The notes under the pieces: generated by a model
What the model saw: the letters and a program-made list of their open reading frames with translations, nothing else
What the model was told of the DNA's origin: nothing
Databases searched by the model: none
Program-made: the position numbers and the translations under genes
Origin: Pseudogymnoascus verrucosus
Taxonomy: Eukaryota
Direction: 5' to 3' (one strand)
DNA length: 64,000 bases
Assembly (NCBI GenBank): GCA_001662655.1
Contig: KV460232.1
In this document: in pieces, positions 1-64,000 of the stretch
Layout of the letters: each line of letters starts with the position of its first letter
How positions within the stretch are numbered: position 1 is the stretch's first letter

Positions 1-139
1 AACATCATACAGCTCGGAATCACTCATAATAACAATGATTGTATTAATTGTATTAAATGTTAATCTAAAAAGCTATATATTAAGGACGGCGACAAGCCTT
101 CACAGCTAGACGCTTGGACATATTATATGTCTTGGCAAG

Positions 140-262
140 TATTCGAATCATTCAAATACTGGCCGAATCATGATTCGAATCATTAAGAAATAGCCCGAAT
201 CAGATCATGATTCGAGTCTGATTCGGGGCGAATCATGCCGAGTCACGATTCGCTGCACACTG
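140..262. mobile_element. Probable terminus of a hAT-type DNA transposon (TIR plus subterminal repeats); rest of the element lies left of the window
   Basis: Minus strand from 262 reads CAGTGTGCAGCGAATCGTGACTCGGCATGATTCG...; a dense cluster of GATTCG/CGAATC motifs in both orientations stops abruptly at this end. A CAG start with short subterminal repeats is typical of hAT ends. The other end and the TSD are not visible. Confidence 0.5.
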
Positions 263-830
263 CAACCTAGACTAGAAACACAATGCTTGAATCTTACTTG
301 ATTAAACTTTAAAATGTGCAACTGGTAAAGAAATACAAATTATAATTTCTAGAAATATATTTCCCGAAATATACATTCTTTGAACACTTTGAATATTTTA
401 TTTCCTGTCAAAAAATAATAAATAATTTGGAGAGACAAAGAATAACTCGGGCATTATCCCAAGCCATTTAGTCATCAATGGCCGTATTTACATCTCATTG
501 TGGACATCCTAGTAGCTCGTAATAAGGCGTTCGCATCAGTAAGAACCCCCTGCTGGTGAGTGTTTGTATATCTTGGCAATATTTTTGTAGATGAAGATGA
601 ACGGGATTGATCAACAGTTGTCCCCGTCGGCAGCCTCGCGCTAATAACCCCATACCCATGTCCGAGGCACCCCACCATACGACAAGGATCTCCCCCATCC
701 TCAACCTCACCCCGCGACAACATAAGCTGGAACAATGCAACCCAGTCGTCTCGTCGCCCGCTCCCTCCAGCTCCAGAATCACATACGGCATGGTCCCTTG
801 TCCACATCGCAAGAGCCAATAAACACCACA

Positions 831-1782
831 ATGCCGACGCCCACCGCCCCCTCCCCGGCGCTCCCGGAAAGACGAGCTCTCAAAATCCTTATGCTCCACG
901 GTACCTACTACCCCCCCCAACCTCTCCGCGACCTTCTGACACATAACAGGGTACACCCAATCCGGCGCCTCCTTCCATGCCAAAACCCGCGCCCTGGAAA
1001 AGGCCCTCGATAAAGCCTTCCCCGCCATCCCTAGCACCCCCAACGCCCGCGCCCCTCCAGGCTCCCTCGCTGCGTACCCGGGCGGCATCCGCCTCATCTA
1101 CCCCACCGCCCCGCACCGCCTGCGCCCGTCCCAGATCCCGGGATACGTGAGCGCGACTACCACATCCCAGGGCGGGCCGATTGCGGCTGGCGCGGCGGCG
1201 GATGATGAGGACGATGTGGATGCGTGGGCGTGGTGGCGCCGCGATGACCGCACTGGGATATATACGGGCCTCGATGAGGGTGTGGACCGGATCGCCGAGA
1301 CGATCTGCGAAGTTGGTGGCGTGGACGCGGTGATGGGATTCTCACAGGGTGGAGCTGCTGCGGCTATGGTAGCGGCGCTGTTGGAGCCGGGAAGGAAAGA
1401 AAAGATGGCGAAGGCAGGGGGGTGGAAGTTCCCCGCCTCGTTTGAGGATCTGGAGTGCGCGCCACTGAAGTTTGGGGTTGTGTATTCTGGGTTCTTTGCG
1501 CCGCATGACGATTATAAGGGACTTTATGAGGCGTGCGAGGGGATAACGAAGACGCTGCATTTTATTGGAGGCCTGGACACGGTTGTCGAGGAGAGTAGGT
1601 CGAGAGGTTTAGTGGATAGGGTTGGAGGAGATGTGGTTGTGCACCCAGGAGGTCACTTTGTGCCAATTGGGAAGGAGTGGGTAGCTGCTTTGGTAGGGTT
1701 TATTAGACAAGCTATTGAGGGCGGCGGAGTTTCAAAGGAGGAGGAGGATGCGAACGTCGAAGATATGGATGTCCCATTTTGA
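831..1782 (+). CDS. FSH1/OVCA2-family serine hydrolase
   Basis: ATG at 831; intron 901-949 (GT..CTGAC..AG) joins KILMLHG/YTQSG; motifs AWAWW, GFSQG nucleophile, LHFIGGLD and HPGGHFVP. Confidence 0.9.
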
Positions 1783-1968
1783 GAGGGGAACCACTGGAAG
1801 ATAAAACCGTTGGTGAGAAATATGGGATACATCGAAGACGGCATAGATATTAGATGTTCACGCTGACATATACCAAAGATAGATTCCTGGCTTTGTAAGA
1901 ACCGTTTGGTCTAGGCTATTATATAGTACACCATATCACGCCTCCCAATTTATCATCCCGATACCCGT

Positions 1969-3562
1969 CTAAGTTGACTTCTCGCCTTTCGGTGCAATCC
2001 TGGCCATCATCTCCTCCTTCGTGATCAAGTGGTCGATCCTCTCCAGCAGCCCAAGCAAGCTCTTCATGTTCCCACTCCACTCGTTCAACACATCATCCGC
2101 ATCCCTCTTCTTCTCAAAGCTGACTAGTCGTGCTGGTCTGTCAATCTTGGCAAACACCGTCTTGGCAGTCACAAGCTCGCTGATGTACTGCTCCGTCTCC
2201 TCCTCTGTTAGGTCCAGCAACTGGGTAAGTCGGCCCATCTGGATACGCGTGTAATACTTCGCAACAACGCGGACGTTGTGCTCAATAACGCGTTTGCGCA
2301 GTTCGTTCCAGCGGTACTTCGCGTCCGCCGAATTTTGATCAAAGACGTCCGTAGCGCACAGGTGCGGTCCGAAGTGCTTCTCTACTTCGGGCCAGCGCAT
2401 CAGCTCGTGGATGGTGAAGAGCTTGAGGAGCTCGGCCTCGACGGGGATTTGGGTGTTGCGTGTGTCAGCATGGATGCGGTGGAGGAGATCGGATTGCTCG
2501 TTGTCGTATGGAGCGAGGATCACGTAGTAGATAACGCGCTGGAGGGTCTGGGACAAGTTAGTAATACTCCGCCCAGCGAGTTCGTGAGACTTACTGCATG
2601 TAACTTCTCTGGGTCATCCTCTACTGCCTGGGTATCAAGGACCTGTCTGTAGTCCTTGCAAGCATCGAGATACTTCTTGTCGTGCTTGGCCAAGATAATC
2701 TGTTGCTCGTAATACCTCAACTTCAGGTCTGTGACATCATCCTCCTTAACTTCCGGCACATCCTCGCCCCTGTTTCTCCTCTTCTCGCGCTCCTTGGCCT
2801 CCTTCTCCAACTGCTCTGGTGACTTCGGGATCTGTCGTGCAAGGTATTTCGTGCTGATCTTCCTGCTGAGAATACCAGCCTGTGTCCAGTCGTCATTCTC
2901 TATGCATAATGCGACCTGTTCGAGGATAAATTCCGTCTTCTCCCTACGCTCCATTGACCCGAATGTCTCGACCTGCAACTCGCACAGGATGTCCGCCGCA
3001 GACTTGAGGTCGCCCTGCTCCTTCTTGATATCCGAGAGAACCTTTGTGACACGAGCCCGCTCCACCTCGACAAAAATCTTCCCCTCCGTCACCGTTCGTA
3101 GTGTCTCGATAACCGATAATTTCGTCTCGAGATCTGGCGTCTCGTCCAGGAAGCTCATCACGACCTGCACCATCTTTGTAATCGCCTGCTTGAGTTGTCC
3201 ATGCTTCTTCGACAGCAGAGAGACCTGCTCGTTCACCAGGTTCCAGTCCCCCGAATCTTTGCTTAGTGTGACTATCTTGACAATAACTCGCGAGGTGGAA
3301 GCAAGATCTGACGACTATATGTTTGTCAGCGAATGTTACTGCAAACGTAAAGGCAAGGCTGTCTACCTGTCTCGTTTGCTTCTCCAGCGCCGTCAGCTTT
3401 TCAATAGCTGCCTGTATGTTCGTCTATAGCGCAAAGTTAGATACAATCAGGCTATTGCAGATACTGGCGGCATACCTTGGCCAGCTCTTCTGCCTCTGGA
3501 AGCTGTTTGTCGACGTCGGCCGAGTGGTCCTTATCGGGCCTCATAACAGCTTCCCCGGACAT
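1969..3562 (-). CDS. RPN5: 26S proteasome lid subunit Rpn5 (PSMD12), multi-exon
   Basis: Spliced MSGEAVMRPDKD..., TVTEGKIFVEVERAR, ELQVETFGSM, PCI domain RVIEHNVRVVAKYYTRI, AKIDRP, HLITKEEM. Confidence 0.96.
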
Positions 3563-4038
3563 CTTTGCGGGTGAGGAGAGTAATCTGAGGTGTCACAGGT
3601 ACGATTGGGGTGAGGTATTGGAATAAGAGGGATAGATAGGTTGGTATATCGCAATGTGTGAGGTTTGGGGAAGCTCTTGTTGATGGTACGTACTCAGAGC
3701 GCAACCTGGAATATTGAACGCGGCGAGAGCTTGTCAGCACAGACCATTCGCGACAATAGTAATTAGGTCACGTGCTAATACACTTTGATTACTAATCATC
3801 ATGGAAGCATATCATAAGTGTGGAAAGTTTGACCAATATAGAACCTCTTTTACATTTTAGAGGTACATTTAATTCATAGATGCATATTGAATTCATTATA
3901 AAGTAACAAAAGAGCAATCTGTGGTATAAAATAGTGTTACCATTACAGTCACCTATATAACTCTCATCCTGAAAGCAAAACGGTATGGCTGCGCCAAACT
4001 CCTCTGAGAATCAATATTATAACACTGCTATTCGTGGC

Positions 4039-5739
4039 TTAAAGCTTCGTATGCCTCCCATGGAATCCCGCTGGCACAACTCCATCCACATCCGCGCGGC
4101 CCATCTCCGACAAGTCCTTCGCATCCAAGCACAGCAGATAGCTCTTTCCCGTATTCCCGTCATAGTTAACCACAAGCAGCACGCCATCGTCCTCGCTCTT
4201 CCCCTCCGGGTTCGGCACAAAGATGGCCTCGCCGGGTGTATGGTGGTCCTGAGTCCAAAACACGGACTTCTTCGTCTCGAGGTCTGTCTTGGCTATGGAA
4301 TCGAAGTACGACGACTTTCCGCTGTCGACAATGGTGTACAGGAAGCGATTCGGGCGGGTCGCATAGTCTGGGTTTATCGTCGGAAATTCCCCCAGTAGCG
4401 GCCCGTCAATGGTGAGGATACGTTCCGCGGTTGATGTTGTGATGCGCGCAGGTTTCTCCGTGGTAGGGATGCCGGCGAGACGGTAGCGCGCGAAATGAGG
4501 TTTAACAGTCTCGCGATGAGTCTTGATGAACTCGCCAGCCTTGGAGCTGGTGGAGAGGAAGTTCTCAAAGTAAAAGCGATGGATGATATCCAGGTTCTCG
4601 TACTCGACATGGTCGCACACGATACTTGTCGTCCCGTCTGCGGCAGTCTCCTCCCACGCGTTGGACGAGTGGAACATGAAGCATGCTGGGCTTGTGAACT
4701 TTGCAACTAGGCCACGGCCGTGCTTGCGATCCACGACGAGCCAGATAGATTTACGCGCTGGATCGAAGCGCGAGATGGAGTCCACGATATTGCGTTGCCA
4801 TAGGATACCGAGGCCATTGCTGGCGATATGCGAGGACCAGATGCCGAGGACCATGAAATTCTCAGTGAGGAAGGAAGAGTGGATGTAAGCAGGCTTAATG
4901 TCGGGTCCGCTGATGGTGGCAAGAATTTCGGTCTTCCCTGTAGCTCTAGAAGTTTTGAAGACGCGATAGATAGAGTTCCGCCCAAAGGTTAGGTTATGGT
5001 TAAGAACATCTCCATTGACAGGGTCGTAATTTGCATGGGCCGCGCTGAGTGGTCCGGCAAGGGCAGGATGAAGAGAGCTTTGGTCGGCGACTCCAAGGGG
5101 CTCAAGTGTCTCAGGGTCAAATTGCTTGTACGAAGCATTGTCAGTAAACGCGGTGAGAGTCTTGAATCTCGACTTTCCGTCACTTGAATTTCCGTTGATC
5201 CCGGGAACATCTGGAGCAATAGTGACTCCAATATTATTCTCTTCAGGAGTCGGGCCCCTTGATACTGCCGTGAATACGGTCTTCATCTTTTTGAAGAGGC
5301 CATCGCATGGGTCCCGCTTCTGGCCGAAGGTTAATTGGTCATAATTCCCAGTGGAGCGAATCTTCTCGACCAAGGCGTCTACATTTTGGCGTGAGTTGTA
5401 AGTAACCTCCACCGAGCCATCAGCTGAAAGGGTAAGTTCAAACCGATGTATCGAGGAAAAACCATCGAACCAGTGGTCGATTTTAAAATCACCCTTTGGG
5501 GTATCTTTGACAATATACTGAGACGGACCGGTTCGGTATAGAGTACCGGCAGCGTAGGAAGGAATAAGGCCTTTCACCGACAGTTTAACTGGCGTATGTT
5601 GGTACCCATCCGCTTGGAACTGGTATATATTAGATGGGGAGTCTTAATCAGATGGGTGTTACATCCTCTGATATAAAAGAATAGAACTTACAGCAGCTTC
5701 ATTTGGCCACCCTTGGAAGTGCTCAGAAGATGCAACCAT
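4039..5739 (-). CDS. Carotenoid cleavage dioxygenase (RPE65 family; torulene oxygenase CAO-2/CarT-like)
   Basis: Exon 1 MVASSEHFQGWPNEAA, then one intron; HWFDG, and iron-ligand His contexts SAAH, YIHS, MFHS, GFHG; PGEAIFVP..EDDGVLL. Confidence 0.88.
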
Positions 5740-7390
5740 AATTGCGGTTGTTGATTAGTTTGTGGATATGCAACTGCGGTTGAGAATAGTGAGAACAAGG
5801 AATATGGCAAAAGTGAAAGATTTATATACAGCAATCAACGCGTGAAAGCAAGGAGGACGCGTATATTTGGAAGAAGGTTACCCCGAGTAGAAGGTGTATG
5901 ACGAGGACACAACAACAGATATAAATGTCTGATATAGCTCAAAGTAGTAAACTTTGGCGGAGTTGCAGTAGAGACATGACACGGCGGGGATGATGGGGGG
6001 GTTCAGGGTCATGAAGAGGCGACGCGGCTCATGGCCTTACGTCCGTACGCATTCTCTAGCCCCATCATGCGGAGCATACCACGTAACTTTATTGTAGTGG
6101 CTCCATTTATTCCGTAAAATAAGTGTAGTGTGGCTTGTGGGTCAGCGTAGAGTATTTTCCACAGATATTAAAAAGGCATTTGTGCTTCAAATGCCAGCTA
6201 CCGACGACCCTCGTGTCGCACTGTCTCAGTATCGCTCGATTTCCAATGACAGTGTCGCATAGGCGAGAGAAGCACTTGGGCGACATGGGTGGGCTTCGTG
6301 GGACCGCATCGCTCGATCAAGCCTCGTATGTATAGTACCAATCGTCGGATCCGACAATTAGTATATCACTGTATCCATGTATGATTGTACTACGGGAATA
6401 GCGAGTGATGGAATGTGGATTTCAAAGGGATGGGGTTACAGACAGATGTCGGGCTGACGTTGACCCGCTCAAAATCTCCCCAGTCGCGGACCAACTTCGG
6501 TTATGGGTATTGGCAGCCTGTGGCTGTGGGTACGACGAAGCTGACAAACATTACCTTTTATCACTCTTATTTCCACGACATCGCTGTCTCAGACATCCGT
6601 GGGTTGTCAGTCGCGGGAAAATAATACCAATGAGTGATAGCTAAGCCACCGAAACTATATGCGCAGCCATAAATACCCTCCATTATTATGGCCGAGCCGG
6701 CTATGAAAGGCTGTAAAGAAGCTACCTGTGGAGGATCGCACCTTCCCGATTTTACGTCCGTAAGGTGAACGGGGCAGCGGAGATGCCAATATTGTTTGCC
6801 CGGCGTCAGATGCTTTTTGGACAGAACTCCGAGCTTCTGATCACCGCACACTGCAATCACCGTCATCGTCGCCATCACTGATGCTGACAATCGCTATGTC
6901 TACCGTCTTTTGATATTTACTTCAAGATATGCTTAGTAAGCAATAATGTAGCAAACTGAAGGTCGAATATACACCACCGGTTTGTATGTAGCCTCGAAGT
7001 TTCTGGTAATTGTGTTTGTGCCAAACGTGAGCTAAAAATCGGAAGGAGGAGATTGTTAGTACTGTTCTCCCAGCGATGAGATTGCTAGGTAGGGTTTTCT
7101 TTGAGCAATCTTTTCTAAGTTGGATTTGCTTTTCACGTCATCAAAGAGGAACCCTTTATCCTCGTCCAGTGTGGAAATGTTTCTATTCAAGACTGCCCCG
7201 TTTCAACAAACGTAAAATGGCTCAAAGCAAGCCGCCTTTTTTCCTGGTCGCTATTATACATGCCTTTAAAACTATATATAAAAGGAAAGATTAAATCCTT
7301 ATTCAGGTCTTTCTCAGCCAACCTTTCTTTCACATCGTTCCCACAATACCAAAGTTAGATCCACTCTGTATCAAGCACTTTTCCAACATC

Positions 7391-9478
7391 ATGACTGATA
7401 TCACGAATAGCAAGATAGAAGGATCTTCTGATGGATCCATTTGCACGCGGGAGGGTTTCACCCCAAATATCATTGGGCTGTATGGTATACCTGGCGCTGG
7501 TAAATCTCATTATCTTTCCAAGCTAGAGGTGCTCTCTCAGTCAGAAGTAACCCACCCGTTTCAATTCTTCGAGGGCACTTTAGTGATCGACTCTCTCATT
7601 CCCGGTGGCCTTCTCGCATTCAAGGAGTTGCCAGAGGAGCAGAAAGTGAAGTTGCGCGAAAAAGCCATTTGTTCCATCAAAGATGAATGCACAATCGGCA
7701 GAACTAATGGGGTAGTGGCGGGGCATGCCACGTTCTGGGGCGGAAAGGACGATTCCGAGATCATTGTGATTACACCGAAAGATCTTGAGATATATTCGCA
7801 TATACTGTACTTGAGAACTGACCCCGAGGTTATTCAACAACACCGCTTGAGAGACTGGGTGAGAGACCGTGATATCGTGCCACTTGAACACCTGGAGAAG
7901 TGGCAGAAACAGGAAGAAAACATGCTGCGCACACTTTGTCGCGTCCATGGTATTCATTTCTGTGCATCATCTCGAGGAAACGACATGGAGTCCGAAGAAA
8001 TGTTTGCAGTCAGACTCATGAGTTTGGTCACCGATCTCGGCCATCACAATGAGCATGTTAACCAGAGGAACGCGATTGCCAGGCTAGGAGAGGCTATGGA
8101 CAGTGACGCCACTCGCGATGGTCGAGTCAAGAAAATGTTGGTAATGGATGCGGACAAGACACTGGCTCCGCAGGATGTTGCCGATATGTTCTGGGAAAAA
8201 GTCTCTAACCACGGGGCATCGACAGGGGCAAAAAACCCATTGAAAAAGTTGTTCGGCGGTCCTGGTGGCTACTCGTACCACTCCTTTCGGCAGGCCACCT
8301 TGCTCTACGAAGAAGCCACCAATGACGAAGTGTTCGATAGCGTATGTAACGAGGTAGCCTCGGAGGTGACTATGTATCCAGAGTTGGTATCTTTGTTGCA
8401 TCAAGCGGCAGAGCTTGATCATGTCGGCGCTGTGGTCGTAACTTGCGGGCTACAACGTGTCTGGGAGAAAGTTCTTGAGAGAGAAGGTCTGGGCGACTAC
8501 GTGGCAGTTATTGGCGGTGGACGCATTTCGGATGGATTCGTGGTGACTGCTGAGCTTAAAGCAGACTTGGTTGCTCACATCCGAGACGCATACCAGGTAG
8601 AAGTCTGCGCATTTGGAGACAGTCCGCTGGATTTGCCAATGTTAATCCAGGCAGACAGGGCTATAGTCGTTGTTGGCGATGAGGACTCTAGGAGCAAATC
8701 AATGGAAGCTGCCTTGACGGATGCTATTAAAACCCAAGGTTTGGTCGCCACCCAGGTCGTGCTGCCAAGTACAGCAACCCCTCGGTTGGATTCGGTCAAG
8801 CTCCCGCTTCTACAGCTCTCACAGGCTGATATAGAGGCAATTCTGTGCGATTCCGAGTTTCGGCTCATCCACGGAACCAATAACAGCGCAACCGCCCTGC
8901 TCACAACTCAGACTCGTGATGCAACTGTTGCCGGCCCGGCTCTCAAGGAAGCTCATCGCCGTATTGGGTGGTATTTAGCTGTCGAGTACATTGGCAAGGT
9001 TATTGGGCTCGAGAGCTACCAGATCCCGCACGTTCAGGGCGGACACACGGAGGGTCATTGCCTGAGAGGCGAGACAAGGACGACAATTGTGCCTTTGATG
9101 CGCGGAGGAGGACCTATGGCAGAGGGTATCAACGAAGCTTTTCCTCTCGCAATGTTGGTGCATGCGAGCCAGCCTGAGGACCTCAAACTCCATCACGTAG
9201 AGCAGCAAGATAGCATCATCCTCGTCGACTCGGTCATCAACACCGGAAAATCGATTCTGGAATTCATAGAGCATGTCCGCAAGTTACATGCCACTGTCCG
9301 CATCGTTGTCGCTGCCAATGTTGTTCAAGACAAGTTCATCTCTGGAGAAACTGCGGCGAATCTAGCCATCCATGGGAATATCAGTCTTGTCGCTCTCCGC
9401 CTGTCTAAAAACCAGTTTACAGGCAGTGGCGAGGCCGATACGGGTAACCGCTTGTTCAATACCACTCATCTGGCATAA
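7391..9478 (+). CDS. Intronless three-domain protein: P-loop kinase + HAD phosphatase + uracil phosphoribosyltransferase-like domain
   Basis: Walker A GIPGAGKS; HAD motif I VMDADKTL and motif IV FGDSPLD; PRTase LMRGG, ILVDSVINTGKS and C-terminal DTGNRLFNT. Confidence 0.85.
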   Translation: MTDITNSKIEGSSDGSICTREGFTPNIIGLYGIPGAGKSHYLSKLEVLSQSEVTHPFQFFEGTLVIDSLIPGGLLAFKELPEEQKVKLREKAICSIKDECTIGRTNGVVAGHATFWGGKDDSEIIVITPKDLEIYSHILYLRTDPEVIQQHRLRDWVRDRDIVPLEHLEKWQKQEENMLRTLCRVHGIHFCASSRGNDMESEEMFAVRLMSLVTDLGHHNEHVNQRNAIARLGEAMDSDATRDGRVKKMLVMDADKTLAPQDVADMFWEKVSNHGASTGAKNPLKKLFGGPGGYSYHSFRQATLLYEEATNDEVFDSVCNEVASEVTMYPELVSLLHQAAELDHVGAVVVTCGLQRVWEKVLEREGLGDYVAVIGGGRISDGFVVTAELKADLVAHIRDAYQVEVCAFGDSPLDLPMLIQADRAIVVVGDEDSRSKSMEAALTDAIKTQGLVATQVVLPSTATPRLDSVKLPLLQLSQADIEAILCDSEFRLIHGTNNSATALLTTQTRDATVAGPALKEAHRRIGWYLAVEYIGKVIGLESYQIPHVQGGHTEGHCLRGETRTTIVPLMRGGGPMAEGINEAFPLAMLVHASQPEDLKLHHVEQQDSIILVDSVINTGKSILEFIEHVRKLHATVRIVVAANVVQDKFISGETAANLAIHGNISLVALRLSKNQFTGSGEADTGNRLFNTTHLA

Positions 9479-9897
9479 CTGGAACTTGACGGCTTGTGTG
9501 ATATGTCATGGGAAATGTACGTTGGTTGTTTCAATGCTGTCACCTGGGTCATATGTTTATATACTTCCTATTATTGCAGTAGTGTGAGAGATATGCAGTG
9601 TTTTCATTTTATTCGGACTTGGTGTGATAGTGTGATATGCGTGCTGTGATATATGGAAACTAAGGCTAGCTAGTGAACTACCATCGCCTGTCATAGCCAT
9701 GGGCCAAAATAGCCACTAGGTCTAGGAACACCCCATGATATAAAACCATTCCCCAGTCAAATAATAAGCTTATCCCCATGTCATTCAATCTTTCTATTAG
9801 CCTATCTGTTAGTTCAAGGCCACGTAAACTTTAAAGAACACACTATTGTTTTGTAGTGGGTGGGACCACTTCTCATTTCACTACACTATGTAACCAG

Positions 9898-10040
9898 TTC
9901 GCTCCTTCCAGATATCATGCGTGGGTTCCTTCCCCGTGTCATCCTTTCGCTCCTTCCATATATCGTTTTAACGGTCGCGCCTTCCATATATCACCCTAGC
10001 CGTTGCTCCTTCCATATATTGTCTTAGCCGTTGCTCCTTC
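9898..10040 (+). repeat. Degenerate tandem array, core GCTCCTTCCATATAT, 5 copies
   Basis: Cores start at 9901, 9949, 9977, 10005 and 10033 (last four at 28-bp period). Confidence 0.85.
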
Positions 10041-10103
10041 GTCAATATCATAATTCCGCAACACATAATAGGACCAGCCCAAGCCATACGCCAAACAGCC
10101 AAC

Positions 10104-10973
10104 ATGGACTATTCCGGACCTATTAGTGGTCCTTCAAGACGAGAAGACTTATCTACGGGAGCATCACAGTCTCTCCCCACAGCCTCACAACCACCATATA
10201 TCGATGGTCTTGGCTATGAAAACGGTCACGGCCACTCCTATGAACCCACCTACAATGGTGATCGAGCCACGAGAAATCACCAAATCCAATCCCAGGTATC
10301 CAAAGAGCCGGTCTATTCCGCTGCTGAAAGTGCAGATCCTTCTCAGCTTGCGCTCCCAGTATTAGAAGAGTCCGTTTATGCATCCGAAGAGAGCTCAGAC
10401 GCTCCCTCAACGCCATACTCGATGCCCGATGACTACGTCTTAACCCCACCCCGAATTCACTCCCCGAGGCCCAACGAGTCTTCTCGCCACGGTACTGAGG
10501 GCGCAGACGCTTGTCCGACCTCACTCCCAATGTATTCAGCCATCCCACGACAGATATCACATCGGACATATGCCCAAACGCCACTGTCGTGGAAGAGTCT
10601 CAAACTAAGCGTACGAGTAAGCATACACGTGGACAATATACGCCTAGAGATGTTTGAAAAGGTGATTGCGGAAGAAGTTGAGAGACGATTCGATGCACAC
10701 GTAACACTTGCCCAAGATGCGCGTCTTCTTCATGGCCTAGAGAACGGAGAGATAATATACCTGAGTGGTGATGTTATCGACGAAAGTGATACGCTACGCG
10801 TGATTGCGCGTGATGTAGAGGCATTGCAGCGCGAGATGGACATATTTAGATTCATGACCTCATTTACGCGGTTGCATGGATCGGTCGTGGTCTGCGGAAG
10901 CAACAACCCAATCGGGAGTGTGTTGTTACGTAGCAACACAGTCCTCATTGCACCCGATGAATCGGTAGTATGA
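10104..10973 (+). CDS. Hypothetical protein (289 aa; disordered S/P-rich N-half, apparently globular C-half)
   Basis: Single open frame with CCAACATGG start context; no family recognised. Confidence 0.55.
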   Translation: MDYSGPISGPSRREDLSTGASQSLPTASQPPYIDGLGYENGHGHSYEPTYNGDRATRNHQIQSQVSKEPVYSAAESADPSQLALPVLEESVYASEESSDAPSTPYSMPDDYVLTPPRIHSPRPNESSRHGTEGADACPTSLPMYSAIPRQISHRTYAQTPLSWKSLKLSVRVSIHVDNIRLEMFEKVIAEEVERRFDAHVTLAQDARLLHGLENGEIIYLSGDVIDESDTLRVIARDVEALQREMDIFRFMTSFTRLHGSVVVCGSNNPIGSVLLRSNTVLIAPDESVV

Positions 10974-11340
10974 ATGGACAGGAACTATTATTTACGCCCT
11001 CGTCCACGTCTTCTCAGGCAGAGACGTATAACAAGGGAATAAGAAATAGGGTGGGCCAGGATATAGGAGCAAGGAGAAGGGGTTAAGAAAGTGTTGGCGC
11101 TGTCTTCATTTTTGATATAACTTCAACACGGCATATTTCTAACATACTGTGTTGCAAAATTGTCATCAAGGAGTAGGCGGTTAAAGAGAAATAACTCTGT
11201 CATTCAAATCCATTATCTATATGGCCTGTGCCTATATAGTATGTGCTCTCTAAAGTAATGCTCGTTTCTACTCATAGAAACATATCCAGCGCCTCCAGTA
11301 CTCACTACCTCGCAAGGTATATTTCCAGTACCCCATACCT

Positions 11341-11537
11341 CGTAACGCCGTGCGTCCTTTTATCATAACGCCATATCCGATAACTCCATCCCCCTTCTAA
11401 CCATAACGCCATAAATCGTAAAATCATAAATCATAGAGCCGTAACTCGTAACTCCGTATCTCATTAATGTCGTAAATCGTAAACTCCGTAAATCATGCCG
11501 CCGTAAATTTAATAACTCCGTCGGTCGTAACGCCATG
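11341..11537. repeat. Low-complexity degenerate repeat of CGTAA/CATAA-based units (CGTAAC, CCGTAAATC, ATAACGCC)
   Basis: Visible reiteration of short units in the 3'-3' intergenic region. Confidence 0.6.
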
Positions 11538-11687
11538 TGGTGCCTCGGATTTCTTATCCATAAATCCATGCTGAGTAGCAACCACCCACATCTCGAGATG
11601 TATCGTCGTCTCATATCGTATCAAACATCTTGCAACTTCTCCTCGTTCCATATCGTAACACATAAATGGCAGCCCACTAGCTCCAAC

Positions 11688-14214
11688 TCAAGATCTCTCA
11701 GACCTTCCCATTCTCTCCACTCCCCACCCGACTCTCCCACCTTCTCTCCACTCTCCGCAGAAATACTTCACTTCTCCCCTTCCTCTCTCTCTCGCTCCCA
11801 CCAGCCTTGTTCGTAAATCGGTGCGTCCCCGAACGGCACGGAACGCCGCATCAGATCTTAACCCGCTCTGCCCAATCACGCTCACCACCTCGGCCAGGCA
11901 GCTCATACTGCTTGGAAGCTTCATCTTCTCCTGTGCCTCCCACGGCACGAGCGCAACCGCAACAGCCAGCAGAGCAATGAAATACCCAATCAGCAGCGCA
12001 AGAATGACATAGAACGCTGCCATATCTGTGAGCACGAGTAGAGTCTGCGATGGGAACGTCGTGTATGCTGCAAACATCCCACCACCGAGTATCGGTAGCA
12101 GGATCATGAACGGCTGCATAACAGCCAGAAGAGCGACAAGCCAATGTCCGTTCTCAATCGCTAGTGAGAGAGCGGCGAATGGAACACTGGAACTCGCGCT
12201 GTAGTCTGCGAGGAGGGATGGTAGAGCGCGAGTCCCGTAGGTGCGCGCCAGTTCAGACAAGGGTGTGAGGCGGGCGATGGAGTATGCAATAGGCCTCAGG
12301 GCTCCGTAAAGGACGAGACCGATGGTGGATGGGACGAAGGAGTAGAAGAACGACAAAGGGATGAAGTGTGCCTCATTCGGGGTGGAGGAAAGTTGTGGGC
12401 GGAATCCAGAGCTGAGGGCTATCGACGGGAGGAAGCTGACGACGAAGAGGGAAACAAGTAGAGCGCCGAAGGCAACGGGCCAGAGCAACAAGGCTGAGCG
12501 CCTAAGGCACCACGGAATGTAGGTTGCACGGGTGGTCAACATCTGCGCCTCGGTGTCACCGCTGTAACGGGTCTTGTCATTAATTGATGGCTCAGCACGG
12601 CCGCGGCTCATGCCGTGTCGGCGTAGCGGTGCGCCCTCCTCGCCGATGCAGTAGAAAATATCTTGCGTAGGGTTTGTGGTGCGCCAGTACCCCAGACGAT
12701 CAGCGCGGTGCCCAAGCTTCTCGCGCAGCTCAGCTAGGTCCGAGGCGTCCTCGGCGCCTTCATAGTCATCCATGCAGTTGCTTCGGGAGAGCAGCGCGAT
12801 GACATCGGCCAGAGATCGTGGGTCCCAGAGCAGACCGGTCTCACGGCGGACGAAATTAAGGATGATCCCAACAAGGCCGAGCACGATTAAGACGTAGATG
12901 GCGATGAGGACACCAGCAATGCTTGTCACGGTGCTGTATTTCCAGAGTCCGTTGATGTTTGTAACAGTGAAAAGGCAACTGGCAAGGGGGATGGTAAGAA
13001 CAGCCGGCCAGATGAGCACGCTGCATACACCTAGGTGGACTTGATCGGAAGAGAAGTAGCTGAATCGTGGCCTGAGGAGGGTCGTAGGCTGGAAAGGTAG
13101 AAATAGGGACTTTTGGCGAGCTTGATGGTCCTCGGATGTCATCTGAACGTAAGGGACGATGCGTCCAACGGCTGCCATAACGCCTTCAAGCCAGAGGAAT
13201 AGAGAGGCGGCGATGATCTGAGGAAGGAAGCGGAATGTGAAGTACCTCGCGTCGAAGGAACCAGAGTGGGCCCATAGGCCGTCCGCGAATTCGATACAGA
13301 GGCCCAAGCCAACGATTGTGGAGATACATAGGAACACCAAAACCGCAAGACTGTAGGTTCGTAGAGTTTTTGGCACAAACGTGAGTGCTGGGTACCGTGC
13401 AGTGTGTACTGGAGGTTCGGCGGCGAGGTATAGCTCAGATCCGGATGTTGGCAAGGCGAGACTGGCTAACGAGTCTTTCGGGTTGTACTTGGCTGTTGGT
13501 CGGGGGGCCATAGATTTGATGTCTTCTTTTGACCCAATATCGGGACCAGGTCCACTATAAAAGTCGGGCTTGTCATCATATTTGGGTCTAACATAGTCTT
13601 GCTTGAGGCTTCGCTCAGGAAACCTTGGGTACGAAGAGCTGCTGTCCCCGCTTGTCCCTCTCAGGGTTGAGCTCCTCGTGTCGTCTTCTCTTGTAATCTG
13701 ATCAATTGCATATCGGAGGTACGGCATGTCGTCGTTTGTTGGCGTTGGTGGTCCCGAGTAGGTAAATTGTGATTGTGTCGACTGCATAGAAGGCCTCAGC
13801 ACTCTCGTCCCGATATTCGAACTCATCCGTGCAGCAGGAGGCATGGTCACATAACGGCCTGCTGGCGGTGTAATCCGTGGCGCCCGTGGGAATTTTGCGG
13901 TGAGTGCTTCCAGCGCCTCGGAATAAGAGCGTTGGTTGATCTGGTCCTGTGTCCGAGGATTGATTGGGGCGTCAGGTAGGAGAACTGTTTCGGCGCTGGG
14001 GTTGCTTGATATATCGAAGGCATCTTCGTCGTCCGTATGTAAATCCTCAGCACTGTATCTATCCTTGGAATATTTTTCATTCGCTCTTTCGACTAAAAGT
14101 TCCTTAACTATCATTGTCATTGTCAGTCTTGGTCCTCTCATTGTGCTACCATGAGTCGTAGCCTTCAGCGAACTTACACTGCACAGAGCGAACGTCAACT
14201 CTTCGAGAATTCAT
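11688..14214 (-). CDS. Multi-pass membrane protein, probable DUF3433 family
   Basis: ATG 14214 (MNSRRVDVRSVQ); intron 14108-14177 (GTAAGT..CTGAC..TAG) joins in frame to the long ORF; two repeated TM bundles, TGLLWDPRSLAD and RLGYW. Confidence 0.75.
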
Positions 14215-15359
14215 GATTGCTATAATTGATCGGTGAGTAGCTGCGAGCTGCTATTGCTTGATGCAAGATGCGCATCTTCCCGCAGCTACTGCAGGTCAGA
14301 GGTATATACGTCGAATTATGATGCGGCGTCGGAAGGCTGGGAGGGCTGGGGCGACCGAGGTGGCTGGCGACGCGACAACCAACCACCCAGGTCTCACGTC
14401 GCGTTGGACGAAACATCAAAACCCCACCACAATGCAAGGGTTATGGGATTCAGCTCGCGCTATTCAGTGGAAATACGGTAAAATATCCGTGAAAAAATAT
14501 ACAATTAACTGAGATCATTCAGACTCTGATTTAAATGAGTCCTAACGGTTTTCCCAGATGTTTGTTGCGCTACTGTACCTCGGCTTGGCGCGCTAAGCCC
14601 TACCAAAATGTATACCAACCCCAGCCACCTCAAAACCTCAACGCGTTATAACAATGAAAAGTCCACACATTCTAATGGCAATGTGTATCAGATCAGGGAT
14701 GAAGCTGAGATTTATTTTGCAAATGTATAATATCCGTAGAGCTGATACTGTCATACGAATATCTATAAATCAGCTTACTAAACGTGGCTTAGCGTGGTGG
14801 TGGTCGCTCCTGCTTCTTTTTCCAAATTCTCGAGCTACTATGGGCGCTCCTTCCTTCGCTGCACACCCACCGCCGCCCTTCCCCGCATTCTGAATATGTA
14901 CGGAGGGCCGCCGACAGGGCCGCCAAAGGGCCTCTAAGTGGATATATCTTCACACGGCCTAGCGTATTATTTAATCGCTGATTTTAGGTCGCGTTTATCC
15001 CGAACTTATCAATCTGTCTTGGGTCTAACGATTCTACATCTTTTTAACTCTAAGGTATATTTCTGGCCACATAATCATGACCTTCTGAACCCACAGGACG
15101 CGCTGTTGTTATACCTTGCAATATAATATCGGCCTTGGATAGACACGGAGTAGTGGCGGGTATCGCTCCCGCAGTTCATCAAAAGCCAGTGGCTCTTCGG
15201 GTCCGCTAAGAATTTAGCTCTCGTTGGCAACAAGTGGAGCTATATCACAGATGCTTGCCGCTATTCAAGCGTCACTTCGGTGTACCTACTAAATATTTCA
15301 TTATTTTGTCCCGCGGGGATATTCGCCTATTAAACAACTGTGACACTTGTATTCCCATG

Positions 15360-18330
15360 CTAGAAAAATACAATATCCGATTCATCCCACCCAAGTTGTA
15401 GCAAGACCTTGTGAACAGATTGCTCCATCGCCTTCGGTCCACAGATCAGCACCATACATGTCTCAGTCGGAGACGCGTAGTCTTTCAGATTCTGCGCCGA
15501 GACGCGGCCCCTTTGGCCAGACCATGAACTAGAACCATCTGTAAGTGTGTGGATAATTGAACACCTCTTGCTGTCGGCCGCTGCAAAGGAATCTAGCTCA
15601 TCCTTGCAGAGGATATCTTCTTCTTTCTTGTTTCCATCGAGGAGGACGCAGGTGGTTGGATCATCGCGGTCTTGAATAACCGCACGTAAAACTTGAAAGA
15701 TCGGCGTGATGCCGCTTCCGCCACATATCATCTTGAATGACCGTACAGAGCGTTCTTTGTCGTTGATGGAAACTCTGCCCTTTCCAAGGTACTTGAATTT
15801 GCCAATAGGTCCTTTAAACTCCACAGACGACCCAATAGCAAGTTTTTCAAGAGCCATTGTCATCTTACCACCTTCCATAGTAGGAGTACTAAAATATATC
15901 TTAACAAGTACATCCACTATCCCTTTCTTGTCCGTCTGTGATATTGGTGTATATGCTCTGATAATGCTGGTTTTCTCTGGTGAATCATCTTCAGCTTTTA
16001 GCATGATATGCTGACCAGTTGGTAGGCCAAACGATTGCTCGTCATGATCCAATGCAAAAGAAAATATCCGTGTATCGCTCGATACTGCTACTTTCTTGCA
16101 AAGCTTCGCTTTCCTCCAAAATTTAGGCCTTAGGAATATCTCAGTTGGCCCTGAACTTAGCTCTTCGTCCGGTTCTTTGTTAAGAATTGCCAATGAGGCC
16201 TTATCTAGCGTGCCAACGTGGTACTCGCTCATCATCGCTTTTGCGGTCTCGCTGTCTATTTTGGAGGTCAGTATCACACCACCATGATCATTGAAAGGCA
16301 ACTCACGGATTGCAAGGAATTCCTCTGACACATCCATTGCAGCTGCCGATATTATGCTTTGGGCTCCACCCGGATGGCCGTCTAGGAATCCTGTACCATC
16401 GTACACTTCGCCATTCACAACAAACCATGGCGACTCAGGACCGCCATGTTGCTTTAGTTCCTCGATGTTAATGCTTTTGTTCAACCCCTTTGCCCTCATA
16501 TCGATCTCCTCTACAATCGTTGGCTCTCTTGGCGCTTCTCCGTTGGGTCTCTGTCCCCAAGACCCGTTTGTCAAATCCCCACCTTCTTTCTTCACACGTT
16601 CCATCCATCCTCCGGGCATTAAAGCAGGCTGTGTCGGGTGTTCGAATTTCAGGACCCCGTTGTTTTTGGTGATAGTAACTCTAAACCATGGGTTGTTCAT
16701 CATCCCCAAAACAGACCAGTACATATCTCGGGGTTGTATATTCATTGCTTCGTCCATCGCCCGGACAAGTATCGCATCGCTGGCATCAAGATCGGAGACT
16801 GGTATACTGAGAGACCACTGGCACCAGCAGAAGCAAGCCTCTCGAGAGTACATATCCACTCGACCGCCGTATAATTGTGACTCGAAATCGCGATATTTGT
16901 CTTCCGGATAATCAATATCTGCCAGTCGCCAAGCTGCGGATCTTGGGTCAGCTAGAGAAGACGCAAATGGGTGATTGTCATACATTTTCCACCGTCTAAT
17001 GATATCTCAACTCTGGTTATTCGTCGACCGCCGCCACCATATGCGTAGCCTCGCGCATTATATGTCGCTTCGGGTGTCGTAATCGGCAATTCTTCATTGT
17101 GTTGAGGGTATGCAGTGGCCGAGTTAACGCTTAGATCGTAAATAGCGTATCGGTCGTCTTGCCACCAGGACTTATCTTTCGATGCCATCTCAGGGCTAAC
17201 CATAGTTCTATAAAGTGGTTAATTATAGTTTACAACAACCAAACTTTGGATAGGGCCAGACTCACGGTAGCACTCGATTATCATAAATATGGTACCAATT
17301 ATCACTTGGAGCTTCGGTGACAATCAATTTGGTCAACCATTTGACACTCCTTCCGCCAATTTGTCCCGGGATTACCGCCCTTAAAGGACGGCCATGATCT
17401 GGGTGTAGCGGCTCGCCGTTCATTTTGTGAGCAAGCATAATGCCTCTGTTTGGGTCCATCACCCAATTCAGTTTCACTGACGTTCCGTAATATCCGTTGG
17501 GCTATAGAAGCATTAGCCGCCCGCACTCAGGATTTAGAAGAGCTATTATACCAGTTTATCGGCTCCCTCCATGCATACGTATCTAGCCCTGCGTAATGGT
17601 TTTGCCCTCCGTATGATATCGGCCATCATAGGTCCTGTGAAAAGGGCAGTCGACACTCCAGCCGCTCCCCATGAAAACCCGTTCGACTTCCGCACTTGGT
17701 TCTGCTCCTTGCGCCTATTACCAGCGCATACGAGGGTGACAGGTGCAGTTATCTGATCGAATTGTTGCAGGATTTGTCGGAAAGTTAGTGTTATCGGATG
17801 TTCAACCAACCTATGCATTCCGTCAGCTGTCAATAATCAAGGCACTCCATGGGTGTAGTACCCTTCAATACTCAGCTCCCAGGTGGGAATTTCAGAATCC
17901 AGGACTTCTGGGACCGGTCCATGATTCCTAACGTAGAAAAGTTGCGAGCTTGTCAAAAAGCCTGGAGCTTGTTCAGTACCGCGTCATTCGTAAAACAGCA
18001 TTTCAAAGTTTACCCACCATCATTGAAGAGGTCTGTCAGCGGTGCTTCTACATTGAATGGATGCACACCAGTCAACCTTATTAGACGCGGATCTCGAGGG
18101 ACGTGGCGGTCCGGAGTGTCCTTATCCAAACTGAGGATTTCTCTGAGGGGCTTTGATAATGGGGGCAATGGAATGTTCCGCAATGCAATTGTCGATATAT
18201 CTTCATGTTTGAGTGCAGATGTCTTTTCACGTATGATTGCGGGCTTTATTTCTTGTGTGAAAATGGCGGATTTCAGAGAGTGCACATTTAGGGGTGTCCC
18301 AAAAGTCAGGGATTCTGTGAGGGTCGCCAT
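15360..18330 (-). CDS. niaD: Assimilatory NAD(P)H nitrate reductase, 6 introns, reading frame intact
   Basis: RLTGVHPFNVE, FYVRNHG, Moco Cys in LVCAGNRRKEQN, GMMNNPWF, cytochrome b5 HPGG, FAD/NAD domain RAYTP, GGSGITP, CGP. All six splice junctions read in frame. Confidence 0.97.
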
Positions 18331-19303
18331 ACTGAGGAAAATTGTGATAGTGGTTCAACTACCATTATTATTATGTCCACGTATATATACGACGCATTGC
18401 AATTCTCCAAGTCATACTCCAAGTCATACTCGGTTCCGCATTCCACATGAGCCGTGCTCGGCGCAGACTTCCCGCGGACCATGGGAATTTGCTGTAAGTT
18501 AGGTCAGCAAAGTCTGCAAGCCCCCTATCGACAGGCAAGTTTGGATACAAAGCAAAAACTCACGTAAATGGCTTGTTCAGCCAGTGGCATGTCCGCGGAA
18601 TTATACATTTCTCGTCTTCAACTATTACAGTACTCCAATATCTCCTGTTGTACAAAAGATAAGGGTCAAACCGGCAAGGGTCATATCAGCATCCCGACAT
18701 TGGCCGGCTCTATAAGCTGAAGTCGTCGCAACGTGGGAATCATTGGCCTAAAACTTAAACACCAGTCAACAAACGCATGGGCCAGTTATCTTCAGCGACG
18801 TGTGGGGGTTTATTCAACTCAGATAAGGTCAACACAGAAAATGTGGAGCGTCGGGTGTCTATCTTTGGCCTCATTAGTTGTGGCCTAGGCCCCTGAAGCC
18901 CTTATCTCTTCGAATTCTGACGTCCAGATAAGCTCATGATAAGAGATTATTTGGGAGACCATACCAAAAAACCATCGCCGGAGATGCAGGAACCATATCC
19001 AAAGGAAGTTTTACGCCGAATAATCGAAGTAGCCGGCGGCTGTAGATGTGTCGCCTTCAAGCAGATAGATATCTGCTCTGTTCCGTGGAGAGTCTATCCC
19101 GTCATCGACCCGCGGAGAAACAGCAGTATGGGCAATTGCCACAATAATGCCCGACAAGTTACGATGTCCGTCTCTAGTAAGAAAAGCAGAAAATTAAACC
19201 ATATAATAGAAAGTTCTGCTTGCGAATATTGTGCAGTTGACTTTGATACGGATGATTTGACATCGCTCGCCTCGCTGCACGCTCGATATCACAGTTCGGA
19301 AAA
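18331..19303. promoter_or_regulatory. Bidirectional niaD-niiA promoter with NirA/NIT4-type and GATA (AreA/NIT2) sites
   Basis: TCCGCGGA 18592-18599, TCCGTGGA 19082-19089, CCGCGGAG 19110-19117 (reverse complement of CTCCGHGG); multiple GATAA/TTATC elements at about 18658-18942. Confidence 0.75.
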
Positions 19304-22300
19304 ATGCATTTACCGAGCGGAGCAGGGGTGGAATCGTCGACCCTTCCGGACATTCCAAACAGCATTTACAACGGAAACGGCTTCGACATTTCTGGACACG
19401 CCGTCCATAGCGACGGAAACATTGGAATATGCACTCCACGAAAGAAAATCGTGATTGTTGGGCTGGGCATGGTTGCTCTCTCATTCATGTATGTTGTCCC
19501 ACTACGACCATATTGTGCGAAATTACGGATTTTGCATTTCGAGACGCAGTAAATTTATTTGCGTTAATCCAATACTGATTCCGAGCAGTGAAAAAATTAT
19601 TAAATTAGATGCAAAAAAGCGACAGTATGATATTGTCGTTATTGGCGAAGAGTCCCACGTGGCATATAATCGAGTCGGGCTCACATCATTTTTCGAGCAT
19701 CGCGAGGTCGAACAATTATATTTGAACCCCAAAGAATGGGTTGGTGCAAAAGACTACAAGAAAATGTTTCCAATAGCTAATACTTTCTGTAGTACGGGTC
19801 ATTCGAGGATGGTTCTTTGAATTATCACCTAAACACCAGGGTTGAAGAAGTCCTCCCCGACCAAAAAACGGTCAGAACATCCACCGGCGATTCGGTCTCA
19901 TACGACATCTTAGTCCTAGCAACAGGATCTGATGCAATCCTTCCAAGTCATACTCCTGGCTATAATGCCAATGGGGTATTTGTTTACAGAACAATTTCCG
20001 ACCTTGAGAGGCTCATGGAGTTTGCCTCGAGGCATAAAGACTCAACGGGTGTTGTTATCGGAGGTGGTTTGCTCGGCCTCGAAGCTGCTCATGCAATGAT
20101 GAGTCTGAACGCATTCAAAAGTGCGAAGCTAATCGACCGCAACAAGTGGGTATTGGCCAGACAATTGGACGCTGATGCAGGATCCCTGGTGACGGACACC
20201 ATTCGCCAACTAGGTCTAGAAGTTATGCTTCGAAAGCGTGTGGCGACCATCAATACAGACAGCAGCAACAATGTCCAGGGAATCACATTCGAGGATGGTG
20301 AGTCTATAGATTGTTCATGTATATGTTTTGCAGTAAGTTCCTCAAGTGTTGTTATTGTTTCCTGCTTGTTACTAAATCGCCATTTAGATCGGTGTAACTC
20401 CCAGAGATGATCTTGGTCAAAAGGCTGGCATAAGATGTACCGAACGAGGAGGCTTCATTGTTGATTCAGGGTGATTATAATTTGCACATGTGCTATGCAA
20501 AAACACCTAGCTAACTTAAATCTAGCCTACGAACATCAATTCCTGATATCTACGCCATCGGAGAGTGCGCATCTTGGGAGAACCAAACATTCGGCATTAT
20601 AGCACCTGGAATTGAGATGGCAGACGTACTATCCTTCAACCTCACGAATCCAGAAAAGGCGCCGAAAGGCTTCGATCGACCTGACTTGAGCACAAAACTC
20701 AAGCTCTTAGGTGTAAACGTTGCCAGCTTTGGCGACTTCTTCGCCGATAGAGATGGACCAAGGTTTCTTCCTGGAAGACGGACATCAAAGCCTAACCCCG
20801 TGGAAAATGGCAGAAGAAGCTTAACTCCGCCAACGAAAGGCCCCTTAGTTAAGGCTTTAACTTACAAAGATCCATTCAGTGCCGTGTATAAGAAGTATCT
20901 TTTTACCATGGATGGAAAATACCTACTCGGAGGAATGATGATTGGAGATACCAATGATTACGTCAAATTGAACCAGATGGTCAAAAGTCAGAAAGAGCTC
21001 GAGGTCCCGCCCAGCCAGTTTATTCTCGGCACCCAGAATGGGGGAGAGGAGAACGCTGACGACTTGTATGAAAACATATACTCAACCTCACCGCCATTGC
21101 TAATTATATCACTACAGGGACGATGACACTCAGGTCTGCTCATGCCACAACGTTACCAAACGCGACGTGGTTGATAAAGTAAAGGAGGGCAGCTGCAAAA
21201 CAATCGCCGATGTCAAATCATGCACAAAGGCGGGGACTGGGTGCGGTGGCTGCATGCCTCTCATTCAATCAATCTTCAACAATACGATGAAAGAAATGGG
21301 CCAAGAAGTTTCGAATCATTGTGAGTTCTGCAACCCACTGATGTTGTATGTGGCTAATAAGATGCAGTATGTTCTCACATTCCATACTCCCGGGCCGACC
21401 TCTATAATATCGTGTCCGTCAAGCAGTTGAAAACGTTTGTGGACATAATGCAGGCAGTAGGTAAAGTTCCAGATTCGCTAGGATGTGAGCTATGCAAGCC
21501 AGCCATTGGATCCATTCTTGCGAGTATGTACAACCGTCATGTTCTGGATAAGCCAGTCCGTGACCTTCAAGACACCAACGACAAGTTTCTTGCGAATATA
21601 CAAAGGAACGGAACATTCTCCGTGGTGCCTCGCGTTGCGGGTGGAGAGATTACGGCCGATAGGTTGATAACCATTGGCCAAGTTGCGAAGAAATACAACC
21701 TTTACTGCAAAATCACTGGTGGACAGCGAATCGACATGTTTGGTGCCAAGAAGCAAGATCTCCTCGATATTTGGACCGAACTTGTCAATGCTGGGATGGA
21801 AAGCGGCCATGCCTATGCGAAATCTCTCCGAACAGTCAAGGTTCGTGGCTAGAAAATATTACCCATACCGTTGTGAAAACTCACTAACAAATTTGTAGAG
21901 TTGTGTAGGAACTACATGGTGTCGGTTTGGAGTCGGTGACAGTGTTGGAATGGCAATTCGGCTCGAGCAGCGCTACAAGAGTATTCGGTCGCCACATAAA
22001 ATCAAGGGTGGAGTTTCGGGATGCGTGAGAGAATGTGCGGAAGCACAGAATAAGGAGTAGGTTTTTGCATTGTTATTTGTCGATGGATACTGACTGTGTT
22101 CAAGTTTTGGGTTGATTGCCACAGAAAAGGGGTTCAACGTCTTCGTCGGCGGCAATGGCGGCGCAAAGCCGCGGCACTCAGAGCTACTAGCAAAGGACGT
22201 CCCACCTGACGAAGTCATTTCTCTTCTCGACCGTTATCTTATATTCTACATACGAACAGCCGATAAACTACAACGTACCGCGCGGTGGATAGAGAATCTT

Positions 22301-23107
22301 CCAGGCGGAATTGATTACCTCCGCGAGGTGGTTATCAATGACAAACTTGGTATATGCGCGGAATTAGAGCGACAGATGGAAGAGCTGGTGGGCTCCTATT
22401 TCTGTGAATGGGCCGAAACTATTAAAGATCCAGAAAGACGCAAACACTTTGAGCAATTCAGTAACACTCCGGAAACTGTGGATACCGTCGAGATCATTGA
22501 AGAGCGTGGGCAACAAAGGCCGACGTACTGGCCCCAAGGTTCAGTCACTGAGAATTTCAAGGGCCACCAATGGTCGCATGTCTCCTGGCAGCCAATTCTC
22601 AAGAGCAATCAGTTCTCGGAAGAAAAGCCACAAGTATCGTCTGCTAACGTCAAACGCGGCGACACACAGCTTGCAATCTTCAAAGTCAAGGGCAACTACT
22701 ACGCAACACAGCAAATGTGTCCACACAAGCGTGCTTTCGTACTCTCGGATGGTTTTATCGGCGACACTGACGCTGGAACATATTGGATTTCTTGCCCGTT
22801 ATGTAAACGAAATTTTGAGCTCAATGGCGAACAAGCTGGGCGATGCTCGAGCGATGAGACGACCAGTGTTGCCATCTTTGCAGCTGAGGAACGCGATGAT
22901 GGCTGGGTATATTTGAAATTGCCGCCCGTCGAAGAACTTGATGCGCTGCTTGGGACGGAGAAGTGGAAGGTTAGGAGAGAGGAAGCGGTGGATCCGTTTG
23001 AGAAAGTTGACAGAGTCTATAAGAGCTTCAGGGGAAAGAAGGTTGCTGATATTAAGGTTGAAATAATAGGGAAGCGTGCTACGGCACCTGGTGGGATTGA
23101 TTGGTAG
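19304..23107 (+). CDS. niiA: Assimilatory NAD(P)H nitrite reductase, 8 introns, reading frame intact
   Basis: VGLGMV FAD fold, [36 protein letters not shown], siroheme Cys motifs SCVGTTWC and SGCVREC, C-terminal Rieske CPHK..CPLC. All junctions read in frame. Confidence 0.97.
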
Positions 23108-23539
23108 TTAACAACTTTGTACGCATATTTGGTGTTATTGGTTCATCTCACTACATTTTATACCCTCACATATGTATTAATGTGTCTAGACTTCCACACT
23201 AGGCAATTGAGCAAAATAGGCAAGGTAATTAACATCTGCATTAATTATACATAAAACAACATTCATAACTGCATGTTATTGTGGTTATTTGCATTGGTTT
23301 ATATGATATAACGTGACTAATTAGACCAAAGAGACAGAGGTAGGAGAGGCAAGAAGCTCTCGAAATATCAACCCACAGCTATCCAATCAGTATGAATCCA
23401 GAGGGAATATCCGGAATATAACTACAGTGAGGGGCACAAAGTCTAAAGAAAAGCCTCCAATCGTTAGCTTCTGATTAGTGCTTCCCCCCACGAGCAAACG
23501 GCCGCTATCGTCTTAGCTAGGAGAGGGAGCCCCTCCCCT

Positions 23540-23720
23540 GAAAACTTTATCGACGAAAACCATCTCCGCGGAGATGCTAAAATACGATCTATATAGCCAT
23601 GCATACTAGTGCAGCCTTATCTTTGGTTATTTCATGTGCTAGGCTCTTATCCCCGTGGGTTAGATAGGATCGATGTTGGGGGTGTTGCCTCCACCCCCCT
23701 TATCTTTGGTGTCAGCAAGC
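23540..23720. promoter_or_regulatory. nrtA upstream element: perfect palindrome CATCTCCGCGGAGATG (NirA site on both strands) among GATA boxes
   Basis: Palindrome at 23561-23576; TTATC/GATAG at about 23547, 23618, 23647, 23663 and 23700. Confidence 0.75.
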
Positions 23721-24243
23721 GGGTCCTCTACCGATAGCCACTATGAAGAAACCAGTCGGGACAATTCTTCCCGCAACATCATTCCCGTTCCGATATTGAG
23801 CGAGTATTCTCGTGGTGAATCATCGCCCAATATTTTATCACTTTTCGTTCAGGCAGCGTTGGTAAGTGCTAACAGGGCTGAGACGCGCTTATCTTGTTTT
23901 CACAATCAGCGCCTCTACCTAAATTCGTATCACGCCACCATCACAATTAGTTGTAGGTTTTGGGTTTACATGCCTTGATCGTTGGGTGATAAGCTGGTTT
24001 GATCTTTGAGACACTGATGGGCTGCTATCTAAAGGCTGGCAAATCCTCAGATGCGAAATGGACATCTCCTCGGACTGTAAGTTAGAATTTCATGGCCAGT
24101 ATATATGAGCTTCATAATACGAATACAGAAGCTCTCATTTAATTTAACCATCAACATTTTCCGCAGTCTACTTTGATCTCAGTGCTGTTTAGACCGACTG
24201 TTTTGTTTTTGAACTTAATCCTGTCAATTTGAAATCATCACAG

Positions 24244-25913
24244 ATGGCTCCAAACTTTTTGAGGCTGCTCGTAGCCTCGCCAGAAATCAATCCCATCAAC
24301 CAAAAAGCAAGATCGATACCTATATTAAACCCATTCGATAAATATGGAAGAGTGTTCTTTTTCTCGTGGTTAGGATTCTTCGTTGCGTTTCTCTCGTGGT
24401 ACTCGTTCCCGCCTCTGGTAAGTCACATTTTTTGGTAGAATCCTCAAGATATATCAGATCTCTAATACATAACCTTTAGTTGGCTGTGACAATTAAAAAG
24501 GATCTTCACCTAAGCCAGACCGATATTGCCAACTCTAATATAATTGCTTTGCTAGCAACGTAAGCATCACCCCAATTTCAACAGGTTTCCGGTCTGACTT
24601 CTCTAGTCTTCTTGTTCGATTTTTCTCTGGGCCACTATGTGATCGCTACGGTCCACGATTGGTTTTTGTGGGCATATTACTGGCCGGCGCCATACCAACG
24701 GCTATGGCATTCTGGGTGCCAGCTTCGTGCCATGTCAGGTTTGGACAACTGGATACTTCGATAAAAACGTCATTGGCTCTGCAAATGCCTTGACAGCGGG
24801 CTGGGGAAATGCAGGAGGGGGTATTACATAGTAAGTCTGTCCAGTCTGTCACAAAGCACATCTATTAATACCGGTGTTACAGCTACGTGATGCCTGCGGT
24901 CTTCGATTCTCTGGTCCAGCACAGTGGACTTGCTCCCCACAAGGCATGGAGGGTGGCATACATTGTCCCGTTTATCATTATTGTCGTTGTTGCTCTAGGG
25001 ATGCTATTCACTTGTGACGATACACCCACCGGCAGATGGTCCGACCGTGCCTTGCCCATGGCAGGAGGTTCATCTGATAGCAGCATCAGAGGTGAAATAG
25101 ATACGCCGTCTTCAGTGTCCATTGCTAAGGATATCAACAACATCGATGAGAAGCACCCACAAACGATTTCAGATATTGAATCTCAGAGCGACGGCACAAC
25201 ATACCTTGACCTTGCCAAGAGCGAGTTTATTGTTCCCCCGACCACCAAGGAGATCATGCACGTTGTTATTAGCCCTCAGACATTCGCTCTCTTTGGAGTT
25301 TACGCATGCTCCTTTGGTACTGAGCTCGCCGTCAACTCTATACTCGCGTCATTCTACGAAAGAAACTTCCCTCACCTGGGACAGACGGAAGCTGGAGAAT
25401 GGGCAGCCATGTTTGGGCTTCTTAATGTTCTATTTCGGCCATTGGGTGGAATAATATCCGATCTAATCTACAAGAAGACTCAATCCGTATGGGCAAAGAA
25501 GATTTGGCTTATATTCCTCGGCGTGGCAGCAGGTGCTCACCTCATCGCGATCGGGGTATCGAATCCCAAAACTGAAGCCACCATGTTTGGCCTCTTCGTC
25601 GGCTTGGCCGTATTCATGGAGGCGGCCAATGGGGCAAATTTCTCCCTTGTGCCTCATGTGTACCCAGCAGCAAATGGTTCGTTGTTCCCAGCTCAATTAC
25701 ACCTACTTAGGTCCGTTTACTAACTTTATTTCTGCAGGTATCGTTTCTGGCACTGTTGGAGCCGCTGGAAATTTTGGAGGAATCATATTCAGCATAATTT
25801 TCCGATACAACGGGACGCATTACGATAGATCGATTTGGATAATTGGTGTCATATGCATCGTTGTCAATATGTCTGTGTTTTGGATTAGGCCAGTTCCTAC
25901 ATTGCACAAATAG
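24244..25913 (+). pseudogene. nrtA: High-affinity nitrate transporter NRT2 (NrtA/CrnA) with an internal deletion and frameshift
   Basis: [45 protein letters not shown]. After ..IPTAMA (junction 24708/24709) homologous sequence resumes at [12 protein letters not shown] in another frame; in-frame TGA at 24791-24793. Confidence 0.85.
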
Positions 25914-26359
25914 GCACTTTTCCTTTCAATTCTGATTTTTTTATTTGCCTAGAATAGCGTTGTTTAAAATTCCGATGGCCATTACTTAGAAATAGAACGA
26001 GCCTCAAAACCAGCCTCAAAACCACCAGGTTTATGCCGTAGTTATCATGTGATAAATGAAAGTTCTCATCTTCCGGTCGTTGCTCAACTCCGTCGGTTTT
26101 GCCAAGAAAGGCCCCTGAAATCCGTTGTGGTCAGGATTATCAATCACTCCAATTCTTCCAACGAAGACAAAGAAGCGGAGATTGCTTTACTTTTTGCAAA
26201 GTCATATTAGATAATCATTAACACGGGGATAGCATGGAGTTAACATGGAGATATGTTCTGGATTTAATATTTATTTTCGAAAGTTTGAATATTTAATGGA
26301 TTGTCATGCCCCCTATTATTCTACATACCCAGAGACAACTCGCTATTAAATTACAAAAT

Positions 26360-27034
26360 ATGTCATCCCAAATCAAGCCCATCAAGATCTATGGCAAAAC
26401 GGGCCCTAATCCTCTCAAGGTCACCATAATATTCAAGGAGCTAGACATTCCCCACGAAATAGTCACCGTCCCATTCTCAGATATCAAGAAAGCCGAATAT
26501 GTCGCCATCAATCCGAATGGCCGATTGCCATCTATTCATGATCCTAACACCGGTATCACCTTGTGGGAGTCTGGCGCAATTATTGAATACCTCATCGATA
26601 ATTACGACCCCCACCATAAACTAAGCTTCTCTCCCGGTTCAGCAGAGTGGCATCATTCCAAGCAGTGGCTTCATTACCAAATGAGTGGACAGGGCCCATA
26701 TTTTGGACAGGTTATTTGGTTTATGAGGCTTCATGGAGAGAAAATACCAAGCGCCATTGAACGCTACGTAAAAGAGGTTAATCGAGTAACCGCCGTCTTG
26801 GAGGGGCAACTTGCCAGGCAACAATTAGCTTCTGGCAGTGATGAGGCATGGCTCGTTGGCAATAAGATCTCTTTTGCGGATCTTGCCTTTCTCCCATGGC
26901 ATACTATAATGGGCATGCTTCCACCGGACGAATATAATGTCAACAATTACCCGCATGTAAAGCAGTGGCTAGAAAACATGAGTTCTCGAAAGTCGGTGAA
27001 AGATGCCATGGAAAGCGTTTCGCTAACAGCATAG
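26360..27034 (+). CDS. Glutathione S-transferase, Ure2/GstA-like, intronless
   Basis: GPNPLKV, INPNGRLP, LWESGAII, QMSGQGPYFGQ, ADLAF. Second ATG chosen; the ORF is open from 26306. Confidence 0.92.
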   Translation: MSSQIKPIKIYGKTGPNPLKVTIIFKELDIPHEIVTVPFSDIKKAEYVAINPNGRLPSIHDPNTGITLWESGAIIEYLIDNYDPHHKLSFSPGSAEWHHSKQWLHYQMSGQGPYFGQVIWFMRLHGEKIPSAIERYVKEVNRVTAVLEGQLARQQLASGSDEAWLVGNKISFADLAFLPWHTIMGMLPPDEYNVNNYPHVKQWLENMSSRKSVKDAMESVSLTA

Positions 27035-27058
27035 TAGCTACTGTTCTATAAGGTAAGT

Positions 27059-27262
27059 AGGCGCATACGCACATTTTCGAAACCTAACAAGATGAAGGAC
27101 CACGTTAAGAGGCATTTAGAAAAGAGGACACTAGGAAAGTATGAATGCTGCTATCCAGTTTGCAAGGCTAAAGGGCTACTTCTCGACAACATTATCCTTT
27201 TTAAGAATCACGTAGAGATGGTCCACGGAATTAGACTTAGAGAGGAAAAAGATGTATCTTGA
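27059..27262 (+). pseudogene. Orphan C-terminal zinc-finger fragment resembling the tail of DUF3435 (Starship captain-type) proteins
   Basis: Translates RRIRTFSKPNKMKDHVKRHL..YECCYPVCK..LLLDNIILFKNHVEMVHGIRLR..stop, with no upstream coding part. Resemblance is recalled, not searched. Confidence 0.55.
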
Positions 27263-27526
27263 ATAACTGTTACGGACCACCAGCCTTATTTCACAGCCCT
27301 TTTGCTCACCTAGGCTCCTGCAGCTGCCGGGACGTATACTGTAGTCGAGTTTAAATCCATAGTACGCATATTTAATTCCGTAAGCAGCTTAGTACTTTGG
27401 CTTTGTAGAACGTTCCAGAACTGTTCTTTCATCTCCTTGGATTGGGAATTTCCTTGGAACCTGCCAGTCTCATGTTCAGCCAACCCTGTATATGGAAATC
27501 ATGTCCATTTAAATAGGAAATTAGAA

Positions 27527-28000
27527 TCAACGGAGAGGCTCACATTCAGATTTTGTAACCTCCCTGACGTTTTCCCAAGCTCTTTCAACAAGTGTCACTT
27601 TACATGTGAGTATCGCACCTCCATCCTGACACTGACAATCTTCGATGGGAAGTTTATCGTTAGATTTTTTGCATTCAGTTGTGCATAGAATCTATTTATT
27701 CTTAGTTAGCACTAGCGCATACAATAGAAGTCACACTGCCGTAGGGTGGCCATCATCACTCACAAGTTTGAATCTATACTTGAACCCAGCCACAACCTTT
27801 CTCTTCACGTCGCTAATTTCCGTCACTTTCAAATGATATTGAGAATTGTTCTGCATATCTATGTGCAAACGAGCCTTCTCGATCAAGTTTGTTATATCTG
27901 TCGAGTTAGGGTCCACATCCTGCCAACAACTAGTACATCGAGATGCCATCACCGAACTGATACTGAACAAGAACGCAATAGTAGTCAGTGGGAAACGCAT
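27527..28000 (-). CDS. Secreted cystatin-fold protein (133 aa, 2 exons)
   Basis: Exons 28000-27764 and 27691-27527; 72-nt intron GTGAGT..GCTAAC..TAG. Signal peptide, CTSC, NNSQY, KVVAG (QxVxG-like), TECKK..EDC, TC..ERAWEN..SEC. Confidence 0.85.
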
Positions 28001-29195
28001 ATCGGGTGGTGGTAAGCCTCTGACACCGGATGCTATTTCAATGACTATAGTTGAGGGGCTAATATCGCTATTTAAAAGAAGTGCAATGCTTAGCTAACAA
28101 AGCTGTGTAGATCGCAACCTCATGTTGACTAATGGTCCGAGATGCGACAATTAAATAGTGCGGGTCCGTTCAGTATGACCATTTAAATTCGGATTATAGC
28201 TTTAGGAACACTGACCTTATTGGCGTATAAAGAAAGCTGATTTAACGTGTCTTCCAGCGTGAAACATTTGATCTGCTTGGTTGGTTGTGAATGTTACAGA
28301 CGTGTCAAACGCAGATCTGCTGTTCATGTGGCATTTTTGTATTGGATGCCTTCTGCTAGGTAAGACAGGAAAACATTACTATGTTGGGATACAGTACCGA
28401 AGACTCGAGAAGACAACTGAGATCCGTGGCCCGTGCATTATAGTTGGTCGACGCTAAAATGCGCTGGTCCATGATAAATCTCCGCTAGGCTCATCTATAC
28501 CTCCACAGCACCCACAGGGGATCCAGTTTCGCTAGCGACCGTAAGCATCGTTTGGTAGCTTTCGTTTGGTAGCTTTGGTCAGAAGTGTTAAGTACGGTGC
28601 TCCATGGAGCCGGCATTGGTGACCGAGTGTTCGCTAGCTGCCTGTCAAGGCCACGCATGGTGTAGTTCAGCTCGCGTCAGCCACAGCCCCTAATCAGCCA
28701 CAACCACCTTGCTAAATGATGACATAAGCTAAATTACATCATAATCATTATTGGATGTAGGGGTCTTTTACACTAACCAAAAATGGTTTGTTGCTTTGGC
28801 TCGAGGTATTGATTTGTATGGCGACCATGAATGAATTTGCCCGTCATAGCAGCTACAAGGCCGATGACGATTTCCCGCATAGTGGTGAGGCTCTAAAGCT
28901 TAGATGAGACCCTTTTATAAGTATCAGGAGTGATAAGAGCTTAATGGTAGAGGTGTGGTAGAGGAACTCTGTTGCACTATAAAAGGAGGCTCTCCGCAAA
29001 TCAGGCGTGAGGGCGACGAGGCAAACGTGATTTTCTAGTAGGAGGGGTTCTGAGTGTTTAGGAGTGGTCACAGAACACAGCTTATGCAAAAATATGAGAG
29101 ATGTCAATGCGTGCACAAATTTTAAGATGATTGAAGTCAAAGTACCCATCATATTTTCCTGCACAGTGGGTTTTCCTCTACGTGGGGAGGGACGT

Positions 29196-29267
29196 TACAA
29201 GAGTTTAGATTCTAGAAGAGCTCTTCTACAAGAGTTTAGATTCTAGAAAAGGTCTTCTACGAGAGTT
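29196..29267 (+). repeat. 31-bp tandem repeat, about 2.3 copies, with internal palindrome
   Basis: TACAAGAGTTTAGATTCTAGAAGAGCTCTTC / TACAAGAGTTTAGATTCTAGAAAAGGTCTTC / TACGAGAGTT. Confidence 0.85.
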
Positions 29268-29399
29268 GAGTAGTAGGTAGAAGAGTATTTCTCCGGGAAG
29301 ATATCGGAGCTTGGCTTTCGGATGTGAAACTACTGCAGTACTCTAAAACCATCATGCCGCCGAGCTGCAAGTAAGTAAATTCAGTCCATTAACAGCAAG

Positions 29400-30776
29400 G
29401 GCAGTCGTCTTTCCATTTCTCCGCCCCACCCCTACTTTTGAGTTTCCTGACTCAAGGTCTCCTTCCGCTCTCGGAGTTTCCGACTCTGAATTTTCTGACT
29501 TCCCGCTGTTATCAGCAAGTAATGTCATGGATTTCTTTATATACTTTCCCGAGACCTCTGCCAGGAAAGTCTTGAGTAATGGCGCGGCCCTGGATACATC
29601 ACAGCACGCTCACCGAATGGGTTCTTCAGGAAATCGCTGGACTCGAGGTAGATTGAGATTGAGAAAATTTGGCCAAGTTGTTCGTTAGCGAGACAATTCA
29701 AGAGACCATGGTCTAACTTGTCTGTATCTAACGCTGTGTTCAGCAGCAGCTGGGCGGCAAGACCGTCGTCTGGCATTGTTAGGTTTTGTGTAAAAGCAAG
29801 TTAGACTCTTACCTTTATCCCAGATCTGCCAAGGAGGTGTATCCAATGAGCTTGGGCCAAGTGGGCATTGTAGCCATAGATTGGGCTCCCACGAGATCAC
29901 CATAAACGGGTGATTAGACCAAAAGCTGACGGAGAGTATCCATAAGTTAACATACTGCCCATTAACAATTTTCAGCGGCTTCCGTAGGTGAAGACGGTTC
30001 TTGAGCGTACCCGAATCGTGGGTAATGGTGGCCCGCGAGGGTGGTACCAAGAGATTTTGTTATGGCGTATAACGCTATAGCTTTGTAAGAGGAACATGGA
30101 TACAATCAACCCTGCAGAGACATATAAATAAACGCGAGGGGTGGGCTTGTCTGAGGGAAGATGGCACCACACCGTATAAGCGAAGTCATTGCGAGCGCTT
30201 GATGCGTCCGGAGGAAAAGTCATAGTGACTCCTTCGGAAAGGAAGAAGACACGAGCAGGAGGAGAGACAAAGGAGCGACCCTCCCTATACCGCTATCAGT
30301 TAACGATATGCAGATGCGGGGTGGGACACATAACATAACCGCAAATATATCCCGCGTTACGTCTAAATGGAGTGATACGTTGGACGCCACGGCCACGACA
30401 GCATGGAGAAGGCCCGTGGAACGATGAACAAAACGGATGGTTTTGAGAGACATCCCAAGCAAGTCCGCAGCGAAGGCGAGGTGGTGTGCGGCCAAAAGGG
30501 GGATCATGTTGACCACCGCAAGGGTTCCCGCTCGTAGAAGCTCCAAAGCCAGCACAAAATAAGTTTGCTGCGATGTAGGCCAGCTGCACGATGACACCCG
30601 CTTGAGTCCATGGCACAAGGGTTCGATGGCGATTGAGGAGCTATGGGTACGTGAGGTCCTTTAAGATACCAGAGGGAGACGTACGTAACGAAAGAGGAGA
30701 TAAAAGGGAGAAGGTGAACAAGAGCAGTAGGAAAGGTGCCGCCTGCGGCGATTCCATATATTTGAACTATATCCAT
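29400..30776 (-). pseudogene. Degraded ferric-reductase-like (FRE/NOX-type) membrane protein
   Basis: Fragments in shifting frames: MDIVQIYGIAAGG, PWTQAGVIVQLAYIAANLFC, AGTLAVVNMIPL..ADLLG..HRS, VWCHL, GQYVNLWI..SFWSNHPFMVISW, QLLLNTALDTDKLD. 3' end approximate. Confidence 0.7.
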
Positions 30777-31122
30777 GCTTGCGAAATATGATGAAATAAA
30801 TAAAAATGAATGAGGGGGACGTTGGGGCCAGGGTAAGAGCGAGCAATGTGCAGGATCCATAGGAAATAAACGAGCTGACAGGTGCAAGAAAGTGATGCAG
30901 AGGCTAAGTTTTTAATCTTGCCGGCCAGGTTTTGAGGTAGAAGTGCACTTTCAAGCTGAAAAGGTCTCACGGATAAGGCCAGCACGAGGTTTAGAATTCA
31001 TAAATTTCCTCGGCATCAGATTAAGCCCTTTTTAGACTACATCGACTTTCTTTAACCAGGTTTGAGGGAGGATATCAGCGGCTTGTCTGCCCTTAAGAGC
31101 GTAGTAGAAGTTGGGCTACCAT

Positions 31123-31323
31123 CACGTTATATAATATAGCTGCTACTTAAACACTCTTAATTTAGTAAAGTTTAATTGCTTAGATAGCTAATAGTATTCT
31201 ACCCTCTTAATTAGAGGATTTAGCTTATGTTAGTTATAGCATTGTTAATTAAAGATAGGTTGACGCGTTTTAGTGTTTTCGTGTCCGACCTGCTTGGGTG
31301 TCCAACTCGCTTGTGAAATACGT
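31123..31323 (-). mobile_element. RIP-mutated 5' fragment of a Fot1/pogo-type DNA transposon
   Basis: TA followed by terminal ACGTATTTCACAAGCGAGTTGGACACC; ATG at 31242 then a frame with several TAA stops that revert to MPQPTQAKSSNQEGRILLAIQAIK..IKSVRAAA..Y.V (HTH start). Confidence 0.8.
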
Positions 31324-31472
31324 TAGATATGTTAGGAAATCATTTATACTCTCTACCCACTTATAAATCGTTAAATCCGCTCTATAAATAAATCTCGGTT
31401 TTATAACTATACTATCTCACTATATACTTCCATTCCTATTTACTCAACAATAGCAAGCACGAAGCTCATTAT

Positions 31473-32418
31473 CTAACATGCTGCAGAAACAGCGGTTCCT
31501 TTGCTGTTCAAATATTGAAGCAGCTGCGATGTACAAGATACACACTTAACGGCTTCAACAAACGTCTCGGCATTAACTAAAACCCAAATTAACATTGATT
31601 CTACCAAGTAATTACCAAGATGGAGAATTTACTAACTGCACCTGCTGGTCTAGTGTGGGTGTTATCATTTGGGAAGTATGTCTTGGCAGTCGTTGGGCCC
31701 ATGGACTGCCATTTCTTGACAGAATACTTTGTGTGATCAATATACTCGACAGAAGCTTGTTTTGCAACCTGTAATAATAATGAATATTAATATAAGGATA
31801 TGGGCCATGTATAGTAGCTTACCTGTTGAGCATAAATAGCGAATTGCCAGTCGCTTTGAAGAGTCGTTCCATCCCAGTAATTTCTGTTAACCATGCCGGA
31901 GAGTATAGGGATACCGCCAACGGCTTGGACATCCTTGATCATCTTCCGTAGGTAGTGACCAAAAGAGTAGACAACCTCAGATTCACCCGTAGAAGTCGTG
32001 ATGGTGACGGAGTCTTCACCAATTCCGGGCAGAGTCCCACGGTCAGCAGTGTCAGTGCTTAGGCCGACGTCGTCATTGTGGCCCATCTCAATCACAACCA
32101 AGTCACCCTCAGCGGTATCCGATAGTAAAGTGTCCCAGAGGCCCTGGTTGATAAAGGATCGAGTACTAGCGCCCATTTTTGGCTTGGTTGGAAACCGTTA
32201 TAGACAGATAATCCCCGATATAATAACCCCATCTGAGTAGCTTGTCAGTTGTATTAATTTATGCCTTGATCAGACCCGACTTACCCCTGGAGAGCCCCTG
32301 ATGCATAGTTTGCGGTTGTACTATCAGAGCAAATGAGGAGCTTTGGTGCTGCCTCAACAACGGCCAGTATGGCACCCAATGCAAGAATGACGCAGTTTGA
32401 GGAAGTGGTTAACTTCAT
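31473..32418 (-). pseudogene. Secreted rhamnogalacturonan acetylesterase (CE12, SGNH) with a +1 frameshift
   Basis: Signal peptide, CSDST, QGWG, EMGHND, NDNTHT; 3 introns. One extra base in AAAAATGGGCGC (32180-32169) gives TAG at 32168-32166. Confidence 0.8.
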
Positions 32419-33309
32419 TTTGATTTTTTCGAATGGACTGTGCAAATTTACAGTTTCGTAAAGAGATTCATAAAATGCAAACCAATTCTCTCTTATATAC
32501 GCCGTCGGCAAGTAAATAATTAGCTCGTGTCGTTCAATATAATTTACCTTTCCATAACTGCAGTTTCATAAGTTAGAGTTCTTCCGTTTAGATTAACGAT
32601 CGTTACTTAACCCCGCATCTTCCTTAAGTGGCACGGAACGCACCGCAATCGCTCCTGCCACATGTGTCATCGCCCGCTGCGGCCTCCTAGCGCATCCGCT
32701 ATTCCAAGGTGAAGAGCGACAACGGGAATGGCAACCGCACCAACAGCCATTGGAGATTTTCCGACATAGGCCCTATAGCCACCCAATACCTGTCATCAGT
32801 GAATCCGCTGATAGACAGTGAGCCGAGTTTAAGGCGCTTAAGGTCGTCAAATGACTGTCGTTAACCAATTGGCAATGTGTAGGTAAGCAAAGATAATGTG
32901 GGGTAAGTACTCACCCCGGATTATCAGCTCCGGTTTACTGCGCGATGCATTGCCTTCAAGGACCGAAATCGACAAATCCGCCTGGTCAGTTCCCATTAGC
33001 CTTCAGGCGGATCCGCGCCTACATATCTTTGGTGCAGCGCGGCACAGCCTCGAGAGCACATCGTTTCGCGTAGCTCCCCCTGTGATTCATTATCCGGGCT
33101 CCAGGTTAGGCAGCCGCAAATAACCAACAGCATGGTATTTACACCGCCTGACTCACCCAATATTGCAGTCACGATTCAGTTTTCTGGTAATTTCATTGGG
33201 AGTACGGTAAATTGGTAAATATGTGGACTGCGATGTCTCAGCACATAAAGCTGGCATCAATCCCTTGATAGACTTTTGATTTCTTCCAATCTCCATCCAT
33301 TAATCCACG

Positions 33310-36300
33310 ATGGCATCCAATTCAGTAGAGGTCTATGACCTCCTCATTTTGGTTGATGCTACTTATTCCATGTCTTCATATCTCCATTCTCTCCAAACAT
33401 CTCTACCGCAAATTATTTCCATAACAACCGTCACCGATTGCTTCTCGCGGATAGGTCTGCTCGCATACCGCGACTACTGCGACATAAACCTGCTAGAGTG
33501 GTCAGGATGGCTCTCTCCGTCATCTTTGTCGGATGAGAAGCAGCCGGATTTGATTGCCAAAGCAAAGAGCCTCGAACCTATAGGCGGAGGCGACATGCCC
33601 GAAGCTACCAAGACCGGGTTGGCAAGGGCGTACGAGCTCATGAGACCCGATGCGACGACTATCATTCTCCTCTACACCGATGCCCCCCCGCATACCTTTG
33701 CGAATGGCTCAATGAAAGAGAGCTGCTCGCACTTGCGCAATGAGCAAATAGCCCTTAGCAATCCAAATGACAAGAAAGGGCTTTGGCGGGCCATCACAGA
33801 TGGTGTTTCCAAACCCAAATGGGCCAATGCCGCACCAGTATCATACGGAGGTTTCGGCCATAACTTTGCAGATTGGGTTTCCGCATCCAAATGGCTGTCC
33901 AAGCGTTCTGGAGACAAGAAAGCTCAGGTATTCTGTGTCCTTGACCATAGTATGAACTGTGACACTGTTGGTTACTACAATTACCTATCAACGATGACTG
34001 GAGGGGCCTGTTTCCGCCTAACTGACTCTGGATCTACTTCAATTTCACAGTTGACGGTTGAGGTGCTGTTGGCCTGGATGGGAGTTGAGAAAGCTCAACT
34101 CGTAACGCCCGTCGGACTTCTTCCAGCGCATATGTTGCGGTACAAATCTGTTGAGAAAATAGAGACGCTCGTAGACGAGAAGGATCCCAATGCAGCCCCA
34201 TTCTTCTTGTCTGATAAATCCGACAAGAAGTTCGGGCCTTCTACAGTCACCGAGCTTCGAGTAACCGCAGACACTCTCGAATCGTATCTTCCAAAGAAAT
34301 CGACACCTGTTCAGGACTTTGCCAAGCGGTATACAGAAAACCCGCAGTACAGGAAGACTGCCTTTGAAGAGGTCGGGAAACTCATACGTGATGATGTCTC
34401 TGCGATATCTCTTAACCCTGTATTCGGCTCACTGTGGAGGGTTGTCTCCAGTGACCGAAAGAATCCTTATCGAGATGAAATAATCACCGCATTCGGCCGT
34501 CAGGTGGACAAGATACAAAATGCTGACGAGAAGGCTCGCATGAAGATTTGGCTCGAGGAGTCATACGACTTCACTGCTGAGGCGATGGAGACCATTGCAT
34601 CAGTGCCAAAAGAACTGCGTTTCCCCTGTGTTTGCCTCGACCCAACAATAGTATTCACACAGGAGGCCGACGACGACGAGGAGGAGGAAAACAAGCCAAT
34701 CACTTCCCTCCAGCGAAAAGATCTTCTTGAAATCGGCCGCTCCTGCGACTATCGCATACTCCGCCGACTTGGCCGAGTCCTGACACGCCTCACGTATATC
34801 AACTCGGTAGAGGAGATGCCGGCTCACATTGCTGCCACGTCGGAGGTGCAGATTCCTAGAATTCCTATGGCCTTGGCGTCGGAGGAATATAACAACTATT
34901 TCTGGCGGATTCTACTCCACATTGTGGTGCCAGGGACGATGCTTTCTTCCAGACCCGCAGCATTACTCGCCGCATTGAGCATTCAACTAGGCCTTGAGCC
35001 GCTCTTGCAAGTTGCTAACCGTGAGATGATGCGTTGGCGGGATAAGTGGAATGACTTGGATATTCCTGAGACATGGAATACGAGCTGTCTAGGACTATTG
35101 CTCGATGCCGATGATGCATATCAGAAGAGAGAGGCAGAGGAGCAAGGAACACAAGTAAGCATCTACCTACTATGCGAAGACGAACCTCCCGCAAAACGTC
35201 TTTGCCTTGAAAATTCATCACTAACATACCATTTAAAGGCAAATGAGACCGATACGTCGGATAAGAGGCTGCTAAACCCCCAGGATCGCGCGCTCTTCGA
35301 ACGACTCGTATCGTACAAAATGCTCGAGTTCAACTTGGAGACAACCCTGCGACCACAAATCGGATGGACCCCCGAAAAGACCACGGTGGCAATGGGCCCA
35401 ACCGTCATCTGTGTAGCATGCGAGTACCCACGTTCAATCACGATAATGGGCGTAGATGGCAAATGCGGAAAGTGCCTCTGGGCTGATTACGCCACCCCAG
35501 AAGCTCGCCAGGAGGCCATAACAGTGAACGCCACGAAGCAAGACGATGAGACGACGCCGATAACTTGGGTTGAATGCGGTCAGAGTACCTGCCGTGCACA
35601 ATATGTCGTTTATAACCCGGCGAAACTGTCGATCAAACCAAAATGTCACTATTGTAGGGAACATGGCAAGGCGCCTGTGCTCGAGTGCTCGAAGTGCTTG
35701 AACAGGGTAATATGGCCTGAAGCGTATCGTCCTGCCGACATGGGGGATTTCACATGTTACGCCTGCACAGCTGGGGTGGGAACTATTGTTGGGGTGGAAA
35801 CAAATGCCCTCGAGATATCAAAGGAAAGCAACACCGATTGGCTCCTCCGCAACGAGGGTAGCAAGATTTCAGCCCCCTTCACCAAGCGCTCACTCTTCAA
35901 AACAATCACAGAGGCCGGCATCAAAGACTTCGTCGAGAAAGTCGAACCGCTCCCTTCCACATCCCAAAGCGACCTCACACTCCACGGCAAGCTCATCCGC
36001 AACACCCCCTCCATCGTCGCAGAACTCCGCTCCTGGGTCCTCCGCCGCAAAACCGAATCCGGTACTTGCTCCCTCTGCTTCGTCTCTTTCAAGAAATGCA
36101 ATCTCATCGCCTCCTGTGGCCGCACCGGATGTTCTCAGCGCGTATGCAAAGGTTGCCTGGCTCATTGGTACGGACTCAATGTCGCGGGGGGTCTCATCAA
36201 CATCGCCGCCCTCTCGTGCGCATTCTGCCGGCGCAGACCAGTCGCCAAGACGTTTGCGAAGCATGGGTTTGGCATCCACGCTGTTGTTGGGCTGGAAAAT

Positions 36301-36630
36301 GCGGTGAAGGAGGCGGGGGAATGGATATACGCTTGGTGCGAGGGGTGTGGGGTGGCCAAGCAGTATATGCAGCGGGTTTGTGCGAATGGGGCGCCGGAGG
36401 AGGTGAAGAATTGGAAGTGTGGAGAGTGTGAGACGGCGAAGGAGGAGGGGAGGTTTAAGTCGTGTCCGGGGTGTACGACGATGGTGGAGAAGGCGGATGG
36501 GTGTGATCATATTACGTGTACGGTTGAAGGGTGCGAGACGGAGTGGTGTTTTGTTTGTAGGGGGGTGTTTGATGAGGAGACGATTTATGGGCATATGGAG
36601 GAGGAGCATGGGGGGTATGGTGATGAGTAG
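33310..36630 (+). CDS. vWA-domain protein with Cys-rich zinc fingers and a C-terminal RBR-type RING2/IBR module
   Basis: LVDATYSM, GLLAYRDY, GGGDMPEA, YTDAPPH; C-terminal CSLC..C..CKGC..CAFC and KSCPGC..VEKADGCDHITC..C..EWCFVC. Probable in-frame intron 35155-35238. Confidence 0.85.
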   Translation: MASNSVEVYDLLILVDATYSMSSYLHSLQTSLPQIISITTVTDCFSRIGLLAYRDYCDINLLEWSGWLSPSSLSDEKQPDLIAKAKSLEPIGGGDMPEATKTGLARAYELMRPDATTIILLYTDAPPHTFANGSMKESCSHLRNEQIALSNPNDKKGLWRAITDGVSKPKWANAAPVSYGGFGHNFADWVSASKWLSKRSGDKKAQVFCVLDHSMNCDTVGYYNYLSTMTGGACFRLTDSGSTSISQLTVEVLLAWMGVEKAQLVTPVGLLPAHMLRYKSVEKIETLVDEKDPNAAPFFLSDKSDKKFGPSTVTELRVTADTLESYLPKKSTPVQDFAKRYTENPQYRKTAFEEVGKLIRDDVSAISLNPVFGSLWRVVSSDRKNPYRDEIITAFGRQVDKIQNADEKARMKIWLEESYDFTAEAMETIASVPKELRFPCVCLDPTIVFTQEADDDEEEENKPITSLQRKDLLEIGRSCDYRILRRLGRVLTRLTYINSVEEMPAHIAATSEVQIPRIPMALASEEYNNYFWRILLHIVVPGTMLSSRPAALLAALSIQLGLEPLLQVANREMMRWRDKWNDLDIPETWNTSCLGLLLDADDAYQKREAEEQGTQVSIYLLCEDEPPAKRLCLENSSLTYHLKANETDTSDKRLLNPQDRALFERLVSYKMLEFNLETTLRPQIGWTPEKTTVAMGPTVICVACEYPRSITIMGVDGKCGKCLWADYATPEARQEAITVNATKQDDETTPITWVECGQSTCRAQYVVYNPAKLSIKPKCHYCREHGKAPVLECSKCLNRVIWPEAYRPADMGDFTCYACTAGVGTIVGVETNALEISKESNTDWLLRNEGSKISAPFTKRSLFKTITEAGIKDFVEKVEPLPSTSQSDLTLHGKLIRNTPSIVAELRSWVLRRKTESGTCSLCFVSFKKCNLIASCGRTGCSQRVCKGCLAHWYGLNVAGGLINIAALSCAFCRRRPVAKTFAKHGFGIHAVVGLENAVKEAGEWIYAWCEGCGVAKQYMQRVCANGAPEEVKNWKCGECETAKEEGRFKSCPGCTTMVEKADGCDHITCTVEGCETEWCFVCRGVFDEETIYGHMEEEHGGYGDE

Positions 36631-38372
36631 AGGATTTCTAGGGTTAATGGGTGTTGGGGTTGCGTTATCTGTTATATACCCCTAATAACTGTTGTAATCT
36701 TTGCTTTGGATGTATTGCGTATTTGGTGACGTGCAAGTGATAATCGAGGCAGAAGATTATGAATATATAACAGAACGGCATCCAAAGAGTTCGGACTACT
36801 GGACACCGCATGCAACGATCATTCAGATACGTGGTGTTCGAACGCGTGTGTGGACAGCCCATTGCCACCCGAAGATTCGCCCATACCAGACCAGGAGCAG
36901 CATATCGGAACCACCAACGAAGTCTAAGAAGGCAAGGTGAGAATGAGTAACGGTGACAAGAAGAGATGTGGCTAAGAAGGAAAGGAGACGAGAAGAAATA
37001 GCGACAAAAAATGGTAGCATGACAAGAAGTAAACGTCGTCTACTGCATCCCTCCGTAATTGCATTTCAGTGCAATCAGTGATAGCAAGCCCCCTTTGGTA
37101 GCGCTCGCGGCAAACGTCCCATTCCCATATGCCCATTTAGCGCTCATTTGATACCTACCGGGTTATACGTGCGGGAGTCAATCTACTTATTCGTATCTGC
37201 AAATATTGAGATCATAACGTTTTTAAAGCGACGCACTTGCAGATCAGCTTCTTATGACGCCTCAGTTCGCTCCTGTCCACGTACATACAGGTACAGCCCA
37301 CCCCCTTCCTCCCCCAGCATGGCCAAGCCATTCGCTACCTTCTTCTTCTTCGCCACCATCATCTCCGCCTCCTACAATATCTCCTCCAAATATCCCATCA
37401 CATCTCCAATGCTCTCAAGAATCGCCGATGCATCACCCCCGCCGCCCTCAAAAATCGAATTCAGATCACCACTTATAGAAAAAACTACGGCCCAACTATC
37501 AACACCTTCACTCCGGCCGGTAGGATATTATAAAAACCAGCCACCGCAGCGCCCTAGTGTACAGCCAGCTACTAGACAAAACTCTGCTGAGACATCCCTC
37601 GATACGGAGAAGATCAAACTCATCTACCTCGTCGTTGTGGCGATTCGCGAACTAAGATGGCTTTCTGGGTGATGATGATGAGTGGTGTGTGGTGAGAAAC
37701 AGCAGCTGGAGCAGTTGTGACAGTGGGGATATGGCGACAGCAAGAATACAACGACAGCAAAATATATCGACAGCAACAATATATCTACAGCAAGAACACA
37801 CCCACCCGACAGCAGGATCATCTCATAACTCCCCACTCCCCCACGCCCACTCCCACAACTGCCAAATCGCACAAACTCCGTTCAACCACGACGGCAGGAG
37901 TAGAATGCCATATCTGGTATATTCCGTGTGATACCCATCTAGAGACGGTGATGTTCGTCGAGGGCGTGGGGGTATATATACCCTCCAGGTTGCCTGTCAC
38001 AGCGCATCTCTTCAACATCATCATCCTACATATTCAGATCCCTTGGAAATCCACTCCAACTCCAGATCACTTGCTCCAAGAAAGTTGAGGTTTGTTCAAA
38101 TGATATTACTTTTCTTTTCTTTCCATATTATATAACCCCCATCTATGTAAAACCCCGCCATTAGAGTGGATATGTTAGCCCCCTAAACCCCTATTACCCA
38201 ATGCCCCCAAATACGCCCATCCCCTTCTTCACCCAACGAACCCATTCTACCCGCCAAAGAAATTACACAAATAAAAATGTAACCCAAGGGATATATGTGA
38301 ACCAAAAACCCGCTCTATAAACACAAAAAAAAGAAAATGGCAGGCAGATAGCCTAAAAAAAATGAGTGGAAA

Positions 38373-40247
38373 TTAAACCACAGTATCAACCTCAGCAGCC
38401 TTGACCGACTCAGCCTTCTCCGCCTTCTCAACAGGGCTAGCAGCAGGCTTAGCCTTCATACTCTTCCACTCCACCCCAACGGCACCGAGGATGCTCAAAC
38501 AGCTCAGAATCAAACCAAGCTGGAATGTCTTCATAATCGCCGCATTATACGCTACCAGCACCTCTGGGAGTCTCTCCGGGGCAACCATGTGGCGCAAGTT
38601 CGTCGCGCCGGCGTGGACAATATCATTCGGGTCGAAGTTCGGGATGTGGAGCGCAGTAAGGTTCTTAACCAGGTTGGTGGTGAAGAGATTCTGCGCTACG
38701 CCGACGAAGACTGCTCCACCCAGGATCTGGACGAAGAGAACGACTGCGGTGCCAATCGGGACATCGGAGAATTTCAACACGGCTTGAGCAGCGACGCCAC
38801 CCTGTTGGAAACCGAGACCCACGCCGAGACCGTAGATGAATTGGAACCCGACCCACGCGCCCTTCGAGGAGTCGACTTTAAGAAGGGTGAGCAGACCGGC
38901 ACCAATGGACATGACGACGCTGCTAGCAATGAAGAAGGGTGCGAAGTAGCCGAAGTAGGTGACGAGGCCGCCGGAAACGATGATAGCGAAGACCTGTGCG
39001 AGGATGAGGGGGAGGGAGTCGACGCCAGCGCCGATGGCGCTGGTTCCTAGAATGGCCTGGAACCAGATGGGGATGAAGTAGACGTAGATGAAGAAGGAAC
39101 CGCCGATGCAGAGACCGAAGAGGACTGAGGAGGCGATGGTGCGCTGGGAGGCGATGCGCGCGGGGACGGTGGCGTCGTCTTTGAGGTAGATCTGGAGACC
39201 GATGAAGACCATGATTGTGAGGCCGAAGAGGACGAATAAGGCGATGATGCGGCCGTTACCCCACTCGTAGATCACGCCACCCCACTGCAGAGCGAGGAGG
39301 AGACAGATGATAGCAGGTACGAAAATAGCGGTTCCGAGAGGATCGAGGTGCTTGAAGGTGATCCAGAAAGACTGCTCCTTGCGCTTTGGCTTGGGCTTGA
39401 GCTTGAGGAAGGCGAGGAGTCCGACGGTGGTGACGGCGCCGATGGGGAGGTTGATGTAGAAACACCATCTCCAGGTGAGCTTCTCTGTGAATGCGCCGCC
39501 CATGAGCGGGCCAGCGACAGAGGCAATACCGTACATAGCGCCGATGAGACCGAAGAATGCGGGGCGTCTCTCGACGCGGACGGTGTGCGCGAGGACGACA
39601 AGGGCGCCGGTGAAGATACCAGCGCTACCGACGCCGGCGACGGCGCGGCCGATAATGAGGGCCATGGAGGTGGGGGCGAGGGCGCAGACGAGGGAGCCGA
39701 TCTCGAAGATGGCGAGGCCGGTGAGGAGCACCCATTTGACGTTGAACATGGAGTAGAACTTGCCGAAGAGGAGCTGGAAGGAGCAGGTGGTTAGGAGGTA
39801 GGCGGAACCGTACCAGCCGACGTCGTTGAGGTTGTGGAATTGATCTGTGATGCGGGGGATGGCGACGGCGATGATCTGGGGGGGGGGTTAGTGAGAGTCC
39901 ACAACTGCGGCCTTTCTTTTCTATTTGGGTAAACTCACGGTGTTGTCGAGGGCGACGCAGAAGACGGCCATCATTAAGCTGAAGACGATGAGGTAGAGTT
40001 TAGGGCCCATGGGGAGGTAGTCGGCCGCATCGTCGTCGGCGAGCTCTTCAGACTTATTGTCGTCGACATCGAGGGCAGCGGCATCTTTCTCATCCGTCTC
40101 CATGGCGATATCCTTCTCATTCGCATTCGCCAATTCAGCCTTTGCAGCCTCAACTGAAGTCAGCGAAGTGGTAGTTGCAGTTTCGTGGCCGGACTCCTTT
40201 GCGTAGGCGGGGACATAGACCGACTGGCCTTCGACTTGGGACGTCAT
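38373..40247 (-). CDS. 14-TM MFS drug/toxin efflux pump (DHA2; AflT/ToxA-like)
   Basis: ALDNT/IIAVAIPRIT across intron 39876-39938, DVGWYGSAYLL, WRWCFYINLPIG, PIWFQAI. Confidence 0.93.
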
Positions 40248-42410
40248 TGCAAGGCAAGGCAGGTGAGAGTCTGATTGTTTGTTGAATTATCCTGATGAAC
40301 TACGAACAGAGAAAAAAAAGAAATCAGATTACAGGTGCCATGCCGCCTCCTATTATAGAACAAAGGATCATGGTTAGAAGTGGAGTTAACCATCTGCGCC
40401 AGATCCATTACAGGGCGCGGATTTAAGAGTCAGCCTCTTTTTCGCTCCGGAGACAAGAAACAGACAAGGCTACTGGAAATTATAGAGGTCCGCGTACATT
40501 TTTCAAACGTACCCCCTGACGTCTGCCTCGCGGCTAGACCCGATACGGACAAGTGGGGGTAGGTTGAGATGGTGATGGGATTGACTGGTGGCCAATGAGA
40601 AGCCTAGAAGTGGATAGGATGTGGATTATTAATGGGCAGGGACAATCATGACAATCAGGACTACCATGGGGGAATACTCTGAACTCCCCATAATTATACC
40701 GCTAGTCCCCTTTCGTCGATTCCTTTACACTTTTCCTCGCTGCGGCGCGGATTTTACTGAAGTCCCGTGGCACCGGAGCGCAGCGATTGGCTGGCCCTAA
40801 CCGCATGGATGACCAATTTCTCGACGCCAAGCGACCAAGTGAGCAGTCGGGGCAAGTTTGGACCCGACAATTTCCTGCTAACCTCCGCTAATCTCTGCCA
40901 ATCTGTCAATCAGAGGCTTCTTTACACCTCCTGAGATCACGTGAAGACGCGTGTGGGCGCACGGGACGCACACAGCTGTAACCTACATACTGCAACCGAC
41001 ATATTGTACATGTTGTAGAGGCCAATATTGTATTGTATGCGCAATACTGTTATGCGCCTGATATGTTATATTCCTCCGTCCCCGGCGGAGAGATAGATGA
41101 TGATGATGATGATGATACAAACACTGCCTAGAATCACAACAACACCATGCTGTGTGCTGCACAATATGCATACCACCCACTCTACTCTACATCCCAACCA
41201 AGATGATCTCCATCCCCAATCCTCAATTCACCCGATCGTGAACCACCAAATGTGACTTCCAGGAGCCTACGCCTACATACCACGCATTGCGTAACCTAAC
41301 ACTACCTACCACTACCTACACTTACACCTTCATACACCCTTCGTATCGCAGTCGTCCACTCACCTCACCGCAACCAAACCCTAACCCCCGACATTCCCCG
41401 ACCGCCTGACTCCCTGACCGGCGAACACCCACCACGTGGCGGCCATGTATTTCACGGCGGTAAGCGAACCCAACATCAAATGTGAGACAGTAGCACAGCA
41501 CTGCAGTACTATTTACGGTAGGGCAGTGAGACAGCCAAGACTCGAAAAGAAGATGAGAAACAGGGCTCGCTTGGGGGTTTGCGGCTTTGGGGCTATTGCG
41601 GGAATGGAGCGGGTTTAGGTATTGCGGGATTGGCTATTGCGGGTTTAGCATTGGGATTGGTGAAAGGGTGGGAAGATGAGGTGGGGGGGATTAAGTCCGA
41701 GACAGATCGGGGATAACTTATGTGTGCACGGCGATATCTACGGCGATATGAGATGGATGGGGGTTTGTTCGTGATTTACCTTATTCGTATTTATGGTAGC
41801 CTATGCACAGACATACCTACAATTCAAGAGAGGGGGGGAAGATGCGTTGATACGAACGAGCAAGTATACTTACTTCAATAAAAAAAGTTCTGATATGAAG
41901 ACGGGAGTGGGATGGGACGGAGCCGAGTCAGCTGTCAAGTGTCAACTGTCAGTAGTTAACTTCCGCGATTTGGCGGACCTAGTGCTGATGCTTACGTGTG
42001 CTGGGTGGTGGTTGGTGGCTGGTGAGGTGAGGTGAGGTGATGACGAAGCGGATTGTGCCTGGGTGAGTGGGTAGTGAGAGAGAGGAGGGTTGGAGGTGAG
42101 TGTTTATTGTGTATCGCGTTTATTTGGTGGGAGGGTGCTGTTGGTACTATTCTGTCTATCAAGAACTCGTCATTGTCATATCTACCTAACCATCAACTCT
42201 GTCAATAGCCCTTTGTCACCATTCCTCACCACCCATCAACCCTTCATCATATCTACCCCCAATCACTCTCCCCTTCATCACATTCCTCATCGACCTTAAT
42301 CACCACTCCTCACCCCTCACTCCCCATCAACACCTCAAAACAATTTTACATCCCCTCTATCAACCCCCATTTTCACTTCCCCTCCCCATATCCCCATCAA
42401 CGCCTCATAC

Positions 42411-44243
42411 TCACTTCCCCTCCCCCTCCCCCTTACCACCCTCCTTCCCCCTAACCGGCGAAGAAAGCACCGTAATCTGCAAAATCGCCGCCCTCTCCTC
42501 CCTACTCAGCTTCACCTGCGGCTCCCCCTCATCCGTCTCCACATAGCTCGGCAGCCTCTCCATGCGCTCCGGTGGGATCGCCGTAGAAGTGCTAGAGTTG
42601 CTGGAGATAGAGGTGCTGGAGATAGAGGCGGATGTAGAAGAGGTGGTGTTGGAGGTCCTGGTTGAGGAGGGTCGATCGTCTGAGGCGCCGTCGTAGCCGA
42701 GGAGATGGAGTTTGGCTGTTGCGCCTGCGAGGGTTTGGGCTGTGCGGTCGTTGGTGGTTGAGGGTTGGGGGGGAATTATGCCTTTCTCGGCCTTCTCCTT
42801 TGCTTGCTTCTGAGCATCAACCTTACCCTCGGTATGGGCTGGGGCTGCGTTCTCGGGCTGGATTGTGACCTCTTTGGTGTTCTCTTCCTGAGGCTGCGGA
42901 GTATCCTTCTCAGCCTCATCCTTCACTTGCTGAGCTTCAACCTCACTCTCGTTCACTCCATCAACCTCCCCCCTCAACTGCCTCCTCCCCGCCTCCGTCT
43001 CCCAAATCTCCGCCCCCACCAACTCCTCCCCCCACCCCTCCCCCTCCACCTCCTCAACCCCCTCAACATCAACCTCAACAACCATCTCATTCACATACCC
43101 CTCCACCCCCGCCACCTCTGTCATCCAATCCACAATCCCCTTAAAATGTCTCGGAAACACACTCTCCTCCGCCACCTCGACAGGGAGTCCATAGACATTC
43201 ATCCCATACCCCCACTGCCATGCCTCTCTCCCGCCGTCTGGGCCAAATACTCCCATTCCCGGAGGGGACTCAGACATGATGTATCCACGAGATCGCTCTA
43301 GCAAGAACGTTTTGAATCCGGAGTCTTGATTCACCTTGCTGTCGTGGAAGGGAAATACGCAGGCTAGACTTTGCATTCTCCCGCCCAGCTGCTCCCAATT
43401 CTCATCAAGGACTTCACAAACATACCTAGCGCTGTCGGCGATGGCGATGACGTCCAACTTCCCGCCCTCCTTGCACAGCGCGGGTACGACGGTGGATAGG
43501 AGGTACGAAATATGCGCCTTCTGATCCCTATTCCCCTCAACCGTATTCACAGCCGGTTCATAAAGCGGCGCATCATGCACGGCCGACTCTCTCGTCTGGG
43601 AATCCCAAGACACCCTCGTCATCGCCTTTCCCTGTCGTCTATTCCAGCGCAACTTCCCACAGTTCGCCAAGATAACAGCTGGGCGACCCGCCTGGTTGTG
43701 CACGTACTTGACGAAATCGACGCAGGAGCCGGCGTTGATGCCGCCGTGGCCGCCGATGATGCGCAGGGCCAGGATGCCGAGGTCTTGGACTGAGTCGCCG
43801 AGGAGGAGGAGGGTGCGGGGGGTGGTGGAGGTGTGGGTGGAGGCGAGGATGGGGATGTGGGGGGCTGAGGTTGCGACTCCGAGGGGGAGGAGGTGGGTTT
43901 GCATGCCCTCTGCGGCAAGGCGCGAGGAGACGATTTCGCGGATTGCGGCTATTTTGGGTGTGAGCTTGTGGTTATGATGGGAGAATGGTGGGGGGACAAA
44001 CTATTCATACTCTCTCGCTGGCGCTCGTTGTAGCGCTCGGTGCGGTTGATGAAGTATTTGAAGTAATACTTTGGGTTTTCGATGCTGCGGATCTCGTCGT
44101 CGTCGTTGACGAAGTAGCTAAAGAGGGTGGAGATTAAAATTGTGTGATCGGGGTGAGGTTGGGGTGATAACGTACCCGAGCTGCTTTAGATCGGTTGGGT
44201 ATTCCGGGTCTTTTGGAAGACCGTGGGGGAGGAGTCGGAACAT
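42411..44243 (-). CDS. Arb2-domain protein with acidic low-complexity tail
   Basis: Spliced N-terminus MFRLLPHGLPKDPEYPTDLKQLG/YFVNDDDEIRSIENP..YNERQR, QDLGILALR..GINAGS. Confidence 0.7.
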
Positions 44244-44982
44244 GGTTGCTGGTTAAATGGGTTTGGAGTGGAGTTAGGTTGTGTTGATATGAGGAAAGGT
44301 TGGTTGTTGATGTTGTAGGAAGGTGTGTGTGAGAAGTCAGGAGTTTGTGGGGGGACTTCTTTGAAGTTGAAGCTGTGAAAGGTGTTTCAATTCATGTGAG
44401 GTGTGAGACAAGATGTGCACCGATCCTGGAATTGATCTTCTGAAGTAGAATGTGTCAGTGAGTTGGAGTGAAAGGAAAGGTGATGAAGTGAAACATGGTT
44501 GATTATGAAGGGAAATTCAAGGTCAACGGTGACAATTTGTCAAAATATTGACCTTGCCGTTCGTAGAAATGCCACAAGAAGAATTTGGCGTCCTAGGCAC
44601 CTGAAATATACACCCACAACAAAGCGAAATTGTGAACAAAACGTGTCTGCCCAAACACCAAAGGGTGAATTGTTTGTGACTACGATATGCCATTGCCGAC
44701 ACCTGAGCACCTCAAGAACCAGGACGCAAACGAAGAAGAAATCACAACCTTACCCAAACCTCTGGCAAATGCAAAACCAACACACAAAAGAACAGCCAAA
44801 GACGCACTTCCATGGGAGCAAAACAGCTACCTCCAGGAAATTCCACTCTTGATTGAAATTTTATTCATACATGTCCGTCTTTTAACGCCTCCCCCCAAAT
44901 GCATACATATATACACACATTGATATACAACTGATCGTCCTCCAACCAGATATCCCACCCCCTCTTTCTCCCCCAATTCAAT

Positions 44983-45486
44983 CTACCAACTCGCCTTCTT
45001 CACCCCCGGAACATCGCCCCGAAGTGCGTGCATACGGAAGACGTACTATAACGCGCACAAAGTCAGCATCCCATCTCCTCACCACCACCAATGGCACCAA
45101 AAAACACATACCCTCGACATCTTAAAGGCCCTCAAGACACCCCGTCCCTTTCCTCCCTCAATACAGCGGTTTCGAATCTGCGTAGGGCGCGTGTAACAGT
45201 GCATCTGGGAGAGCTCGAGCTGTGCTTGGGCGCGCATGCGGCCGGGGAGCGTAGTGTTGCGGATGATGTAGCGGAGGGCTTGTCTGTAAGGCGCCAATTG
45301 TCAGCTGCTGGGTCCAATCATCCATCCATATTACTGTCTTTCGATCGCGGTGAGGAGAAGGAGTGGGCGTGGTCCGTACCTCTGCGTCTCGTTCTCGGCG
45401 AAGACCTTGCGCTTGGTGTGGTCCCGGATGACCTTGATGTTGATGAAGCAGCCGAGGTCGAGCTTCTTGGAGCGGAACATGGACAT
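44983..45486 (-). CDS. MRP2: Mitochondrial ribosomal protein uS14m
   Basis: Three exons: IRDHTKRKVF, IRNRCIEGGKGRGV, FRMHALRGDVPGVKKASW. Confidence 0.93.
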
Positions 45487-46255
45487 GATGGCGGTGGTGG
45501 GGGTGATGAGGATGACGGTGAGGGAGGAGGTGTCGTCGTCGTCGTCGTCGTTGAGGTGAAGGTAGGTGCCCCGGTATTTTTTGGTGATCAGCGCGCGGCG
45601 CCAAGCGTCAGAGCCTCGCCAAGCATTTTTATTGGGCAATGTGCCGCGGGGGTTTATGATACTTTGCGCTTTCCTCACGAATACTAGACTAGGTAATACA
45701 AGTACGCACTGGAGATATAAAAATATGGATTATTGAAGTGGCATGTGCTAAAGTTAAGTTTCGTCTGATCTGTATTTAACCTATATCACTCAATATATAT
45801 GCACACCCATATCCAAAATGTGACCTTGTGAAGCGTCGTACATGCGGGCCGCGAGTACTCAGTGACAACCCTCATACGCGTCAAAAGAGGTCGTCGGCCC
45901 GTTGAGTCCCAACGAGGAAATTCAGTTGGTGGGCCGCGCCTCAGTGGCTTTTGCGGCCACGAGTTTGCTGATTTGAGGCGTATTCGCGCCTGGCCTTCTC
46001 CAAGGCTATTCTGAGTGTTGAGCGTCCTAGAGCCTGATACAGTCATACCTTGTACTACAATAAGAACAATTCCTGCAACTCGTTCACCCCAATCACACAG
46101 TTCTACTTATCGTGGCGCCCAATAGTCGGAATATTGGCACATAACACGGTGTTTACAGCAATTATACTTCAAGTAGAAGCATTCAGTCCCCGAAGCGCAC
46201 AATTGACAAACCGAAGAAATACGGCAGCTAAAATCTCTCAGAGCATAACTGCAAA

Positions 46256-47362
46256 ATGTTTGATAGGTCAAGAAATGTGGTAGATTTGACTCGGCAGTCA
46301 CCACCAATCGACCTGTCTCAGCCTTACGACCCTGACTGGGTGTCTGGCAAGACAATTCTGATTACTGGTGGTGCATCAGGGTTCGGCGAGCATTTCTTCA
46401 GGAAGTGGGCATCACACGGCGCAAATGTCATCATTGGGGATATCAACGACAAAAAGGGGATATCACTTGTCGAGGAGATTCGGGCTTCGACAGGCAATAA
46501 AAACCATCACTATATCCACTGCGATGTCACAATATGGCAATCGCAGGTGGACTTCTTCCATCAGGCACTCAAGCTCAGCCCAACCGGTGGGATAGACAGC
46601 GTGGTCGCAAACGCCGGAATAAATGGGTACCACGGCACGCCATTCTGGGATCCTCAGGGTCTCGACGCAGACAGTCCCCCTCCACCAGATATGAAGTGCC
46701 TCGAGGTGAACCTGATCGGTGTCACATACACCGTCCATCTCGCCCTCTTCTTCTTGAAGCGGAACCCAAACTCTGATGTAGCAGACCACAAAGCACAGCC
46801 CTCAGCAAACAGGCCTGACCGGCATCTGCTCCTCATCGGGTCTATCGCTTCCTTGGTTACTATCCCAGGGTTAACGCAGTATAATGCCTCAAAACACGGC
46901 GTCCTCGGTTTGTTCAAGTCGTTGAGAACAACTGCCTTCATGGGCGGCCTCCGTGTCAATATCGTCCTCCCTTACTTCGTCAGCACGCCTCTTCTCCAGG
47001 CCGGCGCCCGCGTCCTACTCGCTGGCAACCCCATAGCTACGCCTGAGGATGTGATAGACGCCGGCACGCGCTTCATGGCAGATACGAGGATTTCCGGGCG
47101 CGCCTTGATGATCGGGCCGAAGGTTAAGGTCAGAGCCGATAATGAATGGGAAGTCGTGCCGCAAGAGGACAAGGAGGGAATGGAAGTGGCAGTACGTGAG
47201 GTATTCGTGGACGACTTTGAGGTCGTGGAGGCGTTCTGTGCGAGGTTGATCAAGCTGCTGAATGTGCTCGAGGCGGCTCGTGGGTGGAGCGGGTGGCTCT
47301 CTGATATGTTTGCTGCGATAACATATCGTGTCCTTGTTATATTTGGTGTGAGGAGGAAATGA
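46256..47362 (+). CDS. Short-chain dehydrogenase/reductase
   Basis: TGGASGFG, ANAG, GSIAS, catalytic YNASK. Confidence 0.92.
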   Translation: MFDRSRNVVDLTRQSPPIDLSQPYDPDWVSGKTILITGGASGFGEHFFRKWASHGANVIIGDINDKKGISLVEEIRASTGNKNHHYIHCDVTIWQSQVDFFHQALKLSPTGGIDSVVANAGINGYHGTPFWDPQGLDADSPPPPDMKCLEVNLIGVTYTVHLALFFLKRNPNSDVADHKAQPSANRPDRHLLLIGSIASLVTIPGLTQYNASKHGVLGLFKSLRTTAFMGGLRVNIVLPYFVSTPLLQAGARVLLAGNPIATPEDVIDAGTRFMADTRISGRALMIGPKVKVRADNEWEVVPQEDKEGMEVAVREVFVDDFEVVEAFCARLIKLLNVLEAARGWSGWLSDMFAAITYRVLVIFGVRRK

Positions 47363-47794
47363 TGGGGTAATAAGTGGAAGAGTTAATGATTACTATACGC
47401 CCTTACATTTACAGGCACCCTTCTCACCTTCCTAATCCACGTACCAAGAATGTTGCTGTCGAATTGGCGAATCCTTTTGAGCCGCTGGCGGGGTTCTGGT
47501 ATATTTGTAAATCTGGATCGCGGGGCGGTCAACCATGCTTTTCCGAATCGGGCATAGACAACCACAGACCCCGTCTATGCTGATGGTGCCTCAGCTTAGT
47601 GTTTACGAGAGAGGCTGTCAGACGGGTAGTATAACGAGTCATAACGCCGATCTAGCCTAAAAATCAGATATATACATACTTGAAGACTTCCCAGCCGACG
47701 GTTTTTATCCTCAACAACACATTTGTAACATCCGCACAAAAATATTATATAATACAGAACTTTATAATTTCGGCAGCAAAACATATCACTTGGC

Positions 47795-48678
47795 ATGGCT
47801 GACAAACCCGCACAACAAAAGATTACCCTCATCCCCTGGGACCCTGAGTCGCAAGAGCACATCGACAGGCTCTACATACAGCGTGTAGCCTGTGGATGGA
47901 AGGCCGATAAGATTGAGAAGTGGCGCATCTGCCAGAGAGATGGGTCTATGTCTCTTCACTGGGTTGTAAGTTTTACTATCACGTGATAATATATTGCGTG
48001 TCTTCACGATTCATCCAGCTCTCTAGTTCTAACTTTGATCTCTGACTTCGTATAATTGTCTCAGCTACTGACATATTTCAGGTCCTCGACCCTTCCGATC
48101 CACAAACGGCCGATCGGATTTCCAAACATGTCGCCACTCAGCCAGACGAGACCACTCCCCTTGAAGACTCAGCCGTAGCCGTCGGCGGCCGCCCTCGAGA
48201 TTCTTCCTCCTCGCGTTCGCTGGTACCTTTCATGCCTGTAGGCCACATCAGTGTAGACACTGTAGCCTCCACACCGGAGCCAACTGCCCTCTTAGCCGAT
48301 CCAGCAAACCATCGCTTCCACCTGTCAGCCTTCTACATCTCCAAGGCCATCCAGGGCGGGGGCCTCGGCAATACAACGATGAGGACGGCTGAGCACATGG
48401 CTGCTAGCGTTCTCGGCGCCAAAGTCATCACGCTCGACACGTGGGATCGGAGGCTCATCATTGGCGACGAGAAGAAGGAGTGGCGAGAGAAGTTTGATTA
48501 TTACTCGACGGGGGGTTTACTTATGAAATTTGACCCCCAAGGCTGGTATCAGAGGCTCGGGTACAAGGTTATTAAGGAGATTGAGGAGTTCAATTCAACC
48601 AGTGGGTATTGTCTGAAGAGGCCAGACGGTCAGGCCTGGTGCATTCCGAGCGTGTATATGGAGAAGGCGGTGGTATAG
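47795..48678 (+). CDS. GNAT-family acetyltransferase
   Basis: Intron 47966-48081; acetyl-CoA motif FYISKAIQGGGLG, WYQRLGY, YMEK. Confidence 0.82.
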
Positions 48679-48972
48679 GCGCAGGACAGGTCTGCCTGGT
48701 ACTAGGTGTCAGCCATGTTGATTAGAACAGCGAAATAGACGTGTTTGGATAAAGTATCATAGCCAAACCATCCATACAATAGAATGGGGATAACTTACCA
48801 GTCTCTCCGCATGCTGTGCCATTTCAACACCAGGAAGGAGCTGTGACCCGCCAGCCCATACATTCTGTCCTGCTTCTGATGCCGGTTTCATTGCGACCCT
48901 GGTGATTTATCAACCCAAGGCTTATATCCGCCCATTCCTGGGCAGTAAAATAATGGCTACGCCTCAATGCGG

Positions 48973-49539
48973 TCATATCAACGTGATTCCCACCTCCAAA
49001 ACGGAAGCCTTCCTAACCCTAGCACTCTCCTCTCCGTCAATCTCAATGTCATCCACAGCGCCAACTTCTCCCGTCCGCAGAACCGCCCTGCAGTCGTCCT
49101 GCTTTTGGAAATATAACGCAACATTCAACGCCTTCTCGATAGCCCGTCCGGTAGCTTTGACGACGACTTCTTCCTGTTGTCCATCCCGTCCCTTGCCTGC
49201 GGATGCGATAAGGTCTCGGTCTGAGAGAGAAGAATTCGACAGGTCAATCGTTCCCATCGATCGATTGTCGATTTCTTTGAGATAGCCCCGCACACGCTTC
49301 ACGGCGCTGATAAACGGGGTATTTGAGCGGAGGTAGACGACTTTCTGGACGCGGGAGCCGGTTCGCGGAGGCGCAATGGCAGGGTGTATTAAGGGTCGCT
49401 TGGTAATTTGCGCTCCTGAAAATAGCAGATTAGTATATGTAATGACTTAAATGGCTGCGCGTTTACCTTTTGGGAGACGAGGGAGTTTGGGGTGCTCTGG
49501 TTTTGCGCTTTTTGTCGTTGCAGCAGCCTCCTTCCCCAT
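48973..49539 (-). CDS. POP7: RNase P/MRP subunit Pop7/Rpp20 (Alba fold)
   Basis: KRPL, TPFISAVKRV, ATGRAIEKAL, TGEVGAVDD; one intron near 49416-49466. Confidence 0.85.
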
Positions 49540-49814
49540 TGCCGCGATTTAACACTTATAATATCCTTGGATGGCCTTTGCGATCGCTATGGATCATAAG
49601 TAGGCAAATTAAAGACTATTATAACGTCTTGTGCTGTTCTTTATCTTTGCGATTCTCAGTCAAATCATAGAGTGGAACCGTTCCGTTATTGATGAAGTTG
49701 ACGACACTAAAATATGGCAGAAATCCTACCGCCTTGCCAAAACGTCATAGCGACGACACCTCCACAGGTCGTCGTCCAGCTTCACCATCCATACAGAACA
49801 CCCGGCAGGCTGCC

Positions 49815-50824
49815 ATGTCAACAGCAATATGGCCACCTATAGCTCCCGATGAGCTTAAAAGGGCTGAATCGGACTCACTGGTATGTTTTATTTCCATCAA
49901 TCTCTTGCTCTGAGGTTACGCGCAATGAAAGCTCCTATTAACGCAACACAGGCCAGAGAGCTAGCATGGCTGCTCGACCATCTACAGGAGACTCTTGCAG
50001 GTTTCAAAGAAGCGCTCGAGGAATGCAAGGCTCTCCTAGCGCCTACAGAGCCAGGCTCTACCCTGGCTATGAGCAGCGTGCGTAGCGAGGCCGTCAAGGG
50101 ATATATAAATCGTGTAGGAACAATGATCGTCAAAGGCGTCAGTTTGTGCTGCTGTCTGAGAGACCCCCCGCTAACCTTCTCGCAGTCCCTCGTCTTGAGA
50201 TTGAGACACTACTCTCCGACACAGCTGGCAATCAATGCGACCCATCCGCTTATCCTCCCGACCCTCTCGTCCCTACGGGAACTACTGAACCAATCTCTCG
50301 ACTGTATAGACATCACCTGCTGGACCGGTGACCGCACCTCGGCTCCCTATATATCTTCTCAACTCCGCCTCCTACATGGCCTCTTGGGTGAGGCGCATTC
50401 TAGTCTCAAAGGCACCGCGGCCGCTCAGGCCGATCGTGAATCGTGGTTACGACCTGTGGACGCAAACCACTTTCAGCCTCCATTGCCCGATAACCTCAGC
50501 TTGGATTTCAGCATCCAGGAAGCTAGTATTGTGCTCACAATAAGGGTTTTAGAGTCGGCAGATGCGGCTCCAGATATTAGGAGTCGCTTCGCGACGGTAT
50601 TTCTGACCAAAAGGGCCGAGCATGACGAGGAGGATCTTCGCTTTAACTATAATGGGACTGAGGTAAAGGTCAAGGAAAAGGTGAAGATCGAGTCGGCTGA
50701 CCCGAATTTGATGGCTGCAATGGCGAAGCTGGCTGCGCTAGAGCATGCGGTGGGGATGGCACGGTGCTGTCTGGCTGTTGTCATGGAAGAGGATGTGGAG
50801 GAGATTGAACGCTTAACCGCGTGA
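49815..50824 (+). CDS. RAV2: RAVE complex subunit Rav2/Rogdi
   Basis: MSTAIWPP, RELAWLL, GSTLAMSS..EAVKG, KVKEKVKIESADPNL; two introns. Confidence 0.82.
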
Positions 50825-50963
50825 TTAATGATAATGCCCGAGCAAAGATGCTCAGAAGTTCAAATGATAGTGCCTATAACACAACGTAATAATCTTAAAT
50901 TATATCCCACCCACAAACATAACGCCGCTGACGCCAACCCCACCCATTCACTCTGTCTGACTG

Positions 50964-51736
50964 TCATAGGTCAGATAGCGTGCCTACCCTTCTACCAGCG
51001 GTTCCTGCAGCAGGTGCGCTTCCGCCTACTTTCCTTCCTCTAACCCAGGCTCCAGGGCCCCCAGCCGGTGGAACGCTATTCACGTTCCACACGCTGTCCT
51101 CAGCGGCCTTATAAGCGTCAAAGGAGAACAGACTTGTGAAGTAAAGCCCAAAAAACGCAACGACAGCATTGATAAAATTCCGGACATCCCAAGATACAGG
51201 GCGCTGCAGCGATTGCGCAGGTCGACCTGGAAGAGGGGTTCCGCCCAGTGTTCGACCTGGTGTTGCGAGCGGAGATGCAGGCGCGGCCATCTTAGCGGCC
51301 TCCTCGACAGCGGATGTGAGGCCACGAGGGTCAGCGCCACGGAGGGTCTTAATCACCGAGCCATTGCGGAAGATGAGGAAGGTGGGCATTCTGGTACATG
51401 GTCAGTAAAATGTACAGTATGGCGGAAGTGGGGGGGGGGGGGGAGACATACGCGCTGACTCCATACTTTTGGGCAATCTCCTGTTGATTATCCACATTGA
51501 CTTTGGTGAAGGTAATGGCGCGAGGCTTTGAGAATTTGGTAGAGAGTGATTCGAATACTGGAGAGATGGTTTTGCAAGGTCCGCACCAATCGGCGTAAAC
51601 TGGGCGCATTAGAATGGGATCTAGGACATCAGGCAGCAGGTCGAGGGCAGAGCTTACAGTCAGTGATAACAACACTAGATGACTTGAGGATGCTAGCAAA
51701 CTCGGCCGCTGAGCCGATGCTCACTGTTGAAGGCAT
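50964..51736 (-). CDS. Thioredoxin with C-terminal hydrophobic and Gly-rich extension
   Basis: Spliced D/FYADWCGPCK, KVNVD, MPTF; tail FFGLYFTSLFS. Confidence 0.9.
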
Positions 51737-51973
51737 TTTGGGCTTCAAGTTGTTTAACAGGTACAGATATCGTGAAAGGCTGTTATTGATTTCAAAGCTC
51801 AGAGCAACCGGCAAGGTGGTGAGATGTGGCGGTTGTAGGAAGGCCCAGGATCATCGGCGCTAAGCTTCTTATCGCAGAGTTGGACAATTTCTGCCCGTCT
51901 TTGGTGTCACCGCCCGGAAATATATCAATGAAACCAAATCCACCATCCGCCTTCATTACGCAAATCAAGCAAC

Positions 51974-53114
51974 ATGGGGCACGAGGGGTTAAATAACAAG
52001 GTAGGTCCCTATCGCCAATGGTTGAACTATGTATCTAATATGTACGCAGAAGCGTAATCGCAATGGCGATGCCAAAGGCTCACAGGACGCGGCCATTTAT
52101 GGCCCGGGAAAGGGGCGAAGCTGGACAACCAGCCTTGCAATTCCAGGGAACATCATAGATATGTAAGCTCAATTACTCTACCAGCTTTAAAGATTTGAAC
52201 TGACTTCTCGCAGGAACACGAGCCTAGAATCCCGCTCCATTGTCGCTTCTCAAATCGCCCGCGCAATCTCCACCTTCAGAATCGACGAGGTTATCATCCT
52301 CTCGACCTCAACCTCCGCACTCGATTCCACCGCTGCCTCTACTGATTCAGCCACGTTTCTCCTCCGCGTGCTCTCTTACCTTGAGACACCTCCATATATG
52401 CGCGATCGCCTTTTCCAGCCTGGCAAATCGGCAATTCACCCAGACCTCGCTCACATCTCCACCCTTCCCGCCGAATCTACGGCTCTCCCCCACCACGCCT
52501 CTTACGCCGACACACTTTACCGCGAAGGTGTCACACTCAAGGCCCAAGAAGAAGGGACATACCATCGTCTCGTCAACTGCGGGTTGCCCAATGGCATCTT
52601 AGCCTCCATCCCCGACCCCATACCAAAGAGTACGCGGGTTACGGTGAAACTCTCGTCGCAAACCCCGTCGGGAGACAGGACATCTATTCCAGCGGAAGTC
52701 GTCGCACCGTCCGAACCACGCGAGGAGATTGGGCAATACCTCGGCTATGAAACTCGCACGTCGCCATCTCTGGTCTCTCTATTCGAAGACTGCCCATACG
52801 AAGGCGGCTACGATATCTCTATTCTGGTGTCTGACTCTGAGGGTGACGATGCTGGGAACATATCTGCGGCGAATGCAAAGTTTCAGCATATTCTTCTTGC
52901 GTTTGGCGGGGCCGGAAACTTTGAGGAGTTGACGAAGAACGACCCGAAACTTGGGAGCCTGGATTTGGACAACTTTGCTGACCTGTTTGATCACACGGTT
53001 AATGTTGCAAAGGGCTTACCTTTTGCAAATTCAGGTTCATTACGCGTGGAAGAGTTGGTATTGGTGGGATTGGCTGGCCTCAAACCACTGCTTGCGGAGC
53101 AGTATAGATCATAA
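51974..53114 (+). CDS. SPOUT-family RNA methyltransferase (DUF171/SPOUT1-like)
   Basis: SLAIPGNII, QIARA..FRIDEV, LSYLETPPYMR, YREGV, GYD..LLAFGG, SLRVEE; two introns. Confidence 0.85.
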
Positions 53115-53210
53115 TGGTATCCACGACTTTCTACTATATTCCCCCTGTTGCGAATCGGTTATTTGATGGGCATTGTGACTTTCTTATATATATATATATA
53201 GCTATAGTAA

Positions 53211-54325
53211 TTAGGCTATGAATTGATTTAGCTTCCCAGCCAATACAGTCTCAAAACGCAGTTTTCCCTGGTCTGACTCGGAAATTTCAGCCATTTGGTC
53301 GCATCCCTCCTGAATATCTTCATCCCACACGGGATATCCGATCCTGCCTTTCATACTGAGCAACACGGCCATGCGGAAATGATGCCTGAGAAGTGCATTG
53401 CATGGCTGGTACTTGTCAGGGATATCGGGACGGTGAAACATAGTTAACCCTTCATATTGAGGTTCGTTCGCGAAGGAAACCACTTTGTGATCATCCTTGG
53501 ATTTCGCGTTAGGGGGGTTGAAAATAATGCCAAAAGTTAAGAGGGTAGAGAGCACATACATCGGGATTGATCGATATAGCATATATATTAAAGAATTGGT
53601 GCGTAGTGCTATCAAGGAGAATCCCGCTTTGGATTGAATTAATCCCCGTGTCTGACATTCCAATATCATCGTCGGTAATCTGCTGTTTCCATCCCTCAGC
53701 TACCCACTATAAAAATATCCGCCAGAGTGCCTATCCTACATATAGTGATTATCAGTGGCTATACAATACCATTTCAAGTTGCGCCACTGGAAAAATATGT
53801 GCTACCTCGAGGGCTAAAAAGTCTCCGCTTTTCGCTTTTCGGCCTGTAATAACACATCGGCCATCACGTTCACGTACCCGGTTGCGAAGCTTCAGGCTCT
53901 GTTTGCAGGACGCAATGTTAGAAGTCCACTCATAATTATAAGATGGCAGAGCTTACGAGCGGGTCATTCGGGCTAGATAGAGGCCGGGATAGAGCGCGGG
54001 GCAGAGGCATCTCTGGGTTAACTGGGATGTCGACCGGCTCTCCATCTGGGCTGAGGAGGACGTAGAAGCCAGGCTTGATTATATTCGGCTTCTGTAACTT
54101 AATAGGCGGGCCATGGTGACTGAGAGGATCATTAGGGTCCCCGTCTTCAAGGCAAGGGAACAGGGCAAAATTTGTAGTAGGAAGTTCAAAGAGGATCTCC
54201 ATACGCTGGGTCATCTCGGCCCAGGTGAGCGAACCCGCCTGCCAGGCACCTCCGAGCTCATCATTTTCGCTATTGACGAAGTGGATATTGCGTTCATATC
54301 GCGATGATAACCGATAACCAGGCAT
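53211..54325 (-). CDS. Fungal HNH-endonuclease (HNH_2) domain protein, 3 introns
   Basis: Spliced RVRERDGRCVITG, LEVAHIFP, INSIQSGILL..HQFF..YAISINPD/DDHKVVSF, LLRHHFRMAVL. Confidence 0.82.
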
Positions 54326-55079
54326 TATAAGGTTGGCCTTCAAAGATAGGTTTTGTTGGGGAAAATCGAGGTTATAGTGTCTCAAAATATGAGAAAAGGG
54401 GTTCGTACGATAATGACCTCATTATTTATTATATACTAGAAACTACAATTTATAGTATGGTTGTGGTGTTGGAGCTGCTGTTTTCAGCTAGCGCTTGTTG
54501 CTGTTTTATGCATCCCCGAATACCCAAAATCTCATCACCTGCAAGATTAACGATCGGCCACCAGCGAATTATCGGGCCGACGACACTGTTCCTGAAATCC
54601 CAAAACTAAAATCTGTTGTCTAGTCTTCTACATCTAGCCTACAAGCGTCCTAATTATACCTCTGTATAGATGATACCCCCTAACATCAAGAGGCCCTTCC
54701 TAACTCCTCTGCTACCATGATAGCTACCCTTCTGGCACTTTGAACTCCTCTCCTACTATCTATGTGCCCAATATTATTTTTAGTAATGCGAATTTTAATT
54801 GTGCTAGATATGTATTGTTTTAATTCCTGCTGAAATTATCAAAGTACATAAAATAAAAGTACAATCCATATGATAAATTAACCCAGCAGGCATATATATA
54901 ACAGTATACTATAAGATTACAAACAGAGGCAGAAACTGCGACATCTGTTAGCCCTTTAGCCGCGTATAATTGCTAATTATATACCCTAAGGAGTTAGGTA
55001 AACTTTGCATAGACAATAATGGATAGATAAGGGCTATAATAAGTGCTATGTACTACTATGCATTAAAAAATCCTACTAA

Positions 55080-57211
55080 TTAAACGCCTAGACACTCCTT
55101 TAAACTACTTAGAACTAGTTGGGTCGTCGTCTCTCCCTTAAACGTCCGCAAAATGTGTTGATCGGGTCTAATAAGCACAGTACTGCCGTCTTCTAACTGC
55201 AGTGCTTCTACCCATTCCTCACCTTGTGCGCTAGGCACGAGGTGAAAGTCCTTGCCAAGAGCTAGGACGTTGATTCTTAGTGTGCTCGGCAGCTGGGCGA
55301 GAACTCCGTCAATTACTTGAGTCCAACGAAACAGTGATTTGCTGTCTACGATAAGAGTAAAAGCATCAAGAGCGCAGAGGTCGAGGGTTGAAAACTCTTT
55401 GCGTCTGACATCCTCGGGCTGCAGTTCTGTGACATATGAGGAGTCGATTGGCGGCAGTTTCGGAATCGAGGACGGGATATGGGTGACCCATGCATGCGGA
55501 AGTCTCGCACCAGGGGCAAACGCTGGCCTGTACGTTGATGCGCAGCTGGGGATGTCGGTGCTGCCGTACACATATCCTATATGCAAACCGAGGTTATCGA
55601 AGTGTTCGCGCTGGTTTTCAATACCTTCAAGGACGCTCTCTTTTGTTTTTGGGTCGGATATCCGGTGGTAGAGGTTCTCTTTAGCCCTTTGAAGGTCTGC
55701 GTCGGTGGTTCCAAGGGATTTGAGCAGATTAAAAATCTTAATGCCGTTTTTGACGCTTTGCTGCGAGTTCACAAGTGCGACTTGGCGCCGCTCGTATTGA
55801 TACGTGCTGAGGAGGCTGTCGCCGCCCCAGCCTTGGTGATAGGCGGCAATTTTCCAGGCGAGGTTGTGCACGTCTGCTAGGCCGGAGTTGAGCCCCAAAC
55901 CGCCTGTAGGTGGAAACGAGTGGGCAGCATCTCCAGCGCTTATATTTGGAATATTAGCACAGAAGTATGAGTAGACTGGGTGTGTTGAAAGACGTACAGA
56001 AAAACATTACCAACACGGTAGCTCTTGGCAACCTTGCGGCTAAGTATCCATGGTCTCCAGCTAAGGATGTCGAATAAAATTGACTTGCCGATTGCGGCAG
56101 TGACTACCTTCCGGCAATGTTCTTCGTTCCAATTCTCCACTGGGTGCTTCTTAGACTACGTAAATATTAGTAACTATCCTTAGAGAGTGCCATTGCATGC
56201 CTACATCGAAATTGCAGATCAATACTTGGTTTCCACTAAGATCATATGCGATAATGAAGCCAGAGACCTCCGGATCCATAATCCAATGAAGCATGCCCAC
56301 TTTGTCAACAATTGAGCGAAGATTCGCGTTGAAATGTATTGTCATCATTGTGTCGTCTGTTGTCTTATCAGATTCAAATATGAACTCAAAGCGTAGAGAA
56401 AAGACTTGCATGAAGATTCTCCCTCGCAGCCGACGCCTAGAAACTCTCTAACTTTGCTTTTGGCGCCATCACATGCAATGACTTGTGTCGAACAGATCGT
56501 GTATTGTTTCCGGTCTCTGCGGTCCTCCACCGTGGTTATGACTCGATCGTGAACCTACTTGTCGCGTAAGAATAGACCTGTGAGACAGAGAGAGTGAAAT
56601 CATTGTATGGGGGTAGACTGACTTGTCTACATCCAACAAAAGAATGACCCTTGCGGACCTCTACGCCATCCTTAGAAAGTCGGCTCGCGACCAGCTCTTC
56701 AAAGGCTGGTTGTGGAATGTTATGTATCATCTATAGCCTTTAATCAGCAGATATTCTCAGAGGCTTCGTCGCAGTATTACCGTAGGCGTATGGTCAAGGA
56801 CCTCAGCGTCCATTCTTTCGTATGGAAGGTCCCCAACATGATGACCCGCGAGACTAGTCACAAAGTTGACCCAGTATGCATCTTCTCTTTTAGTACCAAT
56901 ATTTCGTATCTCATTCACATCAATTCTAAATTGCCGACACGCTTCTAGAGATCTAGGGCATAATGCATGCGCCTTAGGTGCAGCCAATCGTGTGGGATAT
57001 CGTTCGATAACGAGGGACTTGACTGTAGCGCAGCGCTCGATTAGACTTGCTCAACGACTTCATTCTAGGGAGATGTACCTCCAAGCTGAGATAGACAATG
57101 TGCTTGTAAGAGGCCTGCAGGTCCGCCACCAACAATAAGCACCGGGACATCAATTGGAATAGGTTCATTGGAGGCAAAAGATCCCAAATCGTGGTCGATG
57201 TGTGGCGCCAT
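55080..57211 (-). CDS. FAD-dependent phenolic monooxygenase (FAD_binding_3; 2,4-dichlorophenol 6-monooxygenase-like)
   Basis: VGGGPAGL, IACDGAKS, AGDAAHSFPPTGGLGLNSG, PGARLPH, LIRPDQHI; six introns including a GC-AG at 56357-56409. Confidence 0.92.
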
Positions 57212-57647
57212 CTGGTCTTTGCACAAACCGCTTTTGTGTTAGTTAGACGTGTGTTCGAAACCCCAGAAGGTATCTATTAGAAAAATTGTCGATATTGTTT
57301 ATAGGGCTGCGAAGGGAAAGGATTTGAAGCCCACAGAATGGCTTTGGAGAGGGGTTTAGAAGGAGGCACATTTAGATATACAAACACTTCACAAACTGAC
57401 ATGATCCAGGTTAAAATATCCGGAGCAGCAAGGTGGGGCGCCGAGCATGTTTTCAGGATGGGAATTCCGACCCATAGCCACTATACTTGCACCCCTTTTA
57501 AAGACAATACAGGTAGAGGTGGGCGTGAGTCTCTGTATGTCCTGGGGGGGTTCGGCAAGGTGCTATTCTCCATACACGAGTCCTCCGTATGGCATCAGGA
57601 GGGATTTCTAGGACATGAGCGTCAGAGGTGGAAAGTGAGGAAGCACG

Positions 57648-57730
57648 GAGGTGGGGAGGTGGGGAGGTGGGAACGTGAAGAGGTGAAGAGGTGAAGAAGT
57701 GGGGAAGGTGGGGAAGGTGGGGAGGTGGGA
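57648..57730. repeat. GTGGGGA(A/G) array (CCCCAC on the coding strand) upstream of the monooxygenase
   Basis: Five GTGGGGA and two GTGGGA copies interleaved with GTGAAGAG units. Confidence 0.8.
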
Positions 57731-57924
57731 CACATTTGCATCCACCTCCCACCTCCATCGGCGTGACAACCTATACCTGTATTAAAATGGCCATCAGATT
57801 TCTGCTCTGTGCTTGTGATTACAATTAGGCCGGTATAAGGTAAACGCAGTGTTAGAGCAACACATGTAGTGGTAGTAGAGTTTGTGGTGGTTATGAAAGG
57901 TGGTAGAAAAAGATGACTGTGTTA

Positions 57925-58662
57925 CTAATTTCTAGAGTACTTGCTATATAATTCGGGAAGGATAGAAGCCAAAATAGCCATTTCCTCAGTAGCATGCTGG
58001 CACAACCCCTTCGGCAAAAAGTCTGGCACTCCCGCCGCCCTCTGTGCGGGATCAATAACTCCCTCTATGTCACCTAGCCAAAAATGCGAGCGCATCCGAC
58101 ATCCAATCCGCTCCTCCTTAATCAAATGGATCAAATGTCCAGTATACAGCACCTCTCCCGTCTCTGGGGTCCAATTACCCACCCTCCCACACACTGCTGT
58201 TACATAGCCTGCAGCAGCGAAATCTTCCTTCCAGCTGTCTCCAAAATACTCGGCAGGGTCGCGAAACGAGATCTTCAGCTTAGCTAAATGCCCGCCGATG
58301 TACTCTTGCACTAAATGATGGCCGCCAATATACGTGGAATTGTTGTCCCGGGGACCCTCCCAATCGGAAAAAACGTGGTCGTTAGGATGCCAGAGCTGAT
58401 ACTGCGCAGTGTCGTGGATCCAACCAAACCACCAGTCGATCATGCGGCCGGTGCAGCGCGGCATGTAGGTGCAGGCGGCGATATGGTGCATTCCTTCTGC
58501 GTTTACAGCGTAGCCAGCTTCATGCTGTAGATACGGGATATTCAGGAGGAGCTTCGCGTCTGAAAGCAGCAAGGGTTTTAAGCTTTCTTGTCCAATACTA
58601 GCTGTAGGCGTAGAATGACTAGAGGCATGTTGGCTTTGAGCATCGTTGCACTGAGTTGTCAT
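57925..58662 (-). CDS. PhlG-like 2,4-diacetylphloroglucinol/phloretin C-C hydrolase, intronless
   Basis: MIDWWFGW, YQLWHPNDH, HLVQEYIGG, MRSHFWLG, HATEEMAIL..LPELY; the His/Glu pattern expected of the PhlG zinc site. Confidence 0.85.
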   Translation of the reverse strand: MTTQCNDAQSQHASSHSTPTASIGQESLKPLLLSDAKLLLNIPYLQHEAGYAVNAEGMHHIAACTYMPRCTGRMIDWWFGWIHDTAQYQLWHPNDHVFSDWEGPRDNNSTYIGGHHLVQEYIGGHLAKLKISFRDPAEYFGDSWKEDFAAAGYVTAVCGRVGNWTPETGEVLYTGHLIHLIKEERIGCRMRSHFWLGDIEGVIDPAQRAAGVPDFLPKGLCQHATEEMAILASILPELYSKYSRN

Positions 58663-59524
58663 CGTAGTTAATGAATATAAGTCAAGCCAGGTGATAAGAC
58701 AGCGGACCGTGCTGTAGTGTGTTTTCGAGAATTTAATTTAATTTGAAACTACTGTTGCTAAGCTGCTAAAGTTGAATAGAAGGCGGTTTAAGCACTGCTT
58801 AAGTATAGTAAATACAAACGTTAATACTTAGGTCAGGTGCTCTTGGGGTTTAGTTTCGGCTTCAACGGGCGTCATATATGTGGAAAGTGGGGAAGTGGGG
58901 AAGTGGGGAACTGTTGGAGGTAATTCTAGAATATGGGAACCCCACACAGAATCGTGTGAAAATCTCTGGTTTCCGTAATCGGTTCCTATGGGCAGCAGAA
59001 CAGAGGCTTCAGCAGTAGAATACAGTAAATAGAATAATATAATCAATTGAATTATTAACTAAACTACGGGTCTACGTACGCTATTTGATGGCCTGAGGGA
59101 AACCCCAAACCCCGGAGGACTGGGCTTCTACACTCTGACCAGCTGGGGAGTGGGACAATTCCACGGGGAAAAGCGGTCGTCTGGGCGCAAAAGCCCACCA
59201 TATCCCTTAGGACAGTCCGTTCCCCCCCACACAACAGGAACGAGAAGATTGTGGTAGCAGCTCATATGGGGATTTTTTGGTTGCTTAAAGAATTTCCTAA
59301 TTTCCCAAAGAAGCTCAAAGTGCCACATTAACTGTTGATAGTAGCATTTCACGTCGCGCGTTTCATAAACTGCGTAAATATAATAATTTGCGATGCCTTT
59401 GCTTTAACCAAGACGAATCTGTATAATAGACAATAGTCGGCTACCTTTCCTAAAAACCACTGTCCATTGCACCACTAGGTTTGCTTAACACAACAGCCCG
59501 TAACTCCACTAGCACTGACGATTT

Positions 59525-61397
59525 TCAGTCTAAGCCAGCACGGCTGAGAAAGTTCTTCTTATAAGTCCAGATCCGGAATGATTTACCTTTAAAATAGAAA
59601 ATAATAGTAGTTAGATAGACAGCGACATTAATTGCAGCAACTGTCATGAACACGACTATTATACCATCAGCAACAAGCCAATCGTTAACCACCCACGTCC
59701 AAATCCATGCAATGAGCGACTTAAGGCAGGAGATTGTGACCATGAGCTCGCCAGAGAGCTTAATAATGGTCAGCCATCAATCCAATTACGGCGATAGATA
59801 TTCAGAAACATACCTCCTTGTGAGAATCAAGTGAATATGACATTGCTAAAGTAGCACCCATCTGAGCCCCAGCAGATAGTACGCCCAAGCCCACAATTGG
59901 ACCAGCCCAATGTGTCTTCGCCTGATACGTAAGTGAAGCCATAAGAGCGCCCAAGAACGTGAGCACTGCAGCAATCACACAGGCTGGAAGTCGCATCTCA
60001 GGCTCTCGAATACCGTGGTTTCTCTTCGTGGCCCAGGTTGCAATGCGATCGGCAAGCGGACCGCATAAGTAAGTCCCTGCCAGCGATCCAATGAACGGGG
60101 ACAGAAACACAAGACCTTGCGCGCCGGATTTAAAATTATACGGTCTGTCGGAATCTTGGTTCAGAATGGTAGACAAGTGATAGGAGTGGCGAGGTGGAAC
60201 TTACGGAGGAGCAAAGAGTTGTGCTACGCTAACTCCTAGGATGACGTTCCATCCAAGGGCCAGACCGTAAATCACACTTGACCACAGGACAATTGGATAG
60301 GCTGTGAGAATAAACGGACGCAGGAATGCGCGTTTCAAACTAACAAGATGATCGACTTCGGAGTAGAATGCAAGACTTTCCCAGTATGACTTTTTCGTAA
60401 TACTGTGCGAGGTGTCAGGTGAGCAGCCATCAATCACTTCACAGTGCTCTGACTGTGCCTTGTCAGATGGGATAGTTGTTGTCTCGTCATTATCAACGAT
60501 GGTAATGGCAGGTCTAGGGCCCGTGAATTTTGTTTCTGGCATGAAGAAAATTAAAGTTATCATGTTGACACCAATGCATGCTGCGATAATGAAGAAGGCC
60601 CATCGCACGCTAAGGGCCTGGATGATGTACGCAGATACGAGGGGGCCAATCTCATTGCCGCCCAAGACACCGAGACCGTAGATGGAGATTTTTTCTCCAC
60701 GTTCGTGAAGGTGGAAGATGTCGGTAACTGTACTTGGGACGATGGCTTCGATAGGGGCCTGAAAAAGGCCGAGGAAGGCTCGCCCAACGATGAAGGGTAC
60801 GTATGATTTCTCGGCTGTAATAGCAAGCCAGATACAAGCAATTCCCATTAAAAGATTGGACGTCAAGTACACCGGCCGTCGCCCATACTTAATTGCCAGC
60901 GGCCTAAGACCAATTAGAAGGATGAATAGCAATTTATGAGTAGATGAGATGTACATACATCCAAAAGAGGTTGCCAAATCCTTGGCAGATCAAAGTTGCT
61001 CCGTTGGCATAAGACACCATAGCAAGTGACACATCAAAGAAAGATGCAAGTTGAAGCATTCCTTCGAACATTAGCAGGCACTATTATGTCTAGATAATTT
61101 CAAGATGCCTACCTCCAGCCATCATTGGCCCAGTCACAGCACCATTAAATGCATAGGCGACACCATTTAGGAGAACTGTCCATTTCTTGAAAGAAGACCA
61201 ACGGAGAGGATCATTTGGGTCAATGAGAGATGGCTGTGAACCAGGAGAATATGGTCATGACCAACAGTCGCATGTTGAAGGTTGCGTAGGCGTCTCTCTG
61301 TTGTCCCAGGGGCACCCTCATCCATCATAATCTCTGTGCCAGGAGCAGCTACAAAGATCTTCTCGATGAAGCCGCTGGACTGAATTCGTTCTGCCAT
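59525..61397 (-). pseudogene. MFS transporter (HOL1/DHA1-like) with a 1-nt deletion in exon 1
   Basis: KYGRRPVY, DIFHLHERG, MPETKF, EPEMRLP. Exon 1 reads GTT CA CAG CCA where VPQP..DPNDPLRW is expected (61237-61238). Confidence 0.78.
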
Positions 61398-61752
61398 TTT
61401 GTGGCATATACTGGGCGACTGGATATATGCTTCGCAAAGACAGAGGTGTATTTAGGTTTCTTAATTAAAGTCGTAAAAGCCCTAAATACATCTGAGTAAC
61501 AGGTTGCAGCGCCATCGACTCTTAATCTGGATCTGGAAGTTATATGAAGGACGTTAAGATGTTAGGTAATATCTAGGGTGTGCCAGTCACCCCACGATGG
61601 GTCACCCGTAAAGCCAATATTAGAACTGCTATGTGGGGTTTCCCCACATCCCCACACACGTTACTTTCAAGGCGTCGCATGATGAACCTCACCATTACGA
61701 GCTGCCGTACCCTACCGCCCCACGATTCTGTCAATTGTTCCGAGACCTGTGT

Positions 61753-64000
61753 CTAGACCCGTGAATAGGAACTTTCGTTGACGATCGAGATCCACTGGTG
61801 TAGAATAGCATCCATCTCATGAGATACACCCCAGCGTAAGGATATCGATCCTAGCATAATTTGGAGTGAATTTAGTTCGTACGTCAAATTTCGCATTAAA
61901 GACTTTCCCGAGCTCGTAACGTATCTGCCTTGCATGAATTCATTTGTGTCGTTATTAGGTGTTGGAATGTTGTCGAAATTGGTCTCATTTTGAGATTCCA
62001 CTCCCCATGCGTCTTCCCACCGGATAGTTGCTGGTACAGCAACGGAAGCTTTGTCTGCCATACACCGTGCACTGTATATAGACGCCACTGCAAATATAGC
62101 AGCAGGTAGGTGAATAGTGTGCGACCGACCAAGCGGCAACCTATCCACGAGATCTTGGATTGCCATTGAGTGCAAAAGAGCTCGGCGTCCCTCGTCACTT
62201 TGAGCCCAGACGACAAGATCAGATTCGTGGCCGGTGTAATCTGCTCCGCTGTAAAGCTGCTGCGGGATATTGTAGGTGGCACAAATCCATCTACAGAGCT
62301 GTGTTGTTGGAGTGGCTAGATTAAGGCAGATGCTGTGCCACCTGATAAGCAATTCCATGCTTTCAGCCGCTGCAGGATTAAGGAAGCGTAGGCTCAGGTT
62401 GTAGAGAGATATGAGAGCCTGGGCGATACTAATCTTCGACGGTGTTCCAACAGCAGGGCCCTTTAGTTGCTGCACATCTGAAATCAGAGATTGGAATCCC
62501 TCTAGTACCACTCGGACGGAGAAATTGGACATCGGTTGATTAAGGCACAGAAGATTGGGGGAGAACATGTCCACAAATATCATTTGGAATGATCGCTGCG
62601 GGGTTGCCTGCTTCTGAACTTCCACAATCCATTCATCCGCAGTCGTTGCAGCGAAAGCCTGATCGGATGCGGGCGTCAGAAGAGGGTTTGTGACATGGCG
62701 TACGCATGTTGCGTGCCCAGAGAACTGTGAAATCTGCCCGTCGAGAATGTAGTGGCCAAGAATTGCCCTTTTATGAACCTCAAGGGCAGCCCAGATCTTC
62801 CATTGCTCGTTTTTTTCATCTTCTGGTGTATCGAAGGTTGGCAAATGGAAAGAACCTTCATTAATTTGATACATCCCACATTGTCTTGCCCAATAGAATC
62901 CCAGTCCGTGAAAGACTTGACACGTCATTCGTAAACTTTCGTTCTTTGATAATAGCGCATATGTCTGTCCAAGCAGTGCTGTTAAGATAAGCTGTACCCC
63001 ATTACATTGGTCTCTCGGACCCCTGGTAGCCATAAGAGCTTGCCATGAAGTTGCAACGGACATGTGAGCCAGCCTCCACAAAGCCTCGCCCTTAGTTACA
63101 GCGTCCTCTGCTGCTACAAACAGCGACCCAAGCGAAATAATGTTCAACAGGAGAGGGTGACTCGTCTCTCGTGCTAGAAAAGTAGGCTTGTGCAGCACAG
63201 GAAATGACGGCATGAATTTGTCGAAGAAGACATAGATACATGTGTCCAAAAACGCAGATGTAATGCCCTTAGAAGCAATCTCAGCAGTTAAACTAGAAGA
63301 CAGATTTCCAATCAGTCTGCTCATCTGTTGCATAGCCTGCTGCCCAGGACTGTCGAAAGCGTCGATTTGTTCGTTTGCGGGAGGCAGGACTTCTGAACTG
63401 TCCATCCTTAGAGCAGCGGATGGCTGAAACTGCATTACAGGCAATGTGATAGGCCAGTTGCTGTTGAAGTCTGACATCAAAATTTCAAGCAACTCGCCAG
63501 ATTCGGCCCACGATTGCATCGTTTCTGGTCCTGCCGGTATGGAGCTATGACTTGTGTCTGTATGGAGCTCCGGAAGACATGAGGGTTTGCGGCTAGTTAC
63601 TTCAGCCATGGGCTCCTCAAGCCGCGTGTTCTCTTCAGCTACTGAGGCTGGCGGGGTTGCCGAGGATTCTGCCAAAACACGTGCCTTTCCATTCTCGTGT
63701 AGTTTAGCATGTCTTCGCAATACGTCCTGCCGGCCAAAGCTCTTATTGCACCGTAGGCAAGAGAATGGTTTCCGGTTAAGGTCTTTTAAAATCAGCTTAG
63801 TGTAACAAAATCAGAAGGATTGTACAAACGGCTCCTTTCATGTCTCTAAAAGTATGTCAGCAAAACAACTAGACAACCAAGGCTTAATAACTTACTGCAA
63901 GGTGCTCGGCTTTAGTAAAGTTTCTACAGCAGGTAGTGCACCGAAACCTTCCGCTGAGATCATTTTCTGTATGATTGTCGTCATTGCCTGGAGAAGTAAT
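61753..64000 (-). CDS. Two-finger C2H2 transcription factor with fungal-specific TF domain (5' end beyond the window)
   Basis: Spliced FRCTTCCRNFTKAEHLA/RHERSH/LNRKPFSCLRCNKSFGRQDVLRRHAKLH; FFDKFMPSFPVLHKPTF. Confidence 0.9.

Follow-up and report, generated by a model that had tools for sequence, protein, structure and literature searches.

A conserved fungal gene cluster around a PhlG/Phy-family hydrolase: a candidate module for the breakdown of acylphloroglucinol-type phenols

Results

Four co-oriented genes of the soil fungus Pseudogymnoascus verrucosus, centered on a hydrolase of the PhlG/Phy family, probably form a conserved and co-regulated fungal module for the catabolism or detoxification of C-acylated phloroglucinol-type phenols. 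Pfam profile searches and gene models placed a C2H2/Fungal_trans regulator, an MFS transporter, the hydrolase and a flavin monooxygenase on the minus strand between positions 55080 and 64000 of the window (the whole 64,000-nucleotide stretch analyzed), where a preliminary description of this DNA had put four such genes. ORFs at 53211-54418, just downstream of the monooxygenase gene, were considered as further members and rejected, having no Pfam match and no counterpart in related loci.

The hydrolase

The hydrolase, P0001, is encoded by a single intronless ORF (58662..57925, minus strand; 245 aa). Its score with the DAPG_hydrolase profile PF18089 was 152.5 bits (cut-off 22.7), over profile positions 4-222 of 223, so that the PhlG-like enzyme claimed earlier can be regarded as a well-conserved member of the PhlG/Phy family. 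Residues H96, E120, H179, H223 and E227 were invariant across 30 fungal sequences, and in a wider set of 43 sequences H96, E120, H223 and E227 were either invariant or conserved at 90% or more. H96 and E120 aligned with a conserved His and Glu of both phloretin hydrolase (Phy) and PhlG, and H223 and E227 with the HxxxE of Phy. These His/Glu/His/Glu positions, which we take to be the four metal ligands in the PhlG structure, are predicted to serve likewise in P0001, and H179 aligns with what is presumably His214 of PhlG.

An AF2 model of P0001 (pLDDT 89.5) returned 5xey, 5xe5 and 3hwp as its top Foldseek matches (TM 0.70, E 2.7e-13 to 3.8e-13), and in this model the protein adopts the Bet v1-like fold common to the solved PhlG and Phy structures. 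Sequence comparison with PDB chains likewise recovered phloretin hydrolase (5xe5, E 1.6e-18) and PhlG (3hwp, E 3.5e-14). The best match by sequence among the solved structures was Phy of Mycobacterium abscessus (5XE5/5XEY; 70 bits), which shares the Pfam family, the fold and the aligned His/Glu/HxxxE positions with P0001, but is only about 27-28% identical to it and has a longer N-terminus. PhlG of Pseudomonas fluorescens (3HWP) shares the family, the fold and the first-half His and Glu, but is 23% identical, scores lower (56 bits), and its sequence alignment ends before the C-terminal HxxxE. Alignments to Phy and PhlG began at chain residue 61-68, as against about 27-35 in P0001, and the fungal proteins lack an N-terminal stretch of some 35-60 residues that the solved bacterial enzymes possess. 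The first ∼30 residues of the model are also of low confidence (pLDDT 53-59), and both observations count against our main reading.

A literature search found no characterized fungal member of PF18089, whether by activity, expression or induction. One text match to 'PhlG' in a white-rot review proved to be a species code, and a search combining Pseudogymnoascus with DAPG (2,4-diacetylphloroglucinol) met the compound merely in the reference list of one paper. A phloretin hydrolase from Eubacterium ramulus is cited in PMC10470551.

Partner genes

The product of the monooxygenase gene (57211..55080, minus strand) is an FAD aromatic hydroxylase of 598 aa, belonging to the PheA/TfdB/MhpA type and encoded in seven exons, with six introns at 57078-57023, 56780-56731, 56622-56555, 56409-56357 (GC-AG), 56204-56156 and 55997-55939. 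The model, assembled by hand as was that of the MFS gene, aligned without gaps over 598/598 residues to a public 598-aa Pseudogymnoascus protein, P0270 (90.6%). Two of its exons matched PF01494 (FAD_binding_3; 73.2 and 32.5 bits), and the GxGxxG, DG and GD motifs can be read as 'VGGGPAG', 'CDGAKS' and 'AGDAAH'. The FAD_binding_3 domain and the dinucleotide-binding and GD motifs are shared with the PheA/TfdB/MhpA group A flavoprotein hydroxylases; in contrast, the C-terminal domain matched PF21274 weakly, at 18.1 bits and below the cut-off of 27.5. Relatives in the PDB were RebC, a chain named 2,4-dichlorophenol 6-monooxygenase and HbpA, whose lengths of 549-601 aa fit that of the fungal protein. 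Public orthologues carry the automatic name '3-propionate hydroxylase', and no close characterized relative was found.

The MFS_1 transporter gene (61397..59525, minus strand; PF07690, 88.6 bits) has four introns, at 61112-61062, 60958-60904, 60204-60145 and 59813-59759. Comparison with the intact 'LLVPQPSLTDPNDPL' stretch of the homologues in loci L003 and L008 pointed to a single-base deletion (-1 frameshift) just after 61234, with the 495 codons downstream open. The protein may be inactive in this assembly, and the apparent frameshift counts against the main reading.

The transcription factor gene (61753..64000, minus strand; PF04082, 54.5 bits) is 5'-truncated by the end of the window, its start codon lying beyond base 64000, and has at least two introns. 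The visible exons are 64000..63896, a 16-nt micro-exon at 63845..63830, and 63782..61753, with splice sites read from the sequence. Two C2H2 fingers were legible in the spliced sequence and, like the splice sites, matched L003; the second finger scored 17.4 bits, under the cut-off, and the PF04082 domain follows the fingers.

Conservation of the cluster

We compared the cluster with 13 fungal-type metagenome loci (L001-L013), which represent eight lineages by DNA identity. Failure of the genes to be conserved together had been named as evidence against the proposed catabolic cluster; at least one partner gene was present beside the hydrolase in 10 of the 13 loci and in six of the eight lineages, in rearranged order. 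The monooxygenase adjoins the hydrolase in five of the eight lineages. L003, L013 and L004 hold the complete set of four genes, arranged in an order unlike that of the window. Regulator orthologues with 43-53% identity adjoin the hydrolase in L001, L003, L004 and L005; MFS orthologues are present in L003, L004, L006 and L008, and monooxygenase orthologues in L003, L004 and L006-L010. Since the same gene families recur beside the hydrolase in 10/13 loci while their orders and orientations vary, the arrangement is more than chance, and we rate a chance adjacency of the four genes as low. Two observations, however, count against the main reading: lineage A shows only the regulator and hydrolase, followed by 6 kb of unrelated sequence downstream, and L011 and L012, both short loci, show no partner gene at all.

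Named genomes, in which we took consecutive locus tags to denote adjacent genes, suggest that linkage also occurs in Penicillium and Phialocephala. The hydrolase and monooxygenase carry consecutive tags in Penicillium macrosclerotiorum and P. lividum and are three tags apart in Phialocephala subalpina, and the hydrolase and regulator carry consecutive tags in P. manginii and P. atrosanguineum. The regulator and monooxygenase, for their part, have consecutive or near-consecutive tags in Cadophora sp. M221, Penicillium angulare, P. brasilianum, P. hispanicum, Aspergillus rambellii, Coleophoma cylindrospora and A. bombycis. The last of these counts against the main reading, as the pair (ABOM_003498/003500) is separated from a hydrolase located elsewhere, at ABOM_005648.

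Bacterial relatives and ancestry

Among bacteria, the closest relatives of the fungal hydrolase, at about 45% identity, come from Alphaproteobacteria and sit in phloroglucinol-degradation operons; the bacteria that carry these operons include plant-associated genera. Genome contigs were scanned with a profile built from a closer alignment of 12 hydrolase sequences, and of 61 bacterial genome loci with a hydrolase homologue, 39 held at least two of four phloroglucinol-pathway genes within 6 kb. According to PMC10470551, this pathway comprises PGR, DPGC, TfD and TAL, and DAPG_hydrolase genes are found inside some such clusters. The fungal and bacterial clusters share the same logic, in that a hydrolase that frees phloroglucinol stands beside the enzymes that consume it. 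The fungal partner, however, is an oxygen-dependent hydroxylase in place of the reductive enzymes, which implies an aerobic route. A tblastn search with four L094 proteins (cyclase-family, SDR, 3HCDH-like and BKACE) gave no match to these reductive-pathway genes in the window or in L001-L013. Conversely, 127 bacterial loci contained no homologue of the MFS or regulator gene, and a distant FAD monooxygenase (25-29%) in five.

Many genera of filamentous ascomycetes carry a member of the hydrolase family, at 60-77% identity, so any transfer from bacteria would be old. In a quick tree the fungal hydrolases grouped together (SH-aLRT 89) and were nested in no named bacterial clade; support was by SH-aLRT alone, many rows were unlabelled, the deep branches are unsettled and the tree contained neither PhlG nor Phy. 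Two long-branched Chloroflexota rows appeared as sister, in a position that is not trustworthy. Of the four genes, that of the hydrolase alone lacks introns, as had been described. Its match also runs uninterrupted through the aligned residues (∼41-245) in related loci, so intronlessness is a trait of the family. Intronlessness had been called compatible with bacterial ancestry; in a gene of 245 aa it is weak evidence, and the fungal sequences do not fall within a named bacterial clade, so that bacterial ancestry is at best tentative.

A shared promoter motif

TTCCCCAC, which occurs as repeats, ranked first by enrichment among the 6-mers seen at least eight times in cluster promoters from four lineages, with 34 CCCCAC sites observed against 3.3 expected. 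In the window, 16 of 53 sites fell inside the three cluster promoters, which together span 1,930 bp. Six lie in the gap from the hydrolase stop to the monooxygenase start (57433..57722, minus strand), with arrays at 57651-57722 spaced by 8-9 bp; five lie upstream of the hydrolase (58887..59230), three of them in tandem at 58887-58908 with 8-bp spacing; and a motif search placed five upstream of the MFS gene (61590..61723). Lineages A and B, both of which have the C2H2 orthologue, also carry the motif upstream of cluster genes, as does lineage E, whose contig is not long enough to reveal a regulator. The motif is absent upstream of the cluster genes of L008, whose regulator is of the Zn2Cys6 type, and of L010, whose C2H2 protein is just 32% identical. 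This distribution fits co-regulation of the cluster genes, and the C2H2 protein would be the candidate to read the motif. However, CCCCAC (GTGGGG) also fits what we take to be the consensus of CreA, the general carbon-catabolite repressor; the motif may thus belong to a protein other than the regulator encoded in the cluster, and this counts against the main reading.

Discussion

We propose that the C2H2/Fungal_trans regulator would act, probably inducibly, through the TTCCCCAC repeats that the hydrolase, monooxygenase and transporter genes carry in their promoters. The hydrolase, as a metal-dependent PhlG/Phy-type enzyme, would cut an aryl-carbonyl C-C bond and release a phloroglucinol-type phenol and a carboxylic acid. 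One of the phenolic products, which may be phloroglucinol itself or a hydroxyphenyl acid (phloretic acid, for example), would then be hydroxylated by the flavin monooxygenase, and ring cleavage would be left to enzymes encoded elsewhere. The MFS protein may move substrate or product, inward or outward; the import function suggested earlier is a guess. The ORFs of L002, L003, L008, L010 and L012 contained no conserved ring-cleavage enzyme in the cluster, which counts against the main reading.

As to the substrate, phloretin-like plant dihydrochalcones or other acylphloroglucinols appear somewhat better supported than DAPG by the sequence comparisons, since the location of the nearest bacterial relatives in phloroglucinol-degradation operons, including those of plant-associated genera, mildly favors phloretin-like compounds. 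The hydrolase could instead be the fungal counterpart of PhlG proper, deacetylating the Pseudomonas antifungal DAPG to less toxic products, with the transporter as an efflux pump. The two enzymes are of one family and fold, and tolerant strains of Fusarium oxysporum are reported to deacetylate DAPG (Schouten et al., quoted in PMC5373426). We nevertheless find this distinctly unlikely, as P0001 reaches only 56 bits against PhlG but 70 bits against phloretin hydrolase, a hydroxylase partner suits catabolism better than simple deacetylation, and the nearest bacterial relatives are tied to phloroglucinol catabolism and not to phl biosynthetic genes. PhlG itself is located in the phl antibiotic locus (PMC7062750), whereas the fungal hydrolase sits in a catabolic-looking cluster. 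The setting of Phy differs as well, in that the fungal partners are a flavin monooxygenase, an MFS protein and a C2H2 regulator and not flavonoid or phloroglucinol-reduction genes.

The regulator-monooxygenase pair occurs where the hydrolase is elsewhere, and the hydrolase may thus be an add-on to an older module. Taken further, the regulator, monooxygenase and transporter would form an older, stand-alone phenol-catabolic unit, with the hydrolase as a later and looser neighbor whose substrate need not feed the monooxygenase. The paired tags in seven named fungi and the separate hydrolase of A. bombycis speak for such a unit, as do the 873 proteins matched by the last monooxygenase exon (E<=1e-20) against 162 by the hydrolase (E<=1e-5), counts obtained at different thresholds. 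Yet the TTCCCCAC promoter motif is common to the hydrolase and the other cluster genes, and the hydrolase adjoins the monooxygenase in 5/8 independent lineages despite rearrangement, and we regard an independent hydrolase as rather unlikely. Very improbable, in our view, is that these are tailoring genes of a secondary-metabolite biosynthetic cluster with its core synthase past the end of the window. Such clusters often contain FAD monooxygenases, MFS pumps and cluster regulators, and the window stops inside the regulator gene, leaving the far flank outside the sequence. Pfam searches found no PKS, NRPS or terpene synthase, however, among the 31 ORFs of the window (including the 55 kb upstream of the cluster), the 24 ORFs of L003, L008 and L010 (each with ∼10 kb per side of the hydrolase) or the 11 ORFs of L002 and L012, and the flanks vary between lineages. 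The catabolic reading fits better than a biosynthetic one because no PKS or NRPS is nearby.

Valsa mali converts phloridzin to phloretin and then to phloroglucinol and other products, by genes described in PMC8361449 as largely unknown. None of the texts searched named the genes for fungal cleavage of phloretin and DAPG. It is conceivable, and we suggest it tentatively, that the cluster is the fungal genetic basis of acylphloroglucinol cleavage, both for phloretin splitting in apple-associated fungi and for DAPG deacetylation in tolerant Fusarium, with a dedicated C2H2 TTCCCCAC regulon, and that it parallels the bacterial reductive pathway with an aerobic route based on a monooxygenase. The conserved candidate cluster, with its candidate regulator and candidate motif, makes this a directly testable hypothesis, and it would show how a C-C hydrolase of bacterial type came to be coupled, in fungi, with an oxygen-dependent route and not with the reductive phloroglucinol pathway.

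The cluster and its gene models

A Pfam search placed four minus-strand genes in the last 9 kb of the window, which confirmed the four-gene cluster of the preliminary description with three corrections: a truncated regulator, a frameshifted transporter and a chimeric public gene model. The regulator (PF04082, 54.5 bits, with a C2H2 finger) starts beyond base 64000. The part inside the window is interrupted by two introns, and its first finger is split by a micro-exon of 16 nt, a layout identical to that in the fungal-type metagenome locus L003. This micro-exon (window 63830-63845; about 5097-5112 in L003) encodes 'RHERS' of the first C2H2 finger and is kept between the two sequences. The three other genes are an MFS_1 transporter with four introns (61397..59525; 88.6 bits), a DAPG_hydrolase-family protein (58662..57925) and an FAD_binding_3 monooxygenase of seven exons and 598 residues (57211..55080; 73.2 and 32.5 bits on two exons).

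Judged against the intact homologues in the fungal-type loci L003 and L008, the transporter gene has an apparent single-base deletion after 61234 (window 61225-61245). Since the 495 codons past the frameshift stay open, the break must be very recent or else an error of the assembly. The monooxygenase model, which was built by hand, aligned at 90.6% with a 598-aa protein in the public record for Pseudogymnoascus sp. VKM F-4518, without gaps over 598/598 residues; one intron of this gap-free model, the fourth (window 56357-56409), has a GC-AG splice pair (GCAAGT donor). The public P. verrucosus protein P0269 (VE01_06026, 680 aa) bears both PF18089 and PF01494, matches the last exon of the monooxygenase at 100% identity, and fuses hydrolase residues 1-241 with portions of the monooxygenase (window 55080-58662). 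Since the hydrolase reading frame ends in a stop codon of its own, 713 bp away from the monooxygenase gene, P0269 is probably a chimera produced by annotation.

The remaining 55 kb of the window carries housekeeping genes and a nitrate-assimilation cluster, and a Pfam search of this part found no PKS or NRPS. The nitrate-assimilation cluster (15360-25723) comprises a minus-strand gene resembling nitrate reductase, with Mo-co, cyt b5 and FAD domains, as well as nitrite-reductase-like exons and a plus-strand MFS gene. A minus-strand RPE65-family carotenoid oxygenase gene (4039-5643; 351.9 bits) bears no relation to the hydrolase cluster. A short minus-strand ORF at 53752-53952 contains a stretch that we take to resemble an HNH nuclease; it gave no Pfam match among the nearby ORFs scanned and had no counterpart in the related loci.

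The hydrolase belongs to the PhlG/Phy family

The assignment of the 245-aa protein as PhlG-like was borne out by the PF18089 profile (152.5 bits against a cut-off of 22.7). Its sequence matched the phloretin hydrolase (Phy) of M. abscessus (5xe5) at 1.6e-18 (70 bits) and PhlG (3hwp) at 3.5e-14 (56 bits). H96 and E120 align with the conserved His and Glu of both Phy and PhlG, and the HxxxE of Phy is matched by H223 and E227; we take these four to be the positions of the family's metal ligands. Together with H179, they are invariant in 30 fungal sequences, and in a wider set of 43 more divergent sequences each is either invariant or conserved to at least 90%. The best PDB matches of an AlphaFold model (pLDDT 89.5) were 5xey, 5xe5 and 3hwp (TM 0.70), with further Bet v1-like proteins ranking below them. 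Compared with the solved Phy and PhlG, the fungal proteins have a shorter N-terminus.

The C-terminus has the form [KRH][LMI] (e.g. EKL, AKL, SKL) in 42 of 121 hydrolase homologues, with a strict peroxisomal PTS1 in seven, and some family members may be peroxisomal, judging by these termini. The protein in the window ends in SRN. No characterised fungal member of the family was found in the literature searched, a coverage that excluded most subscription journals.

Partner genes are conserved among fungi

Relatives of the hydrolase with 60-77% identity occur widely among filamentous ascomycetes, in genera that include Coniosporium, Cadophora, Mollisia, Phialocephala, Penicillium, Aspergillus, Venturia, Exophiala and Ilyonectria; one search returned 162 matches at E<=1e-5, and a deep search 672 representatives at E<=1e-3. 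Scanning metagenomes yielded 79 loci, 13 of them fungal-type (L001-L013; 58-72% identity). We sorted these into eight lineages, A to H, by DNA identity among the hydrolase genes, and sought partner genes by tblastn with the four proteins of the window. The proposed co-conservation was upheld: at least one partner was present in 10 of the 13 loci and in six of the eight lineages, and the monooxygenase adjoins the hydrolase in five lineages.

Lineage B (L003 = L013, and L004) has all four genes, with the monooxygenase divergent and upstream of the regulator. The regulator lies beside the hydrolase in lineage A (L001, L002, L005), and the transporter and monooxygenase do so in lineages C (L006) and D (L007, L008), the latter with a Zn2Cys6 regulator in place of the C2H2 protein. 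A divergent monooxygenase is present in lineage E (L009), and a monooxygenase with a C2H2 regulator of 32% identity in lineage F (L010). No partner was found on the 1.4 kb contig of lineage G (L011) or the 3.4 kb contig of lineage H (L012). Flanking genes vary among lineages, and no shared ring-cleavage enzyme or core synthase was found in them. The Zn2Cys6/Fungal_trans regulator of L008 (4265-6296) lies between the MFS and monooxygenase genes. In L010, a second FAD monooxygenase (FAD_binding-like domain) and a nitronate-monooxygenase-family gene (4308-7261) adjoin the hydrolase-monooxygenase pair.

Locus tags, where consecutive numbers were read as adjacency, suggest similar links in named genomes. 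Hydrolase and monooxygenase have consecutive tags in Penicillium macrosclerotiorum (006405/006404) and P. lividum (000453/000454), and are three tags apart in Phialocephala subalpina (14075/14078); hydrolase and regulator have consecutive tags in P. manginii (002055/002056) and P. atrosanguineum (000947/000948). The regulator-monooxygenase pair is distributed still more widely: it occurs in Cadophora sp. M221, P. angulare, P. brasilianum and A. rambellii, while Coleophoma, P. hispanicum and A. bombycis have the two genes at a distance of two tags. Because this pair is the wider one, and the hydrolase of A. bombycis is located away from it, the hydrolase may be an addition to an older unit.

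A promoter motif is shared by several lineages

The window contains 53 copies of CCCCAC where 30 would be expected, a count reached in none of 100 shuffles. Sixteen of these sites fall within the 1,930 bp of the three intergenic regions of the cluster, some of them arrayed at a spacing of 8-9 bp. In lineages A, B and E, cluster genes are preceded by pairs or triplets of the motif, mostly TTCCCCAC. Such groups are missing from the L008 and L010 clusters, and neither L006 nor L007 has a single copy. An unbiased 6-mer ranking across four lineages put CCCCAC first (34 observed, 3.3 expected, at least two copies per lineage), with words that overlap it next. The shared motif fits co-regulation of the cluster genes. 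The cluster's own C2H2 protein is a candidate to bind it; CCCCAC also matches the consensus for CreA, a general repressor.

Bacterial relatives and ancestry

The closest bacterial homologues (~45% identity) come mostly from Alphaproteobacteria, with some from other groups; carriers include Bradyrhizobium, Rhizobium, Agrobacterium, Mesorhizobium, Devosia and Rhodobacterales. In three of the bacterial loci (L080, L092, L094) the hydrolase gene sits within a run of cyclase-family, SDR and 3-hydroxyacyl-CoA-dehydrogenase-like (3HCDH-like) genes with ABC transporter genes nearby, and the run in L094 also contains a BKACE gene. At least two of these four families occur within 6 kb in 39 of 61 genome loci; among the 66 bacterial-type loci from metagenomes, many of them short, this is true of 17. 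According to PMC10470551, the four families constitute the phloroglucinol pathway (PGR, DPGC, TfD, TAL) elucidated in Clostridium scatologenes, the cluster is reported in Bradyrhizobium and Mesorhizobium, and DAPG_hydrolase genes lie inside such clusters. None of the four pathway genes was found in the window or in the fungal loci. Distant homologues (24-29% identity) occur in Chloroflexota and two archaeal MAGs (L130-L137, L133, L139), and genes of the cyclase, SDR and 3HCDH-like families are also present in the Ktedonobacterales loci.

A maximum-likelihood tree of 96 sequences, computed in a quick mode, grouped the 22 fungal rows and two unlabelled rows together (SH-aLRT 89) outside the alphaproteobacterial clade, with little resolution of the deep order. 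A bacterial origin of the fungal hydrolase is possible, and would be old. The gene is indeed a single intronless ORF, as first described; its fungal relatives also lack introns over the aligned part, and this trait says little about ancestry.

Function of the cluster

Phloretin-like substrates have slightly better support than DAPG, given the sequence scores, the bacterial context and, very weakly, the automatic name '3-propionate hydroxylase' carried by monooxygenase orthologues. The interpretation first proposed was supported in part; its substrate, its direction of transport and the bacterial ancestry are tentative. There is good ground for a catabolic or detoxification module that is conserved, probably co-regulated, and built on a hydrolase of the PhlG/Phy type. 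On the simplest reading, this hydrolase branch releases phloroglucinol from an acylated precursor; bacteria would then reduce the phloroglucinol ring, whereas fungi pair the hydrolase with an oxygen-dependent hydroxylase.
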